Below are positions 1 through 64,000 of a DNA stretch of 64,000 nt, piece after piece (positions within the stretch are counted from its first letter, which is position 1; every line of letters starts with the position of its first letter). Under the pieces are notes generated by a model. It was not told the origin of the DNA, did no database searches, and worked only from the letters and a program-made list of their open reading frames with translations. The translations under genes were made by a program, and so were the position numbers. Where the stretch lies: NCBI GenBank assembly GCA_025544715.1, contig GCA_025544715.1_4109.2; one strand, given 5' to 3'. The stretch comes from Escherichia coli. GTDB taxonomy: Bacteria; Pseudomonadota; Gammaproteobacteria; Enterobacterales; Enterobacteriaceae.

Positions 1-51
1 GTACTATATATATGTACAGAAGTATTTAATACTATAGAGGTATTTTGACTG

Positions 52-378
52 TTACATCTTATTCGTGAACTTGAATTTGATAATATCAATCCAAATTTTA
101 ACATTTCCTGCAAATAGTGCTTTGATTAGCCACATAATTGCAACAAAGTTCTCAACCAAATCCAAAGTTTTAACTACTGCACCGAGTGGGAAGATAAAAC
201 TCAAAACCCATACAATTACTGAAACCACAACAACTGTATAGAAAATACGTACAATTGGTGAATCAAGCATAAACAACTCAGAGAACTCTTTTTTATCATT
301 ATCATCAGTAATAAAGCATTCGTAAACCAGAAGCCAAATCAGAATTAAAGACGGAATTGAAATTAGTACTGATAGCAT
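52..378 (-). CDS. hypothetical membrane protein (108 aa)
   Basis: ORF track; several hydrophobic segments; tiles with neighbours. Confidence 0.45.
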   Translation of the reverse strand: MLSVLISIPSLILIWLLVYECFITDDNDKKEFSELFMLDSPIVRIFYTVVVVSVIVWVLSFIFPLGAVVKTLDLVENFVAIMWLIKALFAGNVKIWIDIIKFKFTNKM

Positions 379-438
379 ATTTTTTACCTCAAGTTTAAGT
401 GTTAAGTTTCAGACTACAGGAACCATTATACAGCACTA

Positions 439-678
439 CTAATGGTTGTCAACTGGTTTTTCTTCAATAAGCATAAGATAACTGATTACGAAGAGTAATA
501 CAGACACAATATCAATAACAGTAAAGCTCACGGGAATGATAATAGAAACCAGTACTAATGCCACGTTTAGCAAGAATACAGTAGTGATATCTACAATCTG
601 TCGTTTAGTGGCTAATGCCACTAGTGTAGGATAAAACATAAACAATAGTGCAACAACAAAACTTAGTACTAGATACAT
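439..678 (-). CDS. hypothetical membrane protein (79 aa)
   Basis: ORF track; hydrophobic throughout. Confidence 0.4.
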   Translation of the reverse strand: MYLVLSFVVALLFMFYPTLVALATKRQIVDITTVFLLNVALVLVSIIIPVSFTVIDIVSVLLFVISYLMLIEEKPVDNH

Positions 679-1349
679 TTCTTTTTCACCTTAATAAAAT
701 TATAACACAAAACCACATCAACATCTGGTTCATCATACAAGTACTCAAAACGTTCTTTACTTCGTTTAGTACCAATATAATCACCATTCTTATGCCAACG
801 CCATCCACCATCCTTTGGTTGTTCAGACTTCAGTACTGGGTGATAGCACAGGACAATTTCTTCTGGACCTTCAATTAGGTTCTTGTACTTCTTCATAATC
901 TGTTCAAGCGTATCTGCTACACCATAAGATGTATACATAAGATAAGACTCAGGACGTGGACGTCCACTTGGTAGAATATCATCAGTACTATTAAAGATAG
1001 CACGGAAGTCTTCAGATGTGTATAGACTTCCATCTTTATGGATCATTGGGTATTCATCCACTACATCGTAATCAGTGAAGTGTTCAATTGCATGTTCAGG
1101 TCGATAACCTGCAAGGATACCTGCATGTTTAGTCTGGACAATAGTCATAACAGATGTATTGTTGTTTACAGTTGGATCATGAATTTCAGCCCAGAACGGA
1201 TGATTTGGGTCAAAAGTTGCATTTACCAATGTACACTCACCAATGTAATCAAACATAGTTTCCTTGAAGTTTAAAGAAACCCCACGTAATGCCCAGTCAG
1301 GTGAAGTGATGAAATTAAGATTAACTAACATAAGTATCCTCAGATGCAA
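669..1349 (-). CDS. hypothetical protein (226 aa)
   Basis: ORF track; no motif recognised. Confidence 0.55.
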   Translation of the reverse strand: MHLRILMLVNLNFITSPDWALRGVSLNFKETMFDYIGECTLVNATFDPNHPFWAEIHDPTVNNNTSVMTIVQTKHAGILAGYRPEHAIEHFTDYDVVDEYPMIHKDGSLYTSEDFRAIFNSTDDILPSGRPRPESYLMYTSYGVADTLEQIMKKYKNLIEGPEEIVLCYHPVLKSEQPKDGGWRWHKNGDYIGTKRSKERFEYLYDEPDVDVVLCYNFIKVKKKCI

Positions 1350-1362
1350 TTTTTTGATGTGG

Positions 1363-1578
1363 TTATTGTATCAAAGATGTATCGATTTGTACAACATTTA
1401 TTGTAACTATTTCGTACATATAGTCAGGTGCATTGAACTCAGCATACCACTCAATGATCTCACAGGCAGCATCAACTTGGTTGTTCGCATTAACACGTCT
1501 TGCATAGGTACTAGACATTTTATATCTACCATTTACATACACGTTATATACACCATGACACCACCACATCTTAGTCAT
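1363..1578 (-). CDS. hypothetical protein (71 aa)
   Basis: ORF track; tiles with neighbours. Confidence 0.35.
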   Translation of the reverse strand: MTKMWWCHGVYNVYVNGRYKMSSTYARRVNANNQVDAACEIIEWYAEFNAPDYMYEIVTINVVQIDTSLIQ

Positions 1579-1789
1579 TTATACTAGGCCATACTTTGTA
1601 TTGTAAGTTCTGGTATTGAAATTTACCAATTTCATTTTTCTTACGGAATGATTCATCTACTTGAATTTCCGCATCGTACTGACCATCAGCCTGTACAACG
1701 TACTTAAATTCTTCTACGTGTGAAAAACGTTGACCTTCACCTTCTGGTTTATAGACTTGTACTAAACCTTCAACTAGATATAAATTCAT
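1571..1789 (-). CDS. hypothetical protein (72 aa)
   Basis: ORF track. Confidence 0.35.
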   Translation of the reverse strand: MNLYLVEGLVQVYKPEGEGQRFSHVEEFKYVVQADGQYDAEIQVDESFRKKNEIGKFQYQNLQYKVWPSIND

Positions 1790-1792
1790 TTA

Positions 1793-2014
1793 TCATTCCT
1801 CATCACTTTCAGTTAGCATAATGCTATGTACAGTTTCCACATAGCGGTGTGTTTTGGGTGTGTTATACTTTGTAATTTCATCAAACAATTTAAACAGTGC
1901 ATCTACTTCACTAAGAGCACGAATGAATACATCCATCTTGGTGACTACTCTGGAAAACCCGCGTATGTTATTAAATTCAGAGACGTGTTCATACACAACA
2001 TAGTATCTATTCAT
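1793..2014 (-). CDS. hypothetical protein (73 aa)
   Basis: ORF track; 4-nt overlap with next gene. Confidence 0.35.
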   Translation of the reverse strand: MNRYYVVYEHVSEFNNIRGFSRVVTKMDVFIRALSEVDALFKLFDEITKYNTPKTHRYVETVHSIMLTESDEE

Positions 2015-2529
2015 ATATTAAAAAGTTCCATGAATTCATTGAATAAAGAAGTTCTAATGCACATAACAAATTCAAAATCAACATCTATGGTGTCAAGTAG
2101 TTTGAACAACTTTGGTACTAATGGATCATTCACCTCAAAGTTATGAATCAAACTTTGTTGAAACACATTTTCTTCAGTACTATAATCAATAACAAAATAT
2201 TCAGCAATACCAGGTGGTGTGTAAACATCATATAAAATATGGCGGTGATGATTTGTTTTAGAACTAGGGGAATATATAAGTTCTATTTCATAAGATTTAT
2301 CAGCACTGCGTGCGTAACAAATAATATCAGTACTCGTTATTTCTGAACCATCACTTCTCTCTGAAAAACAAACATCAGCATAGCGTTTTCCAGAGAGATT
2401 CAAAAGGTCATGAGTTGTTTTACCATAACAGAAATCAGTTTCAATGCGTATCACATCTTGATATTCAATTGGTCTTGTATCGCGGCGTTCACGATTAAAC
2501 ACTAATTTCAACAACTCATTAATATCCAT
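2011..2529 (-). CDS. EE-x-FFQ-x-S motif paralogue family protein (172 aa)
   Basis: contains STEENVFQQSLIHNFEV, matching the family motif. Confidence 0.6.
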   Translation of the reverse strand: MDINELLKLVFNRERRDTRPIEYQDVIRIETDFCYGKTTHDLLNLSGKRYADVCFSERSDGSEITSTDIICYARSADKSYEIELIYSPSSKTNHHRHILYDVYTPPGIAEYFVIDYSTEENVFQQSLIHNFEVNDPLVPKLFKLLDTIDVDFEFVMCIRTSLFNEFMELFNI

Positions 2530-2729
2530 TACTTAGTCTCAATAACCTTTAGATTTACAAAGTCACCTTTAACCTTCATACATTTGTATTCAGTGCGAGA
2601 TTCATCACCAGCATCACGAGGCCAATGAGTTGCAGAGTAACACTGATCAGGTGTTTTATATACACCTTCACCAACGGTGCGAGTGATTTCACCATTAGTT
2701 AGTACTACTGCAAGATATAAAGTAAACAT
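2529..2729 (-). CDS. hypothetical protein (66 aa)
   Basis: ORF track. Confidence 0.3.
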   Translation of the reverse strand: MFTLYLAVVLTNGEITRTVGEGVYKTPDQCYSATHWPRDAGDESRTEYKCMKVKGDFVNLKVIETK

Positions 2730-2880
2730 ATTAGTCCTTACAATAATTTATTAATAATAATAGCACCCAAACCAAGTACTGCAATAATTGCAGATACCCA
2801 CATTATCCCGTTCACTGCACCTGTGAGTTCTTTATCAAACTCTCGGCACTTCTTGCGGTAATCTTCCCACTCTTTGTTAT

Positions 2881-3096
2881 TCACACTGCCACTCCTAATA
2901 GGTCGGTAGCTTTCTTGAGTACTACATCAATCGTTTCCAGTACTGCACCTTTGTGTTCGATTGATACAATATTATTATAAGTATCAAGATCCAAGTACTC
3001 CATATATTCAGTTTTGAATACACGAACATCAGTACTAGTGATTTTAATATCACAACCTTTATCCCAAATAACCTGCATCATTTCATTGGTAGTCAT
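2881..3096 (-). CDS. hypothetical protein (71 aa)
   Basis: ORF track. Confidence 0.35.
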   Translation of the reverse strand: MTTNEMMQVIWDKGCDIKITSTDVRVFKTEYMEYLDLDTYNNIVSIEHKGAVLETIDVVLKKATDLLGVAV

Positions 3097-3371
3097 TATT
3101 CAACCTTATCATAAACAAGTTTGTGTGTGCTTAGTACTTTGTTGTGATGTCCAGGGCATTCATATACATACAATCGCTCCTGACGTTTTTCCCAACCACC
3201 ACAGATACGACCTGATTGTGTACATATTTCATACTCGTTAATAAAAGACTTGCCTGTGAATGTACAATCCTGACGAACTAAGTCTTTTGCACTAAACCTG
3301 CCGTCATCATTACATGCTGTAAGAAACATTGTACAGAATACAACAAACACAGTCAATAGTTTTTTAATCAT
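3096..3371 (-). CDS. putative lipoprotein (91 aa)
   Basis: N-terminal signal peptide ending in lipobox-like LTAC. Confidence 0.5.
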   Translation of the reverse strand: MIKKLLTVFVVFCTMFLTACNDDGRFSAKDLVRQDCTFTGKSFINEYEICTQSGRICGGWEKRQERLYVYECPGHHNKVLSTHKLVYDKVE

Positions 3372-3736
3372 TTAAGATCTCCCCAACGGCAACCCTTCAT
3401 ATGATTCAAATTCACCTCAACTATTTCATGTGTGTCAGTGCACAATATCGACAGTTTTTTTGTAAAATCACCTGGTGAACTTTCATATTTCACACAATAG
3501 CCCTCGATACGGAGAACCGAATGGGTCCATGATTCCCACTCAATCCAAATTTCATTTGGGTGATATACAATATCTTCGTTTAGCTTGTGATATTCATCTA
3601 GTGGAAGCTGTGTAGTGATATCAACATATTTTACATTTCGAATGAGTTTTTCAAGCTGATATTTTGCATTAGCAAGATATTCTTCATCATTCAAACGTTC
3701 TAAGATATTTGCTGCACGAGTAGTATCAATACTCAT
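3368..3736 (-). CDS. hypothetical protein (122 aa)
   Basis: ORF track; 4-nt overlap coupling. Confidence 0.45.
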   Translation of the reverse strand: MSIDTTRAANILERLNDEEYLANAKYQLEKLIRNVKYVDITTQLPLDEYHKLNEDIVYHPNEIWIEWESWTHSVLRIEGYCVKYESSPGDFTKKLSILCTDTHEIVEVNLNHMKGCRWGDLK

Positions 3737-3738
3737 TG

Positions 3739-3984
3739 TTATTCTCCATGAACCACTGATGTATGCATACGAATTTTCCCACTCGTATGCGACGAAGAAG
3801 TGTTTGCATTAGGACAGTACACAGTGTATAAAGTCGCACCAGCACCATCTTGTTGCATACGATAAATCTTACACCCTGCTTCTTTTAATTCAGCAGGTAG
3901 AACAAAATCACTTGTACGTTCTTTGGTAGAAGCATCACATGCAGTGAGAAGGAAAGCGACGAGTACTGCTACGATATATTTCAT
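3739..3984 (-). CDS. putative lipoprotein (81 aa)
   Basis: signal peptide MKYIVAVLVAFLLTAC with lipobox-like LTAC. Confidence 0.5.
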   Translation of the reverse strand: MKYIVAVLVAFLLTACDASTKERTSDFVLPAELKEAGCKIYRMQQDGAGATLYTVYCPNANTSSSHTSGKIRMHTSVVHGE

Positions 3985-4292
3985 TAACGAACCTCCACTT
4001 CTTGAGAAAGAGCATGAGTCAGTGCATTTGAATTCGAACCATTCATTTCACGCTGACATACAAACATAATGGCATCTTGTACTGAACCTGCGATTTCATA
4101 CTCACGACCTTCTGGATCAGTTACCAGATGTTCAACGATACAACCACCACGCAGTACTGATGCACCAGTACTTACACTAATTCTGTAACCTAAGAAATCA
4201 AACTGCATACATGCGTCAGTAGGTTTCATCCAATAACCGCTGTTTTGATTCAAATCGATGATTACAAAACCTTGAGTGTTAGTTTGAAACAT
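3984..4292 (-). CDS. hypothetical protein (102 aa)
   Basis: ORF track; GAGGAA-like RBS upstream. Confidence 0.45.
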   Translation of the reverse strand: MFQTNTQGFVIIDLNQNSGYWMKPTDACMQFDFLGYRISVSTGASVLRGGCIVEHLVTDPEGREYEIAGSVQDAIMFVCQREMNGSNSNALTHALSQEVEVR

Positions 4293-4310
4293 AGTTAATT
4301 CCTCATTTAA

Positions 4311-4378
4311 TTTAAAAGGGCGGGAACGCAGTGACGAGTACGATTATGCTGTCTTTCCTTTCACTGCATTCCCTTTTA
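4311..4378 (-). terminator. long imperfect hairpin followed by UUUU; terminator or 5-prime leader structure
   Basis: inverted repeat aaaagggcgggaacgcagtga / tcactgcattccctttt with ~25-nt loop. Confidence 0.35.
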
Positions 4379-4386
4379 TATAAAAC

Positions 4387-4415
4387 ATAATACTGCTATT
4401 ATTCAGTACTGTCAA
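4387..4415 (-). promoter_or_regulatory. sigma70-like promoter (TTGACA-17-TATTAT)
   Basis: read on minus strand; upstream of ORF 3984-4292. Confidence 0.45.
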
Positions 4416-4705
4416 TCGATATAAGTACCTTTTTTAACATCACAGACTTCTTCCATCCAATGTGGATTTTCGTTTTTATCAGTGAAGATTTGTTCTGCTT
4501 CTTCTTTTGTTTCAGCTAGGACAATACGATCCCCTTCATCCAAATCACGGATACGATACACTTTCAGTTCTTGTTTCTTCTCAAGGATATTACACAGTTC
4601 ACGTGCTTTTTCTTCATCGCACTTCCCTTCATTAGCATAAAACCAAATTGCTTTTTTAATAAGGTCACGTTCTTCTTTAGAAAAAGACATAATATTTCCT
4701 ATCAT
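4412..4705 (-). CDS. hypothetical protein (97 aa)
   Basis: ORF track. Confidence 0.45.
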   Translation of the reverse strand: MIGNIMSFSKEERDLIKKAIWFYANEGKCDEEKARELCNILEKKQELKVYRIRDLDEGDRIVLAETKEEAEQIFTDKNENPHWMEEVCDVKKGTYID

Positions 4706-4744
4706 TTGTTAAAGTGGATTTCGTTTGATATAAACATTATACAG

Positions 4745-4772
4745 TACTGATATCTTATGTCAAGTATTAATC
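4745..4772 (-). promoter_or_regulatory. sigma70-like promoter (TTGACA-16-TATAAT)
   Basis: minus-strand reading; CAGTACTG in spacer. Confidence 0.5.
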
Positions 4773-4859
4773 ACCACAAATCATCAGATACCCAAACCAA
4801 CCAACGCAGATGACTAAACTGACAATACCAACGATAGCCTCTAACATCATTTTGTATCC

Positions 4860-5078
4860 TTAATTGATAATTTGATATTCACGATGACCATAGAAGCCAG
4901 CTTCAAGGATGCGATTACCATCAACATCTTCCAAGTCCCAACCACGGGATGTTTCGGCAATAATAGTCATGATGTGTCCTTTGGTAAAGGTTCCACTCAT
5001 AGTGGATACATCTTCAAGTAATTGAACTTTCTTTCCAACATTGGAATTCGGTTTAAACATTTTATGGCCCTTATTCAT
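4860..5078 (-). CDS. hypothetical protein (72 aa)
   Basis: ORF track. Confidence 0.35.
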   Translation of the reverse strand: MNKGHKMFKPNSNVGKKVQLLEDVSTMSGTFTKGHIMTIIAETSRGWDLEDVDGNRILEAGFYGHREYQIIN

Positions 5079-5253
5079 TGATCACATCAAGTACTTTATC
5101 CAGCTTTTTACCAATGCTTTCCTTTGGTTTCTCACCATTCTGGAATACATTAGAACTGCAATACTCAGGACGCGTATTAGGAAACTTCTCGTTCATCCAG
5201 GAGTGACCGTAAACACCCAGCATGATGCCAACGATAAGAATGATAATTTGCAT
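5071..5253 (-). CDS. hypothetical small membrane protein (60 aa)
   Basis: ORF track; hydrophobic N-terminus. Confidence 0.3.
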   Translation of the reverse strand: MQIIILIVGIMLGVYGHSWMNEKFPNTRPEYCSSNVFQNGEKPKESIGKKLDKVLDVINE

Positions 5254-5268
5254 GATAATTTCCTCTGA

Positions 5269-6057
5269 TTAAATGTTAGTAGTATAGTACTTGATTTCGT
5301 TTTGAATTGCAAGTTCTATTTGTTTATTGAAAAGAATTCCAAACTCTTTGATTGATTCACAATCGAATTCAATAGAAAAAGTATACTCTGGTACACGTAC
5401 ATTGTCAATACCCAAATACTCTTTTATGTAAATTTTAATGAGTTCACATAGTGCAGTACTAAGACATTGAATTTCAAAATGTTTTGCACCTTTGTCAAAA
5501 TACTTGAATGCATCAATATCACCTACAATAAAACTATTCTTTAATGTAGTGAATAGGTTCTCAGGAAACACGGTAATAGGTGACATTGATTTAAGAATGT
5601 ATGTATCTTTTGCATTCTTAATGTACTCAATGAAGCAGTAGTTAACGTCAGGCTCGATTGAACGATCCGCGTTATGATACCAGTGTTTAAACTCACTGTA
5701 TTCAGCAAACTTATGCTGGCGTAATGCGTTACAATCTTCACACAGTGCAGTCATGTTCTCTTTATCATTACCGCCCTGAAGACAGTCCAGTACGTTATGG
5801 TCTAACGTCATGCGTACAAGACGTTTCCCTTTAAGTACATAAGGTCTGAATTTATAACGTTCTTTAGTACTGTGCTTGTGTAAAGTGAATACTACATTGG
5901 ATTCACCACAACAATCACATTTAAAGCCATCACGTGACATTACATGAATAAGTTTGCGTGTGTTCGGTCCAAACTCAGATTTAGTAATTTTATCCACAAT
6001 TTCTGATGGTTGGTAATATTTTGAATTCCGTTGAATCAGTTCATCGATAGTGCTCAT
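5269..6057 (-). CDS. HNH endonuclease domain protein (262 aa)
   Basis: Cys-x2-Cys pair plus DHNVLDCLQGGNDKENMTALCEDCN, an HNH-type motif. Confidence 0.55.
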   Translation of the reverse strand: MSTIDELIQRNSKYYQPSEIVDKITKSEFGPNTRKLIHVMSRDGFKCDCCGESNVVFTLHKHSTKERYKFRPYVLKGKRLVRMTLDHNVLDCLQGGNDKENMTALCEDCNALRQHKFAEYSEFKHWYHNADRSIEPDVNYCFIEYIKNAKDTYILKSMSPITVFPENLFTTLKNSFIVGDIDAFKYFDKGAKHFEIQCLSTALCELIKIYIKEYLGIDNVRVPEYTFSIEFDCESIKEFGILFNKQIELAIQNEIKYYTTNI

Positions 6058-6288
6058 TTACATTATTCCTTCTATGCAACAACCAAGAATTACTTTTTTA
6101 ACTTCAACAACTCGTACCAAATAGAATCCATTTGAAAAGTTAAAACTATACATTTGTACTAAGGCATCTGCTTCAGATTTCGCACGTATACATGATAGAT
6201 AAATTTCACGTATATCACCATCTAACGATACTTGTTTCTCTGCATCGATGACAATAGAACGAATCTCAAAACGAACACCATAACTCAT
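6058..6288 (-). CDS. hypothetical protein (76 aa)
   Basis: ORF track. Confidence 0.35.
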   Translation of the reverse strand: MSYGVRFEIRSIVIDAEKQVSLDGDIREIYLSCIRAKSEADALVQMYSFNFSNGFYLVRVVEVKKVILGCCIEGIM

Positions 6289-6494
6289 TGAGTTTGTCCT
6301 ACAATAAGCTTTGTGTTAGTATTGCTATTGTAACACCACATACTTTCTTTACTAACTGTCATAAGTGACATGTGGTTTACTTGATCATAAGTACTGTCAC
6401 GTACAGAAAAACATTGGTTCATTGAGTTCATTGGGGTTATTTGTACACCGGAATTAACAGAGAAAGCGACTACTAAAAAGATTACTGAATTCAT
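6285..6494 (-). CDS. hypothetical protein (69 aa)
   Basis: ORF track; AAGGAA RBS and promoter upstream. Confidence 0.35.
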   Translation of the reverse strand: MNSVIFLVVAFSVNSGVQITPMNSMNQCFSVRDSTYDQVNHMSLMTVSKESMWCYNSNTNTKLIVGQTQ

Positions 6495-6558
6495 TGGATA
6501 TTCCTTAATGGTTAATCATCCATCTCTTCGAGATGTCTGTTCGCTTCTAATACTACGT

Positions 6559-6587
6559 ATTCTACGCGAATGATTAATAAATGTCAA
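6559..6587 (-). promoter_or_regulatory. sigma70-like promoter (TTGACA-17-TAGAAT)
   Basis: minus-strand reading; leader contains hairpin CATCTCgaaGAGATG. Confidence 0.45.
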
Positions 6588-7110
6588 GGACTTTTAATAT
6601 TGACGGGATTTGAGGAAGGGATTTTTCTTCCCCCCCACAAGGAGGGAAATTTGACGCTGATGGTATCAGAGCTATTGCATTGAAGATTACTCATAACGAG
6701 TGCGAAAGCGGGTCATCCTGTTTCTCTCTACTTCAGTTTCATATGACGGTCTACACTTTTAAACATAGTGTATCTTCATTAAGTATCTATGCAATCAAAT
6801 ACTTAATGTGAGTACTCAAATTCTGGACGCAACTTTCCTGTACAAAATTTGATAACTCTCCCTTAGATAATTCGTAAGGTGTTATCCTTATATGTCTATC
6901 AAGGAACCACCAGCTATCCTAACGTGGTTCTTTATACAGCCGCATTGCCGTGAGGGGTTCAAACTATGCCCACATCTAACGGGTTTCTTTTGCTGTTCGC
7001 ACTGTCGGACTGCTCAACTGCCCTCTACGTTTTCGAGTGGATCAGGTACATGAATATCATGCCAACAGAATTGTACAAGATAATTATATCACAAACTTTT
7101 ACTTCATCCC

Positions 7111-7145
7111 ATAAAAAAAGGTTGGCATAAGCCAACCCTTTTTCT
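7111..7145 (-). terminator. intrinsic terminator
   Basis: GGTTGGC-ataa-GCCAACC hairpin followed by U7 on minus strand, directly after the sigma gene stop. Confidence 0.6.
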
Positions 7146-8111
7146 TTAGAAATCTTCGTATTCGTACCCTTTTGCAAGTACTAGCTTCTTAAGCTTTTGC
7201 ATAGCTTCACTGTACTTTCGATGTATTGATGAACGGGATTTAACATATTTTCCATTATCATCAACAAAACCATTATCAGCAATCTCACGAAGCGTTTCAG
7301 GTTCATATTCACCTAGACCATGAACACGCTGGATAATCTCACGTTCTTTAGTACTCAATTCGTTAGTCAGTTCATTGATAGCATAACGTAAAGGTGCACG
7401 AATACTATCAACATTGAGGTTAAAATCAGAAGCAGGTGAATGAATAATGTCACCTAGTGTACCATCTGTAACACCGTCTAATGGTGCATCCAGTGAAGTG
7501 TATTCGCTTTGAAATAACAAACAATTATTAACATGCTGAATCTCAATCCCAGTACCCTCTGAGATTATTTCAGGAGTTGGGCGAACACCATGTTTACGCA
7601 TATATTCTTGGCAGAATCTTTTTACTTTGATCTTATGAACACTCATATAACGTGGGAAGTGTACCATATAGTTAGCGTCAGAACTTTCGTTATAAACTGT
7701 CATGTAAATACTAGAAGAAGCATAGGTAATGAACTTCACATTCTTATTAAGATCAAAGGTTTTTAGTGCTCTCATGAACCCCTCAACACCATATGAAATC
7801 TTATCTTCAAATGGGATATAACAAGTACATTTACTTGCTACATCAATAATAAGTCCATAATTGTAACGAACTAACAGTTCAGTGTTTTTCTTTACATTGA
7901 TACCAGCTTGAATATCACGAATTAGATCTTCATTGGTAACATTTTGTGGTCGCTTAAGTGTAATATTATATTTGAAACTGCTTTGTACTTTACCTTCATT
8001 TTCATCTTTATCTTCAACGAAATCTAAGGCTTCTAGTGTGTTGACTTCTTCATTAGCAAAACATTCATCCAGAACTTCTTCGGCAATTGTATTTAAATCA
8101 AGCTTTTTCAC
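7146..8111 (-). CDS. RNA polymerase sigma factor, sigma-70 family (321 aa)
   Basis: region 2-like GFMRALKTFDLNKNVKFITYASSSI and region 4-like LSTKEREIIQRVHGLGEYEPETLREIAD. Confidence 0.6.
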   Translation of the reverse strand: MKKLDLNTIAEEVLDECFANEEVNTLEALDFVEDKDENEGKVQSSFKYNITLKRPQNVTNEDLIRDIQAGINVKKNTELLVRYNYGLIIDVASKCTCYIPFEDKISYGVEGFMRALKTFDLNKNVKFITYASSSIYMTVYNESSDANYMVHFPRYMSVHKIKVKRFCQEYMRKHGVRPTPEIISEGTGIEIQHVNNCLLFQSEYTSLDAPLDGVTDGTLGDIIHSPASDFNLNVDSIRAPLRYAINELTNELSTKEREIIQRVHGLGEYEPETLREIADNGFVDDNGKYVKSRSSIHRKYSEAMQKLKKLVLAKGYEYEDF

Positions 8112-8132
8112 TTACATCTCCTAATGACGAAA

Positions 8133-8630
8133 TCAAAATCGATATACATTAATATTATCATCTGTGAAGCAATCATGGTTATGCACATCCATGAAAGTAC
8201 TAAACACTTTATCATATAAAGTTGTATGTTCTTCATGAATAGCAGCATCTACCATGTATTCTCCACCACTTCCCATAAAGAAAGTGTAGTCTTCATGTAG
8301 ATATTCAAGTTTTTTAATAAACTTTCCTTTAGTTAAAATCATATGAATAACATAATCTTTAGAAAGAAGCACACAATGGCAACTTAACTTTCTGTCAGGT
8401 ATAACTGGTACTTTATTAATTAACCAATCCAGTACTTTATCAATTTCACTTACTGACCCACTAGCACTGAATAAACGGTCATGTACATATAAAGTTTTTT
8501 GATTAACAACTCCATATTGATATTTTGGTCTTAGTGGGAAAAAACCAAATAAGTTTCTTGGTATAGTTGACGTAACTCTAGAATCGGTAATCAATAAATT
8601 TAATCGTTTATCAATATAAACAGTTGTCAT
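8133..8630 (-). CDS. HslV-like / proteasome-type Ntn-hydrolase peptidase homologue (165 aa)
   Basis: N-terminal MTTV (Thr after Met) and FFMGSGGEYMVDAAIH resembling HslV IAIGSGGPYA region, by recall. Confidence 0.45.
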   Translation of the reverse strand: MTTVYIDKRLNLLITDSRVTSTIPRNLFGFFPLRPKYQYGVVNQKTLYVHDRLFSASGSVSEIDKVLDWLINKVPVIPDRKLSCHCVLLSKDYVIHMILTKGKFIKKLEYLHEDYTFFMGSGGEYMVDAAIHEEHTTLYDKVFSTFMDVHNHDCFTDDNINVYRF

Positions 8631-8631
8631 A

Positions 8632-9051
8632 TTAAACCTTATCTAAGAATTTATCGTATATATAAAATTCTTTATCGGTGAATACAGTAAATCTAGGATC
8701 GAATCTTTGCATTGTGTTCGTATACAATGAACTTTTTAAATAAAAATACAAAGCAACAAATTCTGATATATGCATATTCTTTTTATTGTTACATAAATTC
8801 TTTAGCATTTTGATGCTATCAAATTCTTCTTTATCAAATCTGTACTGGTAAAAATTGTATCTATTGGATCGGCACTCATAGATACGAAGTGCCATTATAT
8901 CAATACATTCTTTAGATTTACAGTACTTATTCAATACGTCATAATCACCCGTACATAATGCTACAAAGATTTTATGTGCAAGCGTAGCTTTGCCCTCAAT
9001 CGTATAATAGCCAAAAAATTTAATGATTAAGTACTGAATGAATGTAATCAT
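8632..9051 (-). CDS. hypothetical protein (139 aa)
   Basis: ORF track. Confidence 0.45.
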   Translation of the reverse strand: MITFIQYLIIKFFGYYTIEGKATLAHKIFVALCTGDYDVLNKYCKSKECIDIMALRIYECRSNRYNFYQYRFDKEEFDSIKMLKNLCNNKKNMHISEFVALYFYLKSSLYTNTMQRFDPRFTVFTDKEFYIYDKFLDKV

Positions 9052-9056
9052 TTGAT

Positions 9057-9317
9057 TTAGAATTTCTCCGAAATTACTAGAGTGTCATCATAATCTTCTG
9101 CAATCTCATGAAGAACTTTTAAGTTACTTTCACCAGAAACGCTTTGTACTTCGTTCAAAAGATAGTTTAGATCAACTTTAGTTACTTTTTCTGAATCAAA
9201 TACACAGAAAGTCAATTCGGCGTTTGGACAGATCTTCTTCAGATTATCAGCAACAACTTGTTTGAAGTTGAAAGATGGGGAAGCAACCAGGTTAACTGCA
9301 ACGAGAATAGATTTCAT
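9057..9317 (-). CDS. hypothetical protein (86 aa)
   Basis: ORF track. Confidence 0.4.
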   Translation of the reverse strand: MKSILVAVNLVASPSFNFKQVVADNLKKICPNAELTFCVFDSEKVTKVDLNYLLNEVQSVSGESNLKVLHEIAEDYDDTLVISEKF

Positions 9318-9356
9318 AATGTTTTCCTTTTTAGCTGATAATTAAATTAGGAGCAC

Positions 9357-9385
9357 ATTGTACTCCATATTATTTGTTATGTCAA
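9357..9385 (-). promoter_or_regulatory. sigma70-like promoter (TTGACA-17-TACAAT)
   Basis: minus-strand reading, upstream of 9057-9317. Confidence 0.45.
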
Positions 9386-9391
9386 ATACTT

Positions 9392-9643
9392 TTAGATACC
9401 AAGTGCAGTAGATAACTCTTTACGTTTGTTATATGAATCAGATTCAATCTTACTTTTCTTGTTGAAAAGGGATTCGATATCCTTATAGATTGCTTCGATA
9501 GATTTAGTTACTACCCATTCTGATTCTTGAAGCATACCTTGGAGTCGTGCGTACTCAACTTTGATAGTACTGCGAAGTTCTTCACAAACTTCTTCATTCT
9601 TAATTAGTGCAGCACTAAGTTCTTTGACCTTATCGATGTTCAT
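9392..9643 (-). CDS. hypothetical protein (83 aa)
   Basis: ORF track. Confidence 0.4.
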   Translation of the reverse strand: MNIDKVKELSAALIKNEEVCEELRSTIKVEYARLQGMLQESEWVVTKSIEAIYKDIESLFNKKSKIESDSYNKRKELSTALGI

Positions 9644-9677
9644 AAGTTCCTTACTCTAATTTGTTTTTAACAAAATA

Positions 9678-9706
9678 ATTATATATAACATACTAAATTA
9701 TGTCAA
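9678..9706 (-). promoter_or_regulatory. sigma70-like promoter (TTGACA-17-TATAAT)
   Basis: consensus hexamers on minus strand. Confidence 0.55.
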
Positions 9707-10128
9707 GTATTTTTAGTACCTTCTTCTGCCATTTTTGTGATATACCAATTAAGTACTGATTTGTGTACCATAAAAAATGTGAATGCAAATATAACAATAG
9801 CTGCTGATGTAACACTATTAGATAATGACCCAAGTTGGATGTTAGTACCTAAAATAACAATAAATGGATACAACACAATCAATCTACTGTAAGGTTCGTC
9901 TCCAGTATCACGGAGAAATCCAAGCCTTTCATGATCAGTATCCATAGTGACAATTGGACAGAACATAAGTGCAGACATAAGAGCAATACCAATTTGTGCT
10001 ACATTGGAAATTGTAAACCACAAAGGATTTAAACCATATGAAATATTATTTTCTGTACAGTAGTAACCAAACGAATTGAATGCACAAACTAAAAATACAA
10101 AAATACAAATCTTATTATAACCTCTCAT
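9703..10128 (-). CDS. hypothetical membrane protein (141 aa)
   Basis: multiple hydrophobic helices. Confidence 0.45.
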   Translation of the reverse strand: MRGYNKICIFVFLVCAFNSFGYYCTENNISYGLNPLWFTISNVAQIGIALMSALMFCPIVTMDTDHERLGFLRDTGDEPYSRLIVLYPFIVILGTNIQLGSLSNSVTSAAIVIFAFTFFMVHKSVLNWYITKMAEEGTKNT

Positions 10129-10547
10129 TTGTTTAGCTCCGTTAATTTTCGTTTAACTTCTAGATCATGAAATTCATCGGCATATGAGTTTTGAACAGTT
10201 CTGATGTATTCCAACATAACAAACATAGTTCCACATACCCATAGATATGTATAGTAATCAAATACAAATGCATATAACATACACGGTACTAAAATGAAAG
10301 TGTAAACAAAACTATATCGTGTAGTTCCAAATACTTTCAGATATAACAAACGTCGATAATCACGGGCAAATGTATTGATGCACACTGAAAATGTAATTAA
10401 TGTATACCATGAAATACCCTGAATTAAACCTGAAACATTTACAAGTTTATGTTCATCGGAAAACCCCAGTGCATTTAGCACTGGAGCCATAACCCAACCA
10501 ATAATACTAATAAGAAAAAGATATTTTGCATTACTTAGTGTGAACAT
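10125..10547 (-). CDS. hypothetical membrane protein (140 aa)
   Basis: multiple hydrophobic helices; 4-nt overlap with downstream gene. Confidence 0.45.
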   Translation of the reverse strand: MFTLSNAKYLFLISIIGWVMAPVLNALGFSDEHKLVNVSGLIQGISWYTLITFSVCINTFARDYRRLLYLKVFGTTRYSFVYTFILVPCMLYAFVFDYYTYLWVCGTMFVMLEYIRTVQNSYADEFHDLEVKRKLTELNK

Positions 10548-10548
10548 A

Positions 10549-11007
10549 TTACTTTAGTCCCCATGCTTTTTTGATTGCATCAACAGAGTTTTGGTCCACT
10601 ACTTCCTTTTTTTCTGATGTAGTTTGAAGTTTATTAATTACATATTCCTTTGCATCTTTTTCTATCATAAATTTACCATCAACCAACACACCAAAAACTT
10701 TAGAATTTCGGGCTGGATATGGATTAATTTCATCAAGAGTACGGACTTTCTTATCAACTATAATGGCTTTGATGTAACCAGTTTCAAGTACTGTTGTAAT
10801 CACAGTCATTTCAATTGCAACTGGTGAATCCTCCCAATATGCAATCCATTTAGTAAAGCTACGATCAGGTGAATCCTTTGTGCATTTTAATTTAATTGCA
10901 CTATTAAAAATGTATTGTTTAAAATTGTCATCGACAACTTCACTAATACTCAAATAACCTTCACGATCTTCTGTGTTACGTTTGAAATTTGTAGCTAATA
11001 CATCCAT
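10549..11007 (-). CDS. hypothetical protein (152 aa)
   Basis: ORF track. Confidence 0.5.
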   Translation of the reverse strand: MDVLATNFKRNTEDREGYLSISEVVDDNFKQYIFNSAIKLKCTKDSPDRSFTKWIAYWEDSPVAIEMTVITTVLETGYIKAIIVDKKVRTLDEINPYPARNSKVFGVLVDGKFMIEKDAKEYVINKLQTTSEKKEVVDQNSVDAIKKAWGLK

Positions 11008-11048
11008 TTTCCATCCCCCTTGGGTTACTTGGTGTGTTAATTATAATA

Positions 11049-11525
11049 CTAAGAATCTTTGTTGTCAAACTTTTCCCTCAAGTATTTTTCTATTAATCTA
11101 ATTTGTGTTGGTGGTAAGATAAAATAATCGTACATAGATTTACTACCATGTATCGAACAACCTACACTAATACTATAATCATATGGATATAAGTATATTG
11201 GGTCTTGTATATCAGGTATGAAAACTATTCTTGATATATTACCATTTCCTATTCTTACTTGGACGTTATCATTATTATTAATATAATTTCTTATACAGTA
11301 CTCAATTATACCATTTACTTTAGAATCATAACCATAATTTTTATATTCAGGAAAAATGAAATAGCGTTCATGGTATAGATATGAGCATAGTAATGCTGGG
11401 AAAAAATTCCAAAAACCTTCATGCTTTGCAATTGTTTGTGCATATTTAAAATGATTAGCATTACTAAAAATATTATACAGTACAAAATACACAAATGGAC
11501 TTACCAACAACACTATTGTTAACAT
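11049..11525 (-). CDS. hypothetical protein (158 aa)
   Basis: ORF track; hydrophobic N-terminus. Confidence 0.5.
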   Translation of the reverse strand: MLTIVLLVSPFVYFVLYNIFSNANHFKYAQTIAKHEGFWNFFPALLCSYLYHERYFIFPEYKNYGYDSKVNGIIEYCIRNYINNNDNVQVRIGNGNISRIVFIPDIQDPIYLYPYDYSISVGCSIHGSKSMYDYFILPPTQIRLIEKYLREKFDNKDS

Positions 11526-11986
11526 CAGAAGCCTCTGTATTTTTCATACACTTCAACGCATTCCATGATTTTGTCGTCGTCCATCATATCATAGCCTTGT
11601 AGAAATTCTTCTTTATCAACCTTCCCTGCCATCATATCTGTGTCAGAAATTCTGGAGTCATAGAAGGAATACATATCTTTATAGTACTGGTTTTTGTGTT
11701 GCTCAATTTTTACTTTAGCATATCCAGCACAAAATGAAGGAGATTTAACAACTTCCCATTTATGCTTCTTGATGGGTTTATCATTAGCATGTTTTTCCCT
11801 GTATGTCTGACGATAACGTTCACGCATTTCAGGCATGTATTCTTCAGCAGTACGTTTAGGGGGAGTTTTACCAGTCCCAATAGTTTTAATAGTTTGACGT
11901 TGTTCTTCTGCGTGTACTGGGGAAATGAAACATGATGTACCAAACAGTACTGCTACGATAACCATAAAATTCTTAAACATAATCAA
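11525..11986 (-). CDS. hypothetical secreted protein (153 aa)
   Basis: signal peptide-like MIMFKNFMVIVAVLFGTSCFISPVHA. Confidence 0.5.
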   Translation of the reverse strand: MIMFKNFMVIVAVLFGTSCFISPVHAEEQRQTIKTIGTGKTPPKRTAEEYMPEMRERYRQTYREKHANDKPIKKHKWEVVKSPSFCAGYAKVKIEQHKNQYYKDMYSFYDSRISDTDMMAGKVDKEEFLQGYDMMDDDKIMECVEVYEKYRGF

Positions 11987-12210
11987 ACCTCTTTTACAAT
12001 AATATCGATTGATACTGGAATTGCAATTTCACTATTACATGAATATACATCAGCACAGTACTCAATATCTAGTACTTTATAATATTTCTCAAAACCACAA
12101 ATGGTAAGATTCAACGTTGACCCAACTGCTGGGAGTACAGGAAATGATAAGAACGCAATTTTAGAATGAAACTCTTCATTGATATCTTGATATACAGTTG
12201 CATTAATCAC
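11983..12210 (-). CDS. hypothetical protein (75 aa)
   Basis: ORF track; ATGA overlaps both sides. Confidence 0.4.
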   Translation of the reverse strand: MINATVYQDINEEFHSKIAFLSFPVLPAVGSTLNLTICGFEKYYKVLDIEYCADVYSCNSEIAIPVSIDIIVKEV

Positions 12211-12791
12211 AATGGTAACTCCTGTAGTGGTTTCATAATACCGAGTACTGGGTGATTTTCAATCATTGGTCGCCCTGGTACACCAGTTAGGATAACTGGG
12301 ATAGAACTAATATCTTTTACATAGTTGAATCCCTCAAACGTGAACTCTTGTTTTTTCTCATTATACAATACCCATAGTATTACGTCAGCTTTTTTCTGGA
12401 TATTTTTTAACTGTCGAGTACTAACACATGGTCCAAAGTCAGTCCATGATTTATACTTGATACCTTTTACTTCAATACGAAGGTTGTTTACCTTAATATC
12501 ACATTCACCGTCACGTGCTTCATTTTGGAATGCTGGATCGATATTAAGTTTAATACCAGTATTGTTCTCAATTTCATTAAAAAGTACTAAAGATGCGTGC
12601 TCACATACCATACCAACAAAATGACTATGTGCATGATTAAAACCATATGGCGATTTACTGGCTGGAGCCAAAAGTTTATATCGTTCTGATTTTTCAATCG
12701 CTTTTGCCATAAAAGAATCAGCTTCATCTTTATATAACTTAACAGTCATTTTTCCATTTTTCAGTACTAATCTATTATCAATAACATTCAT
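12207..12791 (-). CDS. hypothetical protein (194 aa)
   Basis: ORF track; weak PD-(D/E)xK-like pattern GECD...IEVKG, not sufficient to call. Confidence 0.5.
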   Translation of the reverse strand: MNVIDNRLVLKNGKMTVKLYKDEADSFMAKAIEKSERYKLLAPASKSPYGFNHAHSHFVGMVCEHASLVLFNEIENNTGIKLNIDPAFQNEARDGECDIKVNNLRIEVKGIKYKSWTDFGPCVSTRQLKNIQKKADVILWVLYNEKKQEFTFEGFNYVKDISSIPVILTGVPGRPMIENHPVLGIMKPLQELPL

Positions 12792-12818
12792 AAAAACACC
12801 TCATTATTCATTCACTAC

Positions 12819-12847
12819 ATGATAACACCAAATCATACACCAGTCAA
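12819..12847 (-). promoter_or_regulatory. sigma70-like promoter (TTGACT-17-TATCAT)
   Basis: divergent intergenic region, minus strand. Confidence 0.35.
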
Positions 12848-12856
12848 GCTCATTTT

Positions 12857-12885
12857 TTGGATATGCATAATAAATACGTTATAAT
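12857..12885 (+). promoter_or_regulatory. sigma70-like promoter (TTGGAT-17-TATAAT) for plus-strand gene
   Basis: plus strand; followed by GGAGGG RBS and ATG at 12908. Confidence 0.45.
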
Positions 12886-12907
12886 AATTATACCAATGGA
12901 GGGATAA

Positions 12908-14062
12908 ATGTCAAGGTCAATTGCTGCGGCTGGACGCTATAAGTTTGGTGAATGTGGTTATGTTGTTGATGGTGCAATCCTCAACGATGGAACTAGACTA
13001 AAAAATATTAGAATCTATCGCCAAAGAAGCCATAGATTATATGATTTAGTTGATCCCAGAACTAATATAATATATCGTAAAGTACAAATAACAACTAAAG
13101 ATAATAAAGGTTATCTATTAAATTACAATAAAACTAATGACCAACTATTAAGTGAAATTAATAAAAATTGTTTCTTTGTTCGTGGATATTCCGAAGAGCC
13201 ACAAGAAACTGATACTGGATTTGTATATAAATTCATGCTACATAAAACAATTTTAGGTAGTTCACAAACCTTGTATCATATGTATACACCTGAATGTGGT
13301 ATTATAGATCGTGATATAGATAATATTCTCATTTCACCAGTATTTGTTGGTAATGACTCAATTAGTGGTAAATTATTCAATACTGGTTCAGAAATTGATA
13401 CTAATGGTATGGTAATAACAATCGTATTACCAGACGGAACAGAATACTTTACTACCCAATTTGTTAATGATGCATTTACAATTCCAGTTGATGTTATCAC
13501 ACAATCAGGGAAAGGTACTGCTACACTCACTTCTCCATATTATAACACTAAAGTGGTGGAATTTGATGTACTTGAAAGTGGAGAAGATATTGATTTTGTT
13601 ACATCAGTTCTTCTATCCCAATTTGAACCTGTTTCGGAAGGTGTATTTTCTGCGGTTGTTCCATTTGATGTTCATGATCGTGGACAGTACTTAGCACTTC
13701 AAGCATACAGTGGTGACTTATATCAAGTTGGTGTAGATCTTTCTGTAGACGCAGAAGGTAATATTACTGTTTATCAAACTGATAATTTACCTGTTTCTTT
13801 GAGTATAATCGGAAAAACACTGCATACTACTCCTTTCCATAAAGAATATACTTTAAGTGAGTGGGTTCTCGGTGAAGACTCTATGTACTCTATCTCAGTT
13901 CCTGTAACTGAACATGGTAAAGCACTACCACAAGTTCAATTATATTCTTCAGACAATCACGTAGTTCATAGCGAAATACAAGTTGATGAAGATGATAATG
14001 TGATTTTAAAAGTAGTAGAACCACTAGACTGTTCAGTCGTAATAGTTGGTTACAACGCATAA
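12908..14062 (+). CDS. hypothetical protein (384 aa); only clear plus-strand gene
   Basis: long ORF with strong RBS, own promoter and downstream terminator. Confidence 0.6.
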   Translation: MSRSIAAAGRYKFGECGYVVDGAILNDGTRLKNIRIYRQRSHRLYDLVDPRTNIIYRKVQITTKDNKGYLLNYNKTNDQLLSEINKNCFFVRGYSEEPQETDTGFVYKFMLHKTILGSSQTLYHMYTPECGIIDRDIDNILISPVFVGNDSISGKLFNTGSEIDTNGMVITIVLPDGTEYFTTQFVNDAFTIPVDVITQSGKGTATLTSPYYNTKVVEFDVLESGEDIDFVTSVLLSQFEPVSEGVFSAVVPFDVHDRGQYLALQAYSGDLYQVGVDLSVDAEGNITVYQTDNLPVSLSIIGKTLHTTPFHKEYTLSEWVLGEDSMYSISVPVTEHGKALPQVQLYSSDNHVVHSEIQVDEDDNVILKVVEPLDCSVVIVGYNA

Positions 14063-14068
14063 TAAAAA

Positions 14069-14097
14069 AGCCACTACAATGTAGTGGCTTTAATTTT
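14069..14097. terminator. bidirectional intrinsic terminator
   Basis: AGCCACTAC-aat-GTAGTGGCT hairpin flanked by A-run and T-run between convergent genes. Confidence 0.6.
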
Positions 14098-14103
14098 ATC
14101 TAA

Positions 14104-14916
14104 TTATTTGAAATTATCACGTAGAACTTCTTCAAGTGTTTTATCTGGATTGTTAATAGCTACATTATAAATCAATTCTTTAAATGCAGTTAGTGCTTGC
14201 TCAGTTGCTTCTGGACTAAAGTTTTCACTAATGCTTTTAAACATACTTTGTGCACGTTCTGTTTGGATACAACTAGTTACAAACTTGTCAATTTCATTAC
14301 GAAGCTGCTTAGTTGTCATGTCACCAATGAGCATCTCACTAATTTCTTTTGGTTCATCTGCACTTGTTCGGACATTCGTAAAGCCAAACACATCATCACC
14401 TGAACCAAAGCTACGTTTTTCTTTTTTGGTTTCTTTTACTGGTTCTTCTTCAACTTCTTGTTCGTATTCTTTAGTAAAGAGATGGGATAGTACATCATCA
14501 AGATTTTTAACCATACCATCAATACGAGATTCAGCATTCTTGGATACATGTTTGAATGCTTGCTCTAGTGCTTTTTCTTGAATCTGGTCACGAACATTAT
14601 TAACTACATTACGAAGTTTTTCATTACAGTTGTCTAAAATTTCTAATACTTCACCAGTTTTGATTTTTTCCAAAAGTACATCTAAATCAGATTTTACATT
14701 TTGTTTTTGACTTACTTCACCATTAAGAATTGAATTCAATTCTTTAGCACCTTCAACTGCTTCTTCATGTGTTTTAAATTCAACTGGTACATCAACACCA
14801 TCCAGTACAATATTAAGCACTTTACCATCAACGTAGGCGTAGGAGTAAGATGCTTTTTTGAAAGAAATAGTTTTGAAGAAAATGTTGCTCATATTGATAT
14901 ACTCCTTAGTGCCCAC
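14104..14916 (-). CDS. hypothetical protein (270 aa)
   Basis: ORF track; acidic, helical-looking. Confidence 0.55.
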   Translation of the reverse strand: MGTKEYINMSNIFFKTISFKKASYSYAYVDGKVLNIVLDGVDVPVEFKTHEEAVEGAKELNSILNGEVSQKQNVKSDLDVLLEKIKTGEVLEILDNCNEKLRNVVNNVRDQIQEKALEQAFKHVSKNAESRIDGMVKNLDDVLSHLFTKEYEQEVEEEPVKETKKEKRSFGSGDDVFGFTNVRTSADEPKEISEMLIGDMTTKQLRNEIDKFVTSCIQTERAQSMFKSISENFSPEATEQALTAFKELIYNVAINNPDKTLEEVLRDNFK

Positions 14917-15247
14917 TAGCTGGGAAGGTTTTAAACATATAGTGACATTGTACTAAATCATCGAACTTCAATCCGAAATCTTTAGTACCCATCAGTGTGT
15001 GGTAAAAATAATGCGAAATTGTATTAGTTTCAGCGTCTTTAACATAGATACCAAATTCGGTACAGCAAAACTGAACAACTTCATTATAACTTTCTAACTT
15101 GGAAATTACAAGTACTTGATCATAAGAATTTTTATCAAATCCAATGATGTACATTTCCTCTGTTTCTGGGTGTACAATCATCCCACCGCGAGAAATAATT
15201 TTCTCGAAGTTACTGCTCAAGTACTGAATTGTTGAACTTAAGTTCAT
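14906..15247 (-). CDS. hypothetical protein (113 aa)
   Basis: ORF track. Confidence 0.45.
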   Translation of the reverse strand: MNLSSTIQYLSSNFEKIISRGGMIVHPETEEMYIIGFDKNSYDQVLVISKLESYNEVVQFCCTEFGIYVKDAETNTISHYFYHTLMGTKDFGLKFDDLVQCHYMFKTFPASGH

Positions 15248-15457
15248 TTACAACTCCTTACGTATTACTCGTCCGGTAAGATGTTCATCTGTACAGAACT
15301 TCATTATAAATGCTTTTAGATGGAAGTCTTCTAAAATTCTATATGCTTGCTTTTTCATAACGACTTCCTTCTTCTCCACATCAACAATTATATCATGTTT
15401 CTCGTGAAGTTCCTGGATCATTTGATATGAATTCAAACTTAGTACGCTCATAACCAC
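15248..15457 (-). CDS. hypothetical protein (69 aa)
   Basis: ORF track. Confidence 0.35.
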   Translation of the reverse strand: MVMSVLSLNSYQMIQELHEKHDIIVDVEKKEVVMKKQAYRILEDFHLKAFIMKFCTDEHLTGRVIRKEL

Positions 15458-15767
15458 CTATGTCCTCCATCTCCCACAAAATTTGAACTGCCACTTCTAA
15501 TTCGTGGTGAATTTGAAAATAACCATTACTTGCAGTGTAGATGTAGCCATTTTTAGTAATTGCATAACCCCACTTTTTACTTTGAGAATGCATCTCACGT
15601 TTCAACCCATAAGGGGAAGGTGGCTTCTTGACTGGTTCTGGTTCTCGGTTTTCGTTGTAAATCTCTTGTTCGATTCGCAACGCTTTATGATATGAGTATA
15701 CATGAATCAGGCGACAAAGTACAATAGTAATGCAACAAATAATTGTAAATGTGATCAAGCTCATCAA
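15393..15767 (-). CDS. hypothetical protein with N-terminal TM segment (124 aa)
   Basis: ORF track; true start may be a downstream Met because of overlap. Confidence 0.4.
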   Translation of the reverse strand: MMSLITFTIICCITIVLCRLIHVYSYHKALRIEQEIYNENREPEPVKKPPSPYGLKREMHSQSKKWGYAITKNGYIYTASNGYFQIHHELEVAVQILWEMEDIGGYERTKFEFISNDPGTSRET

Positions 15768-16183
15768 TTTGCCCTCTGCCTAGATACATATTCATTAATT
15801 GCATCTTCCAAATCATACCCTGACATTTTTACATTATCAATAGAAACATGATATTTTTTCAGCACTTTTTGTCCAGCAGTGTTCTCCCATATCGACCCAT
15901 CAGGTTCAATATGAACTTTATGGTTCAGGATGAAATCGAACATTTCTTCTTTTGATAAGTTTGCTTTACGGGTTTCAATGTGATTAGTATTAAGTAATTC
16001 ACGAGTATGTTTAATGCCATATTCAGTGTGCTCACCAACACTACGATGCAAAACTTTTAACTGCTCGGCAGCAGTTTCTTCATCATAAACATGAATAGTT
16101 TCAGTACTATATAAAATATCCTGAATATTACCAGTACTTACTTCTGTCCAAGTGTCTTTGAAATGAATTTTGATTGTTTTCAT
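15764..16183 (-). CDS. hypothetical protein (139 aa)
   Basis: ORF track. Confidence 0.45.
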   Translation of the reverse strand: MKTIKIHFKDTWTEVSTGNIQDILYSTETIHVYDEETAAEQLKVLHRSVGEHTEYGIKHTRELLNTNHIETRKANLSKEEMFDFILNHKVHIEPDGSIWENTAGQKVLKKYHVSIDNVKMSGYDLEDAINEYVSRQRAN

Positions 16184-16194
16184 AGAAGCTCGTA

Positions 16195-16641
16195 TTAGTT
16201 ATATGCTGTGAATAGATCAATGTTTTTATCATCTACACTGATTAATTTGCCAGTTGAACTAACAAACACAATATTTCCACCTGGCGTTAGTTGAACACGC
16301 TGGTTTACTGAATATTGCCCATTAAGGTTGTAATCAGCCCATTCGACTACATAACGTTGAATAACACCGTTAGTATCATAAAGATAAACGTGTGTCACGT
16401 CACGCATTTTCAAACGTTCCAACAATGTAGAGTTATCCATGAAATCAGATGGTGTATTGCTGCGTAAAGCAATACCAAACTCACCGATACCAGTACTAAT
16501 TGTCAGTCCGTTTGAAAAACGGCTACAAAGAGTCTTCTCATCAGCAATATGCATCCATAAAACATTCTTTACATCAATATCAACAAATTCACAGTTTTCA
16601 AAAACCAAACCTACTTTGGAAACTTTACCATTAAATTGCAT
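16195..16641 (-). CDS. hypothetical protein (148 aa)
   Basis: ORF track. Confidence 0.45.
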   Translation of the reverse strand: MQFNGKVSKVGLVFENCEFVDIDVKNVLWMHIADEKTLCSRFSNGLTISTGIGEFGIALRSNTPSDFMDNSTLLERLKMRDVTHVYLYDTNGVIQRYVVEWADYNLNGQYSVNQRVQLTPGGNIVFVSSTGKLISVDDKNIDLFTAYN

Positions 16642-17086
16642 TAGTAACTCCTATTTTTTTATATTTTAAAATTAAATCACTCACGGCTTTCATTAGATTA
16701 TATGGAATAGCTAACTCTTTAACAGTACTATCCATAAAATGTTCTTCTTCGGTATCATAAAATGTTGAACTATAGTGTTCACAATCATTTATACTATCAT
16801 AAAAAGAAGACGTAAGTTTATCGACAATGACAGTGATTTGTTTACCAGTTTTGGTATATCCTACCTGAACGGTTAATCCAATATCCTCAGCCTCTACACG
16901 AATTATAAACGAATTATTAGTATAGTTCAGCCAACAATCTTCACCAAAGTATACAACACTGTGTTTCTTCTGAAATGAAGTAGCGGTGTTAAGAACACCA
17001 ATAGCAACATCAACTGTTTTTTCATTTAAAATATTAGACATTTGTGTTCCTGCTTCGTATGTTTCGTGAAATCTCAAAAATACCAT
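16631..17086 (-). CDS. EE-x-FFQ-x-S motif paralogue family protein
   Basis: C-terminal DTEEEHFMDSTVKEL. Confidence 0.55.
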   Translation of the reverse strand: MVFLRFHETYEAGTQMSNILNEKTVDVAIGVLNTATSFQKKHSVVYFGEDCWLNYTNNSFIIRVEAEDIGLTVQVGYTKTGKQITVIVDKLTSSFYDSINDCEHYSSTFYDTEEEHFMDSTVKELAIPYNLMKAVSDLILKYKKIGVTNAI

Positions 17087-17462
17087 TCAACTGTTCAACA
17101 GTTAAACCCTGTAAATCATAAACAGTTGATAGTTGAAAGAAAAGTTCTGAATCTATAGTATCATGTTCAATTGGAAGATTCAAGAGGTCTTTGTTAATAA
17201 AATAATCATATGTTCGAATTGTCAAAGAATCACCAAAGATATCAATGTAAAATTTCGGAACATTATGTAACGAAACATCTATTAATATGTTTTCAGCCTC
17301 TCTACAAGAAATTTTAGAATTATTTTTATAAGATTGGAATGAAAAATTATAAGGTTCATCGACCGATGTGTATGATGAGGTATCACCTTCGGAAAATATT
17401 ACACCACATTCAATAAGATGTGTTAACGACTTAGGTGGAATTTTTAACATTTCACTTCCCAT
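17034..17462 (-). CDS. EE-x-FFQ-x-S motif paralogue family protein
   Basis: C-terminal DSELFFQLSTVYDL; start probably a downstream Met. Confidence 0.55.
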   Translation of the reverse strand: MGSEMLKIPPKSLTHLIECGVIFSEGDTSSYTSVDEPYNFSFQSYKNNSKISCREAENILIDVSLHNVPKFYIDIFGDSLTIRTYDYFINKDLLNLPIEHDTIDSELFFQLSTVYDLQGLTVEQLNGIFEISRNIRSRNTNV

Positions 17463-17880
17463 CCTTACTCATATTACTACGAATCACCCCACTAAGAAAA
17501 CATATTTTCCTTAATGTATCATAACTGATATTTGTAAGATCATGTACAAAATTCAACTGCAAGTACATTTCTTCAGTTAATTGATTAAATGTATCATCAA
17601 CACAAATGTTAGTATGTTCCGTTATGTCTATTTCTATATTATTTTCCCAAATATCAATGCTAACAGCATAGTCTGATGTATGCCTGGATTGAACTGAAAT
17701 AAAAATATTATTACTGTTGTATAATGTCTCGGTGTACCCATTCAAAAATGATCCAACGACAACATCAAAAATGCCATCTCTAATTGGGTTTTTTGTTTCA
17801 AACGTATCACTACAAACTTGACGGTATACAATGTCAACATACTTATCAATTAAAGTAAACAAATAACTCATTACATTCAC
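17452..17880 (-). CDS. EE-x-FFQ-x-S motif paralogue family protein (divergent)
   Basis: C-terminal LTEEMYLQLNFVHDL. Confidence 0.5.
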   Translation of the reverse strand: MNVMSYLFTLIDKYVDIVYRQVCSDTFETKNPIRDGIFDVVVGSFLNGYTETLYNSNNIFISVQSRHTSDYAVSIDIWENNIEIDITEHTNICVDDTFNQLTEEMYLQLNFVHDLTNISYDTLRKICFLSGVIRSNMSKDGK

Positions 17881-17887
17881 CTATATA

Positions 17888-17918
17888 AGAAAAAAGGCCG
17901 ATTCATTGAATCAGCCTT
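17888..17918 (-). terminator. hairpin plus U6; terminator overlapping promoter start region
   Basis: AAGGCTGATTCA / TGAATCGGCCTT inverted repeat followed by UUUUUU on minus strand. Confidence 0.4.
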
Positions 17919-17920
17919 AA

Positions 17921-17949
17921 GTATAACATGTAAGAAGTTAAAATGTCAA
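17921..17949 (-). promoter_or_regulatory. sigma70-like promoter (TTGACA-17-TTATAC)
   Basis: minus-strand reading. Confidence 0.4.
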
Positions 17950-18035
17950 CTTCTAAATTACAGCATCCAAGAGGAATAAAAAGATACTGTTAGAGGGTAA
18001 CGAATATAATGAATTTGAGGGTAATATCATTATAC

Positions 18036-18091
18036 GTAAAAAGTGATAGCTTCTATACATAAGGAGGAATCAGTACTGACTAGAAGCTATC
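18036..18091 (-). terminator. stem-loop (11-bp stem, 25-nt loop) plus ACUUUUUA
   Basis: GATAGCTTCTA ... TAGAAGCTATC inverted repeat just downstream of ORF 18105-18389. Confidence 0.4.
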
Positions 18092-18104
18092 GGGTTAAAC
18101 GATT

Positions 18105-18389
18105 TCAGTACTGAGTGTTTAGTTTAGGATGAGTATTTCCATCTTCGATTTGTTTTAGAATCGAGTCACGAATTTCTACTGCCCCTTGATAACTATATTT
18201 ATCTTTTGGGATCACCCATGTATATTCACCATCAGTGGTTTTAAAATCAATACATGGATTATCCCTGTATTCAGATGCAATGATTGAAATAACATGTAAT
18301 GAATTCAATGAATGATTTGTATAAGGATAATTGTTATTGTCTCTGAACGTGAATGTTTTTAGTTCATCAGGTGCAACAATGAATTCCAT
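18105..18389 (-). CDS. hypothetical protein (94 aa)
   Basis: ORF track. Confidence 0.4.
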   Translation of the reverse strand: MEFIVAPDELKTFTFRDNNNYPYTNHSLNSLHVISIIASEYRDNPCIDFKTTDGEYTWVIPKDKYSYQGAVEIRDSILKQIEDGNTHPKLNTQY

Positions 18390-18580
18390 TATTCATCCTC
18401 GTACTTCTTGAATGGTGGAACATCTACCTTGAAGTCTTTGCACATCTTAGTTGTACGAACTTCAGTATTGTTGTGATAATTTTTCTTAAATTCATAAGAA
18501 ACATAATTACGAATACCAGGTGTATGAATAATAGCAAGAACCAATGTACGACCAAACAAGCATAATAAATTCCAGAACAT
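18389..18580 (-). CDS. hypothetical protein (63 aa)
   Basis: ORF track. Confidence 0.3.
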   Translation of the reverse strand: MFWNLLCLFGRTLVLAIIHTPGIRNYVSYEFKKNYHNNTEVRTTKMCKDFKVDVPPFKKYEDE

Positions 18581-18589
18581 ATGAATCTC

Positions 18590-18955
18590 CTAATTGTGGG
18601 TTTTAACTAAACGTGAGACAGCTAGTATAGCATTAACCTCATCCAATGTCAACCCACCAATGTCATTAATCATTGAGTACTGAAATAGTGATTCTTCAGT
18701 GTAATGGTAATCATGAGAAGCAATAAAGATTGCTGGTTTAGATGCATCCAAAATTATCTTTGTCATTGTACTATATATATCAAATTGATACAATAGATTT
18801 TCACTTGTATATGCTATGTAGATATTATTTGAATAGGCTGGATGTACCATTGTAAAACCATCATAACATAATATTTTTATGTTCGGATCGTCAAAATTGC
18901 CTGTATAAAGGTTATTACAAACATCTTGCATTATACGTACTATTAGACTAGTCAT
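18590..18955 (-). CDS. EE-x-FFQ-x-S motif paralogue family protein
   Basis: C-terminal YTEESLFQYSMINDIGGLTLDEVNAIL. Confidence 0.55.
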   Translation of the reverse strand: MTSLIVRIMQDVCNNLYTGNFDDPNIKILCYDGFTMVHPAYSNNIYIAYTSENLLYQFDIYSTMTKIILDASKPAIFIASHDYHYTEESLFQYSMINDIGGLTLDEVNAILAVSRLVKTHN

Positions 18956-19379
18956 TTAATGGATTTAGTACCTCTTCTGGAATCAACTTTTGAACTTTAA
19001 GTATAGCTTTAATGTCATCAAATGTCAATCCACGTAGGTCGTTTAGGAGGCAGTACTGGAAGAATTTTTCTTCAGTATTTATATCGTCAATATTCATTTG
19101 GATTGATTCGTTATCATCATCATAATCATAATCTTCATTATCACAATAATAACTTCTGAATATAACTCGTTCAAAATACACATCAAATGAATAAAAATGA
19201 TTATCGATTTCATATCCAAGAAAAATATTAAAACATGTATTTAAATCTGTTGTTTCATTTAAATTTGTGTCAAAACAAAAAACTCGCACTTCACCAATAT
19301 CATCTATATATTCATCTTTGAGTGACCATGTGTTGTTTTTTAATACATAGTTCACAAGTTCAACGATGTTGTATTTCAT
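18948..19379 (-). CDS. EE-x-FFQ-x-S motif paralogue family protein
   Basis: C-terminal NTEEKFFQYCLLNDLRGLTFDDIKAIL. Confidence 0.55.
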   Translation of the reverse strand: MKYNIVELVNYVLKNNTWSLKDEYIDDIGEVRVFCFDTNLNETTDLNTCFNIFLGYEIDNHFYSFDVYFERVIFRSYYCDNEDYDYDDDNESIQMNIDDINTEEKFFQYCLLNDLRGLTFDDIKAILKVQKLIPEEVLNPLND

Positions 19380-19391
19380 AGTGTACCTTTA

Positions 19392-19441
<50 letters not shown>

Positions 19442-19498
19442 TAATTGAGAAGTAAGATAACCAACAAGTCTCCATACTCTTTCGCATTGAGGGGAGGC

Positions 19499-19631
<133 letters not shown>

Positions 19632-19691
19632 ATTGGCCTCTTTATGTTAAAAACCCCAGTTTTCTTCTTGAACCATATTACACCTCATTCA

Positions 19692-19772
<81 letters not shown>

Positions 19773-19791
19773 GCATACTCGAAGTACCTCT

Positions 19792-19940
<149 letters not shown>

Positions 19941-19941
19941 G

Positions 19942-20415
<474 letters not shown>

Positions 20416-20427
20416 TTAAATACTCTC

Positions 20428-21107
<680 letters not shown>

Positions 21108-21113
21108 AACTTA

Positions 21114-21653
21114 TTAACGTTCATCATCATGAATCTCACGATGACAATTAGCACAAACCATAATACATTTATCTAGTTCTATTTTGATTTTTTCAAAAGA
21201 ACGAGTTGAACCTTCTTGACTAATTGAAAAATCTTTCTGTGAAGGGTCAATATGGTGAAATTCTAATGCCGCAATGCATTTATTATAACCACACTTTTCG
21301 CAGCAACCACCTTTGTATTCAACAGCTAATATTTTTAATTTTCTACGTCTATCCGAAACACGTTGACTGTCACATTTTGAGCATTTCCATTTACCTTGTG
21401 AATTTAAATCATAATTCTTATTGTGTATTTCACAAAATCTCATTTCATTCGTTGACTTTGGTCGTTTAACACCATGTGATTCAATAATGTTATTGATTCT
21501 TGATCTATTACACTTATATTCTTTGGCTAAACCGTAAATTGGCATACCATTTAAATACTTCTGAATTATTTCATTCTCTGGTAATTTAGAACTTTTCGCC
21601 TTTATTGCTTCGGCTATTTTGTTGCGTGTTTCTTCTGATTGTTTTCGTCCCAT
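21114..21653 (-). CDS. HNH homing endonuclease (179 aa)
   Basis: N-terminal GRKQSEETRNKIAEA (NUMOD-like) and C-terminal LEFHHIDPSQKD...CANCHREIH; adjacent to tRNA cluster. Confidence 0.6.
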   Translation of the reverse strand: MGRKQSEETRNKIAEAIKAKSSKLPENEIIQKYLNGMPIYGLAKEYKCNRSRINNIIESHGVKRPKSTNEMRFCEIHNKNYDLNSQGKWKCSKCDSQRVSDRRRKLKILAVEYKGGCCEKCGYNKCIAALEFHHIDPSQKDFSISQEGSTRSFEKIKIELDKCIMVCANCHREIHDDER

Positions 21654-21718
21654 GAACCTTAGACCTCATAATATCCATTATGATATTATTTATTGTTCCA
21701 AGGTTCATAGTTAATTTG

Positions 21719-21802
21719 CTGGTAGTACTGGAGTCGAACCAGTCTTGTCATTTCTGACACGGATTAACAGTCCGTTGCATAAGGCCGATATGCTAACTAC
21801 CA
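21719..21802 (-). tRNA. tRNA, anticodon GUU as read (Asn), but with a long class-II variable arm; identity uncertain
   Basis: hand fold: 7-bp acceptor, D-arm GCAT/ATGC, anticodon stem ACGGA/TCCGT with loop CTGTTAA, 15-nt variable arm, T-arm ACTGG-TTCGACT-CCAGT. Confidence 0.5.
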
Positions 21803-21814
21803 TTTGTTTTAAAT

Positions 21815-21894
<80 letters not shown>

Positions 21895-21897
21895 GTA

Positions 21898-22391
<494 letters not shown>

Positions 22392-22753
22392 ATCACCAAC
22401 TTTAATTAAAAAAATGGATGGTGACGCGTTTAAACGCCGCTGTTAATTCAGCTTTATAACCACCCGTTTTAACTTACCTTTCGGCTACCTTGACGTGGGG
22501 CGTACAGGCTACTAAAAGCAACTTCTGTAAACATATTTCCACGCCTTACCATTTTAAATAAAAGTCCATCCGGTTTTCCAGTTTGGTGAAGGACTGTCAC
22601 CTCTAGTTTCAACCTGCTAGTCAAGTAATAATTGCCTATCGTCCAATTATCAAACCCGTCTAGGTTAACATTCACCACTTCCTAGAGTACCAGAGATCTT
22701 GTTCTGGATAGCATCGACGTAACTTACACCATATACGTCTGATTGTGGAATTC
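22392..22753 (-). ncRNA. candidate promoter-driven structured RNA or long leader (~360 nt)
   Basis: ORF-free, visibly GC-richer stretch immediately downstream of a consensus promoter. Confidence 0.25.
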
Positions 22754-22778
22754 ATTATATCAGTACTGAACTATTTAG

Positions 22779-22782
<4 letters not shown>
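22754..22782 (-). promoter_or_regulatory. sigma70-consensus promoter (TTGACT-17-TATAAT), cassette copy 2
   Basis: near-identical to the cassette at 21995-22023. Confidence 0.55.
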
Positions 22783-23191
<409 letters not shown>

Positions 23192-23204
23192 GCTTTTTTT
23201 TTAA

Positions 23205-23365
<161 letters not shown>

Positions 23366-23369
<4 letters not shown>

Positions 23370-23526
23370 ATTCGTACCAGTAGTTCAATTAAGTACATTT
23401 CATATGCTGGATCGTTGATAAGTTTATCATACAGATGTGGCTCTGAAATGAATTCCCAATGATACTCTAACCACTTACCAAAACCTGCATATCTAAAATT
23501 AATGTCATTCATCCATTCTTCATGTG

Positions 23527-23530
<4 letters not shown>
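23366..23530 (-). CDS. MTHEEW small-protein family member (54 aa)
   Basis: hand translation MTHEEWMNDINFRYAGFGKWLEYHWEFISEPHLYDKLINDPAYEMYLIELLVRI. Confidence 0.45.
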
Positions 23531-23790
<260 letters not shown>

Positions 23791-23794
23791 TATT

Positions 23795-23910
<116 letters not shown>

Positions 23911-23927
23911 ATGTGATGTCCCATTAT

Positions 23928-24146
23928 TTATGCAAGTGCTTTAGATACACCGACACCAATAATTCCAGTGATAGCGATATGGATATTGACAAGTTGATTA
24001 CTATCATATGGGTTTGTTTCTGTAATAACCAATGTTGTATCATTGACTAAAACCACAGTGCCTTTTACACGATACCCATGTAGTAGTACTTGAACCTCAT
24101 CTTCAGGTTTTAATGATTGAATAACTTCAAATAAAGTTGTTTCCAT
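23928..24146 (-). CDS. hypothetical protein (72 aa)
   Basis: ORF track. Confidence 0.35.
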   Translation of the reverse strand: METTLFEVIQSLKPEDEVQVLLHGYRVKGTVVLVNDTTLVITETNPYDSNQLVNIHIAITGIIGVGVSKALA

Positions 24147-24162
24147 TTTTTATATTCCTTGT

Positions 24163-24345
24163 TTAGTTTTGATTATTTGATTTTCTAAATGCCAGTTCGC
24201 ATATAAACCAAGGTTTTCTGGTATCCAAAACATATGACCTGAAAAGATTTTCATCTCTTAAGATATCATAATGTACCTGACGAATGCCATTTCCAAAGCA
24301 ATCATGTTCTTTATGCTGTTTGGACATCCATTCTTCGTGTGTCAT
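24163..24345 (-). CDS. MTHEEW small-protein family member (60 aa)
   Basis: track ORF 24163-24363 trimmed to the internal MTHEEWMSKQHKEHDCFGNGIR start. Confidence 0.4.
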   Translation of the reverse strand: MTHEEWMSKQHKEHDCFGNGIRQVHYDILRDENLFRSYVLDTRKPWFICELAFRKSNNQN

Positions 24346-24346
24346 T

Positions 24347-24682
<336 letters not shown>

Positions 24683-24687
24683 TCTTA

Positions 24688-24864
24688 CTATTTTTTGTCT
24701 CTAATTGCAAGCTCATAGATGAACCAGTGGTTGCTATCCCCATCCAATACAAATGATTTGAAAAGTTGTTTATCTTTTAACACATCATAATGACCTTGGC
24801 GTATACCAAAACCAAAAGGATTATGTTTGAATTTTAGTTCATCTAACCATTCTTCATGTGTCAT
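24688..24864 (-). CDS. MTHEEW small-protein family member (58 aa)
   Basis: hand translation MTHEEWLDELKFKHNPFGFGIRQGHYDVLKDKQLFKSFVLDGDSNHWFIYELAIRDKK. Confidence 0.4.
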   Translation of the reverse strand: MTHEEWLDELKFKHNPFGFGIRQGHYDVLKDKQLFKSFVLDGDSNHWFIYELAIRDKK

Positions 24865-25035
24865 CTCTTAATATCCATAACGGCTATACTAAAATATGTA
24901 CTAAAATCATCACAGTGAATGATATTGTTATAGTACGATTCGGGATCATTTAACAATAAAAACAACTCCAACTTAAAAAAGTATACATCACCTGCATTTA
25001 TATTGTAATGCATTTGATACCACTCGTCAAATGTT

Positions 25036-25440
25036 TTAGGCTGCACTGTATTTACCTTTATAAAAATCCATAATTTTAGATAACAGTACTGCAATAGTAT
25101 AATCTAAATCTGGATAAAGTAAATTGTACTGAAATTCTTCCTCTACACTGTAGTTAGTGGTGCAGTACTGGTAGTCTTTATAACCTATTGAAAAATAATT
25201 CGGATACAATGTACAACGAAAACGATATGCTTCATCTGTCATATAATCATTGTATTCAACACAGAAGTATAGTGATTTGGCATTTAATTCAATAAGCTCA
25301 ACGAAACCATCTGGTAATGAATGGTTATAAATGACTGAATCTTCATTAAACCATTCATAGTATTTTTCCAAAAAATCACTAATGGACACATCCAGACTTT
25401 GTATAGGTGGAGTTATGATAATTTGAACTTCGTTATTCAT
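25036..25440 (-). CDS. EE-x-FFQ-x-S motif paralogue family protein (divergent)
   Basis: C-terminal SVEEEFQYNLLYPDLDY. Confidence 0.5.
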   Translation of the reverse strand: MNNEVQIIITPPIQSLDVSISDFLEKYYEWFNEDSVIYNHSLPDGFVELIELNAKSLYFCVEYNDYMTDEAYRFRCTLYPNYFSIGYKDYQYCTTNYSVEEEFQYNLLYPDLDYTIAVLLSKIMDFYKGKYSAA

Positions 25441-25985
25441 TTCGACCCCTTACTATATTTCACGTATGGGCTATCATACAGATCATAACTTTTTTGTGCA
25501 CGTTCTTTTCGGCGTTCATACATGATTCTATCATACTCTTTAGCTTTCTGATTTGCTTCATTATACAATTTTAAAATTAGCAAAAATGCATCAAGATCGG
25601 GATAGTTTGCTGGATTGATAGTACTCAGCATAAATCGTTCTTCTTCAGTTCTAGCTAAGTCAAATTCATACTTAATAGTTTTATACCCACTCCATTTATA
25701 TATATGCGTTACTTTATTAGTAAGTACATTATATTCAACGAAGTCAGTACTACCATCAAGTACACGAGTAATCTTAATAGATGTACCAATGACAATCTGT
25801 ACAGAACTCATTTCTGAAGTTTTAAAGTAATAAATGTTATTACGGCGAAGATTAACTTCTCGATCTCCAATGCGAACATGCTTAATAACTTCCATTAATG
25901 GTTCTGGTACACCACGAATTGGCATGTTAATGCTCCTTTTTAATTCTATACATTTTAACAGCACTGGTTTCCCAAAAGTCACCAT
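25437..25985 (-). CDS. EE-x-FFQ-x-S motif paralogue family protein (182 aa)
   Basis: ARTEEERFMLSTINPANYPDLDAFLLIL with longer basic tail. Confidence 0.5.
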   Translation of the reverse strand: MVTFGKPVLLKCIELKRSINMPIRGVPEPLMEVIKHVRIGDREVNLRRNNIYYFKTSEMSSVQIVIGTSIKITRVLDGSTDFVEYNVLTNKVTHIYKWSGYKTIKYEFDLARTEEERFMLSTINPANYPDLDAFLLILKLYNEANQKAKEYDRIMYERRKERAQKSYDLYDSPYVKYSKGSK

Positions 25986-26163
25986 CTAAGTTGCTGAATT
26001 TATATATAGTTTCGAGATTTTCACCATCAAACGAAAACAACACAACATCTTCTTGTACAGTGCCGTTATGTAACATGATATCATAAACTTCATTTCTTAC
26101 AAATAATTCTTTGGCCTTAGAAATATCAAAATCAATAAATTTCATATATCCTCCTATTATCAT
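25927..26163 (-). CDS. hypothetical protein (78 aa)
   Basis: ORF track; overlaps upstream gene end. Confidence 0.3.
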   Translation of the reverse strand: MIIGGYMKFIDFDISKAKELFVRNEVYDIMLHNGTVQEDVVLFSFDGENLETIYKFSNLDGDFWETSAVKMYRIKKEH

Positions 26164-26193
26164 TATTTGTATTATATCAGAGTTTCATTGCAC

Positions 26194-26586
26194 TTACCAG
26201 CATGTTTTCATAACTTCTGTGATGTAAATCATTTTATCTTTTAGTGTGTAAGGGATGCAAATTTCACTAGGGCTTAACGTTGTGTTCTTTTGAAACTCAT
26301 CTTCTTCGGAATCAGCCAGGTAAAATGGGTGCGTCACAAAGTTATCATCAACAGGACGATTATGTGGTTTCATTAATGCATCATGATTTACAAAATAATA
26401 TGCATCAATATCAGGACGGAAATATAAACAATCAACCTTTAAGCACGGGTGTAACCATAAGGACAAAGAATATGTTATTTGGTTACCAATTTGTCTTGGG
26501 CCTGATGCAATTGTATTGATGTTATTTTTATCTTGTACCATTTCATAAATGAAATCTATCATTTCGTGTAGTTCTGATTCAGTCAT
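26194..26586 (-). CDS. EE-x-FFQ-x-S motif paralogue family protein
   Basis: C-terminal ADSEEDEFQKNTTLSPSEI. Confidence 0.5.
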   Translation of the reverse strand: MTESELHEMIDFIYEMVQDKNNINTIASGPRQIGNQITYSLSLWLHPCLKVDCLYFRPDIDAYYFVNHDALMKPHNRPVDDNFVTHPFYLADSEEDEFQKNTTLSPSEICIPYTLKDKMIYITEVMKTCW

Positions 26587-26594
26587 TTTATTTC

Positions 26595-26628
26595 CTTAAA
26601 AAAATACCCAGTACTTGACTGGGTATTT
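26595..26628 (-). terminator. intrinsic terminator
   Basis: 10-bp stem AAATACCCAG / CTGGGTATTT followed by U7 on minus strand. Confidence 0.55.
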
Positions 26629-26640
26629 ACAAAGTAACGT

Positions 26641-26790
26641 TTAATCAGATTTCTTTTCGTAATCTGTAAAAACAGTCAGGATTGTTGCACATAGTGAATC
26701 AACTACTGATGCACGTGTGTTATCAAGGTCTTTAGCTAGTGCTTGAATCTCTTGAAGTTTTACTACTAAGTCGATTTTTTGATTACTCAT
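26641..26790 (-). CDS. possible small ORF (49 aa)
   Basis: hand translation MSNQKIDLVVKLQEIQALAKDLDNTRASVVDS...; below track cutoff. Confidence 0.3.
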   Translation of the reverse strand: MSNQKIDLVVKLQEIQALAKDLDNTRASVVDSLCATILTVFTDYEKKSD

Positions 26791-26812
26791 TACTTCTCCT
26801 ATTGGATGTTTT

Positions 26813-27103
26813 TTAGATATTAATTTTTATACCACTAAGGTCTAGAACTTTTTTATTAGATACTGTTTCTGATTCTAATTTAGTTTCTTTTACCTCAGTG
26901 TTAATATTTACGTCATCTTTGAGAATATCAGGGATAATACCATGTTGAATATCATCGTACATAGAAACAACGGTTTCGGCACAAGATAACATTTCACGAA
27001 CTTTGTACTGATAACCCTGTGGTAACTCATTGATGATTTCCATAATATCTAGTAATTTAGTTTGGACATCAATAAGAATTTTTCTTGATTTTTCTGGTTC
27101 CAT
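26813..27103 (-). CDS. hypothetical protein (96 aa)
   Basis: ORF track. Confidence 0.4.
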   Translation of the reverse strand: MEPEKSRKILIDVQTKLLDIMEIINELPQGYQYKVREMLSCAETVVSMYDDIQHGIIPDILKDDVNINTEVKETKLESETVSNKKVLDLSGIKINI

Positions 27104-27609
27104 TACTCCAACTCCACAACATTACTTTTTTTGGATTTAATCACTGATGGTGGCTCATTAACGCTTGTTTGACCACGAAGTGATTTTTCCAACGCAATGA
27201 TGCGTTTTAAAGTTTTTATTGATGGTCGCTTCTTCGTCAACTCAGCTTTTGCTTCTGAATAATATTTTCTTACATATCCATAGGCATAATATTTTGAACC
27301 AATGAAAATTTCAGCAACTACTGGATTTGAGTATTGTGTATCAATCCCATTCTGTTCTGTCTCTACAGTGTAAAATGAAATATTTGTATCACATGCTGAA
27401 ATTTTAGCCACCAAAAGATTTGCATCGAACTTATCTAAAATTAGAGAAATTGTTTTTTCGGCATCAGCACTATATGGCATAGCAGACATTAAAAGTTGGA
27501 ATGTCTTAAAGTACTTACTTCCACTAATCATGGTATTGAAAATCAATCCAATGGTGATTAATGCAAGTGTACCAATACACACAAACAAAAACCAATATTC
27601 AACACTCAT
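27103..27609 (-). CDS. hypothetical protein with N-terminal TM helix (168 aa)
   Basis: ORF track; hydrophobic N-terminus. Confidence 0.45.
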   Translation of the reverse strand: MSVEYWFLFVCIGTLALITIGLIFNTMISGSKYFKTFQLLMSAMPYSADAEKTISLILDKFDANLLVAKISACDTNISFYTVETEQNGIDTQYSNPVVAEIFIGSKYYAYGYVRKYYSEAKAELTKKRPSIKTLKRIIALEKSLRGQTSVNEPPSVIKSKKSNVVELE

Positions 27610-27674
27610 TTATAAATCCTCTTACTTTATATGATTAAAATGCCCCATCAAAAATGATGAGGCGGTAAGATAAA

Positions 27675-27884
27675 TTACTTACGATTTGCTTTACGCAGTT
27701 CAGATAGTTCTTCTTGAAGACTTTTCTTCCATGCAATCAAGTGAGCAAAACGGATTGGCCTTGCACCAGTACCGTGGAATACTGCTAGAGCTTCTTCTGC
27801 TTGATGAATCTGGAATTGAATGTAGTTCACAGTGCGGTCGAAGTCGGTGATATCTAGTACTTGTGCGTTAGTTTCTTTAGCCAT
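27675..27884 (-). CDS. hypothetical protein (69 aa)
   Basis: ORF track. Confidence 0.35.
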   Translation of the reverse strand: MAKETNAQVLDITDFDRTVNYIQFQIHQAEEALAVFHGTGARPIRFAHLIAWKKSLQEELSELRKANRK

Positions 27885-27999
27885 TTTAATACCCTTTTAT
27901 TTCTTTTTTATGAAAAACCCTCATCATTGAGGAATGGTTTGCATTTTAATATCTGCCGATAACAAACATTATATCACAATATCTGTTCTTGTCCAATTT

Positions 28000-28359
28000 T
28001 TAATTATTAGAAAGAACAATTTTTGAAACTGGTAAATCTGTATTATTTACACGTTGTTCATTATATCCATTCTGTACAAGAATGTCAATAACTTTAGACT
28101 TATCAATTGTAAATGATTCTAACATATCATATCGGTAATAACCAATAGTCTGACTGAACTCATATTTTCCTGGCTGTTGACGACAACACGTATTTGTTTC
28201 AGCCATAATCTTATTGATTAGGTAATATGTTTCAGTACTATCAATATTTGGAATATAGATCTTATCATCAAAATGAATTACTTCATGTTTATTCATAGAG
28301 TGATTCAATCTCCGCTTTAAGAATGGAAATGATCTCTTTCTGAAGGCCAGTAATTTCAC
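28000..28359 (-). CDS. hypothetical protein (119 aa)
   Basis: ORF track. Confidence 0.4.
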   Translation of the reverse strand: MKLLAFRKRSFPFLKRRLNHSMNKHEVIHFDDKIYIPNIDSTETYYLINKIMAETNTCCRQQPGKYEFSQTIGYYRYDMLESFTIDKSKVIDILVQNGYNEQRVNNTDLPVSKIVLSNN

Positions 28360-28558
28360 TGTTCAAAGATGATAGTCGCTTCGATAATGCCATGAATTGC
28401 TTTGCATCTTCTTTAGAACGGTCATTTCGTACTTTATCAGAACTCCAGTTAGCATATGATTGCTCATCTTTCCTGTTAAGGATATCCCAGTCTAAACGTA
28501 CTAGTTTACGTTCTTTCTTCAGTTCGCTTAAGCGAGATTTCATTTCTTCTTTAGTCAT
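28289..28558 (-). CDS. hypothetical protein (89 aa)
   Basis: ORF track; start may be a downstream Met. Confidence 0.4.
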   Translation of the reverse strand: MTKEEMKSRLSELKKERKLVRLDWDILNRKDEQSYANWSSDKVRNDRSKEDAKQFMALSKRLSSLNSEITGLQKEIISILKAEIESLYE

Positions 28559-28848
28559 TAGATTGTTCCTTTCATGAAGTCTGGAATAACGATTACGATA
28601 GGAGGATTATACTCTACATAACCATTTTTTGTCAATAGACTTTTAATATCTGAAATCACATTATCATGCTGTTCAATATCTTTATCACAAAAGATTTCCA
28701 ATTCTTTCTGAAACGGTTTTTTAACCGAGATGTTTTGAGTCAGTGTTTGGATTCTCTGTAACATATCAATTGGATCTGGACTGAACTCATTACCAACATA
28801 AAGAGTACCAGATGCATCTTTTTCTAGCAAGACTTCTAAAATTTTCAT
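28558..28848 (-). CDS. hypothetical protein (96 aa)
   Basis: ORF track. Confidence 0.4.
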   Translation of the reverse strand: MKILEVLLEKDASGTLYVGNEFSPDPIDMLQRIQTLTQNISVKKPFQKELEIFCDKDIEQHDNVISDIKSLLTKNGYVEYNPPIVIVIPDFMKGTI

Positions 28849-29681
28849 TTCTTATCCTTCAATTTACTAAAGTTTTCTCGTGTAAATCCAGGAACTGGAA
28901 AATATACATCACAGTCAACATCAGGATTAATAATTACCATGTCATTACATATTATATCACGAATTTTACTACCGTCCACGATTTTTTGCATTAAATCATT
29001 CCATTTTTTACGAGAAATGACGAATGTACTAATTATACATAAATCATGTCCACGTTTTGAAATATATCCTAATACTTCATTATCGTAAACAACACGTATA
29101 GTAACTTTTCCAATTGTTACCCCTCTTACTGGATTAATACTAGTATCTTCAAAAATTAATTCTAATTTAAGTTTACCATTTGAAATAAGTGATGAAGTAT
29201 ATTTAGAAACCATTTTATCAATTTCTTGAGTCAAATCATCTCTACCTAGATATTCAAATACCGAATAAGTTAATTCGTCTGCACATAACTGTTGGATAGT
29301 TGGAAGCTGGGCAACCATATCTAAAGATACAGGTTCGATATATATTCTTTCAATATCAGACGATTGTACAAATAGACAACCATCAGGTGTCGTATCTCTA
29401 ACAATTTCGGCATAATATGTATAAAGATAAAAAACATTAGACTCTGATGAGTCAGTTTCTACCCAAATCTCAGATTGTTTCATTTCATCTTTATGAAGAA
29501 TTCGTTGAGTAAATCCTATGTAAAAACCAAGATATAAATCATCATCAGTTTCAAACGGATTAAACATCAAATACGGATATTTGTCAAGGTACTCATTGAA
29601 CTTACGCTGCACATCTCTATCACAATCCATGATATACTTTCGGAATTCAGAAATGATTATTTTTTCTAATGACATAATCAA
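28845..29681 (-). CDS. hypothetical protein (278 aa)
   Basis: ORF track. Confidence 0.5.
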   Translation of the reverse strand: MIMSLEKIIISEFRKYIMDCDRDVQRKFNEYLDKYPYLMFNPFETDDDLYLGFYIGFTQRILHKDEMKQSEIWVETDSSESNVFYLYTYYAEIVRDTTPDGCLFVQSSDIERIYIEPVSLDMVAQLPTIQQLCADELTYSVFEYLGRDDLTQEIDKMVSKYTSSLISNGKLKLELIFEDTSINPVRGVTIGKVTIRVVYDNEVLGYISKRGHDLCIISTFVISRKKWNDLMQKIVDGSKIRDIICNDMVIINPDVDCDVYFPVPGFTRENFSKLKDKK

Positions 29682-29875
29682 TCCTCAAGATGCATGTAGT
29701 ACATAAACATCGCCAACCATATAAAAAAGCCGAAACAACGAAGTAAAATATCAATTGTTGGATCTGTCCCACCATTAACTTGGTAAACAATTACTGGGAT
29801 TAAAGCAATAGTAAGAGACACAGCACATAAGATGAATGCAACAAACACCTCAAATATAAACTTAATTGTTTCCAT
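29678..29875 (-). CDS. hypothetical small membrane protein (65 aa)
   Basis: two hydrophobic segments. Confidence 0.35.
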   Translation of the reverse strand: METIKFIFEVFVAFILCAVSLTIALIPVIVYQVNGGTDPTIDILLRCFGFFIWLAMFMYYMHLED

Positions 29876-30434
29876 TATTATCCTTCAGTGTGTAGTGTAG
29901 TACATCTAAAAAGTTATACATTGATTCATTACGCATAACCTTGATTGTTAAATTACGACAACCCAACATACGTTTGAGGCGACGCTTCACCGCAGTTAAA
30001 TCATGTGTACTATTCGTATACAGACCATTAACCTGACCTGGAACAGTTGGCACATGAAGAATGTAATCATAATTCATTAGTAAGCGTTGATTATATTTCT
30101 TTAATGCTTGCTTGTATTCTGAAATATTTTCAAAGAATGTACAATAACGGTCGTAACGATTCATTTTATTCAAAATTGAAATACGAAAAGCGTTACCACT
30201 ATTCCAATCATCTTCAGTTGGGTTTGGGTTGATATGTGCCATGTTAGCTGTACTGTACCCACCACTTGTGAAAACTTCAGAATATCCATTCTCAAAAACA
30301 TACAATGTTGCTTTGTGGCCTCGGAATTCTTTACGGTACTTTGACAGTACTTGAATGTGATTACGCTTGGACTTGTACATCTCGTAACCTTCATAATCTG
30401 AACTGAATTCACAAATTTTATCAACACCAGCCAT
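29862..30434 (-). CDS. hypothetical protein (190 aa)
   Basis: ORF track. Confidence 0.5.
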   Translation of the reverse strand: MAGVDKICEFSSDYEGYEMYKSKRNHIQVLSKYRKEFRGHKATLYVFENGYSEVFTSGGYSTANMAHINPNPTEDDWNSGNAFRISILNKMNRYDRYCTFFENISEYKQALKKYNQRLLMNYDYILHVPTVPGQVNGLYTNSTHDLTAVKRRLKRMLGCRNLTIKVMRNESMYNFLDVLHYTLKDNNGNN

Positions 30435-30491
30435 TTCGTATATCCTCGTTTAATTAATATAGGAGTATTATATATACTCCATTTTCATTTG

Positions 30492-30635
30492 TCAAGCTTT
30501 ATAATACGGAAGACTTTTTACTAAAGATTCAGACGTATTATTTTTTACCCATGTACTACCGTTGTCATTAGATACGTATCCAGTACCATTAATAAATTTA
30601 CGCATAATACCAGTAAAAATGTTAGTGTATACCAT
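30492..30635 (-). CDS. possible small ORF (47 aa)
   Basis: hand translation MVYTNIFTGIMRKF...; start overlaps upstream stop. Confidence 0.25.
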   Translation of the reverse strand: MVYTNIFTGIMRKFINGTGYVSNDNGSTWVKNNTSESLVKSLPYYKA

Positions 30636-30805
30636 TATTCAGAATCCTTCGGTTTAGAATGCAAACCATACTTTTCATCATAACGATCATAGGTAGTGCC
30701 ATTAGTACTGGCTTTGATGCTTTCGGTTCGATTGATTTTTTCAATCTTAACACCACGATAACCAATCTCTTCTTTAAATTGTTCCCATGATTCACGTAGA
30801 CTCAT
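30635..30805 (-). CDS. possible small ORF (~56 aa)
   Basis: hand translation MSLRESWEQFKEEIGYRGVKIEK...; GGGGA-type RBS upstream. Confidence 0.3.
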   Translation of the reverse strand: MSLRESWEQFKEEIGYRGVKIEKINRTESIKASTNGTTYDRYDEKYGLHSKPKDSE

Positions 30806-30822
30806 TTTTAGTCCCCTTTTGT

Positions 30823-30966
30823 TATTTCATACACTCACGTAGGTCAATCTTTTCTACTGACCCACCGAGTACTAGATAGTAAAAATTGGAATCTTTGTTA
30901 GCCATATTCAAAAGATCTGCTTTCTGTTGAAGCGTAAAGCGTGAAGTACTGTTACGTACTGGCATA
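30823..30966 (-). CDS. possible small ORF (47 aa)
   Basis: hand translation MPVRNSTSRFTLQQKADLLNMANK... Confidence 0.25.
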
Positions 30967-30967
30967 G

Positions 30968-31411
30968 TTACTCCTTAAAGTAGATATCACGAATTTGCTT
31001 AATCATCTCTAACTCTTGAAGTCCTATCATACCAAAGTTTTCTTGTACTGTCAACTGTTGGAAGTACATTTCCTCTAAATTATTATAAGGAATATCCACT
31101 AATGATAAAGGAACACTTTCACCACGGTATAGCAGATCTTCAACGAAAAGTTTTAAAATCATGATAGAAAATGAATCTTTTTGGATATGAAATTTGTAAA
31201 ATGTTTGGTTAGTACTGAACATTGTATTTGATGGATTGAAACCCATTTCAACAAATACTGTATCTTTATCATTATGTTTGAAATATGTACATCTTGAATT
31301 CGCAAGAACTTTAGATTTTGGGAAATAAAAATCACCCATCAACTTCTGTCGTTTCCAATCCTCGTATACAACTGGATGCTTAACCTTCTTCAATTGGTGC
31401 AGTACTGTCAT
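30968..31411 (-). CDS. EE-x-FFQ-x-S motif paralogue family protein
   Basis: C-terminal NNLEEMYFQQLTVQENFGMIGLQELEMI. Confidence 0.55.
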   Translation of the reverse strand: MTVLHQLKKVKHPVVYEDWKRQKLMGDFYFPKSKVLANSRCTYFKHNDKDTVFVEMGFNPSNTMFSTNQTFYKFHIQKDSFSIMILKLFVEDLLYRGESVPLSLVDIPYNNLEEMYFQQLTVQENFGMIGLQELEMIKQIRDIYFKE

Positions 31412-31791
31412 AGTTTTTTCCAGTCCAATGAATCGAAATCGATTTGCTCAGGATTATCAACAGCGACAACTCGTGCATTATGAAGAGTTTCAAAGTAGCC
31501 GTTCCACGGTGTTCGTAATGGAACTGTCACATCGCCAACTTTAACCAAGAATGAATATTCTGGTGATATTGGGTCAAACCACTCTTTTTGTTTAGCATTT
31601 TCAACGATAGTTTCGTGTTCTTTAGTATAGCAATTATCTTGCTTCATATAAAACACCCAATGCTCTTTTAGGCACTGTAAAGCAGCAACTGCTTCCTCTT
31701 TAGAAGACCATTGAATATCAATTGTATCAAGAACGTCATAACAATTTTCAGTGTCCCCTGTAGTGTAATGTACTTCAATGCTGTATTTCAT
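31408..31791 (-). CDS. hypothetical protein (127 aa)
   Basis: ORF track; lacks the family motif. Confidence 0.45.
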   Translation of the reverse strand: MKYSIEVHYTTGDTENCYDVLDTIDIQWSSKEEAVAALQCLKEHWVFYMKQDNCYTKEHETIVENAKQKEWFDPISPEYSFLVKVGDVTVPLRTPWNGYFETLHNARVVAVDNPEQIDFDSLDWKKL

Positions 31792-32246
31792 TAATCATCG
31801 CCTTTTAGTAATTTACAAATTTCAATCATATGATAATAACATGTATTCCAAAATTGTCCATTAGTACTTCCAACATCATGCACTGTACTTTGCTGGAACA
31901 CATATTCATCGTTGAACATCATTTTAATATCATCAATGTAAAATTCTGGTTTTGAATCATTATTGTATTCAATACTCGTTTCACCATCTGGATCAAGTGA
32001 AATTGATGATATGTCGTGAATTCCTCTCGGATTTGTTGGATAAATTCTCAACGTAAGAGGATAGAAGTCTGGATCGGTTTCATAAGTATATTCGATTATG
32101 TAATAACCATCACCAGTAATTGATTGATATTTAAATGTAGTTTCAATTGAATTTGAGATGTTAAATCCCAGTTTCTTTATCTCATGTAGATGTGATAATA
32201 TTTTATGTAAAGATCCTAAAACATGAATCAAATTATCAATTTTCAT
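31791..32246 (-). CDS. EE-x-FFQ-x-S motif paralogue family protein
   Basis: C-terminal FNDEYVFQQSTVHDVGS. Confidence 0.55.
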   Translation of the reverse strand: MKIDNLIHVLGSLHKILSHLHEIKKLGFNISNSIETTFKYQSITGDGYYIIEYTYETDPDFYPLTLRIYPTNPRGIHDISSISLDPDGETSIEYNNDSKPEFYIDDIKMMFNDEYVFQQSTVHDVGSTNGQFWNTCYYHMIEICKLLKGDD

Positions 32247-32785
32247 TTACGATCCTTTGAAAAGTTCAGTTTAAAAGTTTTACCAAATTCCATTGTAGCT
32301 TTACCCAGATTGTTAATATTTTCTTTCAACATTTCTTGCATCTTCCTAATACTTTCAATCCAGGTTTCTTCTTCGATACGAAGAATTGGTCGCAATCGTT
32401 CCTGAATATCGTTAAAACGTGTATTGAGTTCAACCAATGATTCATATGTGAAATCTTTCATATCGATAATAGTACTTCTTTGAAAGAATTCTTCTTCAGA
32501 CAAATTACTTAAAATGATTTTATCACGACCAATAGATAATGTCAATTCATCATCTTTATTTTTTTTAATTACAATACTAACAGGTGTTTTTAATGTAATG
32601 CAAATATCATGATTATTAAATGTTTCAGTTTGGTTTGACATTCTGAATTGAAGTTTCCCAGATAAAGCATGTACTGGTGATGGTTGCTTTTTACCAGTAA
32701 TAACATCTTCCCATGAATCGAGAATATTATTAATAATTTTAACATAAGGAATTGGCATATATGCACCTATGAAAAATCCACGCAA
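32243..32785 (-). CDS. EE-x-FFQ-x-S motif paralogue family protein (180 aa)
   Basis: LSEEEFFQRSTIIDMKDF with extended C-terminal tail. Confidence 0.55.
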   Translation of the reverse strand: MRGFFIGAYMPIPYVKIINNILDSWEDVITGKKQPSPVHALSGKLQFRMSNQTETFNNHDICITLKTPVSIVIKKNKDDELTLSIGRDKIILSNLSEEEFFQRSTIIDMKDFTYESLVELNTRFNDIQERLRPILRIEEETWIESIRKMQEMLKENINNLGKATMEFGKTFKLNFSKDRK

Positions 32786-32800
32786 TGCGTGGATTTGTAA

Positions 32801-33331
32801 TTATTCAAGTATAGTAATTTCAATTAAACGAATTTCGATAAACTCGTTTTCAGTTTCCCATGACGTGCCAAATTTCTTTTCAAGTTCAGATTTCACATCA
32901 CTTTTAAATTTTCCCATAGTATTAGGAATAATTTGTTTGGTTAATTTGTCGTAACCACAATAAAACATAGGTTTCTCCCTTCGAGATATTAGCTGAACAA
33001 AATCTTTTGGATATGCAGGTATGTTATGCATCACTTCATGAATACACTCAGTACTTGAATCTTGTACTTTGTAGATTACATTAAGTTTACCTCTGAAATT
33101 TGCGGTCATATCAACAATAGTTCCTTTACCCGATTTAAGTAAAGTTCCATTCTTTGAATGAGAGCAATAAAATACCTCATCACCAATATTAGGATAATAC
33201 AAATTAAATTCTAATTCAGATTTTACAGCCAGCCGTTTGAAACTTTCTGTACGTTTTATATAAGTTTGGTATTTGTTTATGTTCAAAAGAATATCTCTCT
33301 TAGTAAATGTGATATAACTGGCATAGTCCAT
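32801..33331 (-). CDS. hypothetical protein (176 aa)
   Basis: ORF track. Confidence 0.45.
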   Translation of the reverse strand: MDYASYITFTKRDILLNINKYQTYIKRTESFKRLAVKSELEFNLYYPNIGDEVFYCSHSKNGTLLKSGKGTIVDMTANFRGKLNVIYKVQDSSTECIHEVMHNIPAYPKDFVQLISRREKPMFYCGYDKLTKQIIPNTMGKFKSDVKSELEKKFGTSWETENEFIEIRLIEITILE

Positions 33332-34143
33332 CCATTCCCAAGCATTTTGTATGCTTGTGTCTTACTAGACACTTTAAAGAAATCTTCAGGAACACCCTGT
33401 AATTTACAACATTCTACTACACTTAAGTGTCTATAGTCAATATTTCTTTTGCCATTCTCTAATAGATATTGACGATTAATCACTGGATCACGAAACACCA
33501 ATTGTCGTCTGGATTTATTAAAGTACTGGTTACAATCACCACCTTTAAAATAGTTAGCATCTATACAGTACGAAGCGGTTCTGTCAGTGTACCAACCATC
33601 TTCAATAATATCTTGAAGTTTAGGTGCATTGGATAATGCAGGTGGTATAAAAAGCTTATCAGTACTGTACCAGTAATATCTCTGCCTGAAGTGAGGCGTA
33701 TAATGCTGGGAGTTTATCAGTACTGGCGTGATTCCTAAAATACTATTAATGTATTCTTTGAAATCTTCCTTCATTTTGACATTTTCAAACAGAAATTTCA
33801 AGTTAGGATTGAGACTTTTGATATGATCAAAAATTTCAACCATTACTAAAAATAACTGCCCACGTATATCATTTAAACCACCCTGTTTACCTGCAACTGA
33901 CCAGGCTTGGCATGGGAAACCACCCATTAATAAATCTATTTTGTCCCACTCAATATCCCATTCTCTCCACTTAGTTACATCACCCAATTGGATAATATCA
34001 GGAAAGTTAGATTGAGATTCAGCTATTGCGTACTTATCAATTTCGGATGAATAATATTTTTCAACTGGGATACCAGCATCTTGCAATGCCATATATCCCA
34101 CACTCATTCCATTAAAAAGAGAAAGTACTCGGATAGGTTTCAT
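33283..34143 (-). CDS. DNA (cytosine-5)-methyltransferase (286 aa)
   Basis: C5-MTase motifs: LSLFNGMSVG (motif I-like), GGFPCQAWS (PCQ), ENV, HFRQRYYW, MLGNGWTMPV (motif X-like). Confidence 0.75.
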   Translation of the reverse strand: MKPIRVLSLFNGMSVGYMALQDAGIPVEKYYSSEIDKYAIAESQSNFPDIIQLGDVTKWREWDIEWDKIDLLMGGFPCQAWSVAGKQGGLNDIRGQLFLVMVEIFDHIKSLNPNLKFLFENVKMKEDFKEYINSILGITPVLINSQHYTPHFRQRYYWYSTDKLFIPPALSNAPKLQDIIEDGWYTDRTASYCIDANYFKGGDCNQYFNKSRRQLVFRDPVINRQYLLENGKRNIDYRHLSVVECCKLQGVPEDFFKVSSKTQAYKMLGNGWTMPVISHLLREIFF

Positions 34144-34195
34144 ATAAAATCCTTTTTATATTGTTAAGGTACTATAATATATTATAGCATCTTAT

Positions 34196-34486
34196 TTAGA
34201 AATCTTCCAAACTTTTTTCATCACACCATCGTGATGTACAGATGATTGCAGATGCCAGAATTGAAGAACTTGCACGTCCTCCACCGAGTAAGTACTGGCT
34301 AATTACGCCAATCATATTGAACACTTTATCATACTCGGTTAGTTGTTCAAAACCTTTCTTCCAATGCTGATATTCTTCTTCTGTGATATTAAACTCACCA
34401 TCAAGTTCCTTTAAAATCTTTTTAAGCACAGCACTATGTTCACTCATCATCATCTCCATATCGTTCGTCATAAAAATCATCATCAC
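34196..34486 (-). CDS. hypothetical protein (96 aa)
   Basis: ORF track. Confidence 0.4.
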   Translation of the reverse strand: MMMIFMTNDMEMMMSEHSAVLKKILKELDGEFNITEEEYQHWKKGFEQLTEYDKVFNMIGVISQYLLGGGRASSSILASAIICTSRWCDEKSLEDF

Positions 34487-34525
34487 GATCTAATGGTTCT
34501 TTTGGCTTTTCAGACATATATTTCC

Positions 34526-34786
34526 TCACATGGTAAATGTATTATCACCATCCATATCTTCATCAGTTGCTTCAGCTAATGTCTTGATTGTAAGTAATCC
34601 ACGCTTCACGTACAACATGAAGACCTTTTCATAATTACCAAACATAATCTCAGGTGACATGTAATTCTCTGTTACAATGACGATTGGACGGCCCTGTGAA
34701 AGCATACGAAACATAGTACGATATTTGTCAAATGTGCGAAATTCATCCATGTTCATCATGTGGCGTTTACGAACTACTTTAGTCAT
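34526..34786 (-). CDS. hypothetical protein (86 aa)
   Basis: ORF track. Confidence 0.4.
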   Translation of the reverse strand: MTKVVRKRHMMNMDEFRTFDKYRTMFRMLSQGRPIVIVTENYMSPEIMFGNYEKVFMLYVKRGLLTIKTLAEATDEDMDGDNTFTM

Positions 34787-34800
34787 CTTATTACCTTTAG

Positions 34801-35241
34801 TTAATTGAACTCTACTTCTGGATAATGATTATAGAACATCTCACGAACTGCGTCAAGATGTTCTTTAAATTTCTCAATGTCATCGAGTGTTAATATAGTG
34901 TCACATATAGTACTTAACTGAAAGAGTGATTCTTCAGTACTGTTTAACTCCAAATCAAATGTAGATGACGATTCATCTGAGATAATATTACCACATATTT
35001 CAAATGTGTCAATATGAACATCATTCAGTTTATTACCAATATAATCATTATATATGAACACAAAAATGTATGATGATTTTTTAGTATAGGTTTTAACATC
35101 ATATGTTATGTAACATTTAAAGTCAAATGTATCATATTCCAATGATACAATTCCAACATCACGATATTCGTTTGTTTCACTTGTTAAATCCGGTATAGAT
35201 GTAATACCTAATAAATCAAAAAACTTTATTGGATTTAGCAT
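34801..35241 (-). CDS. EE-x-FFQ-x-S motif paralogue family protein
   Basis: C-terminal STEESLFQLSTICDTILTLDDIEKF. Confidence 0.55.
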   Translation of the reverse strand: MLNPIKFFDLLGITSIPDLTSETNEYRDVGIVSLEYDTFDFKCYITYDVKTYTKKSSYIFVFIYNDYIGNKLNDVHIDTFEICGNIISDESSSTFDLELNSTEESLFQLSTICDTILTLDDIEKFKEHLDAVREMFYNHYPEVEFN

Positions 35242-35687
35242 TTGATTACCTTTGGATTTTGTTCGATTATGTCAAATAATGACAAAACCATTTCATTTAT
35301 TTTTTCAAAACTTAAGACTATATAACTTAAATCTTTATAATCATAATTAAAATTTTGAATAAGTGATTCCTGGAAATATCCTTCTTCTGTTATGCATGTA
35401 CTTGCATTATATATAGTTGTACAAGTCACATCAGTATAAGTTGAAATAATTTCAATAATGTCAGATATAGTATTGTATATTAACATAACTGTTGTTGTTC
35501 TGATAAGTGGGTTGTAAAAGGATAACTCAGTACGGTCATAGGTCTTTTCAATATGAACTATACATGAATGTGAATAAGAACTACTAATATGTATATACTC
35601 TTTAGGTGATACTACACTTTTGGTATCGAAATTACAAGATAATGCAATTTCAAAATGTTTTTTTATTTCGTCAACATTCATCCTCAC
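35235..35687 (-). CDS. EE-x-FFQ-x-S motif paralogue family protein
   Basis: C-terminal ITEEGYFQESLIQNF. Confidence 0.55.
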   Translation of the reverse strand: MRMNVDEIKKHFEIALSCNFDTKSVVSPKEYIHISSSYSHSCIVHIEKTYDRTELSFYNPLIRTTTVMLIYNTISDIIEIISTYTDVTCTTIYNASTCITEEGYFQESLIQNFNYDYKDLSYIVLSFEKINEMVLSLFDIIEQNPKVIKC

Positions 35688-36055
35688 TCACCATTAATTT
35701 TTATATTTGTATAGTCTAATGCTTTTTTAACAATATCGATTTCTGTAATTCCTATTACATTTTTCTCAATCACTGACAATTGGAATAGTTCCTCTTCGGA
35801 AATATCAATACTGTGGATTCTTGTACAATAATCGTTGAAGTCATATACATATCGTATTGTATAGTCGTTTATAGAAACTGATACAATTGCAATCCCATCA
35901 TGGATATAAGTTAGTTCATTTGAGTATCTATTAAAAATTAACCTATCTGGTGAACCTAATGGTAGTTGAAATGTATTTCTAGTATCTTGAACAATAACAA
36001 AATCATCATCTATATTTTTACTCAGAACACCCAAAATATCATATATAGTAGTCAT
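35684..36055 (-). CDS. EE-x-FFQ-x-S motif paralogue family protein
   Basis: C-terminal ISEEELFQLSVIEKNVIGITEIDIV. Confidence 0.55.
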   Translation of the reverse strand: MTTIYDILGVLSKNIDDDFVIVQDTRNTFQLPLGSPDRLIFNRYSNELTYIHDGIAIVSVSINDYTIRYVYDFNDYCTRIHSIDISEEELFQLSVIEKNVIGITEIDIVKKALDYTNIKINGE

Positions 36056-36056
36056 G

Positions 36057-36461
36057 TTATTCTTTACCTTCAGCAGTTCTGATAATTTTCATAACTTCTC
36101 TGGATAGTGCATATACTTTTTTATAGTGCTCATACGTTACTGAACCAACATTATTAATAGTACTTTCCATGAAGAAAGTTTCTTCTGTATACAGTTCATT
36201 TGACAATGCAACCAGTTCTTGGTGAAATTTTGAGTCCTTCCAATAACGAAATTCAAAAACAAATTGTCCGTCATGTCCGACTCTACAACATTCAGAACGA
36301 TCACTGTCTACACAGCTAATAACAATATCACTTTCTGAATCATACCAGATATTTCCCATATTTGTTTCAATAACAGCATAATCAATTTTTGTAGAATTGG
36401 GAATTAAACCTTTTTTCACCAGCACTAAACTGGTATTGTCAATATCTAGTAAACTTACCAT
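36057..36461 (-). CDS. EE-x-FFQ-x-S motif paralogue family protein
   Basis: C-terminal YTEETFFMESTINNVGSVTYEHY. Confidence 0.55.
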   Translation of the reverse strand: MVSLLDIDNTSLVLVKKGLIPNSTKIDYAVIETNMGNIWYDSESDIVISCVDSDRSECCRVGHDGQFVFEFRYWKDSKFHQELVALSNELYTEETFFMESTINNVGSVTYEHYKKVYALSREVMKIIRTAEGKE

Positions 36462-36462
36462 A

Positions 36463-36873
36463 TCAATTCCTCATTACTAAAGTGTTTTTAATCTCTAACA
36501 ATTTACTATAAATCTTCTTGAATTGTAATATATCTTCAAAAGTAATACCACCAAGATCATCAACTAATGAACGTTGGAATAAAGATTCACTTGTTTGTAA
36601 TGTATCTAAATCGGTGATTTTTAATAAAGAACTTGGATTAAGTGTTTCGACTAGTAGTATGTTTTTGTATGGTACATATGTAATCTTGATGTTCTTTTTA
36701 TAATTAATCTTATAAAATCGCATAATTGACGATTCATCACTTAGTTGGATAATTGGGTCGTCTTGTTCATTAGACCACCATACAGTACTAGTCATATGAT
36801 TGACGTGGTGGTTCAATTCTGATATGTTCAAATCTAAAAAATATTTTATTTCATTGTGTAAATCTAAACTCAT
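36463..36873 (-). CDS. EE-x-FFQ-x-S motif paralogue family protein
   Basis: C-terminal QTSESLFQRSLVDDLGGITFEDILQF. Confidence 0.55.
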   Translation of the reverse strand: MSLDLHNEIKYFLDLNISELNHHVNHMTSTVWWSNEQDDPIIQLSDESSIMRFYKINYKKNIKITYVPYKNILLVETLNPSSLLKITDLDTLQTSESLFQRSLVDDLGGITFEDILQFKKIYSKLLEIKNTLVMRN

Positions 36874-36928
36874 AAATTTATCCTCAATGCAGCATCATCA
36901 TGTATTGTAGGATAAACCCACAATAATG

Positions 36929-37393
36929 TCAAGATGTAAAATAATTATACCAGTAATATAGTTCTTTTAATTCTTCAGTACTGAATAATACTTCTTCTAT
37001 TGTAGATTGTTGAAAGTGATATTCATCATTAAGATACATAGAAATATTACTATATACTTTCCTATTGTATTGACATAAAAAAGAAGTTTTTTTATTAATG
37101 TATTCAGTAAATGTTAATTTATCTAACTCAATATCGAAAGATAATCTAATAATATTAATATTATCATTTACATACATTAGTTTCTTTGAAAAATGATCAA
37201 TTGTAATATATTCTTTGTGAGAGAACTGAAATATATTATTAAATTTTTTACCATTTGTGCTTCTAAATTTTTCAAGGTAATAAGAAAGTGGTTTAATTAT
37301 TGAAGTTCCAATATTATTTTTCATATATACTCGAATTTTAGATAATAAAAATGCCCCGAAGATCGGGGCAGTACTAAAATGATTTTGTACCAA
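36929..37393 (-). CDS. EE-x-FFQ-x-S motif paralogue family protein
   Basis: C-terminal LNDEYHFQQSTIEEVLFSTEELKEL. Confidence 0.55.
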   Translation of the reverse strand: MVQNHFSTAPIFGAFLLSKIRVYMKNNIGTSIIKPLSYYLEKFRSTNGKKFNNIFQFSHKEYITIDHFSKKLMYVNDNINIIRLSFDIELDKLTFTEYINKKTSFLCQYNRKVYSNISMYLNDEYHFQQSTIEEVLFSTEELKELYYWYNYFTS

Positions 37394-37486
37394 AAGGGGA
37401 ATAAGAACAAAATGAAAATATAATAACGCATCATTATTATGTAAAGGGAGGAAAGTAACATGATATGTTAACCATTTCTGGTATAT

Positions 37487-38038
37487 TTATTTATCATTTA
37501 ATTCTTTAAGTTGGGTTTGTATATCTTTAGTTATATTGCGAATTTTCTTAAAGCAATAAACACTATCATCCAATTCGATTTTAAGTTCATGTGTAAATGC
37601 ATACAGAAGTTCAGCAAATACTAAATCTTGTCGCATCCAGTTTCCATCTTTATATAAAGTCATTACACAATATGGGCATTCACTATTAGAAGTTTGCTTT
37701 CCAATAAAAACACTTTGAATTGATTCATGCTTAAAGCCAATAAAACTTTCATTTATTTTTTTAATTTCAGTACTGATATCGAATTTAGCACTGGTGTTGA
37801 TTGCAAAAATTTTATTCCCACTTTCATCAGTATTGATATTGAGTTCAATATCACTACCTAGTTTACGTACTGCTAGAGTATAAAGAAGTAATTCATACAT
37901 GTCGTAACTTGTTACATTACCATTTGGTGCAATTACATCAACACTAACACCGTGCATTTTTACTTCTGTATTAAATCCATCTTTATCAGAAAGAAAATCA
38001 GTGATTTGCTTTGTAAGGATTTTAATTTGGTCTATCAT
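37487..38038 (-). CDS. hypothetical protein (183 aa)
   Basis: ORF track. Confidence 0.45.
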   Translation of the reverse strand: MIDQIKILTKQITDFLSDKDGFNTEVKMHGVSVDVIAPNGNVTSYDMYELLLYTLAVRKLGSDIELNINTDESGNKIFAINTSAKFDISTEIKKINESFIGFKHESIQSVFIGKQTSNSECPYCVMTLYKDGNWMRQDLVFAELLYAFTHELKIELDDSVYCFKKIRNITKDIQTQLKELNDK

Positions 38039-38091
38039 ATTTCATTTCCTTATGTGATAAAAGCCTCCATTATGGAGGCTTTTGTATTTAC

Positions 38092-38520
38092 TTAGAGAGA
38101 TTCTTCGTATTCAGCAACAATCCCAACCATTTCATTAATGAACTTGATGTGAGAATGTGTCACTGTACGGAAGTCGTAAACAAGTGACTGTTGGAAAAAT
38201 ACATCTTCATCAAGAGAACCATCAAAGTTCAAATCAATGTTTTCATCGTCATTGCTTGGTGCAACTTTAATATTCAGAAGATTTTCATCAACTGCAAGTT
38301 TTACAACACAACCCAGTGCAATGGCAAGAACATATGCTGGTTTCTTAGCTTTTTCATTACGGAATGGTGCACGTAGAGCACAAAAAGTACTGCTAATCTC
38401 ATCATTTGGTTCTTTGTATTTAACATTGACCATTAGTTCTTCGATTTTGACGCTCTCAATAACACGACCAGTTTCTGGAGCGAAGAAAGAATGTTCACGG
38501 ATAGTTTGTTCGATATTCAT
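38092..38520 (-). CDS. EE-x-FFQ-x-S motif paralogue family protein
   Basis: C-terminal SLDEDVFFQQSLVYDFRTVTHSHIKFI. Confidence 0.55.
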   Translation of the reverse strand: MNIEQTIREHSFFAPETGRVIESVKIEELMVNVKYKEPNDEISSTFCALRAPFRNEKAKKPAYVLAIALGCVVKLAVDENLLNIKVAPSNDDENIDLNFDGSLDEDVFFQQSLVYDFRTVTHSHIKFINEMVGIVAEYEESL

Positions 38521-38523
38521 ATA

Positions 38524-38718
38524 TTATTCCTTATTTAGATTGCTAAAAATACGAAGATTGCGGTTTGCTTTAAACTGTTTCAAATCACCAAATCTATCAT
38601 CAACGATGAAAGTTGCTGATTTCTTTGACTGACATATTGTACAAATCAACATACCTTGTATTGTATACTCAGTTGAGCAATTTGTACAGTACTTTTTTTC
38701 ATAAAGTTCAGTACTCAT
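38524..38718 (-). CDS. small zinc-ribbon-like protein (64 aa)
   Basis: CTNC ... CTIC cysteine pairs. Confidence 0.35.
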   Translation of the reverse strand: MSTELYEKKYCTNCSTEYTIQGMLICTICQSKKSATFIVDDRFGDLKQFKANRNLRIFSNLNKE

Positions 38719-39050
38719 AAAACCTTCACATCAGTACGTTTTTCTCTTTGTTCTTTTTTAACCTCATCAGTTCTAGTATCTTCTAATTGTAACACAACTT
38801 CTTTTAGAATGTCAACATCAATTGTTGCTTCTACATATTGATAGTCGTTTACACCAAAAACATACTTTACTGCAACCCATACACGGTTATACCATTTTAA
38901 AAAAGGATTTAAACGCATACTTATCAGACATTGACCAAGTTTATCATCTCCATATTCCTCTGTCAAGTCAAATTGTGCAATGTGAACGCAATGCTCCATT
39001 TTATCGCCACAAGAACAACGTAAAATATACTCTTTACTATCTTCACTCAT
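38715..39050 (-). CDS. hypothetical Cys-containing protein (111 aa)
   Basis: ORF track; CSCGDKMEHCVH. Confidence 0.4.
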   Translation of the reverse strand: MSEDSKEYILRCSCGDKMEHCVHIAQFDLTEEYGDDKLGQCLISMRLNPFLKWYNRVWVAVKYVFGVNDYQYVEATIDVDILKEVVLQLEDTRTDEVKKEQREKRTDVKVL

Positions 39051-39469
39051 ACTGGATAAGCCTTTAAAAATTGTTTAAGAACTCCAAACTTAGATGAATC
39101 GTAATCGTATTGATAGTTAAGCTCTCGCTTATCATTCATACGATACACCATATGAAAATTTGGATAACCAATTCTAACAGGTTTTTTAGGATTAGCAAGT
39201 AAAATTGCCCATTCTTTTACAGGAAATACGTTTTCAGACAGCATTTTGATATTTGTTTCAAAATACTTCATGGCTTGCTTTCCGTGCTTGTAATCTTCTT
39301 CACTAATCTCTTGACAATCAATTCTATGTGTTTCGGTATCTAACACCCATTGTTGATCTTCGGTATATAAATCAATTACATCATCAATAGTATAACTATC
39401 AGGTAAATCATAAAATACCCAATGAGATAAACCAGAACTTACACCAATTCGAATTTTAAAGAACTTCAT
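39047..39469 (-). CDS. hypothetical protein (140 aa)
   Basis: ORF track; ATGA overlaps. Confidence 0.45.
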   Translation of the reverse strand: MKFFKIRIGVSSGLSHWVFYDLPDSYTIDDVIDLYTEDQQWVLDTETHRIDCQEISEEDYKHGKQAMKYFETNIKMLSENVFPVKEWAILLANPKKPVRIGYPNFHMVYRMNDKRELNYQYDYDSSKFGVLKQFLKAYPV

Positions 39470-39627
39470 TCTTTATCACCTTTTACATAATTATAACACA
39501 CGACACAGTGAATTACAAGAAGAATTATTTCCACAATATTAAGAGACAATACATGACTCTGCGGTGTGAAAAGTGCCGATAACAACATTATAGCAGGTAT
39601 TGTGAATATTTTCCAAGTTTTTTTCAT
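39466..39627 (-). CDS. small membrane protein (about 53 aa)
   Basis: track ORF 39466-39771 trimmed to internal Met MKKTWKIFTIPAIMLLSALF to avoid overlap with 39629-39859. Confidence 0.3.
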   Translation of the reverse strand: MKKTWKIFTIPAIMLLSALFTPQSHVLSLNIVEIILLVIHCVVCYNYVKGDKE

Positions 39628-39628
39628 T

Positions 39629-39859
39629 TTATTCCTTTGTATATGCGTATGGTAAAAATAAAACCTCTGCATTAGGAATGCATTGTGCCAATCCTTCAAC
39701 AATAGATTTGTTTTTATTACATTGCCAAACTTTAGTAATTTTATGTCTAAATACTTTTTTATCAACGACAATCCAGTACATGTCCATTTTAACAGTACTG
39801 TTATCAGATGGTGTTAGTAAAGTATCGATGTCATATGTATCAAAGATTTTGTCGTTCAT
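39629..39859 (-). CDS. hypothetical protein (76 aa)
   Basis: ORF track. Confidence 0.35.
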   Translation of the reverse strand: MNDKIFDTYDIDTLLTPSDNSTVKMDMYWIVVDKKVFRHKITKVWQCNKNKSIVEGLAQCIPNAEVLFLPYAYTKE

Positions 39860-40118
39860 ATAATCTCCTAATAAAGTATTCTCGATTCTCTCTTATATAC
39901 CCAGATACACAGTTAGTTGTGGCTTGGTTAGTGAATGAAATCTCACTATTGGACACACCATTTGAATCACACAAAGGACATATTCCCATGTACATGGGGG
40001 TCGGGTAGGTGTCCAATTTGTATTTTTCATTACACACCATGTACTGCTGTGGTAATACATCTAATATTATTTCATATTCTTCATCAAACACCTTGACACA
40101 TACCCAACATTTATTCAT
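39840..40118 (-). CDS. hypothetical Cys-rich protein (92 aa)
   Basis: CWVC ... CPLCD pairs suggest zinc binding. Confidence 0.4.
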   Translation of the reverse strand: MNKCWVCVKVFDEEYEIILDVLPQQYMVCNEKYKLDTYPTPMYMGICPLCDSNGVSNSEISFTNQATTNCVSGYIRENREYFIRRLYERQNL

Positions 40119-40602
40119 TATTGTTTTCCTTTAACACCGTTCTTATGTCTTCGAATGTTTTAACAAACCAATCATGTTCGTCGGATACATCTACAACTTT
40201 ACCACCATATACATAGTAATGGTAAAAAGGCAATTTGCTTTTTCTTAATCTTTCGGCTAACTCTGGATTTTGAATTATCTTAGCACAAATAGCATCTTGG
40301 ATTATTGAGATACAATCATCTGTCATTTCAATTCGATCATGCATATATTTGTTAGCGGCGGCCTTTGCTGCTGCCCCATATACTTTTCTAAGGTCATCAT
40401 GTTTTTGACCAGTTAAAAACCAAAAGTAAAATGTTTCAACTGATGGGAACCATCCATATGGTTCAAGTTTGAAGCTGTGCGAAGAAAAGTTAGATAGATC
40501 TCTACCTAACTTCGTTCTGGCTTTACTATAAATGTTAATATGTCGGTATCCATCATCAGTAGGGTCAATGAAGTTAAATGACTCTTCTGGGAATTCAAAC
40601 AT
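40111..40602 (-). CDS. possible YbiA/NADAR-like domain protein (163 aa)
   Basis: HINIYSKARTKLGRDLSNF...PSVETFYF resembles YbiA INFYS...FSNF region, by recall. Confidence 0.35.
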   Translation of the reverse strand: MFEFPEESFNFIDPTDDGYRHINIYSKARTKLGRDLSNFSSHSFKLEPYGWFPSVETFYFWFLTGQKHDDLRKVYGAAAKAAANKYMHDRIEMTDDCISIIQDAICAKIIQNPELAERLRKSKLPFYHYYVYGGKVVDVSDEHDWFVKTFEDIRTVLKENNNE

Positions 40603-40604
40603 AA

Positions 40605-40958
40605 TTATTCTTCTTCTCCTGAAGGAGTTCCACGTAGTTTATCAAAATCAACCCAAATACCATGCTGGTTTTTAAATCGACATTTCTCATAGTACCAACT
40701 ATAGTCTGTTTCAACACCTTGTGAAATAGAACGTACACTACAATCATACATATTATATAAATGTTCCCTGACAATATATGTATTAATCAGTACAACGAAT
40801 AATACAATAATACCACAGATTTTAGGATGATCCATAATCAAGTCAAGTACTGATCTAGTTTCAGAACTATCAATCTTACTTCTACAAATAGCAACAATTT
40901 TAAGAACAGCGAATGATACCAGTAACGAAATTACAATAACACTTAAATAAATTAGCAT
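40605..40958 (-). CDS. hypothetical membrane protein (117 aa)
   Basis: N-terminal TM helices. Confidence 0.4.
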   Translation of the reverse strand: MLIYLSVIVISLLVSFAVLKIVAICRSKIDSSETRSVLDLIMDHPKICGIIVLFVVLINTYIVREHLYNMYDCSVRSISQGVETDYSWYYEKCRFKNQHGIWVDFDKLRGTPSGEEE

Positions 40959-40961
40959 AAA

Positions 40962-41543
40962 TTACACTCCTACACCAAAACGTAAAATAATATTATTAAC
41001 AAACACTAAATCAAAAGGTGACTTTGGTTCAGATACTGAGTACTGAAATGATTCTGCTGCGAAATTTTCTCTATTATACCATGTTTCAGAATTTATTAGC
41101 ATTTTTTTATCACCAATCGTCACTGAATGTAATGGAACATTTGAAGAAGAATTTATTGAATATGCATTAAGATTTCCGTTTTCATCTAATGTTATACTAA
41201 GATAATATTTTTTCTCAATATCAGGAATAAGTGCTTTTGTATACGAATAGATTGAATCAACCCATTCATCATGTACATTTTCTGCACCAACCAGGTGTCC
41301 GAATGACAAATTACGTTTAACTGGCTTTGTTCCAGGACGAGTTAGAATGAATTGTTTTGTTAAGTAAAAATTATTATGTTTTACTTCAATATTAACATTT
41401 TTAAAATTCACCACTTTATCATATACATTTCGAAAAACTGTTATATCCCAAGTACTAATTTCATCCATAATACTTATCACCAGTTCTTCTAGTTCTTGTA
41501 TAAATGGCAAATCATCTTGATGAAATCTAGTCATGGTTTTCAT
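40962..41543 (-). CDS. hypothetical protein (193 aa)
   Basis: ORF track; weak motif-like AAESFQYSVSE. Confidence 0.45.
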   Translation of the reverse strand: MKTMTRFHQDDLPFIQELEELVISIMDEISTWDITVFRNVYDKVVNFKNVNIEVKHNNFYLTKQFILTRPGTKPVKRNLSFGHLVGAENVHDEWVDSIYSYTKALIPDIEKKYYLSITLDENGNLNAYSINSSSNVPLHSVTIGDKKMLINSETWYNRENFAAESFQYSVSEPKSPFDLVFVNNIILRFGVGV

Positions 41544-42114
41544 ATACCTTTTTAAAATTCATAATTTCAAGAATACTGTATTCTTTATCACCAATCAAAT
41601 CTTCAGTGAATGCTGTGGGGTCGGAATCGCTATACAACTTACCATTGATGATAACACAACCATTACTAAGATACAATGCACTCATGATCTGTTGTCCTTC
41701 TTTCACATTTTGTGATGGACTTGGATTTGTAGTAACAAATCCATTAGATACTACAAATCCATTTCCTGCTAATGATGATGTTAGTTCTGACCATTCTACT
41801 GATATTAAGTCACGATAGTCCTTAGATACTTTTATATTCACAATACAAGCAACTCGTTTAATAGGTGGAGTGCTAATCGTGTACATTTGTGGTGTTTGAA
41901 CAGCAGTTCCTGAATTTTGAGTCGATTTGGTAATTACTGGTTCTACACTGGGAACTGTTGTTCTTAGTGATATAATACGTCCAGTTTCATCCAATTTAAG
42001 GACTAAACGATGAGTTTCATCCTCAGAGTAATAGGGAAACAATCCACCTGAATTCATATTTTGAAGCATTTTAATTAATTCATAAGTATTTTTTAAAAAC
42101 ATAGTACACCCCAT
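41527..42114 (-). CDS. hypothetical protein (195 aa)
   Basis: ORF track. Confidence 0.45.
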   Translation of the reverse strand: MGCTMFLKNTYELIKMLQNMNSGGLFPYYSEDETHRLVLKLDETGRIISLRTTVPSVEPVITKSTQNSGTAVQTPQMYTISTPPIKRVACIVNIKVSKDYRDLISVEWSELTSSLAGNGFVVSNGFVTTNPSPSQNVKEGQQIMSALYLSNGCVIINGKLYSDSDPTAFTEDLIGDKEYSILEIMNFKKVYENHD

Positions 42115-42149
42115 AGAAAAGGGGAGTACAAAGTACTCCCAACATTTAA

Positions 42150-42704
42150 TTATAGTTTAATTGATTCTTGAATACCAGTATCCATTGCTTTCTTGGTACG
42201 TGTATCAGATACTACTGTACAAAGGTGTTCAATATTTTCACTTGGAAACGTATTCGAATCAAGAATTTTGGAATTCCAGAAGCCTTTGCGGAACTTAGCA
42301 TAATCAGTACACTGGTCAATTTTCATTTTCTGAAGATTGTTGAACTTTGTACGTCCTGTTTCAATTGTCACCATCAATTCCTGATAAATTTTAGGATCAA
42401 GATTTGGAACCTGTTGTTGAATCTGTGACATTACAAACTTCTGGTCAACACCTTCACGCCCTTTAAAGTATGATTCAATCGTTTCTTTCAACGCATCTTT
42501 ATACTTATCGGCTACTTGAACCTTATCTTGAATAGTAAGAGTATAATTGCTAAGTTGACTTTCTGATGCATCATAATACTTTTTAATGTTTCCTTCAAAC
42601 TCAACTGCACGATCATGTGCACCAACATACATACTAATAGAACCAAACACCATTAGTACGATAACTACCAAAATACCAATTAACGCAAGGAGTTTACCAT
42701 TCAT
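42150..42704 (-). CDS. membrane-anchored protein, possibly LemA-like (184 aa)
   Basis: single N-terminal TM helix then helical region; architecture recalls LemA. Confidence 0.3.
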   Translation of the reverse strand: MNGKLLALIGILVVIVLMVFGSISMYVGAHDRAVEFEGNIKKYYDASESQLSNYTLTIQDKVQVADKYKDALKETIESYFKGREGVDQKFVMSQIQQQVPNLDPKIYQELMVTIETGRTKFNNLQKMKIDQCTDYAKFRKGFWNSKILDSNTFPSENIEHLCTVVSDTRTKKAMDTGIQESIKL

Positions 42705-43795
42705 AAATCGTTATCCCTCATATAAAGGCCAATAAAAATAGACAGAATCAACAACACAATGGAAGCACCGATAAGAACATCTTTTCTAGGTTCCATTTTA
42801 ACTGACAAGTACTCAAACTCTTTATTAGAGAGTCTCTCAAAATGTTTGTCAATATTATGTACTTCTTTAACTAGTAAGTCAAGAGTTAATTTTTCATTTA
42901 ATGCATCAATACGCATCTTTGCATGTAACTCTTCATTCTTCATTCCTTGTGCAAATGATGTACTGTAAAATTTGACAACGTTACCATCATTGTCAATACC
43001 AAAGAACATAATAACATCATTCTTCTTACCACCACGCCACGATGCAAGGGTAGCATCAACAAAATCAACATCTTTGTAATCATAAACTAGTACTTGGATG
43101 TTTACCTGCTTACGTGCACCCATCGTTTTTAGCTCATTACGAAGGTATTCATCGTAACCATCAACGTTGTAATTTGTAGTGTTAATTACGTGATGTGTTT
43201 TGTAATAATCAACTACACTTGGGTATTCTGGAATAGTACTAAGATACTTTTCATCATACATGTTGTGTAGTTCTTCAGGACTAAACAATGAGTTCTTATC
43301 AGCAAATAGATAGTTGATATATGAACTCTCTGCTGCGGCATAGTCACCAATAATAACTTGCTGCCAACGTGGTGGTGTCATTGTACCTTGACGGTTCACA
43401 CGTTCAATCTCAAACTCACCTACTGTACTTTTCACATACCAATCAACTTCATATGAGTAATCAAAAACCTTATATGATTCACACTCACGATGTGATTTAC
43501 CTTTACTATCATATCGCGTATGGCACTTCTCATGCCATGTATAGTGCTTACATGAACTAGATTGTGTGCAATATTCTTTGTGGCTGTATTTTGAAGTTAC
43601 TTGACCATTCAGAATCTCAACATCATAAAGCTGGCTATAGTTGATTGCGTATGAAATACCAAGAACAAGAGCCGCACCAACTAGACAACAACCAATATGA
43701 ATCAATAGTTCTTTAGTACTGATATGCTTATCGTACATGTATTTCATAACGAATACAACGATAAGAGCAGGTATTAACAGAATAATGAAATTCAT
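42701..43795 (-). CDS. hypothetical membrane protein with Cys-rich central domain (364 aa)
   Basis: TM segments at both ends; central CTQSSSCKHYTWHEKCH. Confidence 0.5.
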   Translation of the reverse strand: MNFIILLIPALIVVFVMKYMYDKHISTKELLIHIGCCLVGAALVLGISYAINYSQLYDVEILNGQVTSKYSHKEYCTQSSSCKHYTWHEKCHTRYDSKGKSHRECESYKVFDYSYEVDWYVKSTVGEFEIERVNRQGTMTPPRWQQVIIGDYAAAESSYINYLFADKNSLFSPEELHNMYDEKYLSTIPEYPSVVDYYKTHHVINTTNYNVDGYDEYLRNELKTMGARKQVNIQVLVYDYKDVDFVDATLASWRGGKKNDVIMFFGIDNDGNVVKFYSTSFAQGMKNEELHAKMRIDALNEKLTLDLLVKEVHNIDKHFERLSNKEFEYLSVKMEPRKDVLIGASIVLLILSIFIGLYMRDNDL

Positions 43796-43798
43796 GTA

Positions 43799-44560
43799 TT
43801 AATCCATTTTAAGCTTGTTTAGACAGAATGAAATCTGGATTGCTTCACGTGCTGCATCAAACAGTGGGTGATGTAACTCCAACCCATTAATCCCACACGT
43901 ATTTGCATATGTGATAAATTTATCCAACTGTACCGAAACGATTTCATCCATTTCAATACGAGCTTCTTCATTCAATAAACGTTTCAATGTGCGTGCATTT
44001 TCAGGTGCATCATACTTCCACAACTCACCAGCGTTCATTAGTTTTAAATGGTTTGCTTGTAAAATACTACAATCGAAGTTACATCCGTTGCCCCAGACTG
44101 AATGAGGAACTTCTTCACCATAATCATTGTAACGTAATTCTTTCCAGAAATCAACAATACTACTGTATGCAAAAAATCGTCGTGATTGACCATTCGGTCC
44201 ATACAGTTCAGGTGCTTTGAGTTTCATAGTACTGGAAACTTCACTATATGCATTAGGATATTCTTTCTGGCAGGTATTCATCCAAAAATCCATTGCACCT
44301 GCGTCTGATTTTAAACCAGCAGCAACTTGATCCTGGTATGGTAATTTAATATATAAGAACTGACGAATGTCATTTTCAGGTTTACTTGGAACTACTACTG
44401 CTGCGTAATTTGGGATAATAATATCATAACCTGAAAGTTCAGGTGTTCCAAGAGCTTCAATATCAACACTAATATGACGACGTTTCATAAGTTCGTTCCT
44501 TATCTGTACATTAAAAAGAGTGCGTTTCAATAATATTATTATATTAAAAAACGCACTCAT
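43799..44560 (-). CDS. 3-prime-to-5-prime exonuclease, DEDDh family (DexA-like) (253 aa)
   Basis: ISVDIEALGT (DxE motif) and LHHPLFDAAREA (H-x4-D motif). Confidence 0.5.
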   Translation of the reverse strand: MSAFFNIIILLKRTLFNVQIRNELMKRRHISVDIEALGTPELSGYDIIIPNYAAVVVPSKPENDIRQFLYIKLPYQDQVAAGLKSDAGAMDFWMNTCQKEYPNAYSEVSSTMKLKAPELYGPNGQSRRFFAYSSIVDFWKELRYNDYGEEVPHSVWGNGCNFDCSILQANHLKLMNAGELWKYDAPENARTLKRLLNEEARIEMDEIVSVQLDKFITYANTCGINGLELHHPLFDAAREAIQISFCLNKLKMD

Positions 44561-44570
44561 ATGTCAACTA

Positions 44571-45707
44571 TTACTTGTTAGCTTTTTCGGCAATTTCACG
44601 AAGAGTGTCTTCCAGTTCATAGGAAAGTTGTGCAATTTCCTGTTTAGCACGTTCACGTTCCAATTTACCTTTTTTCTCTTCCTCAATAACTGCTTCAATA
44701 CTGTCAATCATCGTTTTATGTACATTACGCAAGGTTTTAATATCCACAATACCACGGTTGTTTGCCTTTGCTGCATCCAACATATTTGCTGCAACCATTT
44801 TAGAGTTAGTTTCCAAAAGACGGTTTGTCTCGTTGTCAATAAGATTACCCAGTTCATTATCCTTACGTTGACGCTCGGAAATCAACTGTTCAGCCAATTG
44901 AGACTTCCATGCTGGAATAACAACGGATTTTAAATCTTCAAACTTAGAAACAGTGTTCAAGTTTACTTTTTTCATACTCATCAAGCGTGGACCACTTAGT
45001 TCGCACATCATGATAAGACGACGAATCTTATCTTCTTGTTTAGAAAGTGCTTCACAAATCATCTTTTGCTCTTGAATAGCAAAAGAGTCTACATTTTTGT
45101 CTGCTTGCATTTCTACTAGTAATGCATCTTGTGTTTTAGTTACTTCTTCTAAACCAACTAATGTATCACGTAATTCAAACAAATATTCTTTGTTTTCATT
45201 ATATGCTTTATCAAGCCATTCACATTCTCCGTGCTGGCGATTAATACCAGTTTGAAGAGTTTTCATAATTTCATCAATTTGCTCTTTACTGTTTTTGTAC
45301 TGATCACCGACTTTCTGTTGAGCATTAACAAAGAATTTCTTAATACGACCAACAATTGATTTATCTTCTTGAAGACTGTCAATATCAACTGCACGAGTCA
45401 ACGTAAGAATTGTGGTGATTGATTTACCAAACTCGGTATTGTCATCTGTTACATTAACTTTAGACATAATTTCATCAGCCAGACGCCCAACAGCAGCACC
45501 AGCAGTTGTACCAACAGTATTGATGTTTTGAACTGTTAGAGACATAGTATTTCCCTTAACATCTTTCAGTACTGGTAGTGATTTTGTAGTTTGGTTAAAA
45601 ATATCACTTGCATCAATTGTATGACCTTTAGTCGCAGTTTTAGTAGTACGTTTTGCTGATTTAGCTGCGGTGGATGCTTTTTTAGGATTGATTTCTTTCT
45701 CGGACAT
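44571..45707 (-). CDS. coiled-coil protein, possibly TelA-like (378 aa)
   Basis: size and charged helical composition recall TelA family; unverified. Confidence 0.45.
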   Translation of the reverse strand: MSEKEINPKKASTAAKSAKRTTKTATKGHTIDASDIFNQTTKSLPVLKDVKGNTMSLTVQNINTVGTTAGAAVGRLADEIMSKVNVTDDNTEFGKSITTILTLTRAVDIDSLQEDKSIVGRIKKFFVNAQQKVGDQYKNSKEQIDEIMKTLQTGINRQHGECEWLDKAYNENKEYLFELRDTLVGLEEVTKTQDALLVEMQADKNVDSFAIQEQKMICEALSKQEDKIRRLIMMCELSGPRLMSMKKVNLNTVSKFEDLKSVVIPAWKSQLAEQLISERQRKDNELGNLIDNETNRLLETNSKMVAANMLDAAKANNRGIVDIKTLRNVHKTMIDSIEAVIEEEKKGKLERERAKQEIAQLSYELEDTLREIAEKANK

Positions 45708-45755
45708 TTAGTATTCCTCGTTTAATTTAATATGATGTGCTGCTCTGTGATAAAC

Positions 45756-45784
45756 ATTATACGGGCAGCACGTATGATAGTCAA
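45756..45784 (-). promoter_or_regulatory. sigma70-consensus promoter (TTGACT-17-TATAAT)
   Basis: minus-strand reading upstream of 44571-45707. Confidence 0.55.
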
Positions 45785-45795
45785 GTATTTTTTTT

Positions 45796-46923
45796 TTACT
45801 CTTTGTTACCATATGCCAGATTACGAATAATCTCTACAGTACTCTCATCTACGGCTTTACCTGTCTGTGATTGTAAACGATTGATAATCAAAGGAATAGT
45901 AATAGTTTGAATATCTACCATACGATTCATATCAACTTGATATTGCTTACTTGTTGCAATAATGCTCGTTTCAGTCATGGATGTGGTGATTCCCATTTTC
46001 ATAATACGTTCTAATGTTAATTCATATTCAAACGCATCATCCACACAACGTAGTGCGTATTCACATCCCAACTTCCCATATTCAAGTTCATTTTTGATTT
46101 CATGAACTTCGTTTCTAAGTTCTGAAAACATCGTACTAAGACCACTAAACTTATTAGTATCATACTTAACTGCTTCATTTAGTGCTTTCATCACTTTTGG
46201 CAAATCTGATGGTTGCACTTTGATATCGGTTTTACCAAACAATTTCTGCGTAAAGGTCGGCTTCAATGGGAACAACGTTTCCAACGCAACAGTAAGGTTA
46301 TTCATAAGCATTCTAATATAATCACTATGCTGTTGTAATGCTGAGTTAAGATCCAATTGACGTTCTGAAATTTGTTGAATCTTAGTTCCAATTTCTTGTG
46401 CACAAACTGGTAAGTTTACAAACCAGTCTAGTACTTTTACTGAATTCTTTTCAATAGTACTAGGGAATTCAACCCATCTTTCAATGTCATCAATTCTGCT
46501 ATCGTCTGGGTTGATAGGTTTTTTCTTAAGAACAATAGGTGCAGGTACATCTGGTGATGTTTGTACCAAGTCTAAACGTGGTTTAGCACGACCTTCTTTC
46601 CATTCACGATATTCACGCTCTAATGGCGGTACTGGCATGTTAGGATCAATTCTAATATTACTAAAATGAATTTTATCCTTCATTAAATCAAGAACTTTCA
46701 GACGTTTATTATCAAAATAGATTTCATCCAATGACAGAGTTTTTACATCAAATAACGGATTACCCAATGAGTCATAGGTGCGGCGAACAATTACATTATA
46801 AATGTATTTTTTGTTTGATGAACGGTCATATTGTTTCAATAAAGAGTTCAGTACATAATTATAGTTAAATTCTTGAATCTCAACTTCTTTGCCATTTTCA
46901 ATGAAAAAATATTTACCTTTCAT
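45796..46923 (-). CDS. hypothetical protein (375 aa)
   Basis: ORF track. Confidence 0.55.
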   Translation of the reverse strand: MKGKYFFIENGKEVEIQEFNYNYVLNSLLKQYDRSSNKKYIYNVIVRRTYDSLGNPLFDVKTLSLDEIYFDNKRLKVLDLMKDKIHFSNIRIDPNMPVPPLEREYREWKEGRAKPRLDLVQTSPDVPAPIVLKKKPINPDDSRIDDIERWVEFPSTIEKNSVKVLDWFVNLPVCAQEIGTKIQQISERQLDLNSALQQHSDYIRMLMNNLTVALETLFPLKPTFTQKLFGKTDIKVQPSDLPKVMKALNEAVKYDTNKFSGLSTMFSELRNEVHEIKNELEYGKLGCEYALRCVDDAFEYELTLERIMKMGITTSMTETSIIATSKQYQVDMNRMVDIQTITIPLIINRLQSQTGKAVDESTVEIIRNLAYGNKE

Positions 46924-47019
46924 TATAAAACCTCATAATCAATTAAAATTTACGCGATGGTGATATTGTACATACTTCGACTACACATGTCAACACCTGA
47001 AAAGAAAAAAGGACGCACC

Positions 47020-47838
47020 TTAGTGCATCCTTTTGTTACTTTTATCCTTGTACCATACAAATGTCTTGACAGGTGGATATTTTTCATTCTTTGGTGGTTC
47101 AGGCATGTCGTATACAGTTGCATTTCTAAACTTAAGAATGTATGTGTCCATCAAACGGATTATACAATAGTTTAAACATTTTTGTGCTCTTTCTTTCCAA
47201 AAATGTTTATATGGTTCTGGACAACCAAGATAATCAAGTTTATACATACTCATTGCAACTTGCATAAATCTTTGGGCCGAGAATTTACGCTTGTCGATTT
47301 TACTTGCCCTATGTTGATCACAGGTCCAGCTTGATACTCCAGGTAAATGACAAAACAAATCAAAACTAACCATACTATCAAAGTATTTGTTATGACCATG
47401 TAACTCACCATAAAATACTGCTTCAGATACTGTATCATATAATGAGAAATTTGAATGTATATGCTCATTATCAAAAATACTTTTTAAATCTTTATAAGTT
47501 TCTGGAACTGGTGGTTCAGGTAATACTTCACCAAATACTTCAACACACCATATCTTCCATAAACCTTTTGTAAATTTATTTTCTAAATCTCTATCACTAT
47601 CTATATAAAAAGTTTTTTCATTTATGAAAACTTTTCTTGCCATGTATGCTTTAAAAATTGCATCTGGATCAATGTCTTCACGATTTACATCATCCCAGCC
47701 TTTACCAATTCTTGAAATTTCAAATCTACGCATATACATGCGACATGCTAAATCTTTAGTAAGGCTGCGACGATACTTTTCATCCTGATGTAATTTGGTT
47801 GTTTCATGAAGAGATTTAAGCATATTTAAAATTCTCAT
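47020..47838 (-). CDS. hypothetical protein (272 aa)
   Basis: ORF track. Confidence 0.5.
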   Translation of the reverse strand: MRILNMLKSLHETTKLHQDEKYRRSLTKDLACRMYMRRFEISRIGKGWDDVNREDIDPDAIFKAYMARKVFINEKTFYIDSDRDLENKFTKGLWKIWCVEVFGEVLPEPPVPETYKDLKSIFDNEHIHSNFSLYDTVSEAVFYGELHGHNKYFDSMVSFDLFCHLPGVSSWTCDQHRASKIDKRKFSAQRFMQVAMSMYKLDYLGCPEPYKHFWKERAQKCLNYCIIRLMDTYILKFRNATVYDMPEPPKNEKYPPVKTFVWYKDKSNKRMH

Positions 47839-48515
47839 CGCAACACCAAATACTTCCCGTTTCTTCCAATTACATATTGATCACCACTTCGTAGTACTGT
47901 ATAGCTTTCCCCTAGTATGGAACTAAGACGCGAAGTGTCTAATTGTGTATCATTCTTTAATAACTTTTTCACATATGTTTCTGAAACAAAACCGCTTCCA
48001 GTACTGTAGTGTAATTTACCATATGCTGTTTTTAATGTCAACATGTTTCCTTCTTTGATTACTGAAACACCAGCATAATCAAGGAACTCACTAATTGAAC
48101 TAGGAATGCCCAAATCAATTCTCTGCTGTATTTCTTCAAAATCAACATCGATTGGGTCATTAACACCATATAGTTGTATTTTCCAACCTGGGTCTGGACA
48201 AATATTTTCAATAGTTTTAATTAAACGTAAAAGTTTTTCAGGGAATTCGGCATTTCGTTCCATTTCCACATAAACTTGATATCGACCATCTAAATTTGGT
48301 GTTTCTGCTGCTTCTGTATCAACTACATCAATAGGTGATTTTTCAATAAAAGAAGATAAATCATATGCTGCATCAAAATTGTTAAGAACCTGAAACATAA
48401 TAACAATATTACTATCTTCAATTTTAGGAGTATATTCATCAACACTAATTATAGGATGAATCAAATCTTTGAGAACTTGCGGACGTAAGCCTTGTTCATT
48501 TAATTTCTTTTTCAT
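47835..48515 (-). CDS. hypothetical protein (226 aa)
   Basis: ORF track; size and position compatible with a divergent sliding clamp, sequence not recognisable. Confidence 0.5.
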   Translation of the reverse strand: MKKKLNEQGLRPQVLKDLIHPIISVDEYTPKIEDSNIVIMFQVLNNFDAAYDLSSFIEKSPIDVVDTEAAETPNLDGRYQVYVEMERNAEFPEKLLRLIKTIENICPDPGWKIQLYGVNDPIDVDFEEIQQRIDLGIPSSISEFLDYAGVSVIKEGNMLTLKTAYGKLHYSTGSGFVSETYVKKLLKNDTQLDTSRLSSILGESYTVLRSGDQYVIGRNGKYLVLR

Positions 48516-49078
48516 TACATTCCACCTTCTTGTGTCTCATCCGTTACTTCCACATCCAAATCTACATCATCACCAGTTACAGGTTCTTCAAAATTTTCTG
48601 GTGAATTCATTGGATTACTATTGAATTCTGCTGCCATTAGTTTATATTCATCAAAACTTTCTGGATTAATTAAGTTTCGTGGAATCTGCACTCTAACCAA
48701 TAGTACTGGGATTCTTTCATTTTTTGGTATACGTACCGACCCTGATTGTGTAGCAACACTTTTCATATCAGCTTGTCGATTAGGATCTTTGATAGGAGTT
48801 ATTTCATAATCAGCTTTAACATACACTTTAGTACCATGCTTCTCCAAAATAGAGAATGCTGTAGGATCAGGGAAATTTTCACGATAGTATTTGAATGTTA
48901 CAGTACACCAATACTTACTTACAATTGGTCCCTCTACCAACTCACCCTCAATAATTCCTTTATACGCATACAAATCATTATCATCGAAATATTTTTCTAC
49001 AGCAAGAAGTATATCTAACATACCACTGTTATCATACAACTGCTGAATAGCATTATCTGTATAATCTAAATCGTCCAT
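48515..49078 (-). CDS. hypothetical acidic protein (187 aa)
   Basis: ORF track; position downstream of clamp loader. Confidence 0.5.
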   Translation of the reverse strand: MDDLDYTDNAIQQLYDNSGMLDILLAVEKYFDDNDLYAYKGIIEGELVEGPIVSKYWCTVTFKYYRENFPDPTAFSILEKHGTKVYVKADYEITPIKDPNRQADMKSVATQSGSVRIPKNERIPVLLVRVQIPRNLINPESFDEYKLMAAEFNSNPMNSPENFEEPVTGDDVDLDVEVTDETQEGGM

Positions 49079-49176
49079 ATTTTATATTATCCTTAAAAAC
49101 TAGCACATATAATACTATTTACTACTTTTAAAAAACAACAAAAGGGGTTTGAATCAAACCCCCCAATTTAAAAGTT

Positions 49177-49821
49177 TTATTTGTAATATTTACCTAGTAC
49201 TGAATAAATTTTCAATCTAAGATCTGTCCAATTCTCAATGTATTCAAAATTACCAGTGTTCTTATACATTGAATTATGAGAACATCCCATCATAACTGAC
49301 GGAATACCAAGTCCCATTGCAGTTTCAATATTATTGATATAATCATCAATCATAAGTTTTACATCATATCTAGACTGTAAATCCTCTAGTGCTTGTTTCT
49401 TTGATTCGTTCATTTCGATAATAATAATCTCATCAAAACAGTTTTCACCAAATTCACGCATTAGGTTTACATTACGTAAAACTTCTCCATAACCTTTTTT
49501 GCCACATTTTGTTAGTACTACAAATTTTTCTTTATGAAAACGATCACGTAGCTCTTGTACAATATCAACTGTATTAGGTTCGACTGGTTTTAACAACCCA
49601 AACAAATATGATTGTTGGTTGAATTGTTCAAGAATTTTTTTAACTTCTTGTTGGGGGACACCCAACCAATCGGATAAATCATATTCTAATGGGTATGGTG
49701 TTGATGGTGTGATATTATAAGTTTGTTTTACGAACTCAGAAAGCATACCCATATGGTCCAATAGAACTTCATCACAATCAAAAACTATACAACGTGGTTT
49801 CATTACATGTTCCCCGAACAA
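49177..49821 (-). CDS. HAD-superfamily hydrolase, possible nucleotidase (214 aa)
   Basis: motif I CIVFDCDEVL and C-terminal LMIDDY. Confidence 0.45.
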   Translation of the reverse strand: MFGEHVMKPRCIVFDCDEVLLDHMGMLSEFVKQTYNITPSTPYPLEYDLSDWLGVPQQEVKKILEQFNQQSYLFGLLKPVEPNTVDIVQELRDRFHKEKFVVLTKCGKKGYGEVLRNVNLMREFGENCFDEIIIIEMNESKKQALEDLQSRYDVKLMIDDYINNIETAMGLGIPSVMMGCSHNSMYKNTGNFEYIENWTDLRLKIYSVLGKYYK

Positions 49822-50792
49822 ATTAGGTCAATCTCGCACAGAAGTGCACTGAGATTCATTTCACGGTCAGATACAGTTGCTTGTTTTACAACAGCATCAC
49901 GAATCTTAACCTTGATTTTCATAAGAGTAATTTCATCAGTACTGAACATTTCAGCATTACGATACAGATAAGAAAAGAATGCATCCATCTCATCATCAGG
50001 GATATTTTGTACAATTTGTTCACGCATTTGGCGAATGTTTCCTGCCTTTAATGCTTCAACAATTGCAGTACGATACCCTGCTGAATTTTCAATACTATCT
50101 TCAAGTTTTACTAGCTTACCATCAACAACTGAACTTTGCAATACGTTTAGTGTTTTACGGAAATCAGGATAGGAAGCATTGATATACTTTTGAACTTGTT
50201 CAACACTATCATCACTACTCAAATCAACACCTTCTGCTAGAAGAATATTATAAATTCGAGTCATGAATTGTTCCATATCATGCTTTTCAATTGTAATAAC
50301 TTGAACACGAGAAATGATAGGTTTTTGAATTTTATGTGGTTCGTTACTTGTTAAAATAAAGCGAGCGTTTTCATGGTAGTCTTCCATTACACGTTTCAAA
50401 CTACCTTGTGCTTTATGGTTCATCTGCTCCATTTCTTCAAGAACAAAGATACGATACCTACCAAAACATGATAACTTTGCTGCGGCATCGATTTTATCAC
50501 GAACTGCATCAATACCCTCATCTGACATGTTAAGTGTAGTTACATCACTTGGGTCAAGGTGTCCATTCTGTACCAATCCATTAATGAGAACTTTGATCGC
50601 AGATGTTTTACCAGTTCCTGCTGGGCCAAAAAACCCAATATGTGGAATGTCACCAGTTTTAATCCATTCTTCCATTTTCTGGCGTAGTGCATCATTTTTT
50701 GATACATAATCTTCCATTGATTGTGGGCGATATTTTTCAGTCCATAGTGTGGTCATTTTTATTTCCTTATGTGTACGTGTTATAGAATCCAA
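49803..50792 (-). CDS. clamp loader ATPase subunit, T4 gp44-like (329 aa)
   Basis: LWTEKYRP, Walker A GPAGTGKTS, Walker B-like IFVLEEME, ISRVQVI. Confidence 0.8.
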   Translation of the reverse strand: MDSITRTHKEIKMTTLWTEKYRPQSMEDYVSKNDALRQKMEEWIKTGDIPHIGFFGPAGTGKTSAIKVLINGLVQNGHLDPSDVTTLNMSDEGIDAVRDKIDAAAKLSCFGRYRIFVLEEMEQMNHKAQGSLKRVMEDYHENARFILTSNEPHKIQKPIISRVQVITIEKHDMEQFMTRIYNILLAEGVDLSSDDSVEQVQKYINASYPDFRKTLNVLQSSVVDGKLVKLEDSIENSAGYRTAIVEALKAGNIRQMREQIVQNIPDDEMDAFFSYLYRNAEMFSTDEITLMKIKVKIRDAVVKQATVSDREMNLSALLCEIDLICSGNM

Positions 50793-51052
50793 TCGGCTGA
50801 ATTATATAATAAAGCCGTGAAAAGTTCTTCTGTCATTTCCAATTGATTTAATAAAAAATTAAAAGAATTTGCCTTATTTTTAATCCCAGTACTTTCAGCT
50901 TGGGCCGATGCAACTAATAAAACTTTAAACATATCATGTGAAACTTCATATACATATTTTGTATTTTTTCTATCTTCAAACATGAATCTTCCGTTTTTTG
51001 ATACTAATGTTACATCTTTGAAACTAAATTTTCCATCATCCGTTATCATCAA
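50780..51052 (-). CDS. hypothetical protein (90 aa)
   Basis: ORF track. Confidence 0.35.
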   Translation of the reverse strand: MMITDDGKFSFKDVTLVSKNGRFMFEDRKNTKYVYEVSHDMFKVLLVASAQAESTGIKNKANSFNFLLNQLEMTEELFTALLYNSADWIL

Positions 51053-51105
51053 AATGTGTCCAAATAAAAAGCCCAGATATTAATCCGAGCTTTAATTATA
51101 TTTTA

Positions 51106-51432
51106 TCAACGTCCAAAGGTTAGCATTTTAGTGCGTGGGTCTTCATCAGATACTAAACTAACAGCGGCAGGGTAATCAACTAGGTTTAGTTCAATACCAT
51201 CAACCTCAATCGTTCTTGACCAACGACCATGATCAATTAAAATCCATTGACCTTCTTTAATATCAGTAATGTCTTCGCCTACTGAATATACTTTAGCCCA
51301 GCGAGAACGAATACCTCTAATTTTACCGTCATCGTTTGTTAAAACGATTCCACCTGCTGTTTTGCGTTCACCATGTTCCAGTTCAGTGACTAGTACTTTA
51401 CCTTTACATGCAGTCATTACTTTATTAGACAT
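51106..51432 (-). CDS. co-chaperonin GroES-like (Cpn10; functional analogue of T4 gp31) (108 aa)
   Basis: GKVLVTELEHGERKTAGGIVLT matches GroES mobile-loop region. Confidence 0.6.
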   Translation of the reverse strand: MSNKVMTACKGKVLVTELEHGERKTAGGIVLTNDDGKIRGIRSRWAKVYSVGEDITDIKEGQWILIDHGRWSRTIEVDGIELNLVDYPAAVSLVSDEDPRTKMLTFGR

Positions 51433-51440
51433 TTAATACA

Positions 51441-51785
51441 TTACTCCTGATCTTTAGTTTTTGCTCGACGTGGGGCTTTCTTCTCTTCAGAAACCTCAGC
51501 TTCTTGTGATTCGGGCTTAACTTCAAAACTTTCATCATCCCATACTTCCTCAGAACTATGTTCAGTACTATGAAGTTGGTGTTCAGGGATATAATCAGGA
51601 ATTTGCATTTCTCTTTCTTTTTCTTGTATCAACTCTTCACGAGTTTTGATAATTGTTCCACCTGAACCAATTTTATCACCACGTGCGTTTAGATTAGCAT
51701 TACCCAATGCTACCTGATGTTGATTTTGGTACTTGAGCATATCCATGTCAATTGTTGTACCACGATAAGTTGTATGTTTAGACAT
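51441..51785 (-). CDS. hypothetical protein (114 aa)
   Basis: ORF track. Confidence 0.4.
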   Translation of the reverse strand: MSKHTTYRGTTIDMDMLKYQNQHQVALGNANLNARGDKIGSGGTIIKTREELIQEKEREMQIPDYIPEHQLHSTEHSSEEVWDDESFEVKPESQEAEVSEEKKAPRRAKTKDQE

Positions 51786-51848
51786 ATCAAAATCCTTTTA
51801 TTGTATGTGTGATATAAGCCTACAATAAACATTATATCACATGTTTTG

Positions 51849-52391
51849 CTACCATTTCAAAAATTCATTAACATCGAGTTCGTATTTCAATGAATCTACC
51901 ATGTGTAGACCAATCAAAAACAAACAGTATGATGCAACCGAGCTTCCACGCCCTAGACCCCAAAAGATCTCATTTTCTTCCATATAATCAACAAGCCATA
52001 TCATACATCTTAATAGCTTTGTCATATTATAATATTCATATAAATCTAGTTCATACTCAACACGCTTTCGTGCTTCATCTGATGTACATTTTTGTAAGAA
52101 AAAGTCACGTAGATTTATATTGTCGTATACTGGATCATAACGCCAAAGTTCATGATTTTTATCATGCTCGATAGTATAATCCAGCATACGTTGTTCTAAG
52201 CCAAATTTTTTACAGTTATCATTGAATTTCAACCTTTCAGGTTCATCAATTTCCTGCAATTGTAAGTACTGGATATCCGCACCGCAATTGATTGCATAAA
52301 CTACTGCGTTAAGATTACATTTTACATCACCATTGGGACTTATAAATCTGTTTCCTTGTACTTTCATTTTTCTTTTTCTGGGCCTCTTCAT
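51849..52391 (-). CDS. hypothetical protein (180 aa)
   Basis: ORF track. Confidence 0.45.
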   Translation of the reverse strand: MKRPRKRKMKVQGNRFISPNGDVKCNLNAVVYAINCGADIQYLQLQEIDEPERLKFNDNCKKFGLEQRMLDYTIEHDKNHELWRYDPVYDNINLRDFFLQKCTSDEARKRVEYELDLYEYYNMTKLLRCMIWLVDYMEENEIFWGLGRGSSVASYCLFLIGLHMVDSLKYELDVNEFLKW

Positions 52392-52638
52392 TGTCAGTTA
52401 GATAAGAATCCATGTCGAAGATACATGAGTCTTCTTCATCATAAACAGATTTTTCTTTTTGTCCTTGACGAAGTTCTAGTTCAGCATAACATTGATTTAA
52501 CACAGTTTGCATATTACCAATAATCATATCACTCATACCAGCGGCACGGGCTGAAGTTATACGCATTGACTGTTCATTAATTTTCAACTGTAGTTCTTTC
52601 TCCGTCATCCCAGACGGGTCAAAAAACGGATTAAACAT
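52327..52638 (-). CDS. hypothetical protein (103 aa)
   Basis: ORF track; overlaps downstream ORF, start uncertain. Confidence 0.35.
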   Translation of the reverse strand: MFNPFFDPSGMTEKELQLKINEQSMRITSARAAGMSDMIIGNMQTVLNQCYAELELRQGQKEKSVYDEEDSCIFDMDSYLTDNEEAQKKKNESTRKQIYKSQW

Positions 52639-52639
52639 A

Positions 52640-55060
52640 TTAACCTCCTATGTTATTGTTTTGCAATGTAATCACAAATGTATCTGGTACATAATTTACT
52701 GATTCATGTGAAAAGTACCCGAATTCGACAGATGTGATTTCAAACTCTAGACCTACCATTGTACCATGTTCATTATTCTGAAGTAAAGTGTTGAAAAATG
52801 CTTCACCTTTACCTGGCTGACAAAATGCGACTGGGATAATAGGCATGAATTTTTTCTGTATACCATCTTCAATGTATGGGTGATTCATAAATCTTGGAAC
52901 GGTATCAAGCATTTCATCGCTGATACTTGGTATAGCATCAACGTATAGACCACGATTTTGTAAATCAGTTGGATCTTTTACCAAGTTTGTTGTGTCTTCA
53001 CCAATAGCTTGAAAGATATTTTGACGTAGACCAAACAGTTCACCAAGCTGACCATTATCTATTTGAGTATACATACGAGGATTTTTGGATACAGATACTA
53101 AAGAACCTTCAGGTAAAACTTCTCTATATAATAAATCATATTGCAAATTGCCTTGATTGTCAAGTGCTGATATCAATTTATAATTACCCATTACCATTTT
53201 AAATTTTCCATTTGGTATAGTAGAGCCATTTGGATTAATGATACTATTTCGTAATACTTTTTTGATATCCGAAAGATTAGTATATGGGTACGTTTGACTT
53301 AGAAAGTTTTCTTTCAATAACATCCTAGGAACTTTCTGAAGACCATACCTATTATCAGATTGACGGAAAAAAAGTTGATTAGTAAATGATGAAGTACTGA
53401 TACATTTAAACCACTCTCGCTCAAATGCAACAGACGGTAGTACATGTGCACTCAAATAATTCTGACCGAACCCTCTTACAATCTTAAGGTTAAATATTTT
53501 CCTTGCTTCGCCACCTTCAGTACTAAATGCTTTAACATAAAACGATAGTTTAATGTCATCGTTTTCACTAAAGTCAATACTTTTGGCATATGCAGTTCCA
53601 ACAAGATATCCGTCAGGTGTCAAATCTATTCCATACTTCCTAATATCATCACCACCATCTAAAACATACGAAACCTGATTTGAACTATCAGTTTCTATTC
53701 TAGGATAGGTACTGTCTCCAAAATATTCACCAACATGTATAGTTCCTAAATCACTATCAGTAACAAAGTTTATATTATTACCTTCTTCAGCGTTAATCAA
53801 AACCCTGAACATTTTCTGCATACCAATGATATTATCACCAAGAGTAGAGTCATAATATCCCAAATCAATCCAATCACTACTATCATAAACTGGTTTAATT
53901 GACCCATTGTCGTACTCACCACTAATCACATAGGGATATACAACGTTATCTTTTAATTGATATAAATGATTCGGTAGTGGTTTGTCTGCTATAGAATATA
54001 TAGTGTCAATATCTTCAGGACAAACCCACATTTGATATGCCTTATATCTTTGATTGATAGCAAACCTTTCGCTTTCTTCTGTGTATGTACTTAATATATC
54101 AACAATTTCAACTTTGAAATATGCATCACACGCATCTGAATCATATAAAAATGTTTGTAGTAATTGTCCATTAGGGTTAAAAACCATACCTGAATCAATT
54201 AAATTACCATTTCTATTTTGAATATTAACTTTTACTTCTTTGTTTATGCCAGAAATAGGCCATGTTGGTTGTGCTGGTTTAAATACGGCATAATCATTAG
54301 TAATATGTTTATCTGGAACTTCAGATATATCCATGTCAATCAAACGATATGCAGGAAAGAATACACGAGGGGTAATATCGGTAGTCATGTCAGTACCGAG
54401 TATAAAAGGTCTTCTTCTCCCAAACCCTTGAACAAACAATGTACTGTTCGAACCATACTCAACATCACCAATACAATAAAGTTTTTTGTCATCACCAATC
54501 TCAACTCCAGGTGTAACCCAAACTTCCTGACTATCATATGTTATTGAAGTATCTGTTAATCCTAAAACTCCACTTGGTGAAATATTCCCAAAATACATAA
54601 CATTTACTGCTTGTAAATAAAAATTTATATTTTCAGTATTATTATATGTTCCGTCATTTTTACAATGAATTTTTATAAAATAAACATCTTCAGTATTAGT
54701 ACTTGAGGATAAGTTAAATTCTGTTTTGCTAATCTTACACTTATGCTTACCATTTACTAGTTTATTTCCAGTTGTTCCATCTGAAATAGGAATAAAACTA
54801 TTTTCGTCATTACCAACATAAAAAGTATAATGTGGTTCTGGATCAAATACAGCACCTGAACTATCCAAGCATTGTATATTAAGAATCATCTCTAAGTATT
54901 CATCTTCGTTTAATACATAGCTATCATCCGTTGTGCTTTCTTTATTGATACTCAAACGCACAAGAATGTCTTGTCCTTCTTGTATATATCGAGCATCGGC
55001 TTTTATATCCCAACGTGGGGTAAAAGTTGTCATTATAATTCTCCATAGCCAAGCTGCCAT
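52640..55060 (-). CDS. large hypothetical protein, possibly structural (806 aa)
   Basis: long uninterrupted ORF rich in N, G, T, Y, D. Confidence 0.6.
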   Translation of the reverse strand: MAAWLWRIIMTTFTPRWDIKADARYIQEGQDILVRLSINKESTTDDSYVLNEDEYLEMILNIQCLDSSGAVFDPEPHYTFYVGNDENSFIPISDGTTGNKLVNGKHKCKISKTEFNLSSSTNTEDVYFIKIHCKNDGTYNNTENINFYLQAVNVMYFGNISPSGVLGLTDTSITYDSQEVWVTPGVEIGDDKKLYCIGDVEYGSNSTLFVQGFGRRRPFILGTDMTTDITPRVFFPAYRLIDMDISEVPDKHITNDYAVFKPAQPTWPISGINKEVKVNIQNRNGNLIDSGMVFNPNGQLLQTFLYDSDACDAYFKVEIVDILSTYTEESERFAINQRYKAYQMWVCPEDIDTIYSIADKPLPNHLYQLKDNVVYPYVISGEYDNGSIKPVYDSSDWIDLGYYDSTLGDNIIGMQKMFRVLINAEEGNNINFVTDSDLGTIHVGEYFGDSTYPRIETDSSNQVSYVLDGGDDIRKYGIDLTPDGYLVGTAYAKSIDFSENDDIKLSFYVKAFSTEGGEARKIFNLKIVRGFGQNYLSAHVLPSVAFEREWFKCISTSSFTNQLFFRQSDNRYGLQKVPRMLLKENFLSQTYPYTNLSDIKKVLRNSIINPNGSTIPNGKFKMVMGNYKLISALDNQGNLQYDLLYREVLPEGSLVSVSKNPRMYTQIDNGQLGELFGLRQNIFQAIGEDTTNLVKDPTDLQNRGLYVDAIPSISDEMLDTVPRFMNHPYIEDGIQKKFMPIIPVAFCQPGKGEAFFNTLLQNNEHGTMVGLEFEITSVEFGYFSHESVNYVPDTFVITLQNNNIGG

Positions 55061-55121
55061 TATCTATAGATTATTTATATAAAGGACAAGGAAGACCCAG
55101 TAAGGTCTTCCATAAAATATA

Positions 55122-56534
55122 TCAATTGTCTGATTTAGGAGTAAAATCAATCTTTCTTAGTTCTTTAAGTTCAGATTTATAAATGTCCCAAATTAGGTCA
55201 TGATTAGATAATAGTTCATTATACTTATCCATCAAATCAAGATTATCTTGAATATCTTGTAGTACTGATTGATAATTATCTTGTGTCCAGCGATATGATG
55301 GGAAGTTTACAATGCTTTGAATATTCTCGTCAGTTGCTTCAATTTCTGCATTTAATGATTTAACAAATTCCACCATTTCTGCACGGTTTGCAAACCCTTT
55401 CACCTTAGCAATCATATCATTATCAAAGCATTCCTTGATTAGAATTTTGTATCGAACCTCAGCGGCACAATCATCAAGTTTCTTTTCATAACGCTTGATG
55501 TAATACTTGAAACGAAAATCAACGAAGTCTTTAATCAAATCCATTGTTGTATCGTAAACTTTTACTTTACCATTTTCACCAAGAACCGTTAAATGTTGAG
55601 TCATTTTTTTGTTAATACCAAAATACTCAATAACATCCATTTCTGACCATTTAGCTGATGTACCACGAGGAAGTTTAATGGTGATATCAATTATATCAGT
55701 ACTGTCATTGTCATAGTCACGAATCTCACCATCATCACTCATTTTAATGAGTTTTTCGATGAATTTCTCAATACTATAATTAGGTGGTAAACCTGTCACC
55801 TTAACCGTACTTGCATCGATTACTTCAGCTTTACCATAAAACTCATACTTATTTTCATCCAGTTTTGTTACTACATCACTTGCCCCACATGATACATAAT
55901 ATGGTGTCATTTCTTTTAGTGGTTTTTTATCAATAGCACGAATACAATTATCAATAATATCTTCAATTTTATGTGGTAGAATTGTACTCTTATACCCTAC
56001 TGACATACTATCATTACCAAATAATGACAGTGGGATAATAGGTAAAAAGTGAACAGGTTCAAATGTGGTCCCGTCATAGTTCTCTTTCATTGGGATAATG
56101 TCAGCATCACGTAAAACGAGCATTTCAGTACTCTTATTCTTTTTAACATAAGTGTAACGAGCAGATGCTGGGGTACTGTTTACTTGTGTACCAAAACCAC
56201 CACGTTTTCCAATAAGAGGATAGTTGTTGGCTACTGGAGATGCTAGATTCTGAAGTGTTCCAGATGCTGACGTGTCCCCATGAAGATAGATACCATCACT
56301 AATCATTTTTCCAGCACATGATACTGTTTTAATTTCCCCACTAATTTTAGATAATGTGAAGATTGCTTTACGTTGTGAACTCTTTAGACCATCAATTCCA
56401 GGAATAGCACGGTCTAGTGTATACATCGAATATTCTAGTGATGTTGTATTCACATAATCAGAACTGTTATAATCTAGTAGAGTTAGTGTTTGGTTATCGA
56501 TATTATGATTTTCTGTTTTTTTACTTTTAGCCAT
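55122..56534 (-). CDS. DNA topoisomerase II medium subunit, T4 gp52-like (470 aa)
   Basis: YTLDRAIPGIDGLKSSQRK ... NYPLIGKRGGFGTQ matches recalled gp52/GyrA-type N-terminal region. Confidence 0.8.
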   Translation of the reverse strand: MAKSKKTENHNIDNQTLTLLDYNSSDYVNTTSLEYSMYTLDRAIPGIDGLKSSQRKAIFTLSKISGEIKTVSCAGKMISDGIYLHGDTSASGTLQNLASPVANNYPLIGKRGGFGTQVNSTPASARYTYVKKNKSTEMLVLRDADIIPMKENYDGTTFEPVHFLPIIPLSLFGNDSMSVGYKSTILPHKIEDIIDNCIRAIDKKPLKEMTPYYVSCGASDVVTKLDENKYEFYGKAEVIDASTVKVTGLPPNYSIEKFIEKLIKMSDDGEIRDYDNDSTDIIDITIKLPRGTSAKWSEMDVIEYFGINKKMTQHLTVLGENGKVKVYDTTMDLIKDFVDFRFKYYIKRYEKKLDDCAAEVRYKILIKECFDNDMIAKVKGFANRAEMVEFVKSLNAEIEATDENIQSIVNFPSYRWTQDNYQSVLQDIQDNLDLMDKYNELLSNHDLIWDIYKSELKELRKIDFTPKSDN

Positions 56535-56584
56535 TCCATTGTCTCTTGGTAAAAGGGGAACACCATGTTCCCCATTAGTCTATA

Positions 56585-58549
56585 TTATTCCATCCAGTTC
56601 TTACGATCATCTGCACGTTTCTTGTTGAAAATCAAATCAAGAGTTTCACCAAGACGTCCATCATCGGTGATCGCTACTGCAACACTGTTAGTGAATGCAT
56701 CACGGAAGTTTGCTTTTTCTAACGTACCCAATCCTTTAGCACGGGTTGCTTTCCAGCCTTTCCAATCATCTGGGTTATATTCATGCACATTATGACCATA
56801 GTAGTATTTTGATTCTTTACCTTTCTCAAGAATGATAAATGGTGTTTTGAATACATACACAAATGGATTTTCTGGGTCTTGAAACAATTCAGGCCAGAAT
56901 TTAAATAAGAAGTTACACACTAGAGCACCAATGTTCTTCCCATCTTCATCTTCATCAGCACAGATGTAAAGCTTACCATAGTTTAGTTCTGAACGTTCTG
57001 CTTTAACACCTGGAACTAAGTTGATACTAGCCATTATATCATGCAACGCCATTGAATCCATTAATTCTTTGGTTTTCTCAGTACCACTGACGTTCATAAT
57101 TTTCCCACGCAATGGTAGAATACCATGAATACTTGGTATACGAGCACTAGCCATGTTGGAAATTGCAGAGTCACCTTCTGCAATCAATAGAATACACTGT
57201 GAACGGTCTGTTCCAGTACTATCCAATAGTTTTGCAACTTTACCTTTCAGTAGTTTCTTTGCTAGACGGCGGTCTTCTTCTGCATCTTTCTTATTTGTAC
57301 GGGCAGCACAACGTTCAAAGATTTCATCAACCCATTCCTTGTTCTTCTTAACTAATTCATCAAACCATTCGGTATTCATAGCTTGTTGAATAGGACGGAT
57401 TACGTTTTCATTAGTTAGTTTAGATTTAATCTGTGAGTTGAATGAAGGTGCTTTCATAGTTGTGACATTATAAATCAACAAACCTTCTTCAATATCAGAA
57501 CGATTAGGTTTCATCCTACGTTTCTTAGATTCTTTCTCTAGTGCAGTTCCTACACCGAGTGAGAAGAATTTCTTGAATGTATCAAGATGTGTACCACCAT
57601 CAAATGCAGGAGCATTGTTAACCAACCCATGCATATGGAAATTTGTGTTCATGCCAGCTACTGCATTAGGAACAATATAAAAAGTACTGTTAAAATTGAA
57701 TGAATCATCTTTAACATTCAACTGCATTAATTTAGATGCATTGAAGAGTGCTTTTTCAGTGTTCCCTTTAATAGCAATACGTTTCCCGTTCAGAAAGATT
57801 TTATAAGTTGGGTTAGCTGCTGCCATTTCTTTAAGAATACTATAAAGTAATTCGGTTGGTAGTTTTCTGTTTGGAAAAACTTCTTTACTCAAAGTAAAAC
57901 GAATTGTTGTTCCAGTTTTATCGGTTTGTACCTTTCTAATAGTAGGTTCATGTACATGAAGCTCAGGGAACATAATAGTTCCTTCCTCAAACTTCTGATT
58001 GAACTTATAAAACCCATCATAACCATCATTACTACTTTGTGTTTTATACGGACGACCTTGGCGATGAATTTCCAACTCTGCCTTAGAACTGACAATCATT
58101 GCAACAGAACCACCTAAACCATTCTGACCAATCGTTTCATCACGTTTTGAATCGTCAAAGTTACGGCCTGTTTTTGTTTCAGTCATTACCATAGTACACA
58201 AGTTTTTCTGATACTCTGGAACATAATCAATTGGAATACCACGTCCATTGTCACTAATTTCAAATGATAGTTCTTCTTCATTGAAATCAACTTTCAAAAC
58301 AGGTTCTTTGGTTCCAGCTTTTTTAAATTCATCTAAGCTGTTATCAATAATTTCACGTGTAGCAGTAAGAATTGCAGGAACCCATTCTACGTTCTTAACC
58401 TCATATCCTGATTCGCCAAAAATCAGTACTTGACTTTCATGTACTGAACGAGAACCAAGGTACATCTCGGTACGTAAACGAGCATGTTGATAATCATTTA
58501 GTCGTTGAACATCATGTTCCTGTAGAACAGCACTTTCTTTTTTAGCCAT
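56585..58549 (-). CDS. DNA topoisomerase II large (ATPase) subunit, continuous gp39/gp60-like (654 aa)
   Basis: GHKL ATPase motifs EIIDNSLDEF and DNGRGIP, Toprim ILLIAEGDSA; single uninterrupted ORF. Confidence 0.85.
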   Translation of the reverse strand: MAKKESAVLQEHDVQRLNDYQHARLRTEMYLGSRSVHESQVLIFGESGYEVKNVEWVPAILTATREIIDNSLDEFKKAGTKEPVLKVDFNEEELSFEISDNGRGIPIDYVPEYQKNLCTMVMTETKTGRNFDDSKRDETIGQNGLGGSVAMIVSSKAELEIHRQGRPYKTQSSNDGYDGFYKFNQKFEEGTIMFPELHVHEPTIRKVQTDKTGTTIRFTLSKEVFPNRKLPTELLYSILKEMAAANPTYKIFLNGKRIAIKGNTEKALFNASKLMQLNVKDDSFNFNSTFYIVPNAVAGMNTNFHMHGLVNNAPAFDGGTHLDTFKKFFSLGVGTALEKESKKRRMKPNRSDIEEGLLIYNVTTMKAPSFNSQIKSKLTNENVIRPIQQAMNTEWFDELVKKNKEWVDEIFERCAARTNKKDAEEDRRLAKKLLKGKVAKLLDSTGTDRSQCILLIAEGDSAISNMASARIPSIHGILPLRGKIMNVSGTEKTKELMDSMALHDIMASINLVPGVKAERSELNYGKLYICADEDEDGKNIGALVCNFLFKFWPELFQDPENPFVYVFKTPFIILEKGKESKYYYGHNVHEYNPDDWKGWKATRAKGLGTLEKANFRDAFTNSVAVAITDDGRLGETLDLIFNKKRADDRKNWME

Positions 58550-58648
58550 TTGAATTCCTTATCATGTCTCTTTGTCATAAAACATTGTATCACCAATGTT
58601 TTGTTTGTCTCAAAAAAAAATATCGGAACGATTTGTCCCGATATATTA

Positions 58649-59439
58649 TTATTTTACTAACATAAGTTGAAGTTCAGCACTCGGACTTGATTCATCATCA
58701 CTCCAGTACTTATGAACTTTATCTGGACTCGCCTTAGCAAGAACTTCACCACCACCAACAATATAAACTTGGTGTGAACCAATTAAACGGGTCCAGAATT
58801 TAATTGCATCATCAGTATGAAGACTATCACTAAGCACTTTAATACCATGTGATACCATATCCATAAAGATATTATAAATTATACCTTTAGTGCCTGTTTT
58901 AGAGGCAGTAGCAGCAATCTCGAAGACGTTTTGAACTCCAAGTACTGCATCATTAGATAAATGCCCACTGACGATAGCAAGCTGTTTACCAGCCTTATCG
59001 TAAGCAATAAAACCAGTACCATTTTTATTCATATACACATCATAATCTTTGTGTTCAGCGAACTTAACCATATTGTGTTTACCAGTCATTTCAGCAGTTT
59101 TATCAACAAACTCATCTCTATTTTGACCTTGAAAACTATCGAAACGTTGTGGCATTTCATTCAATTTATCTTTATCGTCTTCACATGAATCCATTATATC
59201 ACAAGTTCGGTCTTCAGTATCAGCTAATTCTGCATCTTGAACAATATCAACTAAACTACGCATACTTGCTTCTTTTACTTTATTAGGAAGTTTAGAACTT
59301 TTTTTAAGATTACCTTCCTTTTCATCAGCGGCATTCCACTCTTTCGCTGCACTTTGGGAAATTCCAGCTTTTTTTGCAAATTCTGGATTATGTGCTGCTG
59401 CGGCAAAGAATTTGGCTTGACTTTTACTTTTACTTGGCA

Positions 59440-59440
<1 letters not shown>
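58649..59440 (-). CDS. hypothetical protein (263 aa)
   Basis: ORF track. Confidence 0.5.
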
Positions 59441-61583
<2,143 letters not shown>

Positions 61584-61617
61584 ATATATCTAATCTTGGA
61601 GTTTTTAAGTCTATATT

Positions 61618-62680
<1,063 letters not shown>

Positions 62681-62749
62681 GTAATAAAAGCTCCAATATG
62701 ATTTTAATGTTTTGTTCGATAGTAATTATAGGATAGAACATTAGTTCTG

Positions 62750-62944
62750 TCAAGCACTATCATTGTGTTTTTTAATTGCTTCACAGATTGCTTGAACTTG
62801 AACAAGATAAGTTTTTGCAAATTCTGCTTGGGTTCGCACACGTGGATTTGGTGCGTCTTTGATCATAAGTTCTAGGTCATAAACTACCTTATCAAAAACT
62901 CCCTTGTCTTCAATAATACGATCATAAAATGTTTTGTCAGTCAT
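62750..62944 (-). CDS. hypothetical protein (64 aa)
   Basis: ORF track. Confidence 0.35.
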   Translation of the reverse strand: MTDKTFYDRIIEDKGVFDKVVYDLELMIKDAPNPRVRTQAEFAKTYLVQVQAICEAIKKHNDSA

Positions 62945-62967
62945 GTCAAGAACTCCATGTTATAAAA

Positions 62968-63558
62968 TTATAATTTAACGTAAGATACTACTGATGCATC
63001 AGTAACTGAAGGAACATTAAGATACACGTTCTCATATTCAATAAAATCAACAGTACTTGTAGTAAGTGCGTTCTTGATTCTCTGAATGGTTTTTTGTACA
63101 GTTATTTCTTCATTTACGATAGCATTAGTACCGTCACCTTTCAATGAATCATTGATTAGTTTTTGAATTATTTCAGCAGCTTTTGCAGTTTTCATATCTT
63201 CAGTAGTTAGTGCAGCTTGGTCAGCAACACTCAAAGTACTAAGAAAAGGTTGATAACTAATATATCCAACGGTGATTGTTGCACCAGTTGGAATCGTTTT
63301 TGCAGTTCCTGGTGTAGCAAATTCAACATTGCTATAAACTGGTACTGAATAAGTTGAAAGCAAACGAGAAAGTTGTAGGTAACGCAAAAGTGCAATTGAC
63401 TTATCAATAGTTTGCTGGTCAGTCGGTGCGGTTGTTGGGGAAGATGAATCATAATCACCATACATATAATATGGGATATTATCTAGGTTCGTCCCTGCAA
63501 CTTCAATTTTAAATACTTGTAGTAGATTGTTCATTGTATATTCTTCTCCATAATACAA
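62968..63558 (-). CDS. hypothetical protein (196 aa)
   Basis: ORF track; Thr/Ser-rich. Confidence 0.45.
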   Translation of the reverse strand: MYYGEEYTMNNLLQVFKIEVAGTNLDNIPYYMYGDYDSSSPTTAPTDQQTIDKSIALLRYLQLSRLLSTYSVPVYSNVEFATPGTAKTIPTGATITVGYISYQPFLSTLSVADQAALTTEDMKTAKAAEIIQKLINDSLKGDGTNAIVNEEITVQKTIQRIKNALTTSTVDFIEYENVYLNVPSVTDASVVSYVKL

Positions 63559-63617
63559 AACACTTTTGATTATTTATTATTAAAAATCAAAAATATTTAC
63601 GTATAACATTTAGTCTT

Positions 63618-64000
63618 TTAGAATCGTGCATTTTGCCTCAACATAACACTATAGCGTGGGCGTGTCATGGCAGTGTATAAAATTCTACACTTAGTATCAT
63701 TTGTACCAATACGTTCAATAAAATCAGTATCAAACCAAATGTTATCAAAAGTACTTCCTTGTGATTTATGAACAGTGGTTGCATAAGGATAATTGATGAT
63801 ATGTAATTTGTTCTTAATTACATAGTAATCCTGCCACATATATGGTTTCTTTGTCAATGGATTTATTTCTTTTTTCTCAATATCCTTAACAAGTTTATCA
63901 AGTTTTTCGTCCATTGCAATTCTTGTTTCTGGTCCTACACCTAAAATATAACTACCATTAGGTAAACGGAATTGCCAACAATCTATTCCCATGAAACTTT
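63618..64000 (-). CDS. Dda/RecD-like DNA helicase, C-terminal part (gene continues beyond window)
   Basis: ATTVHKSQGSTFDNIW and LYTAMTRPRYSV are typical SF1 helicase C-terminal motifs. Confidence 0.55.
   Translation of the reverse strand, partial: SFMGIDCWQFRLPNGSYILGVGPETRIAMDEKLDKLVKDIEKKEINPLTKKPYMWQDYYVIKNKLHIINYPYATTVHKSQGSTFDNIWFDTDFIERIGTNDTKCRILYTAMTRPRYSVMLRQNARF

Follow-up and report, generated by a model that had tools for sequence, protein, structure and literature searches.

The array of small genes between positions 30968 and 38520 (array C) in a 64,000-nucleotide stretch of DNA, here called the window, is one segment of a clade-specific expansion of about 59 copies in a RaK2-like jumbo phage. 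The source is an Asteriusvirus jumbo coliphage of 350 kb, belonging to the 121Q/PBECO4/G17 group. We give an even chance to the reading in which the paralogues would be early, non-structural proteins that act by binding and not by catalysis, in host takeover or counter-defence, and would be transcribed together with a protective methylase.

Composition of the array

The paralogue family is real: leave-one-out HMM searches, each against the 242 ORFs of the window, recover ten ORFs between 30968 and 38520. The strand (minus for all genes of the array) and the coordinates of the initial annotation are confirmed, and the genes are co-directional and end-to-end, with start and stop codons that overlap or abut. 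The reading frames are:

38092..38520, minus strand: family member, 142 aa, motif LDEDVFFQQSLVYD (leave-one-out E 1.1e-6; A2-profile E 5.3e-17)
37487..38038, minus strand: 183-aa ORF, non-member, PHROG match phrog_15745 (hhalign probability 0.1)
36929..37324, minus strand: family member, 131 aa from ATG 37324, motif LNDEYHFQQSTIEE (leave-one-out E 1.9e-5)
36463..36873, minus strand: family member, 136 aa (leave-one-out E 7.5e-8)
36057..36461, minus strand: family member, 134 aa, motif with FM in place of FQ (leave-one-out E 5.3e-12)
35684..36055, minus strand: family member, 123 aa (leave-one-out E 1.3e-4)
35235..35687, minus strand: family member, 150 aa, whose GTG start overlaps the preceding stop codon (GTGA) (leave-one-out E 1.5e-5)
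34801..35241, minus strand: family member, 146 aa, protein modelled by AlphaFold (leave-one-out E 9.5e-9)
34526..34786, minus strand: 86-aa ORF, non-member, PHROG match phrog_4868, 98-100% conserved in relatives
34196..34486, minus strand: 83-96-aa ORF, non-member, PHROG match phrog_27090
33283..34143, minus strand: orphan C5-cytosine DNA methyltransferase, 286 aa, short target-recognition region (PF00145 E 4.6e-38)
32801..33331, minus strand: 176-aa basic ORF, non-member, with a 49-nt overlap with the 3' end of the methylase gene (hhalign probability 0.1)
32243..32785, minus strand: family member, 171 aa (ATG 32758) or 180 aa (TTG 32785) (leave-one-out E 1.5e-6)
31791..32246, minus strand: family member, 151 aa (leave-one-out E 7e-6)
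31408..31791, minus strand: 127-aa acidic ORF, non-member, phrog_10176 (hhalign probability 0.14)
30968..31411, minus strand: family member, 147 aa, weakest motif (FQQLT) (leave-one-out E 1.4e-4)

The initial annotation had counted eleven members, a total that its own breakdown into three, six and one also reduces to ten. Its layout was right in placing six members in succession, one more past the 183-aa ORF, and a C5-methyltransferase among them, but it skipped four intervening ORFs: one of 127 aa that separates members 1 and 2, one of 176 aa that separates member 3 from the methylase, and a pair of small ones that separates the methylase from the six-member run. Its description of the locus as the densest run is true only of the six members that follow one another without interruption, and only within the window; members are packed more densely per kb in the array at 16631-19379, and a related genome has a block of 35 family members elsewhere.

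The five interspersed ORFs do not belong to the family. When 31408-31791, 32801-33331 and 37487-38038 are compared with a 140-sequence family profile by hhalign, each returns a probability of about 0.1, and 34196-34486 and 34526-34786 are never among the family-profile matches. For the member at 36929..37324, the ATG start was taken from the annotations of G17, phAPEC6 and UE-S1; the TTG start of the mechanical ORF 36929-37393 is an artefact, because an intrinsic terminator (37352..37370) sits within that ORF. The member at 32243..32785 has a longer C-terminal tail than the others, and its alignment to phrog_38573 begins at residue 10. The ORF at 32801..33331 is annotated shorter in phAPEC6, UE-S1 and WPEC5.

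Extent of the family and its genomic setting

The window holds 19 copies of the family and a related complete genome yields 59 HMM matches, all on one strand, which amounts to roughly one gene in ten of the phage; a published remark puts the paralogues of RaK2 at about 10% of its proteins (PMC3622015). The family forms 129 clusters at 50% identity and is confined to RaK2-like jumbo phages. It is absent from Pfam and NCBIfam, where no enzyme-family match was found either, and has no sequence matches in PADLOC or the PDB. PHROGs splits its members into at least 25 families, none with an assigned function. All copies are annotated as 'hypothetical protein', and a literature search found no paper delineating the family, its motif or its fold.

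The arrays are flanked by replication genes (topoisomerase II and clamp loader) on one side and a tRNA cluster with a sigma-factor gene on the other, and do not adjoin structural or fibre genes. The phage carries its own sigma-factor gene and many fibre proteins.

Conserved motif and predicted fold

The members are mostly acidic (median pI 4.8), single-domain proteins of 12-23 kDa that share a C-terminal signature, (S/T)EExxFQxS(T/L)(V/I)xD, or in its fuller form T-E-E-x-Y/F-F-Q-x-S-T/L-V/I-x-D ... E, which lies in the C-terminal helix pair. Across 140 sequences conservation is concentrated in residues 97-139, with E103, E104, F107, Q108 and S110 each retained in >85%. Identity between paralogues is only 17-31%, which marks the duplications as ancient, and all ten reading frames of array C are intact. 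The conserved serine is encoded by AGT in eight copies and by TCA or TCT in seven, and the phenylalanine and glutamine codons are likewise mixed; with such codons behind the conserved residues, an explanation of the array as a DNA repeat is rejected. Judged from sequence, the motif is maintained by selection at the protein level.

An AlphaFold model of one paralogue, the product of 34801-35241 (pLDDT 83.3, pTM 0.76), predicts a helix at the N-terminus, then an antiparallel sheet of six strands, and two helices at the C-terminus. A single global fold match was obtained, to p32/MAM33, and it is weak (Foldseek TM ~0.3). These proteins (p32/gC1qR/C1QBP/MAM33; PDB 1p32, 3rpx, 7te3, 3qv0, 3jv1, 1yqf) are acidic, form doughnut-shaped homotrimers and bind multiple ligands. 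In the model the order of secondary-structure elements is like theirs, with the C-terminal helices packed on one face of the sheet, and the paralogues, by prediction, share the small size, acidity and non-enzymatic nature of p32/MAM33. The sheet, however, has seven strands in p32/MAM33 and six in the family model, and p32 proteins are eukaryotic and mitochondrial. None of the 140 family members matches PF02330 (p32/MAM33) at E <= 0.01, and a PDB search with the family profile (E <= 1) returned no p32 chain. The modelled likeness would be a resemblance of fold and not membership.

The C5-cytosine methyltransferase

The initial annotation's C5-cytosine methyltransferase is confirmed by PF00145 (131.9 bits, with the curated cut-off at 22) and phrog_116 (5e-60). 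The gene is intact and the catalytic motifs are all present, namely SLFNGMSVG (I), GGFPCQ (IV, with Cys78 in GGFPC78QAW), FENV (VI), RHLSVVECCKLQGVPEDF and LGNGWTMPV (X), and all align with DNMT3C. The best PDB sequence matches are the catalytic domains of DNMT3A/B/C, aligned end to end (E 3e-23), followed by weaker matches to M.HaeIII and M.HhaI (7e-18). The phage enzyme resembles the DNMT3 short-TRD clade of C5 methylases, without the regulatory domains of DNMT3. Some relatives' methylases have an intein at the catalytic cysteine, which the present copy lacks.

No partner restriction endonuclease is found among the neighbours 32801-33331, 34196-34486 and 34526-34786, which have no significant Pfam hit; 32801-33331 gives only a sub-threshold match to Cadherin_5 (E 0.041) and no PADLOC match. 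As no nuclease gene adjoins it, the methylase is an orphan, and a Type II restriction-modification system is rejected for want of a cognate endonuclease gene beside it. Complete catalytic motifs and the lack of an adjacent nuclease are shared with orphan anti-restriction methyltransferases of other phages. The enzyme is 63% identical to its RaK2 orthologue, gp194, and in the distant genus Alcyoneusvirus it likewise lies among the genes of the family array. RaK2 DNA is reported to carry methylated CpG by bisulfite analysis (PMC3622015). Restriction-site avoidance is extreme across the phage genome, so restriction pressure on the phage is real. The methylase probably recognises CpG and would protect replicating phage DNA from restriction by modifying it, complementing the genome-wide avoidance of sites.

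Promoters and transcription units

Near-consensus sigma-70 promoters (>=11/12 consensus positions matched) number 31 on the coding (minus) strand and two on the plus strand, compared with 2.3 ± 1.4 in shuffles, and most of the predicted sites precede a start codon by 30-50 nt. The signals within array C are:

38057..38085, minus strand: intrinsic terminator hairpin between 38092-38520 and 37487-38038 (ARNold terminator at the same G17 site)
37352..37370, minus strand: intrinsic terminator, TGCCCCGATCTTCGGGGCA then a T-run (inside the mechanical TTG-start ORF 36929-37393)
36904..36932, minus strand: sigma-70-type promoter TTGACA-17-TACAAT, 31 nt upstream of the 36873 start (consensus match)
34828..34856, minus strand: promoter-like site TTGACG-17-TATAAT, 42 nt upstream of the 34786 start (consensus match)
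32774..32796, minus strand: intrinsic terminator closing the methylase's unit (annotated in G17 and UE-S1; stem conserved in four relatives)

In four relatives the promoter at 36932 keeps an invariant -35 element and a -10 element of TACAAT or TAAAAT, while spacer and flanks vary. Conservation of the site at 34828..34856 is uninformative, because it lies within the coding 3' end of 34801-35241. The methylase would be transcribed together with paralogues from the promoter at 36932, and perhaps that at 34856, to the terminator at 32774. In the related phage PA5oct, transcription relies on the RNA polymerase of the host and on TTGAC/TATAATA promoters (PMC7318152). Early transcription of the arrays by the host enzyme fits both the promoter consensus and the analogy with PA5oct; unmodified host RNA polymerase would read the array genes at the start of infection. 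A literature search found no Asteriusvirus transcriptome.

Conservation, selection and recombination

Gene content does not differ among close relatives in the manner of the hypervariable regions with which comparison had been suggested: the same ten members occur in the same order in G17, PBECO4, UE-S1 and WPEC5, and nine in the Salmonella phage SD-15_S21, where the orthologue of 30968-31411 is broken. The variation is instead allelic, through recombinational replacement of 34801-35687 and of 30968-31791. Within the first of these swapped blocks, 35235-35687 is 51% identical to its G17/PBECO4 orthologue (dS 1.25-1.30) and 99% to that of UE-S1, and 34801-35241 is 68% identical to G17 and 96% to UE-S1. 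The G17 orthologue of 38092-38520 has an internal duplication. Family members are under purifying selection (omega, or dN/dS, 0.1-0.45), and the same ten genes are retained in lineages with dS >0.5. Between genera, family orthologues are about 26% identical and the adjacent methylase 63%, so that the paralogues diverge much faster.

Possible roles of the paralogues

Late expression, with products that occur in virions as structural components, had been named at the outset as the observation that would contradict a takeover role. The phAPEC6 orthologues of the array region, gp118c-gp134c, are absent from the 62 virion proteins of that phage, as are the other family members checked (gp039c and gp289c-291c); two small proteins that are on the list, gp037c and gp306c, have no match to the family profile (E 0.75 and 0.45). 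No family ORF of RaK2 is annotated as a virion or structural protein, and the sigma-70 promoters indicate early expression. There is thus hardly any chance that the paralogues are virion components or injected internal proteins, a reading that is largely refuted, even though gel-based mass spectrometry can under-sample small acidic proteins and RaK2 ORF182, a non-family neighbour within the long gene block that holds the family, has been annotated as structural in the virion. It is very unlikely, too, that most copies are redundant or near-neutral duplicates with no individual role, tolerated by a capsid with spare capacity. The broken orthologue in SD-15_S21, the internal duplication in G17 and the hypothetical-protein annotation of every copy would suit such an origin, but paralogues this ancient still have ten intact frames, the omega values are low, selection keeps the motif at the protein level, and the same ten genes persist at dS >0.5.

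A service to the phage's own programme, as adaptors, regulators or chaperones for replication, transcription or fibre assembly, seems possible but rather doubtful. Gene order and content that hold throughout the genus and in part between genera, purifying selection, and the position between topoisomerase II/clamp loader genes and the tRNA cluster and sigma-factor gene all agree with it, and the array of a metagenomic relative also lies upstream of a sigma factor gene. Against this, some 59 highly diverged copies far exceed the needs of known phage housekeeping functions, a viable Salmonella phage has a broken copy of one member, no structural or fibre genes adjoin the arrays, and family orthologues diverge between genera far beyond the methylase. 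Competition with other phages or mobile elements, through immunity-like proteins against toxins or nucleases from co-infecting phages, satellites or prophages, or through superinfection-exclusion factors, is unlikely. The comparison is with bacterial tandem poly-immunity loci, whose hallmark is a tandem series of small single-domain paralogues that have diverged around a conserved core; the shape of the array is similar, and recombination exchanges alleles between phage lineages. Pfam scans and fold-search lists, however, contain no match to immunity families such as SUKH or Imm, no toxin genes are seen nearby, and gene content is stable.

The anti-restriction or host-takeover island of the initial annotation is partly supported. 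It gains from the non-virion products, the sigma-70 promoters, the orphan methylase kept across genera and the avoidance of restriction sites. It lacks a sequence link between the family and any defence system: known anti-restriction and anti-defence families (ArdA, Ocr, KlcA, anti-CRISPR etc.) give no match in Pfam or NCBIfam. To call the array an 'island' misleads, since it is a single segment of a genome-wide expansion. Counter-defence islands usually vary in content among close relatives, whereas array C is stable with omega <1.

Under the host-takeover reading, the paralogues would be non-enzymatic binding proteins, in which the invariant C-terminal helix pair would act as a folding scaffold, possibly with a common oligomerisation or docking surface, and the hypervariable sheet would direct each paralogue to its own target, a host protein or a defence protein. 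Alternatively, the strongly conserved polar residues (E, E, Q, S, D, E) could belong to a catalytic or ligand site. T7 Ocr, ArdA and T4 Arn are small acidic anti-restriction proteins; Arn blocks McrBC, a nuclease that a coliphage with 5mC in its DNA would likewise need to escape. The paralogues resemble these proteins in being small, acidic and, by inference, early, in a phage under restriction pressure. Pfam and fold searches find no sequence or fold match to Ocr, ArdA or Arn, and the conserved acidic residues are few and form no DNA-mimicking array, which leaves an analogy only.

A more specific version, which we regard as speculative, takes the ~59 copies as a combinatorial library of inhibitors with variable sheets on an invariant acidic helix pair, and the methylase and neighbouring paralogues as a co-evolved unit. 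The methylase would put 5mCpG on phage DNA and block classical restriction, and its small acidic neighbours would neutralise the modification-dependent type IV nucleases (McrBC, McrA, Mrr) that cut methylated DNA. If true, the multigene families of large eukaryotic DNA viruses would have a counterpart in a phage.

Expansions in other large phages

Bacillus phage G has a zinc-ribbon family of ~35 copies (PMC7824862), and the terminal repeat of PA5oct holds an early-transcribed block of 105 small genes (PMC7318152). Like array C, these expansions and early blocks comprise many small co-directional ORFans with strong host-type promoters, non-structural and clade-restricted. The present family, at ~59 copies, is larger than the cited examples, and its gene content is stable between relatives.

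Ten paralogues of one family around an orphan methyltransferase gene

Array C (30968-38520) is a dense run of genes, every one on the minus strand. Ten of its ORFs carry, on inspection by eye, a TEE-x-[YF]-F-Q-x-S-[TL]-[VI]-type motif ∼30-45 residues from the C-terminus (79 in 32243-32785, which has a long tail). All-against-all BLASTP connected just two of the ten members, so profile methods were needed. In a leave-one-out test over 242 window ORFs, all ten were recovered by HMM profiles from which they had been excluded (E 5e-12 to 1.4e-4); the HMM built from the ten also drew in other ORFs of the window. The initial annotation had counted eleven members in the array, a figure that has to be corrected to ten, which is also the sum of its own enumeration. 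Three candidates for an eleventh place, 31408-31791, 32801-33331 and 37487-38038, were rejected at an hhalign probability of 0.1 against the family profile, 32801-33331 in spite of its C-terminal look-alike ‘TENEF’, and 34196-34486 and 34526-34786 are absent from all family-profile match lists. By increasing coordinate the array comprises:

minus strand: one member, one non-member, two members
32796-32774, minus strand: predicted terminator
32801-33331, minus strand: 176-aa ORF
33283-34143, minus strand: C5-cytosine methyltransferase
minus strand: two small ORFs
minus strand: six members
37370-37352, minus strand: predicted terminator
minus strand: 183-aa ORF
38085-38057, minus strand: predicted terminator
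minus strand: one member

The three terminators, predicted here, are independently annotated in phages G17 and UE-S1. Two mechanical ORF starts are artefacts, among them that of 36929-37393, because this ORF crosses a terminator hairpin; the true start of the member within it is the ATG at 37324. The 176-aa ORF is basic and overlaps the 3′ end of the methylase gene by 49 nt. The annotated length of its orthologue varies among relatives (168 nt in phAPEC6, 402 nt in UE-S1, 447 nt in WPEC5), so that in some of them the gene may carry a frameshift or be undergoing decay.

The invariant serine of the motif is encoded by AGT eight times and by TCA or TCT seven times. These synonymous and disjoint codons rule out a DNA-level repeat or recombination signal as the source of the motif: conservation acts on the protein, not on the DNA. 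Pairwise identity among the ten paralogues is only 17-31% (median 24%), and the duplications are therefore old.

Predicted fold

A first AlphaFold run on a 19-sequence alignment gave a pLDDT of 62, too weak for use, and a 140-sequence alignment then yielded a model of member 34801-35241 with a mean pLDDT of 83.3 and a pTM of 0.76. The modelled chain consists of a helix (4-13), six antiparallel strands (31-96) and two further helices (103-112 and 119-139). Conservation peaks in these C-terminal helices (T102, E103, E104, x, Y/F, F107, Q108, x, S110, T/L, V/I, x, D114 ... E120), and in the sheet only core hydrophobic residues are kept. The proteins are mostly acidic, with a median pI of 4.8, which points to a non-enzymatic binding module. 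A Nudix-like ‘EE’ box or other enzyme motif finds no Pfam support. Reading E-x-x-Y/F-F-Q-x-S as a TEV/3C-type cleavage site was rejected, since the segment is modelled as a confident helix and P1′ is variable; to our knowledge, RaK2-like phages have no TEV/3C-type protease. The top-ranking Foldseek match is 1p32_B (E 0.034, probability 0.77) with a TM of only ∼0.3, and the p32-like assignment of the model is a lead rather than membership. A fold search of BFVD yielded nothing but poorly modelled family members from GAP32 and RaK2, and the family profile has no match by sequence in the PDB.

Extent and distribution of the family

There are 19 members in the window, those outside array C lying at 2011, 16631-19379, 22020-23132 and 25437. 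When 1.84 billion cluster representatives were searched exhaustively with HMMER, 129 clusters scored E ≤ 1e-3; almost all are 105-170 aa long and almost all bear the motif. Word-indexed protein searches returned 29 close relatives with the 19-sequence profile and 24 with the 140-sequence profile, and are uninformative on distribution. By tblastn, relatives are confined to Enterobacterales myoviruses of 340-380 kb: Asteriusvirus, RaK2/K64-1, GAP32, CBB, Munch/7t3/SE_PL, fENko-Kae01 and EJP2. One metagenomic contig has 10 members within 9 kb. The complete genome of a close relative, ECO103 4-12-1 (351,992 bp), was reassembled: 59 ORFs match the profile at E ≤ 0.01 (36 at E < 1e-5), every one on the same strand, and they fall into three blocks with 20, 4 and 35 members. 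This is about a tenth of its roughly 550 genes, consistent with a published statement on RaK2 that paralogues make up ‘nearly 10%’ of its proteins (PMC3622015).

This complete genome (OR844650.1) has two family blocks beyond that of the window, at 247-295 kb and 198-213 kb. Its 35-member block is made up of ORFs mostly of 100-230 aa with weaker profile scores, and its 4-member block adjoins genes for a CCA-adding enzyme, lysozyme and ribosome-associated inhibitor A. The (S/T)EExxFQxS motif is found in 26 of the 40 matches outside the window block.

Neither Pfam nor NCBIfam has a model for the family, PHROGs divides it among at least 25 families, all of unknown function, and a PADLOC scan of six of the ten array C members gave no match.

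Phage background and evolution

Array C is matched by 46 phage records, all of them jumbo myoviruses of Escherichia, Salmonella and Klebsiella, the top match being Escherichia phage vB_EcoM_G17 (Asteriusvirus, 121Q/PBECO4 group; 96.7% identity, 95% query coverage). Read in the direction of transcription, the window has genes for topoisomerase II subunits, a clamp-loader subunit and TelA, then a long stretch of small ORFs, and after these six tRNA genes and the gene for a phage sigma factor. Its sole long plus-strand ORF (12908-14062, 384 aa) is without a Pfam match. The G+C minimum of the window, 27.8% against ∼33%, falls at 36001-38000, where the six-gene run has its upstream end and the 183-aa ORF lies. 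A second, unrelated mini-family of five ORFs (54-66 aa) at 23205-24864 alternates with genes for tRNA-Arg, tRNA-Ser and tRNA-Gly; four of these ORFs start with MTHEEW, which lies at residue 7 in the fifth.

All ten members are present in unchanged order in G17, PBECO4, UE-S1 and WPEC5, and the Salmonella phage SD-15_S21 keeps nine, its first member being broken. For genes with enough substitutions dN/dS is 0.1-0.45: the array is under purifying selection, somewhat looser than on its neighbours. Nearly every gene is 95-100% identical to its counterparts in G17 and PBECO4, with the exception of 34801-35241 (68%) and 35235-35687 (51%), where dS is 1.25-1.45 (flanks ∼0.03). With UE-S1, both genes share 96-99% identity. 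A second segment, 30968-31791, has ∼75% identity to PBECO4 and UE-S1 and 95-99% to G17. The mosaic edges at 34801-35687 and 30968-31791 are sharp (block dS 0.6-1.4, flanks ∼0.03). Positive selection in situ, or hypermutation in place, was rejected for 34801-35241 and 35235-35687, because dS is inflated like dN and the alleles match UE-S1. The same two features indicate recombinational allele exchange, and these sequence comparisons show the window phage to be a product of recombination between lineages. In the distant RaK2, eight members flank an orthologous methylase, which is 63% identical to that of the window; the tested family orthologue is ∼26% identical. The G17 orthologue of 38092-38520 (G17 locus 10135-10716) measures 582 nt against 429 nt; the longer copy has an internal tandem duplication of ∼160 nt, to which window positions 38130-38291 match twice.

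Transcription and virion content

Sigma-70-type sites that agree with the consensus at 11 or all 12 of its positions are strongly biased in the window (1-64000): 31 on the coding (minus) strand and two on the opposite strand, where shuffled sequence yields 2.3 ± 1.4. Ten of the 31 are perfect (TTGACA-N16-18-TATAAT), and the usual distance from a site to the start codon downstream of it is 30-50 nt. Across four relatives, the intergenic promoter at 36932-36904 retains an invariant -35 hexamer and a recognisable -10 hexamer, and its spacer and flanks vary. From the positions of promoters and terminators, it is likely that one transcription unit runs from promoter 36932 through five members, a promoter-like site at 34856, two small ORFs, the methylase and the 176-aa ORF to terminator 32774. 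Start and stop codons in this proposed unit overlap or abut. In the related phage PA5oct, host RNA polymerase is required and TTGAC/TATAATA promoters drive early blocks of small genes (PMC7318152).

The array C orthologues of phAPEC6 (gp118c-134c), together with gp039c and gp289c-291c, are all missing from its 62 virion proteins, and neither gp037c nor gp306c, two small virion proteins, belongs to the family. No family ORF of RaK2 is annotated as structural. The initial annotation took the members for candidate anti-host effectors, a view that structural roles in the virion would contradict; the phAPEC6 and RaK2 negatives give no sign of such roles.

Possible roles of the family

What is established is a large, old, selected and non-structural family, probably expressed early, in which the pair of C-terminal helices is conserved and the sheet varies. 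Its proteins may bind host or defence targets, and members would be co-transcribed with the orphan methylase. The chances that the family serves in early host interaction are judged to be even. Neither a target nor an enzymatic signature emerged for the family, nor any homology to known anti-defence proteins, and gene content as stable as that of the array is not typical of counter-defence islands. Phage-internal roles, competition between phages, neutral duplicates and virion proteins are each judged less likely; the purifying selection on the array speaks against neutral duplicates, and the phAPEC6 virion list against virion proteins. The family is an instance of a known phenomenon, the expansion of small early phage genes within one lineage, and in this case it stands beside an orphan phage methylase.

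No paper was found in the literature that defines the family, its motif, fold or size; the sequences are public as ‘hypothetical proteins’, and RaK2-like paralogy has been mentioned in general terms. One family takes up about a tenth of the genes across a clade of 340-380-kb enterobacterial phages, several of which are under study for therapy. The defining motif, confident fold model, distribution and transcriptional setting given here turn ‘hypothetical proteins’ into a tractable set. Should the members prove to be inhibitors of host or defence functions, they would form a large untapped source of inhibitor tools and help to account for the large gene number of jumbo phages.

The methylase and restriction-site avoidance

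The product of 33283-34143 has the full set of C5-methylase motifs, including Cys78 in PCQ. Its closest solved relatives are the catalytic domains of eukaryotic DNMT3A/B/C, which align end to end (E 3e-23) and are nearer than the bacterial M.HaeIII or M.HhaI (7e-18). No nuclease gene was found adjoining it. For RaK2, restriction resistance and, by bisulfite analysis, methylated CpG in its DNA are reported (data not shown there; PMC3622015), and the DNMT3-like alignment agrees with the methylated CpG. Because of this report, the DNMT3 likeness and the lack of an adjacent nuclease, the predicted function is most likely CpG-specific and protective.

CpG methylation raises the question of how such a coliphage escapes type IV restriction. 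In E. coli, CpG-methylated DNA is a target of McrBC, McrA and Mrr, which are type IV enzymes, so that a 5mCpG coliphage would need an Arn-like inhibitor; one could be present among the small acidic proteins co-transcribed with the methylase, an idea open to test.

GCGC does not occur in the window (18.9 expected) or in OR844650.1 (160 expected), nor is it present at the RaK2 or the metagenomic locus. In OR844650.1, 16 of the 57 palindromic hexamers expected five times or more are missing (observed/expected: CTGCAG 0/53, CCATGG 0/36, GGTACC 0/32, GGATCC 0/32 and others), compared with only 13 of 3,928 non-palindromic hexamers, mostly in pairs such as GGTCTC/GAGACC and CTCCTC/GAGGAG. CpG palindromes with AT flanks are not avoided (AACGTT, ATCGAT, TTCGAA, TACGTA, CACGTG, ACGT, CGCG). 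As read from these word counts, restriction-site avoidance is extreme and the genome is under heavy restriction pressure.

The methylase orthologue of UE-S1 (UE-S1 locus 5313-7193) is a 626-aa CDS with an intein, composed of a Hint domain and a LAGLIDADG homing endonuclease, at residue 77/78, precisely where PCQ has its catalytic Cys. TH47 probably carries the same insertion, since its match is ∼1 kb longer; the window copy is intein-free.

What the first reader, a model, noticed from the sequence alone, without database searches (positions are those of the whole stretch)
33283..34143. C5-cytosine methyltransferase, with AGTACT as a speculative target
The motif set is clear for a Dcm-type enzyme, and no partner restriction endonuclease is nearby, so it looks like an orphan protective methylase. 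The enriched hexamer AGTACT contains one cytosine per strand and could be its target, but that link is pure speculation.
Basis: partly seen in the sequence, partly recalled or inferred. Interest (0 to 1): 0.45.

Follow-up and report, generated by a model that had tools for sequence, protein, structure and literature searches.

The report
Orphan phage cytosine-5 DNA methyltransferase
The gene is a real but already annotated DNA cytosine methylase of a giant E. coli phage; the very abundant AGTACT motif is also real, but it is just as abundant in related phages that lack the enzyme.

Summary
ORF 33283-34143 (-) encodes a 286-aa DNA cytosine-5 methyltransferase with all the catalytic motifs. It is 100% identical to gp91 of Escherichia phage 121Q and is annotated as a methyltransferase in about 50 Rak2-like jumbo phages. 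No recognisable restriction endonuclease lies nearby, so "orphan" holds. The fold is compact and closest to DNMT3, and the gene is under strong purifying selection (dN/dS 0.07).

AGTACT is truly enriched: 144 copies against 16-21 expected. It occurs in all three codon frames, is built through synonymous codon choice, and is conserved between relatives.

The proposed link to the methylase is not supported:
- Two Rak2-like lineages with no detectable C5 methylase (Eneladusvirus, Munch/7t3) keep the same 5-9x enrichment.
- Phage phi92, which carries a 51%-identical homologue, has no AGTACT in 35 kb.
- 79 other viral contigs with homologues are depleted in AGTACT.

One trace of a link remains. Genomes with the enzyme favour CAGTACTG, and genomes without it favour AAGTACTT.

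The true target is unknown. A RaK2 bisulfite remark points to CpG, but digests of fEgEco12 argue against blanket CpG or CCWGG methylation.

Side finds: GCGC is absent from the 13 Rak2-like genomes sampled, and some alleles carry an intein at the catalytic cysteine.

The parts
33283..34143 (-). Orphan DNA (cytosine-5) methyltransferase gene, 286 aa, identical to 121Q gp91
   Evidence: ORF list. PF00145 4.6e-38. 100% identity to P0001 / 121Q. AF2 model with pLDDT 94.4.
34096..34116 (-). Motif I, FNGMSVG (residues 10-16), the SAM-binding loop
   Evidence: Read from the translation. F10 and G12 are invariant in 54 homologues.
33907..33921 (-). Motif IV, GFPCQ (residues 75-79), with the catalytic nucleophile Cys78. 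In UE-S1-type alleles an intein sits between P77 and C78.
   Evidence: G75, P77 and C78 are invariant. Intein insertion point shown by BLASTP and Pfam.
33778..33786 (-). Motif VI, ENV (residues 120-122)
   Evidence: E120, N121 and V122 are invariant.
33670..33687 (-). Motif VIII, RQRYYW (residues 153-158)
   Evidence: R153, R155 and W158 are invariant.
33433..33669 (-). Target-recognition region (residues 159-237, about 79 aa). Its conserved core is CIDANYFKGG..QYFNKSRRQ, followed by a short variable part.
   Evidence: Alignment with GAP32, K64-1, phi92 and metagenomic homologues. phi92-type enzymes carry an extra insert of about 45 aa here.
33388..33432 (-). Motif IX, RHLSVVECCKLQGVP (residues 238-252)
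   Evidence: R238, L240 and E244 are invariant.
33328..33339 (-). Motif X, GNGW (residues 269-272)
   Evidence: G269, N270 and G271 are invariant.
1..64000 (.). Dispersed palindrome (C)AGTACT(G): 144 AGTACT copies, 27 of them as CAGTACTG, about one per 444 bp. Four lie inside the methylase gene (33522, 33661, 33719, 34124). It is listed because the finding invokes it, but it is not shown to belong to the methylase.

Best explanation
The ORF encodes an active, SAM-dependent DNA (cytosine-5) methyltransferase that the phage carries without a cognate endonuclease.

The mechanism is inferred from the family. The enzyme flips its target cytosine out of the helix. Cys78 of the PCQ motif attacks C6, the methyl group of SAM goes to C5, and the ENV and RxR motifs assist protonation and contact the flipped cytosine.

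Its architecture is compact and DNMT3-like, with a target-recognition region of about 79 aa. The most likely role is to methylate replicating phage DNA at a short sequence that has not yet been identified, as protection against host restriction.

The AGTACT over-representation is a separate property of the whole Rak2-like jumbo-phage lineage. It is a dispersed palindrome maintained by selection at the DNA level. The methylase neither causes it nor is needed for it. At most, the enzyme interacts with the motif's flanking C/G.
For: Shown:
- Family membership and intact motifs.
- A confident fold whose 50 best PDB matches are all DNMT3A/B/C catalytic domains, TM 0.73-0.80. The sequence profile ranks DNMT3B (6e-36) above HhaI (3e-32) and HaeIII (4e-28).
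- Strong purifying selection: dN/dS = 0.07 against EC.P1.
- A single-copy orthologue in Asteriusvirus, EJP2, Mimasvirus, Hallingskeid, Kaldavass, XbC2 and Alcyoneusvirus.
- An intein at the catalytic Cys in five relatives.
- No nuclease domain among the neighbours. Two distant homologues also sit in phage contexts without an endonuclease.

Dissociation from AGTACT:
- Lineages with no C5 homologue keep AGTACT at 5.3-7.5x: pEa12 80 against 11 expected, Yen9-04 101 against 16, Munch/7t3 128 against 24.
- phi92 has 0 against 11.9 expected.
- 79 homologue-bearing viral loci have 123 against 340 expected.

The motif itself is under selection:
- It occurs in all three codon frames and in intergenic DNA.
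- Ser-Thr dipeptides are encoded AGT-ACT 58 times out of 108, against 15.8 expected.
- Sites are conserved in 72% of cases against 44% for composition-matched hexamers, p=2.5e-4.
Against: - Activity and target are not shown for this phage.
- "No C5 homologue" rests on tblastn at E<=1e-8 plus the published pEa annotation. A very divergent enzyme could be missed.
- The C/G flank of AGTACT covaries with the presence of the enzyme: 45% against 23% of half-sites, and CAGTACTG at 22% against 4% of sites. That hints at some functional connection.
- A protective role is an inference. No palindrome was found that is tolerated in every enzyme-bearing genome and avoided in both enzyme-free lineages.
Confidence: 0.75

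Rival explanations
1. The enzyme methylates the cytosine of AGTACT, possibly preferring CAGTACTG. This shields about 800 sites per genome from ScaI/Eco255I-type endonucleases and makes the enrichment affordable.
For: - AGTACT has one C per strand and is hugely abundant in a genome that otherwise purges GC-containing palindromes.
- None of the published digests tested ScaI or RsaI.
- The flanking C/G preference, and the 40-67x excess of CAGTACTG, is seen in all nine enzyme-bearing genomes sampled. It drops to 6-10x in both enzyme-free lineages.
Against: - The enrichment is unchanged without the enzyme.
- The Munch group lacks both this enzyme and the N4C-type methylase of Eneladusvirus, yet keeps a 5.3x excess.
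- phi92 and 79 other homologue carriers avoid AGTACT.
- From my own knowledge: AGTA(m5C)T is an R-m5C site, the substrate of McrBC. The relative Sharanji is recorded with E. coli K-12 MG1655 as its host.
- The deamination product AGTATT is not elevated.
Confidence: 0.17
2. The enzyme is a CpG-type (DNMT3-like) methylase, acting on all CpG or on CpG in a narrow context such as ACGT.
For: - The RaK2 paper states, as data not shown, that bisulfite sequencing found methylated CpG (PMC3622015).
- RaK2 encodes only two methylases, and gp194 is the 63%-identical orthologue of this gene.
- The best sequence and fold matches are the CpG-specific DNMT3 enzymes.
- ACGT is not avoided.
Against: - fEgEco12 has a 95.8%-identical enzyme. 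Its virion DNA was reported to be cut by ClaI, NruI and SmaI with the predicted patterns (PMC13070987). From my own knowledge of supplier tables, these enzymes are blocked by CpG methylation.
- The C>T rate at CpG is not raised among relatives: 0.062 against 0.051-0.068 in other contexts.
- CGCG, CCGG and GCGC are still strongly avoided.
- The RaK2/K64-1 enzyme has PCT instead of PCQ and an 8-aa insert in the catalytic loop, so its specificity may differ.
Confidence: 0.22
3. The enzyme is a functional analogue of Dcm. It methylates CCWGG and protects against EcoRII-type restriction.
For: - CCWGG is not avoided in enzyme-bearing genomes: Asteriusvirus 96 against 88 expected, Mimasvirus 34 against 30, Alcyoneusvirus 57 against 40, phi92 38 against 25.
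- In Asteriusvirus the related sites are purged: CCSGG 2 against 46 expected, CCGG at 0.26x and GCGC at 0.
- Munch/7t3, which lack the enzyme, have CCWGG 1 against 49 expected.
- From my own knowledge: C-m5C-WGG is not a McrBC substrate.
Against: - Eneladusvirus lacks the enzyme but does not avoid CCWGG (0.76-0.99).
- SexAI (ACCWGGT) is dcm-sensitive, by my own knowledge, yet it was reported to give the predicted pattern on fEgEco12 DNA. The gel images were not seen.
- The E. coli Dcm subfamily model scores 21 bits against a cut-off of 710.
- Host Dcm alone could explain the tolerance in E. coli phages.
Confidence: 0.1
4. The methylase is not protective. It writes a regulatory or self-marking methyl group used in replication, packaging or discrimination from host DNA, or it is a selfish remnant with no role.
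For: - No consistent relief of site avoidance separates enzyme-bearing from enzyme-free genomes.
- Two lineages have lost the gene and remain viable.
Against: - dN/dS of 0.07 and retention across at least five genera argue against a remnant.
- No direct evidence supports a regulatory use.
Confidence: 0.1

Closest known systems
Escherichia phage 121Q gp91 / PBECO4 DNA methyltransferase and orthologues in Rak2-like jumbo phages (RaK2 gp194, GAP32_390, CBB_399)
   Same: The protein is identical to 121Q gp91 (100%), and 99.7% identical to the PBECO4 enzyme. Identity is 75% to GAP32 and CBB and 63% to RaK2 and K64-1. The genomic neighbourhood of small ORFans is the same.
   Different: None for 121Q. 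The RaK2/K64-1 orthologue has PCT instead of PCQ and an insert in the catalytic loop. Five relatives carry an intein at Cys78.
Catalytic domain of mammalian DNMT3A/3B/3C
   Same: These are the best sequence and fold matches among solved structures. The alignment is full-length at 25-28% identity with TM 0.73-0.80, and the size is the same, about 285 aa with a short target-recognition region.
   Different: There are no PWWP or ADD domains and no DNMT3L partner. The DNMT3 TRD-loop residues that read CpG are not recognisably conserved in the alignment. CpG specificity is not shown, and published digests partly contradict it.
Orphan C5 methylases of phi92-like (Justusliebigvirus) coliphages and Vibrio phage ICP1
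   Same: They belong to the same subfamily, at 51% and 45% identity, share the conserved CIDANY.KG...KSRRQ core, and are orphans in virulent phages.
   Different: They carry an extra insert of about 45 aa in the recognition region. The phi92 genome has no AGTACT and normal GCGC.
E. coli Dcm (CCWGG) and the classical type II methylases M.HhaI and M.HaeIII
   Same: Same catalytic motifs and chemistry.
   Different: Dcm is about 470 aa with a different recognition domain, and its subfamily model is far below threshold. HhaI and HaeIII have partner endonucleases. GCGC, the HhaI site, does not occur in this genome at all.

Membership tests
DNA (cytosine-5) methyltransferase, PF00145 / TIGR00675 | Profile match above the curated threshold | tested here: met
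   PF00145 scores 131.9 bits against 22. TIGR00675 scores 119.1 against 100.65.
DNA (cytosine-5) methyltransferase, PF00145 / TIGR00675 | Catalytic motifs I (FxGxG), IV (PC), VI (ENV), VIII (RxR), IX and X (GNG), in the canonical order | tested here: met
   All are present in the translation and invariant across 54 homologues.
DNA (cytosine-5) methyltransferase, PF00145 / TIGR00675 | Two-lobed Rossmann-type fold with a small recognition domain | tested here: met
   AF2 model with pLDDT 94.4 and pTM 0.91. Foldseek gives TM 0.73-0.80 to DNMT3 catalytic domains.
DNA (cytosine-5) methyltransferase, PF00145 / TIGR00675 | Transfer of methyl from SAM to C5 of cytosine in DNA | not testable with these tools
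   Only indirect evidence is available: the RaK2 bisulfite remark on an orthologue-bearing phage, given as data not shown.
Type II restriction-modification system | A cognate restriction endonuclease gene next to the methylase | tested here: not met
   The nine flanking ORFs have no nuclease family in Pfam, and PHROGs give unknown-function families only. Within +/-8 kb in 121Q all genes are hypothetical. The downstream ORF is only weakly similar to its GAP32 counterpart and is replaced by a much shorter ORF in K64-1. A novel small nuclease cannot be formally excluded.
E. coli Dcm subfamily (CCWGG) | Match to the Dcm subfamily model NF007772/PRK10458 above its cut-off | tested here: not met
   21.4 bits against a cut-off of 710.
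E. coli Dcm subfamily (CCWGG) | CCWGG specificity | tested here: inconclusive
   CCWGG is tolerated in enzyme-bearing genomes and absent from Munch/7t3, but not avoided in Eneladusvirus. The SexAI digest of fEgEco12 was reported as predicted.
DNMT3-type de novo CpG methyltransferase | Similarity of the catalytic domain | tested here: met
   Best PDB hits by sequence, profile and fold.
DNMT3-type de novo CpG methyltransferase | N-terminal PWWP/ADD chromatin-reading domains | tested here: not met
   The 286-aa protein consists of the catalytic domain only.
DNMT3-type de novo CpG methyltransferase | CpG specificity | tested here: inconclusive
   In favour: the RaK2 bisulfite remark. Against: ClaI, NruI and SmaI cut fEgEco12 DNA, and there is no CpG hypermutability.
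AGTACT-specific modification methylase (ScaI/Eco255I-type protection) | The enzyme co-occurs with tolerance or enrichment of AGTACT | tested here: not met
   The enrichment is present without the enzyme. The site is avoided in phi92 and in 79 homologue-bearing loci.
AGTACT-specific modification methylase (ScaI/Eco255I-type protection) | Methylation of the AGTACT cytosine | not testable with these tools
   This needs a ScaI digest or a methylome map. No published digest used ScaI.

The most novel reading that the evidence does not exclude
The C5 methylase writes m5C on or next to the dispersed palindrome, with CAGTACTG as the preferred form in every enzyme-bearing genome. Rak2-like jumbo phages would then carry a genome-wide, selected, epigenetically marked 'self' element, about one per 450 bp. 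The methyl mark would tune the binding of an unknown phage factor or shield the element. Loss of the enzyme in Eneladusvirus and the Munch group would have been followed by a shift of the element's flanks to AAGTACTT.
Probability: 0.15. Interest if true: 0.65.

Novelty: already known. Interest (0 to 1): 0.33.

Why it matters
The methylase itself adds little. It is an annotated orphan C5 enzyme of a known phage group, and only its target is unknown.

The value of the check lies elsewhere.
- A palindromic hexamer kept at 5-9x excess by selection on synonymous sites.
- A complete ban on GCGC: 0 in 582 kb against 253-524 expected.
- A flank preference of the hexamer that tracks the presence of the methylase.

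If the enzyme does act at this element, it would be a rare case of a phage-encoded epigenetic mark on a dispersed functional motif. If it does not, the factor that reads AGTACT is still unknown and worth finding.

Tried and rejected
1. **Mutation spectrum.** I aligned 25 kb from six relatives and polarised 1,556 singleton substitutions. The C>T rate at CpG (19/308 = 0.062) is no higher than at CpA, CpC or CpT (0.051-0.068). There is no deamination signature, so the test is uninformative for the target.

2. **Differential k-mer scan between enzyme-bearing and enzyme-free genomes.** The largest contrast is CTAG, which is avoided more in enzyme-bearing genomes. That is the wrong direction for protection and probably reflects the host. 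No palindrome is consistently relieved.

3. **Non-orthologous replacement.** I asked whether the SPPY N4C-type methylase of pEa_SNUABM_12 (PF01555) replaces the C5 enzyme. This is rejected. Mimasvirus has both enzymes and the Munch group has neither.

4. **Inferring specificity from endonuclease partners of homologues.** The two distant homologues I looked up sit in phage contexts as orphans.

5. **IMG/VR scan for close relatives.** It returned only RaK2 plus distant homologues. These were used instead for the pooled AGTACT test.

6. **Literature.** I found no paper on AGTACT or GCGC in these phages.

7. **Multiple alignment of seven sheath regions.** MAFFT timed out, so I used pairwise blastn instead.

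8. **Spacing of AGTACT sites.** The spacing is close to random: CV 0.87 against 0.99, p=0.06.

9. **Amino-methylase in the window.** No [DNS]PP[YFWH] motif occurs in any ORF of at least 100 aa.

Full report
**What is at the coordinates.** The minus-strand ORF 33283-34143 starts with ATG and encodes 286 aa. It matches three C5-methylase models: Pfam PF00145 (E=4.6e-38, 131.9 bits against a cut-off of 22), PHROG 116 (5e-60) and TIGR00675 (119 bits against 100.65). All canonical motifs are readable in order: FNGMSVG (I), GFPC78Q (IV), ENV (VI), RQRYYW (VIII), YRHLSVVECCKLQGVP (IX) and GNGW (X). Their key residues are invariant in an alignment of 54 homologues.

**Where the window comes from, and whether the gene is known.** The protein is 100% identical to gp91 of Escherichia phage 121Q and 99.7% identical to that of PBECO4. 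The surrounding 25 kb is 95-97% identical to about 30 Asteriusvirus genomes. GenBank already labels the gene as a DNA or cytosine methyltransferase in most of them. Orthologues at 63-78% identity occur in several other groups:
- GAP32 and CBB
- Erwinia phages Hallingskeid and Kaldavass
- Xanthomonas phage XbC2
- the Klebsiella Alcyoneusvirus group, where the orthologue is RaK2 gp194

The gene is therefore a known, conserved component of the Rak2-like jumbo phages.

**Orphan status.** The nine ORFs flanking the gene have no significant Pfam domain and only unknown-function PHROGs. The 121Q record lists only hypothetical proteins within +/-8 kb. The ORF that overlaps the 3' end of the gene is only weakly similar to its GAP32 counterpart (32% over 74 aa). 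In K64-1 a much shorter ORF takes its place, so it is not a conserved partner. Two distant homologues that I looked up also sit in phage replication or structural contexts without an endonuclease. "Orphan" is supported, with one caveat: small novel nucleases cannot be excluded by homology.

**Structure and selection.**
- An AlphaFold2 model built on the 54-sequence alignment is confident (pLDDT 94.4, pTM 0.91).
- Its 50 best matches among solved structures are all DNMT3A/B/C catalytic domains (TM 0.73-0.80, 24-28% identity).
- Sequence and profile searches agree: DNMT3B 6e-36, HhaI 3e-32, HaeIII 4e-28.
- The region between motifs VIII and IX is about 79 aa. It has a family-wide conserved core, CIDANY.KG...KSRRQ. 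phi92-type homologues carry an extra insert of about 45 aa there.
- Against EC.P1, whose DNA is about 84% identical, the gene has dS=0.37 and dN=0.027, so dN/dS=0.07.
- In UE-S1 the orthologue is 626 aa. A 340-aa Hint + LAGLIDADG intein is inserted exactly between P77 and the catalytic C78. TH47, JNE01, ph0011 and A4 give tblastn matches that start at residue 78, which fits the same insertion.

These points indicate a functional enzyme.

**Is AGTACT really enriched?** Yes.
- There are 144 copies in 64 kb against 16.2 +/- 3.6 in dinucleotide-preserving shuffles, with a maximum of 27. That is 6.7x the composition expectation.
- The excess is specific to the full hexamer. Every single-substitution variant is at about 0.4-2x. 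CAGTACTG occurs 27 times, which is 46x expectation.
- It is not a protein-coding artefact. Sites fall in all three frames of minus-strand genes (58, 22 and 43), and 18 are intergenic.
- Synonymous codons are recruited to build the motif. Ser-Thr is written AGT-ACT 58 times out of 108 against 15.8 expected. x-Val-Leu forms the motif 44 times against 11.5. x-Tyr-x forms it 23 times against 4.1.
- Individual sites are conserved more than composition-matched hexamers: 33/46 against 619/1397 between the window and TH47, p=2.5e-4.
- About a third to a half of sites are still at orthologous positions at around 70% DNA identity.
- The density is 1.8-3.5 per kb in every relative sampled.

**Is AGTACT linked to the methylase?** I queried the phage collection with a chimera of a Rak2-like tail-sheath protein and the methylase. 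A second matching place in a record then reports a methylase homologue.
- All Asteriusvirus, EJP2, GAP32, CBB, XbC2, Kaldavass and Hallingskeid records have a second place.
- Eneladusvirus has none at E<=1e-8. This covers six pEa_SNUABM phages, Serratia BF and Yersinia fHe-Yen9-03/04.
- The Munch group also has none. This covers Munch, 7t3, SE_PL, PHA46 and fENko-Kae01.
- The published pEa annotation lists only adenine and N4-type methylases.

The enzyme-free genomes nevertheless show the same enrichment: pEa12 80 against 11 expected, Yen9-04 101 against 16, and Munch/7t3 128 against 24. The converse also holds. phi92, with a 51%-identical homologue, has 0 AGTACT against 11.9 expected in 35 kb. 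Seventy-nine IMG/VR loci carrying homologues have 123 against 340 expected, and none is enriched. The SPPY N4C-type methylase of Eneladusvirus is not a replacement either. Mimasvirus has both enzymes and the Munch group has neither. The enrichment is therefore a trait of the lineage that does not depend on this enzyme.

**The one residual link.** The base next to the hexamer differs with the presence of the enzyme.
- In nine enzyme-bearing genomes, 36-52% of half-sites are flanked by C/G, and 11-33% of sites are CAGTACTG.
- In four enzyme-free genomes from two lineages, the figures are 21-26% and 2-5%. AAGTACTT is favoured there instead.
- Only the +/-1 position carries information.
- The pooled contrast is large (Fisher p=7e-24). 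It rests on only two independent losses and is not phylogenetically corrected.
- It is weaker at deeply conserved orthologous sites.

I treat this as a lead, not a finding.

**What is the target?** It is unknown. The evidence is as follows.
- The RaK2 paper says, as data not shown, that bisulfite sequencing found methylated CpG. It also says RaK2 DNA is cut only by enzymes insensitive to Dam, Dcm, CpG or EcoKI methylation (PMC3622015). RaK2 has only two methylases, and gp194 is the orthologue of this gene.
[quoted passage not shown] That phage's enzyme is 95.8% identical to this one. From my own knowledge of supplier tables, ClaI, NruI and SmaI are blocked by CpG methylation and SexAI by Dcm methylation. 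I could not see the gels.
- The C>T rate at CpG is not elevated among relatives.
- CCWGG is notable for not being avoided in enzyme-bearing genomes, which purge CCSGG, CCGG and GCGC. It is absent from Munch/7t3 (1 against 49 expected). Eneladusvirus, however, does not avoid it.
- From my own knowledge, m5C in AGTACT would create R-m5C sites, the substrate of McrBC. The relative Sharanji is recorded with E. coli K-12 MG1655 as host. That weighs against AGTACT.

My rough split for the target is: CpG in some context 0.22, AGTACT-related 0.17, CCWGG 0.10, and something else for the remainder.

**Verdict.** The "orphan C5 methylase" reading is supported and already known. The AGTACT link is not supported as an explanation of the enrichment, and it remains untested as a statement about enzyme specificity. 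The most interesting material lies outside the finding as written:
- the selected (C)AGTACT(G) element
- the total absence of GCGC (0 in 582 kb from 13 genomes against 253-524 expected)
- the intein at the catalytic cysteine

Noticed in passing
window 1-64000; also L002, L003, L005, L088, L091-L104: GCGC is completely absent. There are 0 copies in the window against 19-47 expected, and 0 in 582 kb sampled from 13 Rak2-like genomes of six lineages against 253 (Markov) to 524 (composition) expected. phi92 has normal GCGC (37 against 40). The ban holds whether or not the C5 methylase is present. One possibility is extreme avoidance of an HhaI/HinP1I-type enzyme. Another is a phage nuclease that cuts GCGC in host DNA.
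   Followed up: partly
window 1-64000 (144 sites, e.g. 365, 551, 665 ... 63750): AGTACT is a dispersed element under selection. It sits at 5-9x excess in all six Rak2-like lineages sampled, in all codon frames, and is built by synonymous codon choice. Sites are conserved between relatives and spaced close to randomly, about one per 444 bp. Its function is unknown, and I found no paper describing it.
   Followed up: yes
L091:14772-16652 (-) (UE-S1); likewise TH47, JNE01, ph0011 and A4: The methylase orthologue carries a 340-aa intein (Hint + LAGLIDADG homing endonuclease). It is inserted exactly between Pro77 and the catalytic Cys78 of motif IV, so the catalytic cysteine is the +1 extein residue. 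The word 'intein' does not occur in the UE-S1 paper.
   Followed up: partly
window 1-64000: There is broad avoidance of GC-containing palindromes. About 25 six-base palindromes have zero copies against 1-5 expected each (e.g. CTGCAG, CAGCTG, GGATCC, GGTACC, CCATGG). CCGG has 5 against 47 expected and CCSGG 0 against 16. In contrast, GTAC, TGCA, CATG, ACGT and CCWGG are not avoided.
   Followed up: partly
L095, L098 (Salmonella phages Munch and 7t3): These enzyme-free relatives have a different avoidance profile. CCWGG is 1 against 49 expected and GGWCC is 0 against 49. CCSGG (55 against 28) and CCGG (74 against 78) are not avoided.
   Followed up: no
L094:6775-7635 (+) (pEa_SNUABM_12 ORF151): This 286-aa methylase belongs to PF01555 and has an SPPY catalytic motif, which is typical of N4-cytosine enzymes. 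Homologues occur in Eneladusvirus and Mimasvirus only. It is unrelated to the C5 enzyme and its target is unknown.
   Followed up: partly
window 21001-46000 vs KM507819.1: The window is not 121Q itself. DNA identity is 97.3% over 90% of this stretch, with indels, although the methylase protein is identical. The window comes from a closely related Asteriusvirus.
   Followed up: no
window, whole: 115 of 121 called genes lie on the minus strand, and GC skew is negative throughout. This is a single long co-directional block of mostly small ORFans around the methylase.
   Followed up: no

What the first reader, a model, noticed from the sequence alone, without database searches (positions are those of the whole stretch)
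40111..40602. Possible YbiA/NADAR-like protein, a candidate ADP-ribosylation reversal enzyme
The N-terminal third resembles the YbiA/NADAR core. NADAR enzymes have been reported to remove ADP-ribose from guanine, so a phage copy could counter DarT-like DNA ADP-ribosylating defence toxins. The similarity is by recall only.
Basis: partly seen in the sequence, partly recalled or inferred. Interest (0 to 1): 0.45.

Follow-up and report, generated by a model that had tools for sequence, protein, structure and literature searches.

The report
Divergent NADAR enzyme in jumbo phage
The gene encodes a real but very divergent member of the NADAR family, enzymes that cut ADP-ribose off DNA or RNA bases; a giant E. 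coli phage probably uses it to undo a bacterial defence, but it lacks one residue that the studied relatives need.

The parts
40111..40602 (-). CDS of 163 aa, the ortholog of phage 121Q gp73 (AIT13970.1, annotated 'hypothetical protein'). It is a single-domain protein with the NADAR (YbiA-like) fold.
40501..40554 (-). Residues D17-R34, the clade-specific N-terminal motif DG-x-x-HIN-x-YSK-x-x-T-x-LGR. It covers strand beta1 and a basic loop. The 'YS' is shared with YbiA and the 'SK..T.LG' with the Geobacter DarG1-type NADAR.
   Evidence: Column counts in 95 stand-alone members: D17 89, G18 94, H21 91, N23 95, Y25 93, S26 94, K27 76 (+8 R), T30 88, G33 95, R34 78 (+10 K).
40486..40497 (-). Residues L36-S37-N38-F39, the 'LSNF' motif common to NADAR families.
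   Evidence: It aligns to FSNF of YbiA, LSNF of Phytophthora NADAR and LSNF of T4 gp30.3. Conservation is 87-94 of 95.
40435..40437 (-). E56, the invariant Glu at the start of helix 55-63. It corresponds to E43 of Phytophthora NADAR and E88 of E. coli C7 NADAR, which position the distal ribose.
   Evidence: E is found in 95 of 95 members. The residue's role comes from PMC11543638.
40414..40416 (-). L63, at position E+7, where other NADAR families carry the diphosphate-binding Lys (Pn K50, C7 K95). The Lys is absent here.
   Evidence: K/R at this column: 4 of 95 in this clade, K 104 of 108 in the gp30.3 family and K 93 of 93 in the YbiA family. The helix from E56 to L63 is continuous in the model.
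40351..40365 (-). K80-A81-A82-A83-N84. K80 corresponds to Pn K75 / C7 K115. A83-N84 replace the clade-consensus G-R, which corresponds to Pn G78-R79 (a diphosphate contact).
   Evidence: K80 is present in 93 of 95 members. Position 83 is G in 85 and A in 9; position 84 is R in 54, K in 17 and N in 4. The residue mapping was checked against the paper's numbering. The AAAKAAAN/E motif is kept in the Asteriusvirus and Alcyoneusvirus orthologs.
40213..40221 (-). H128-Y129-Y130 at the start of the last beta-hairpin. H128 aligns with the signature His of gp30.3-type 'phage NADARs', the slot held by the catalytic Glu in YbiA-type and Asp in DarG1-type enzymes.
   Evidence: H is found in 94 of 95, Y129 in 92 and Y130 in 93 members. 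The hhalign alignment to the gp30.3 consensus 'LkHS' is. The family definitions come from PMC11125620.
40603..40620 (-). The 5' junction. It holds a purine-rich stretch with AGGAG (40616-40620) and the upstream gene's stop TAA (40605-40607), 2 nt before the ATG. This indicates translational coupling.
   Evidence: Read directly from the sequence.
40111..40118 (-). The 3' junction. The ATG of the next gene (39840-40118) overlaps the end of the NADAR CDS by 8 nt.

Best explanation
The gene encodes a stand-alone, single-domain enzyme of the NADAR superfamily. NADARs are ribosyl N-glycosidases, also called ADP-ribosyl-glycohydrolases. It belongs to a large, almost exclusively viral clade that is closest to the T4 gp30.3/AdfN 'phage NADAR' family but distinct from it.

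Proposed mechanism, by analogy with the Phytophthora NADAR-ADP-ribose structure and E. coli C7 NADAR mutagenesis: the cleft between helix 55-63, helix 76-84 and the last beta-hairpin binds a ribose that is N-linked to a nucleobase. Invariant E56 holds the ribose hydroxyls. H128 takes the place of the catalytic Glu/Asp and promotes hydrolysis of the C1''-N bond. K80 and the basic loop (K27, R34) contact the nucleic-acid or phosphate part of the substrate. The base is restored and ADP-ribose is released.

In infection, the gene is expressed from an operon of small accessory genes. Its most likely job is that of an orphan-antitoxin-like counter-defence enzyme: it removes ADP-ribose that host ADP-ribosyltransferases such as DarT1 put on phage DNA or RNA, so that replication and transcription can continue.

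Shown here: the ORF, purifying selection, the fold, superfamily homology, the residue pattern, the domain fusions, and the genomic co-occurrence with other ADP-ribose-processing genes. Inferred: catalysis, the identity of the substrate, and the counter-defence role.

For: Sequence: family profiles against the PDB give YbiA and Phytophthora NADAR as the best hits. hhalign gives 98.5% (E 1.5e-14) to the gp30.3 family and 96.7% (E 5.4e-10) to the YbiA family. That is as strong as gp30.3 against YbiA itself (97.6%). My gp30.3 HMM directly hits 16 of 20 clade members from cellular genomes. Pfam PF08010 and PF08719 and PADLOC PDC-M42C give sub-threshold hits to other members.

Residues: E56 is in 95/95, K80 in 93/95 and H128 in 94/95 members.

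Context: of 79 multidomain members, 19 carry DUF4326, 15 a YAcAr SLOG domain, 6 Macro, 6 DUF488-N3a and 1 Metallophos. All of these are domains of the NAD+/ADP-ribose network (PMC9503650, PMC7824862). Phage 121Q carries unfused DUF4326 (gp497), a Macro-like protein (gp544), Metallophos (gp461), SIR2 next to a Nudt16-like Nudix (gp476/477) and another Nudix (gp540). gp73 is its only NADAR.

Selection: dN/dS is 0.043.

Precedent: tested representatives of all four recognised NADAR families remove guanine-ADPr, and T4, Bas32 and Bas60 phage NADARs neutralise DarTG1 (PMC11825919, PMC11125620, PMC12945103).

Independent note: the GenBank record of the 72%-identical Klebsiella phage Muenster ortholog carries 'Hhpred NP_415319.1 98.2% probability', and NP_415319.1 is YbiA.
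Against: The diphosphate-binding Lys (C7 K95, Pn K50), whose mutation abolishes efficient hydrolysis, is absent from the clade: K/R in 4 of 95 members.

In the 121Q/RaK2-like subgroup the G-R that contacts the diphosphate is A-N. The loop carrying Pn D130 appears to be deleted, although that part of the alignment has low confidence.

The single sequence matches no curated NADAR model.

No ADP-ribosyltransferase gene lies next to the gene in the window. None was found among 10 immediate neighbours of bacterial or MAG members. The clade therefore has no toxin-antitoxin signature.

The clade co-occurs with a canonical NADAR in one polypeptide (P0073) and in one gene cluster (L096). This argues for a non-redundant, possibly different, specificity.

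No member of this clade has been assayed as far as I could check. The tested AdfN-Bas60 is a canonical NADAR and phage Bas60 has no member of this clade.
Confidence: 0.5

Rival explanations
1. It has the same fold and chemistry but a small-molecule target. The enzyme degrades low-molecular-weight ADP-ribose derivatives, such as immune signals or toxic metabolites made by host TIR, SIR2 or ART effectors, rather than ADP-ribosylated nucleic acid. It would work alongside the phage's Macro, Nudix, DUF4326 and SLOG-type proteins.
For: The recurrent fusions to SLOG (YAcAr/DprA-like), Macro, DUF4326 and DUF488-N3a are the architectures from which Iyer, Burroughs and Aravind proposed that phage NADARs mainly process diffusible ADPr derivatives (PMC9503650; PMC7824862). 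121Q encodes SIR2, Nudix, Macro-like and DUF4326 proteins. The clade shows no ART or toxin-antitoxin linkage.
Against: [quoted passage not shown] Every phage NADAR tested so far acts on base-linked ADPr and counters DarTG1 (PMC11825919). K80 is invariant, and its counterpart in C7 NADAR (K115) is needed for rescue from DarT1 but not for catalysis. Loss of the diphosphate contacts is as awkward for free ADPr derivatives as it is for DNA-ADPr.
Confidence: 0.25
2. It acts on N-ribosyl substrates that lack the ADP diphosphate. Candidates are phosphoribosyl- or ribosyl-base remnants left on nucleic acid after Nudix or phosphoesterase cleavage of ADPr adducts, or a YbiA-like phosphoribosyl N-glycoside metabolite. 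The enzyme would be the last step of a multi-enzyme clean-up.
For: The clade has lost the diphosphate Lys. The 121Q subgroup has also lost the G-R diphosphate contact. The clade is fused to predicted phosphate-processing domains (DUF4326/DUF488-N3a, Metallophos). It co-occurs with a canonical NADAR. YbiA itself hydrolyses phosphoribosyl N-glycosides of the riboflavin pathway (cited in PMC11543638).
Against: This is purely inferential. 75 of 95 members keep a K/R in the loop just after the helix (positions 61-69), which could replace the missing Lys. The gp30.3 family also varies at the Arg position yet is active on G-ADPr.
Confidence: 0.17
3. It is catalytically dead or non-enzymatic. A NADAR-fold protein would bind ADP-ribosylated targets, or bind and inhibit an ADP-ribosyltransferase toxin, without hydrolysis. 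Alternatively it is a virion or structural component.
For: A residue essential in C7 NADAR is missing. PMC11825919 mentions another phage NADAR protein that does not need enzymatic activity. A Taipeivirus homolog is annotated 'virion structural protein'.
Against: E56 and H128 are conserved in essentially all of more than 90 diverse members, and the polar motif residues are strictly kept. That pattern is typical of an active site. The clade is fused to other enzymes. The 'structural' label is an unverified annotation, and PHROG lists the family as of unknown function.
Confidence: 0.08

Closest known systems
T4 gp30.3 / AdfN ('phage NADAR' family, Pfam PF08010)
   Same: Both are stand-alone phage proteins of about 150-160 aa with the NADAR fold. 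It is the best profile-profile match (98.5%, E 1.5e-14, residues 19-157 against 1-152). Both share LSNF, the Glu, the A-K motif and the His in the last strand. [quoted passage not shown]
   Different: This protein does not reach the PF08010 threshold: no hit for it, and 20-27 bits against a cut-off of 36 for relatives. It lacks the E+7 Lys that 104 of 108 gp30.3 members have. It has its own invariant motifs (DG..HIN.YSK..T.LGR, WYW, HYY, W145). Its host range is different: jumbo phages, Ackermannviridae, Vibrio phages and others. It is frequently fused to DUF4326, SLOG or Macro. It has not been tested experimentally.
E. coli YbiA (PDB 2B3W; Pfam PF08719 NADAR)
   Different: YbiA has Lys at E+7, Glu in 'VEH' and the D..WG loop. 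This protein has L63, H128 and a shortened loop. YbiA is a housekeeping riboflavin-intermediate N-glycosidase in a LexA-controlled operon, whereas this is a phage accessory gene.
Phytophthora nicotianae NADAR with ADP-ribose (PDB 8BAU)
   Different: The counterparts of K50, D130 and, in this protein, R79 are missing. Phytophthora NADAR also carries extra N-terminal and inserted elements.
DarG1 (the DarT1-associated NADAR antitoxin; E. coli C7, Geobacter lovleyi 8BAT)
   Different: There is no adjacent DarT gene. This protein has His rather than Asp in the last strand, no N-terminal beta-beta-alpha extension and no K95 equivalent.
AdfN-Bas60 (bas60_0111, annotated 'putative YbiA-like N-glycosidase')
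   Same: It is a phage-encoded orphan NADAR in a large E. coli myovirus that also carries macrodomain, sirtuin and DprA-like genes.
   Different: It is a canonical NADAR: it hits the YbiA-family HMM at 4.2e-7, has E...K at +7 and 'VEASPYD', and gives no hit to this clade's HMM.

Membership tests
NADAR superfamily (YbiA-like fold) | [quoted passage not shown] | tested here: met
NADAR superfamily (YbiA-like fold) | Statistically significant sequence-profile relationship to established NADAR families | tested here: met
   hmmsearch against the PDB gives E 5.5e-5 to 9.5e-5 for the best hits. hhalign gives 96.7% to the YbiA family and 98.5% to the gp30.3 family.
NADAR superfamily (YbiA-like fold) | Score above the Pfam PF08719 gathering threshold (35.1 bits) | tested here: not met
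   No PF08719 hit at E <= 10 for this protein. The relative P0031 scores 12.7 bits.
NADAR superfamily (YbiA-like fold) | Conserved Glu on the first core helix (Pn E43 / C7 E88) | tested here: met
   E56 is found in 95 of 95 members and aligns.
NADAR superfamily (YbiA-like fold) | Diphosphate-binding Lys seven residues after that Glu (Pn K50 / C7 K95) | tested here: not met
   The position is L63. K/R occurs in 4 of 95 clade members, against 104 of 108 (gp30.3) and 93 of 93 (YbiA).
NADAR superfamily (YbiA-like fold) | Catalytic polar residue (Glu, Asp or His) in the last strand | tested here: met
   H128 is found in 94 of 95 members and aligns with the gp30.3 His. The register relative to the YbiA Glu is uncertain by one residue.
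NADAR superfamily (YbiA-like fold) | N-glycohydrolase activity on base-linked ADP-ribose | not testable with these tools
   This needs a biochemical assay.
Phage NADAR / gp30.3 / AdfN (PF08010) | Score above the PF08010 gathering threshold (36 bits) | tested here: not met
   No hit for this protein. Relatives reach 20.4 and 27 bits. My own gp30.3 HMM does not hit it either.
Phage NADAR / gp30.3 / AdfN (PF08010) | His replacing the conserved Glu in the last strand | tested here: met
   H128 aligns to 'LkHS' of the gp30.3 consensus.
Phage NADAR / gp30.3 / AdfN (PF08010) | Neutralises DarTG1 during infection | not testable with these tools
   This needs phage genetics on DarTG1-carrying hosts.
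DarG1-type antitoxin NADAR (BC4488 family) | Encoded next to a DarT1 ADP-ribosyltransferase toxin | tested here: not met
   There is no ART domain among the 25 families listed (of 28 found) for the 106 window ORFs. None is annotated in 121Q. None was found among 10 neighbours of bacterial or MAG members.
DarG1-type antitoxin NADAR (BC4488 family) | Asp in the last strand (C7 D171) and an N-terminal beta-beta-alpha extension | tested here: not met
   The last-strand residue is His (H128). Only about 20 residues, mostly low-confidence, precede beta1 in the model.
YbiA-type housekeeping N-glycosidase | Glu in the last strand ('VEH'), the D..WG loop, and a riboflavin or LexA-operon context | tested here: not met
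   The protein has H128-Y-Y and a shortened loop and sits in a phage accessory-gene context.

The most novel reading that the evidence does not exclude
This clade (121Q gp73, PHROG 652, more than 2000 cluster representatives) would be a fifth NADAR family with a rebuilt active site: Glu plus His, no diphosphate Lys, and clade-specific D17, H21, K27 and R34. Its natural substrate would not be intact guanine-ADP-ribose. It could be another base adduct, or the (phospho)ribosyl-base stump left after Nudix or phosphoesterase and DUF4326 processing. In that case large phages would carry a multi-step repair pathway for ADP-ribosylated nucleic acid, with this enzyme as the final N-glycosidase.
Probability: 0.2. 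Interest if true: 0.65.

Novelty: new variant of a known kind. Interest (0 to 1): 0.4.

Why it matters
DNA and RNA ADP-ribosylation by DarT and related toxins is an active front in phage-bacterium conflict. NADAR enzymes are the only known erasers of guanine-linked ADP-ribose.

This gene shows that a large, almost purely viral NADAR clade is invisible to the standard annotation models. In my searches it was found in 542 phage records and 2128 protein-cluster representatives.

The clade differs from all four recognised families at a residue they need for diphosphate binding. If it is active on G-ADPr, the requirement for that Lys has to be revised, and a large set of jumbo and Ackermannviridae phages gains a predicted anti-DarT function. 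If it is not, it points to a different substrate in the same pathway.

Either way it gives a cheap, well-defined biochemical and genetic test. It also gives a reason to annotate these 'hypothetical proteins' as NADAR-like.

Tried and rejected
1. Single-sequence searches gave nothing on NADAR. Pfam gave only a sub-threshold Sf6 small-terminase hit (E 0.015, 15.7 bits against a cut-off of 27). The PDB phmmer search returned the same terminase at E 0.4-0.6. I rejected this as chance similarity of a helical segment (residues 52-106), because profile and fold searches give NADAR only. NCBIfam returned no family. PADLOC returned nothing for this protein, but also nothing for the T4 gp30.3 control, so that search says nothing about DarG1.

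2. PHROGs places the protein in phrog_652 and phrog_11222, both of 'unknown function'.

3. Neighbourhood analysis of 80 viral loci found only lineage-specific synteny and no universal partner gene.

4. A toxin-antitoxin arrangement was looked for and not found.

5. The 'WWE domain' annotation of the upstream membrane protein in phage ph0011 would have been an ADP-ribose-binding neighbour. Pfam does not support it.

6. The 'virion structural protein' label near the locus in phage JP4 belongs to another gene, the ortholog of window 38715-39050.

7. Supplements of PMC9503650 and PMC11825919, which would hold lists of phage NADARs, are not held in the library. The paper on the rhodanese-phosphatase superfamily (DUF4326/DUF488) could not be found.

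8. I checked whether the experimentally tested AdfN-Bas60 belongs to this clade. It does not. AdfN-Bas32 was not checked.

9. Model coordinates are not exposed by the tools. I therefore could not test whether another basic side chain fills the missing Lys site.

Full report
**What is there.** The window is 99.6% identical over the tested 3 kb to Escherichia jumbo phage 121Q (Asteriusvirus, 348.5 kb). Coordinates 40111-40602 hold a minus-strand ORF of 163 aa with an ATG start. It corresponds to 121Q gp73 (AIT13970.1), annotated "hypothetical protein". It lies in a long co-directional array of small genes; 106 of 110 ORFs of at least 70 aa in the window are on the minus strand. The upstream gene stops 2 nt before its ATG, after a purine-rich AGGAG stretch. 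The next gene's ATG overlaps its end by 8 nt. Terminator-like hairpins at 42140-42122 and 37370-37352 may bracket the transcription unit. Against the phage ph0011 ortholog there are 42 synonymous and 11 non-synonymous differences, giving dN/dS 0.043. It is a real gene under selection.

**Is it NADAR-like?** On its own the sequence is not recognisable:
- Pfam gives only a sub-threshold Sf6 small-terminase hit.
- NCBIfam and PADLOC give nothing.
- PHROGs puts it in families of unknown function.
- BLASTP against E. coli YbiA gives 23% identity over 111 residues, E 0.016 for that one comparison.

With homologs the picture is clear. A first search gave 32 relatives. An exhaustive profile search gave 2128 cluster representatives at E <= 1e-3, of which 662 were at <= 1e-30. 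Profiles of the family searched against all PDB sequences return YbiA (2B3W, E 9.5e-5 and 6.8e-5) and Phytophthora NADAR (8BAU, 2.4e-4 and 5.5e-5) as the best hits. Geobacter DarG1-type NADAR (8BAT) appears at E 0.58-0.7, and the only non-NADAR hit is at E 0.4 in the second search.

Local profile-profile comparison used 95 stand-alone members. It gives 98.5% probability (E 1.5e-14; residues 19-157 against 1-152) to the T4 gp30.3 family and 96.7% (E 5.4e-10) to the YbiA family. The control, gp30.3 against YbiA, gives 97.6%.

One correction: the whole protein is a NADAR domain, not only its N-terminal third. The similarity had already been noted in public.

**Which NADAR?** The literature recognises four families, distinguished by the polar residue in the last strand (PMC11125620, PMC12945103):
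- general NADARs;
- YbiA-type, with Glu;
- DarT1-associated DarG1, with Asp;
- phage gp30.3, with His.

This protein has a nearly invariant His (H128, 94/95) that aligns with the gp30.3 His. gp30.3 is also its best profile match. It is nevertheless not a gp30.3-family member by the curated test. PF08010 does not hit it, and relatives reach only 20-27 bits against a cut-off of 36. My own gp30.3 HMM misses it too, although it hits 16 of 20 more typical clade members.

The clade has its own invariant signature: D17-G18, H21, N23, Y25-S26-K27, T30, G33-R34, W59-Y60-W61, H128-Y129-Y130, K135 and W145.

**Catalytic residues.** I mapped the residues of the Phytophthora NADAR-ADPr structure and of E. 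coli C7 NADAR mutagenesis (PMC11543638) through the alignments. The register was checked against the paper's numbering.
- The ribose-positioning Glu (E43/E88) is E56, invariant in 95 of 95 members.
- K75/K115, which is needed for rescue from DarT1 but not for catalysis, is K80 (93/95).
- G78-R79 is G-R in the clade consensus but A83-N84 in this protein and its RaK2-like relatives.
- The diphosphate-binding Lys (K50/K95) sits seven residues after the Glu on the same helix. Here that position is L63. The clade has K/R there in 4 of 95 members, against 104/108 in gp30.3 and 93/93 in YbiA relatives.
- The loop bearing D130 appears to be deleted, although that part of the alignment has low confidence.
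- 75 of 95 members have a K/R in the loop just after the helix, which might compensate.

**Context.** The clade is essentially viral. It occurs in 542 phage records: jumbo phages, Ackermannviridae, Vibrio, Erwinia, Ralstonia phages and others. Only 20 loci turned up in 185,579 species genomes, and that scan used stringent motif patterns.

Of 79 multidomain members, 19 carry DUF4326, 15 a YAcAr SLOG domain, 9 a DprA-like SLOG hit, 6 Macro, 6 DUF488-N3a and 1 Metallophos. One 1415-aa protein carries a canonical NADAR and this clade's NADAR together with DUF4326. A MAG contig encodes this clade's NADAR, a DUF488/DUF4326-like protein, a canonical NADAR and a SLOG protein within 4.3 kb. These are the architectures that Iyer, Burroughs and Aravind reported for phage NADARs (PMC7824862, PMC9503650). 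At superfamily level the clade has therefore probably been seen before.

In the window itself no other NAD+/ADP-ribose domain was found. Elsewhere the 121Q genome has:
- an unfused DUF4326 (gp497, 6e-24);
- a Macro-like protein (gp544);
- a Metallophos protein (gp461);
- SIR2 next to a Nudt16-like Nudix (gp476/477);
- another Nudix (gp540).

It has no second NADAR. No ADP-ribosyltransferase lies next to the gene or next to 10 neighbours of cellular members. So it is an orphan, not part of a toxin-antitoxin pair.

**Mechanism and rivals.** The best-supported reading is an N-glycohydrolase that removes ribose-linked adducts from nucleobases, used as an orphan-antitoxin-like counter-defence. The precedent is strong. 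T4 gp30.3 (AdfN), AdfN-Bas32 and AdfN-Bas60 neutralise DarTG1, and tested representatives of all NADAR families remove G-ADPr (PMC11825919, PMC11125620, PMC12945103, PMC11833690).

The caveats are these:
- the missing Lys;
- co-occurrence with canonical NADARs, which suggests a non-redundant specificity;
- no tested member of this clade. I confirmed that AdfN-Bas60 is a canonical NADAR and that phage Bas60 lacks this clade.

The rivals are:
- degradation of diffusible ADPr-derived signals, the Aravind proposal;
- action on diphosphate-less (phospho)ribosyl-base remnants, as the last step of a clean-up pathway with Nudix, Metallophos and DUF4326;
- a non-catalytic binder.

I put about 0.5 on the counter-defence de-ADP-ribosylase reading and about 0.9 on the NADAR-fold assignment itself.

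**Verdict.** The function is unproven, and one of the residues it asked about is absent. This is a new variant of a known kind. It is worth a simple biochemical and genetic test but is not a surprise to specialists. Interest: 0.4.

Noticed in passing
window 62177-62680 (-) and 61618-62163 (-): The phage encodes a homolog of bacterial translation initiation factor IF3 (Pfam IF3_N 5.8e-16 and IF3_C 8e-14 in the ORF census; 121Q gp47 is annotated IF3). It sits next to a ClpS-like adaptor. The assignment of these hits to these ORFs rests on length and position, not on a separate scan.
   Followed up: partly
window 21718-24660 (-): There is a cluster of six tRNA genes: Asn-gtt, Met-cat, Ser-gct, Arg-tct, Ser-tga and Gly-tcc. 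ARAGORN calls tRNA-Arg(tct) at 23714-23790, where the 121Q record annotates tRNA-Leu(taa). The record's tRNA-Thr(tgt) was not found in the window.
   Followed up: no
window 40605-40958 (-): The gene just upstream encodes a 117-aa protein with two predicted membrane segments (per the Muenster record) and a conserved C-terminal motif. It is syntenic with the NADAR gene in 16 RaK2/121Q-like loci. The phage ph0011 record calls it 'WWE domain-containing', which would imply ADP-ribose binding, but Pfam gives no WWE hit even at E <= 1.
   Followed up: partly
121Q record KM507819: 220175-221475, 231100-231432, 259518-259994, 258289-258687, 212706-213497 (outside the window): The phage carries an unfused NAD+/ADP-ribose toolkit. 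It has SIR2 (4.6e-20) directly followed by a Nudt16-like Nudix (1.3e-18), and a DUF4326 protein (6e-24) wedged between nrdD and nrdG. It also has a Macro-like 'Appr-1-p processing' protein, another Nudix and a Metallophos protein.
   Followed up: partly
protein P0073 (1415 aa); locus L096 4001-8240: A canonical NADAR (PF08719, 1.1e-20) and this clade's NADAR occur in one polypeptide together with DUF4326. In a WOR-3 MAG contig, this clade's NADAR, a DUF488/DUF4326-like gene, a canonical NADAR and a SLOG gene lie within 4.3 kb. The two NADAR types are evidently not redundant.
   Followed up: partly
window 33283-34143 (-), 44571-45707 (-), 42150-42704 (-), about 7146-8111 (-): Other notable genes lie in the window. 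They are a C5 cytosine DNA methyltransferase (4.6e-38), a TelA-like protein (1.8e-37), a protein that 121Q annotates as LemA-like, and a sigma-70-family factor with regions 2, 3 and 4. The assignment of Pfam hits to these ORFs rests on length and position in the 121Q annotation.
   Followed up: no
locus L108 2968-4076 (Klebsiella phage FKP14, Taipeivirus): The homolog in this Ackermannviridae phage is annotated 'virion structural protein'. It is followed by a MazG-like pyrophosphatase and preceded by a histone-family DNA-binding protein. Whether members of this clade are packaged in virions is unknown.
   Followed up: no
loci L091, L097, L105: Clade members also occur on Pseudomonas replicons of about 1 Mb that are labelled plasmids (1,059,468, 971,445 and 948,989 bp). 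Their neighbourhoods show no obvious ADP-ribose genes.
   Followed up: no
locus L087 3030-4861 (Robinsoniella peoriensis): Here the clade NADAR is flanked upstream by a Thg1-like tRNA-His guanylyltransferase (1.4e-29) and downstream by a DUF488/DUF4326-like gene. This hints at an RNA-repair context in some members.
   Followed up: no

What the first reader, a model, noticed from the sequence alone, without database searches (positions are those of the whole stretch)
42150..46923. Membrane-protein pair, DEDDh exonuclease and coiled-coil proteins downstream of the replication genes
A single-TM LemA-like protein, a 364-aa two-ended membrane protein with a Cys/His-rich centre, a DexA-like exonuclease, a 378-aa TelA-like coiled-coil protein and a 375-aa unknown form a co-directional block with its own consensus promoter at 45756-45784. 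The mix of envelope and nuclease functions could be a host-DNA degradation, envelope-stress or exclusion module.
Basis: inference. Interest (0 to 1): 0.4.

Follow-up and report, generated by a model that had tools for sequence, protein, structure and literature searches.

The report
Two envelope gene pairs plus an exonuclease
This stretch of a known giant E. coli phage is not one module: it holds two separately conserved gene pairs (a TelA protein with a TelA-like partner, and a membrane pair that mirrors the bacterial LemA/TPM pair) with an ordinary exonuclease gene between them, all apparently early genes.

Summary
The window comes from an Asteriusvirus jumbo coliphage (121Q/PBECO4/phAPEC6 group, 98.7% identical). 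All five ORFs are real and lie on the minus strand.

- **A** is a divergent LemA protein with one membrane helix.
- **B** has three membrane helices. Its periplasmic part is a 4-Cys beta domain followed by a TPM-like domain.
- **C** is a DEDDh 3'-5' exonuclease. Its real start is probably 44488, not 44560.
- **D** is a bona fide TelA.
- **E**, the "unknown", is a TelA-associated partner whose helical C-terminal half is distantly TelA-like.

The block is not one operon. It has three sigma-70 consensus promoters and three terminator-like hairpins, and the window carries 33 such promoters on this strand.

Only two linkages hold outside this phage clade. B-A is adjacent in 83 of 84 viral loci (12 clades, about 490-500 cultured phage genomes) and mirrors the bacterial LemA-TPM pair. 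E-like/TelA is adjacent in every context examined, elsewhere usually inside TerC/TerD clusters that this phage lacks.

The exonuclease is linked only by clade synteny, and nothing supports host-DNA degradation. The likeliest role of the two pairs is early envelope or membrane maintenance, but this is inferred, not shown.

Three genes were already annotated this way. The assignments for B and E appear new, and interest is modest.

The parts
47007..47034 (-). Intrinsic-terminator-like hairpin that closes the upstream unit (gene F)
   Evidence: 12-bp stem followed by a T-run. Folding energy -18.9 kcal/mol, z = -5.2.
46965..46993 (-). Sigma-70 consensus promoter in front of E (TTGACA-17-TACAAT, 11/12)
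   Evidence: A promoter of at least 10/12 sits at the same position in all 13 relatives of the clade.
45796..46923 (-). E: 375-aa cytoplasmic protein with no TM helix. It has a clade-specific N-terminal alpha/beta domain (about residues 1-110) and a long-helix C-terminal domain (about 160-371) that is TelA-like. It is a conserved upstream partner of TelA.
   Evidence: phrog_13312, function unknown. AF2 model pLDDT 87.5. The E-family HMM hits FBKp34 gp134, the gene just upstream of that phage's telA, at 1.7e-25. All 4 distant relatives examined lie directly upstream of a Pfam-TelA gene. hhalign of the E family against the TelA family: probability 81.5%, E = 1.1e-5, with five control families at 0.05 or worse. 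TelA proteins appear among the top viral fold matches. Only 31 cluster representatives exist among 1.8 billion proteins.
45756..45784 (-). Sigma-70 consensus promoter in front of D (TTGACT-17-TATAAT, 11/12).
   Evidence: Scores 11-12/12 at the same position in 10 of 13 relatives. No convincing terminator lies between E and D (z = -1.1), so read-through from E is possible.
44571..45707 (-). D: 378-aa TelA-family protein, with no TM helix and a Lys/Thr/Ala-rich N-terminal tail
   Evidence: Pfam TelA 1.8e-37, 129.7 bits against a cut-off of 30. phrog_5890 at 4e-136. 100% identical to the 121Q 'TelA-like protein'. No TM helix.
44513..44558 (-). Terminator-like hairpin plus U5 after D. Its loop contains the -10 element of the next promoter.
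   Evidence: Folding energy -19.7 kcal/mol, z = -4.4. Annotated as a terminator in phage G17.
44538..44567 (-). Perfect sigma-70 consensus promoter (TTGACA-18-TATAAT, 12/12) in front of C-B-A
   Evidence: It is not conserved in relatives, where a consensus promoter often lies between C and B instead.
43799..44488 (-). C: DEDDh 3'-5' exonuclease, 229 aa from the probable start (the ORF is open up to 44560)
   Evidence: Pfam Rv2179c-like 1.9e-8, 34.6 bits against a cut-off of 27. phrog_255 'exonuclease' at 1e-33. D9, E11, D139, H206 and D211 are invariant in 11 homologues. Start and ribosome-binding site.
42701..43795 (-). B: 364-aa inner-membrane protein. TM helices at 3-21, 30-48 and 340-358. 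The periplasmic part is a beta-rich 4-Cys domain (about 57-160) plus a TPM-like alpha/beta domain (about 203-335) with the signature W-x-GGKKND.
   Evidence: phrog_2087, function unknown. AF2 model pLDDT 91. 8 of the top 16 PDB fold matches are TPM-domain structures, probability up to 0.94. hhalign against bacterial LemA-linked TPM proteins: E = 0.0045 over the signature motif. One homologue gives a weak Pfam TPM hit, 0.044. Topology follows from charge bias.
42150..42704 (-). A: 184-aa single-pass (N-in, C-out) divergent LemA-family protein. Its start overlaps the stop of B by 4 nt (ATGA).
   Evidence: The family profile hits PDB 2ETD 'lemA protein' at 3.7e-6, the only significant hit. hhalign against bacterial LemA: probability 98.1%, E = 1e-13. 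12 of 40 family members hit Pfam LemA weakly. An A homologue lies directly downstream of B in 83 of 84 viral loci.
42122..42140 (-). Terminator-like hairpin closing the C-B-A unit
   Evidence: 8-bp GC-rich stem followed by a T-rich tail. A GC-rich hairpin plus T-run follows the A gene in all 13 relatives.

Best explanation
**What is there (shown).** The interval is a mosaic of three early-type transcription units in an Asteriusvirus jumbo coliphage. It is not a single module.

1. **E then D.** A canonical cytoplasmic TelA (D) is preceded by a very divergent TelA-like helical partner (E). This dyad recurs in unrelated phages, where it normally sits inside TerC/TerD/vWA-TerF clusters. Here it stands alone.
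2. **C.** A stand-alone DEDDh 3'-5' exonuclease with all five catalytic residues. It is linked to its neighbours only within this clade.
3. **B then A.** These two genes overlap by 4 nt and encode inner-membrane proteins whose bulk faces the periplasm. A is a divergent LemA. B is a 3-TM protein carrying a disulfide-type Cys domain and a TPM-like domain. Together they are the phage counterpart of the bacterial LemA-TPM gene pair. The pair is a self-contained cassette conserved in about 490-500 large virulent phages.

**How it most likely works (inferred).** All three units are read by host sigma-70 RNA polymerase soon after infection. B and A assemble into a complex on the periplasmic face of the inner membrane. 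E and D assemble into a TelA-type hetero-oligomer on its cytoplasmic face. Both would serve to keep the infected cell's envelope intact and energised during the long latent period. In other words, they are borrowed bacterial envelope-stress functions rather than nuclease or exclusion machinery. C most likely trims nucleic-acid 3' ends (RNA or ssDNA) independently of the two pairs.
For: **Identity of the window.** 98.7% DNA identity to Asteriusvirus genomes.

**Transcription units.**
- Three promoters scoring 11-12/12 and terminator-like hairpins, two of them with z = -4.4 and -5.2.
- 33 consensus promoters on the coding strand against 2 on the other.
- Promoter positions in front of E and D are conserved in relatives.

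**A is a LemA protein.**
- Family profile hits PDB 2ETD at 3.7e-6.
- hhalign against bacterial LemA: 98.1%, E = 1e-13.

**B carries a TPM-like domain.**
- AF2 model pLDDT 91.
- TPM-domain structures dominate the top fold matches.
- hhalign E = 0.0045, aligning W-GGKKND with the bacterial WGIGDK-KNNG motif.
- The order of strands and helices matches that of TPM domains.

**The bacterial precedent was tested here.** 69 of 80 bacterial LemA loci carry a TPM ORF within 4 kb, and 30 of 30 downstream neighbours hit Pfam TPM, with E-values down to 1.4e-46.

**The B-A linkage.**
- Adjacent in 83 of 84 loci across 12 clades, with no third conserved neighbour.
- 487 and 502 phage records respectively, with near-identical host distributions.

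**Topology.** Charge bias puts the LemA domain and the 290-aa B domain outside the membrane. Bacterial LemA shows the same bias.

**The E-D linkage.** Adjacent in all 14 clade loci, in phage FBKp34 and in 4 of 4 distant contexts.

**E is TelA-like.** hhalign 81.5%, E = 1.1e-5 with clean controls. TelA proteins appear among its top viral fold matches.

**Other points.** A complete genome of the same genus has no TerC, TerD or vWA-TerF. C has intact catalytic residues. None of the five was found in the phAPEC6 virion proteome, while the neighbours G and H were (PMC7247149).
Against: - No experiment on any phage copy of these genes was found. No LemA, TPM-partner or TelA protein has a defined biochemical mechanism, so 'envelope maintenance' is an analogy.
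- The TPM assignment for B is weak by sequence. There is no Pfam hit for the window protein. The bacterial TPM HMM does not hit B directly. hhalign probability is only 7.8%. Foldseek E-values are 0.015-0.07. The EVGYGLE-type motif of bacterial TPM domains is not evident in B.
- The window protein A itself gives no Pfam LemA hit. Only the family profile does.
- Gene order is reversed relative to bacteria: LemA is downstream in phages and upstream in bacteria.
- PHROGs and several GenBank records label the A family 'virion structural protein', which does not fit an early membrane protein.
- Early timing is inferred from promoter sequence only.
Confidence: 0.55

Rival explanations
1. One reading: the five genes form one co-regulated module that couples envelope proteins to a nuclease, for host-DNA degradation or exclusion.
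For: The genes are co-directional and tightly packed, and C-B-A share one promoter in this phage. The same order E-D-C-B-A is kept in all 14 loci of the RaK2-like clade.
Against: - There are three promoters and an internal terminator.
- In relatives, a consensus promoter separates C from B, and 270-440 nt of extra DNA separates D from C.
- Outside the clade, B-A occurs without TelA, E or (except in two clades) the exonuclease.
- TelA/E occurs elsewhere with Ter genes, not with LemA.
- TelA is not next to LemA in 80 bacterial loci.
- C is a small proofreading-type DEDDh enzyme, not an endonuclease.
Confidence: 0.06
2. Superinfection exclusion. The early-made periplasm-facing B-A complex, the TelA pair, or both, block DNA entry of competing phages or the action of colicins.
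For: - The proteins appear to be early-expressed and sit in the inner membrane facing the periplasm, like known exclusion proteins.
- ter gene clusters on IncHI2 plasmids confer phage inhibition and colicin resistance (Whelan et al. 1995, as cited in the paper read).
Against: - Exclusion genes are usually lineage-specific and fast-evolving. B-A is conserved across 12 deep clades, including hits in Bacillus phage G and Prevotella Lak phages. That suggests a universal membrane target.
- The phage-inhibition phenotype was described for terZABCDEF, not for telA. This phage has no TerC or TerD.
Confidence: 0.18
3. The B-A pair belongs to the virion or ejection apparatus, or to lysis timing (antiholin- or spanin-like), rather than to envelope maintenance.
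For: - The A family is labelled 'virion structural protein' in PHROGs and in several GenBank records.
- The neighbouring genes G and H encode virion proteins in phAPEC6.
- The type II membrane topology resembles that of some lysis regulators.
Against: - Neither gp143c nor gp144c was among the 62 virion proteins of phAPEC6.
- The cassette has a host-type promoter and its own terminator.
- No endolysin or holin is a conserved neighbour.
- Homology to cellular LemA/TPM pairs argues for a cellular-type function.
Confidence: 0.1
4. Anti-defence. The two pairs protect the inner membrane against host abortive-infection effectors that kill by depolarising or perforating the membrane.
For: Both pairs derive from bacterial families tied to envelope or toxic-anion stress. 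They appear to be made early and are widespread in large virulent phages.
Against: There is no direct evidence. None of the five proteins matches a PADLOC defence family. No literature link was found.
Confidence: 0.1

Closest known systems
Bacterial LemA (PF04011; PDB 2ETD) plus TPM-domain protein (PF04536; YgcG/TLP18.3/Psb32 type) gene pair
   Same: - A single-pass LemA protein sits next to a membrane-anchored protein whose TPM-type alpha/beta domain lies outside the cytoplasm and is followed by a TM helix.
- Homology of A to LemA is strong at profile level.
- The pairing itself was verified in bacteria here.
- Some distant B homologues keep a short basic or Gly-containing C-terminal tail.
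   Different: - Gene order is reversed: the TPM-like gene comes first in phages.
- B has two extra N-terminal TM helices instead of a signal peptide.
- B has an extra beta-rich 4-Cys domain.
- B has no long Gly-rich tail.
- B has a different signature (W-GGKKND) and no evident EVGYGLE motif.
- Neither A nor B reaches Pfam thresholds.
TelA / KlaB 'toxic anion resistance' family (PF05816), and phage Ter clusters (TerC, TerD, vWA-TerF, TelA) as in Klebsiella phage FBKp34 and Caulobacter phage CcrSC
   Same: D is a full-length TelA. The E-like/TelA dyad is the same as in FBKp34 gp134-gp135 and in metagenomic phage Ter clusters.
   Different: - This phage genus has no TerC, TerD or vWA-TerF anywhere in a complete genome.
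- E carries an extra N-terminal alpha/beta domain of about 110 residues, absent from the 290-340-aa partners elsewhere.
DEDDh 3'-5' exonucleases of the Rv2179c-like family (PF16473), and the 'exonuclease/metallopeptidase' genes of T5-like phages
   Same: C has all five DEDDh residues, a single domain of about 230 aa, and passes the Pfam threshold. It is 24-28% identical over its full length to the T5-like phage genes.
   Different: The substrate (RNA or DNA) is unknown. No relative of T4-like genome size appeared among the sampled tblastn hits, so 'DexA-like' holds only at superfamily level. The 'metallopeptidase' label in several GenBank records has no support here.

Membership tests
LemA family (PF04011) | Sequence match to the family model at its curated threshold | tested here: not met
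   The window protein A gives no LemA hit even at E up to 10. 12 of 40 family members hit below threshold, best 4e-4.
LemA family (PF04011) | Profile-level homology over the whole domain to genuine LemA proteins or the solved LemA structure | tested here: met
   The A-family profile hits PDB 2ETD at 3.7e-6, collinear in two stretches. hhalign against 30 bacterial LemA proteins: probability 98.1%, E = 1e-13, 156 columns including the TM helix.
LemA family (PF04011) | One N-terminal TM helix followed by a helical domain of about 150 aa, with the same charge bias as bacterial LemA | tested here: met
   TM helix at 5-23. K+R/D+E before the helix is 1.4/0.15; after it, 1.0/1.7. Bacterial LemA gives 1.8/0.2 and 0.9/2.0.
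LemA-TPM gene pair | LemA gene directly adjacent to a gene for a membrane-anchored TPM-domain protein | tested here: inconclusive
   Adjacency of A with B holds in 83 of 84 loci. B is TPM-like by fold and weakly by profile, and the gene order is reversed relative to bacteria.
TPM domain (PF04536) | Sequence match to the family model | tested here: not met
   B gives no hit. One homologue scores 0.044. The bacterial TPM HMM finds no B protein. hhalign: E = 0.0045, probability 7.8%, 57 columns.
TPM domain (PF04536) | TPM alpha/beta fold | tested here: inconclusive
TPM domain (PF04536) | Phosphatase or metal-binding residues and activity | not testable with these tools
   The motif equivalent to EVGYGLE is not evident in the B alignment. 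An enzyme assay is needed.
TelA (PF05816) | Sequence match at the curated threshold over the full domain (protein D) | tested here: met
   129.7 bits against a cut-off of 30; residues 60-370 match model positions 14-331 of 332.
TelA (PF05816) | Membership of protein E | tested here: inconclusive
   No Pfam hit. BLASTP of E against D finds nothing. hhalign of broad family alignments: probability 81.5%, E = 1.1e-5, E 177-368 aligned to D 68-300, with controls at 0.05 or worse. TelA proteins rank 6, 8 and 23 among viral fold matches, E = 0.03-0.26.
Ter stress-response cluster (TerC/TerD/vWA-TerF with TelA) | TerC, TerD or vWA-TerF genes in the same genome | tested here: not met
   tblastn with 13 Ter proteins from four phages finds nothing at E of 0.1 or better, either in the window or in a complete 351,992-bp genome of the same genus.
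DEDDh exonuclease, Rv2179c-like (PF16473) | Family match plus the five catalytic residues (DxE, D, Hx4D) | tested here: met
   34.6 bits against a cut-off of 27. D9, E11, D139, H206 and D211 are invariant in 11 sequences down to 18% identity.
T4 DexA | Specific sequence similarity to T4 exonuclease A | not tested
   No direct comparison was made. The 504 tblastn hits sampled were RaK2-like or T5-like genomes only.
Anti-phage defence systems (PADLOC) | Match to any defence-system protein model | tested here: not met
   None of A-E hits at E up to 0.1.

The most novel reading that the evidence does not exclude
Large virulent phages from at least 12 clades carry a portable two-gene cassette: a 3-TM Cys/TPM-like protein plus a divergent LemA. 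RaK2-like jumbo phages add a minimal TelA/TelA-like dyad stripped from Ter clusters. Together these would act as a phage-encoded membrane-protection system that keeps the inner membrane sealed and energised. This would include protection against host abortive-infection effectors that kill by membrane damage. If so, it would be a general anti-defence or host-maintenance strategy, and it would give the first handle on what LemA-TPM and TelA proteins do.
Probability: 0.12. Interest if true: 0.65.

Novelty: new variant of a known kind. Interest (0 to 1): 0.3.

Why it matters
LemA, its TPM partners and TelA are very widespread bacterial proteins with no defined mechanism. This analysis shows that phages keep both as tight two-gene units:

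- B-A occurs in about 490-500 cultured phage genomes, with no other conserved neighbour.
- E-like/TelA is adjacent wherever it was examined.

That gives two compact systems that can be tested genetically, and it replaces 'hypothetical protein' for two PHROG families (2087 and 13312). For this particular window the practical message is more modest: the block is ordinary early-gene mosaic in a known phage, and the nuclease is not part of an envelope machine.

Tried and rejected
**Searches that returned nothing useful**
- Direct Pfam, NCBIfam and PADLOC scans of A, B and E.
- Sequence searches of the PDB with C, D, the narrow A alignment and the B alignment.
- BLASTP of D against E.
- Pfam scans of distant E-like proteins.
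- PDB fold search with the E model: only generic helical bundles such as ClyA, AhlC and MIC60, with E of 0.2 or worse. I do not read a pore-forming fold into this.
- Literature searches for LemA+TelA+phage, LemA+TPM, LemA family+phage, TelA, and LemA+jumbo found no functional study. The Ter-systems paper by Anantharaman et al. 2012 was not available.

**Tests that needed a second attempt**
- hhalign of E against D using only clade members gave probability 3%. It became informative only after both alignments were broadened.

**Hypotheses tested and rejected**
- TelA is linked to LemA in bacteria: 1 marginal hit in 80 loci.
- A third gene travels with B-A: none found.
- Ter genes lie elsewhere in the genome: none found.

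**Artefact**
- My iterated exonuclease HMM picked up B proteins because one locus (L012) has C and B in a single ORF. Those 'C' hits were discarded.

**Unavailable**

Full report
**Source and gene content**

The 4.8-kb interval is 98.4-98.7% identical to more than 20 sequenced Asteriusvirus jumbo coliphages, including JP4, phAPEC6, 121Q, PBECO4 and G17. In those records the five genes are annotated variously as LEMA protein or virion structural protein, hypothetical protein, exonuclease or 'metallopeptidase', TelA-like protein, and hypothetical protein.

All five ORFs are present on the minus strand. I call them:
- A: 42150-42704
- B: 42701-43795
- C: 43799-44488/44560
- D: 44571-45707
- E: 45796-46923

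The next genes upstream, F (47020-47838), G (47835-48515) and H (48515-49078), come up in several comparisons below.

**Transcription**

Three near-perfect sigma-70 promoters lie in the intergenic gaps:
- 46993-46965 (11/12), before E
- 44567-44538 (12/12), before C

Terminator-like hairpins lie in three places:
- Upstream of E's promoter, closing gene F (-18.9 kcal/mol, z = -5.2).
- After D (-19.7 kcal/mol, z = -4.4). This one overlaps the next promoter.
- After A. This hairpin is weaker (-12.2 kcal/mol, z = -1.5), but all 13 relatives have one at this position.

There is no convincing terminator between E and D.

The 12/12 promoter lies inside the long reading of C. The downstream ATG at 44488 has a ribosome-binding site and is the annotated start in phAPEC6 and G17, so C is most likely 229 aa.

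The units are therefore [E (and possibly on into D)], [D] and [C-B-A]. This arrangement is not special to the block. The 64-kb window has 33 promoter matches of at least 11/12 on the coding strand and 2 on the other.

In 13 relatives of the clade, the promoters before E and D are conserved in position. The promoter before C is not. Instead, many relatives have a consensus promoter between C and B, and 270-440 nt of extra DNA between D and C.

**A is a divergent LemA**

The window protein alone does not hit Pfam LemA, and close homologues carry no Pfam annotation.

I collected the gene downstream of B from 80 viral loci and built a 40-member alignment with 20-73% identity to A. Three tests followed:
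- 12 of its members hit Pfam LemA weakly.
- Its profile finds PDB 2ETD 'lemA protein' as the only significant hit (3.7e-6).
- hhalign against 30 bacterial LemA proteins gives probability 98.1%, E = 1e-13 over 156 columns.

**B is a three-TM protein with a periplasmic Cys domain and a TPM-like domain**

B belongs to phrog_2087 (function unknown) and has no Pfam match. A 51-sequence alignment shows near-invariant C82, C91 and C105, with C76 in 88% of members, and the motif W-x-GGKKND.

The AlphaFold model is confident (pLDDT 91). It shows:
- two N-terminal TM helices
- a beta-rich domain at about residues 57-160
- an alpha/beta domain at about 203-335, with strand and helix order beta-alpha-beta-alpha-beta-beta-alpha-alpha
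- a C-terminal TM helix

Evidence for the TPM assignment comes from several weak but agreeing lines:
- Foldseek against the PDB puts eight TPM-domain structures (Psb32, TLP18.3, LMTP1, PG_0361, Rhom172_1776, cg2496, BA41) among the top 16 hits. Probabilities reach 0.94, but E-values are only 0.015-0.07.
- One homologue gives a weak Pfam TPM hit (0.044).
- hhalign against bacterial LemA-linked TPM proteins gives E = 0.0045. It aligns W-GGKKND-V with WGIGDK-KNNGVL.

I rate the TPM-like assignment as likely, not proven.

Charge bias places the N-terminus of A inside the cell and its LemA domain outside. It places the 290-aa central part of B outside and its C-terminal tail inside. The conserved Cys residues therefore probably form periplasmic disulfides.

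**The bacterial precedent, tested rather than recalled**

I used a fragment of the 2ETD sequence to fetch 80 bacterial LemA loci. In 62 of them an ORF starts within 250 nt downstream of LemA, and most of these are 250-300 aa. Of 30 sampled, all 30 are Pfam TPM proteins, with E-values down to 1.4e-46. In total, 69 of 80 loci hold a TPM ORF within 4 kb.

The phage pair is thus the counterpart of a real bacterial pair. It differs in having reversed gene order and a different architecture for the TPM partner.

**Which linkages are real**

- **B-A.** In 84 viral loci that carry a B homologue, an A homologue lies immediately downstream in 83. The exception is a truncated contig. The loci fall into 12 clades at under 45% B identity, and no other gene family is shared across clades. 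Among cultured phages, B is found in 487 records and A in 502, with nearly identical host breakdowns. These include Ackermannviridae, RaK2-like and Erwinia jumbo phages, and phages of Aeromonas, Vibrio, Acinetobacter and Sinorhizobium. A-family hits also occur in Bacillus phage G and a Lak phage. In this phage the start of A overlaps the stop of B by 4 nt.
- **The rest.** TelA, E, F and G accompany B-A only in the 14 RaK2-like loci.

**E is the partner of TelA**

The E family is tiny: 43 clusters at 90% identity and 31 representatives among 1.8 billion proteins.

Its HMM hits gp134 of Klebsiella phage FBKp34 at 1.7e-25. FBKp34 is an unrelated 141-kb phage. gp134 is the gene directly upstream of that phage's telA, inside a TerC/TerF/TerD cluster.

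Four distant E-like representatives (283-343 aa, lacking the N-terminal domain) were looked up. Each lies directly upstream of a Pfam-TelA gene, next to TerD and mostly also TerC and vWA-TerF.

The relationship of E to TelA itself needed broad alignments:
- With clade-only alignments, hhalign of E against TelA was uninformative.
- With 70 E-like and 22 TelA sequences it gives probability 81.5%, E = 1.1e-5, over E 177-368 and D 68-300. Five control families score 0.05 or worse.
- The E model (pLDDT 87.5) has three long helices in this region.
- Its viral fold matches are, in order: its own orthologue; a 292-aa protein that is probably FBKp34 gp134 by length; three Caulobacter jumbo-phage proteins; then annotated tellurite-resistance proteins.

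So E and D are probably very old paralogues that work as a pair.

A complete genome of the same genus has no TerC, TerD or vWA-TerF. Here the dyad acts without the rest of the Ter system.

**C**

C passes the Pfam Rv2179c-like threshold. All five DEDDh residues are invariant down to 18% identity. Outside the clade, its nearest phage relatives are T5-like genes at 24-28% identity. Its linkage to B-A is seen in only two clades. Nothing suggests a role in degrading host DNA.

**Function**

I found no experimental work on any of these phage genes. phAPEC6 virion mass spectrometry detected the neighbours gp149c and gp150c (G and H in this window) but none of gp143c-gp147c (PMC7247149).

My best reading is that these are early-expressed, borrowed envelope-stress functions. 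B-A would act on the periplasmic face of the inner membrane, and E-D on the cytoplasmic side. This reading is an inference from homology, topology and promoter type. The rivals are superinfection exclusion, virion or lysis roles, and anti-abortive-infection protection. None is excluded.

**Verdict**

The 'single module' interpretation is not. The sequence itself is known, and three of the five annotations already exist.

What appears to be new is:
- the assignment of B as the TPM-like partner of a phage LemA
- the assignment of E as a TelA-like partner of TelA
- the recognition that these two dyads, not the five-gene block, are the conserved units

Interest is modest (0.3).

Noticed in passing
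window 1-64000, minus strand: There are 33 matches of at least 11/12 to the sigma-70 consensus (TTGACA-16/18-TATAAT) on the coding strand and only 2 on the other. The whole window looks like a long array of short early units read by host polymerase.
   Followed up: partly
window 44513-44567: The terminator-like hairpin after telA (z = -4.4) and the perfect 12/12 promoter of the next unit occupy the same DNA. The -10 hexamer lies in the hairpin loop.
   Followed up: partly
window 47835-49078 (G and H): These two genes sit in the same run of consensus-promoter units, yet their phAPEC6 orthologues (gp149c, gp150c) were detected in virions by mass spectrometry. They may be packaged or ejected proteins encoded among early-type genes.
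   Followed up: no
window 42824-42852: An 11/12 promoter-like site (TTGACA-17-TCTAAT) lies inside the 3' end of gene B, about 120 nt upstream of the start of A. It could give A extra expression of its own.
   Followed up: no
L012:5260-7095 (IMGVR_UViG_2029527005_000005): In this relative the exonuclease and B read as one continuous ORF. This is either a real fusion or a sequencing error. It contaminated my first exonuclease HMM.
   Followed up: partly
window 42150-42704, and PHROG 1383: The LemA-like family is labelled 'virion structural protein' in PHROGs and in many GenBank records, but it was not found in the phAPEC6 virion proteome. I did not trace the origin of the label.
   Followed up: partly
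L001 (phAPEC6 gp145c, gp147c, gp148c): The GenBank labels 'putative metallopeptidase' (C), 'S-layer domain-containing protein' (E) and 'G patch domain-containing protein' (F) have no support in the Pfam, NCBIfam or PHROG scans. They look like annotation errors that have spread to other records.
   Followed up: partly
L087-L094 (FBKp34, CcrSC and metagenomic contigs): Phage Ter clusters have a recurring order: vWA-TerF / TerC / TerD / TerD / E-like / TelA. In phage 'ukendt' a different, unrelated 182-aa gene precedes telA.
   Followed up: partly
window 47020-47838 (F): This 272-aa protein is restricted to the RaK2-like clade and has no family match. In relatives, 600-1000 nt of extra DNA separates it from E, whereas here the gap is 97 nt.
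   Followed up: no
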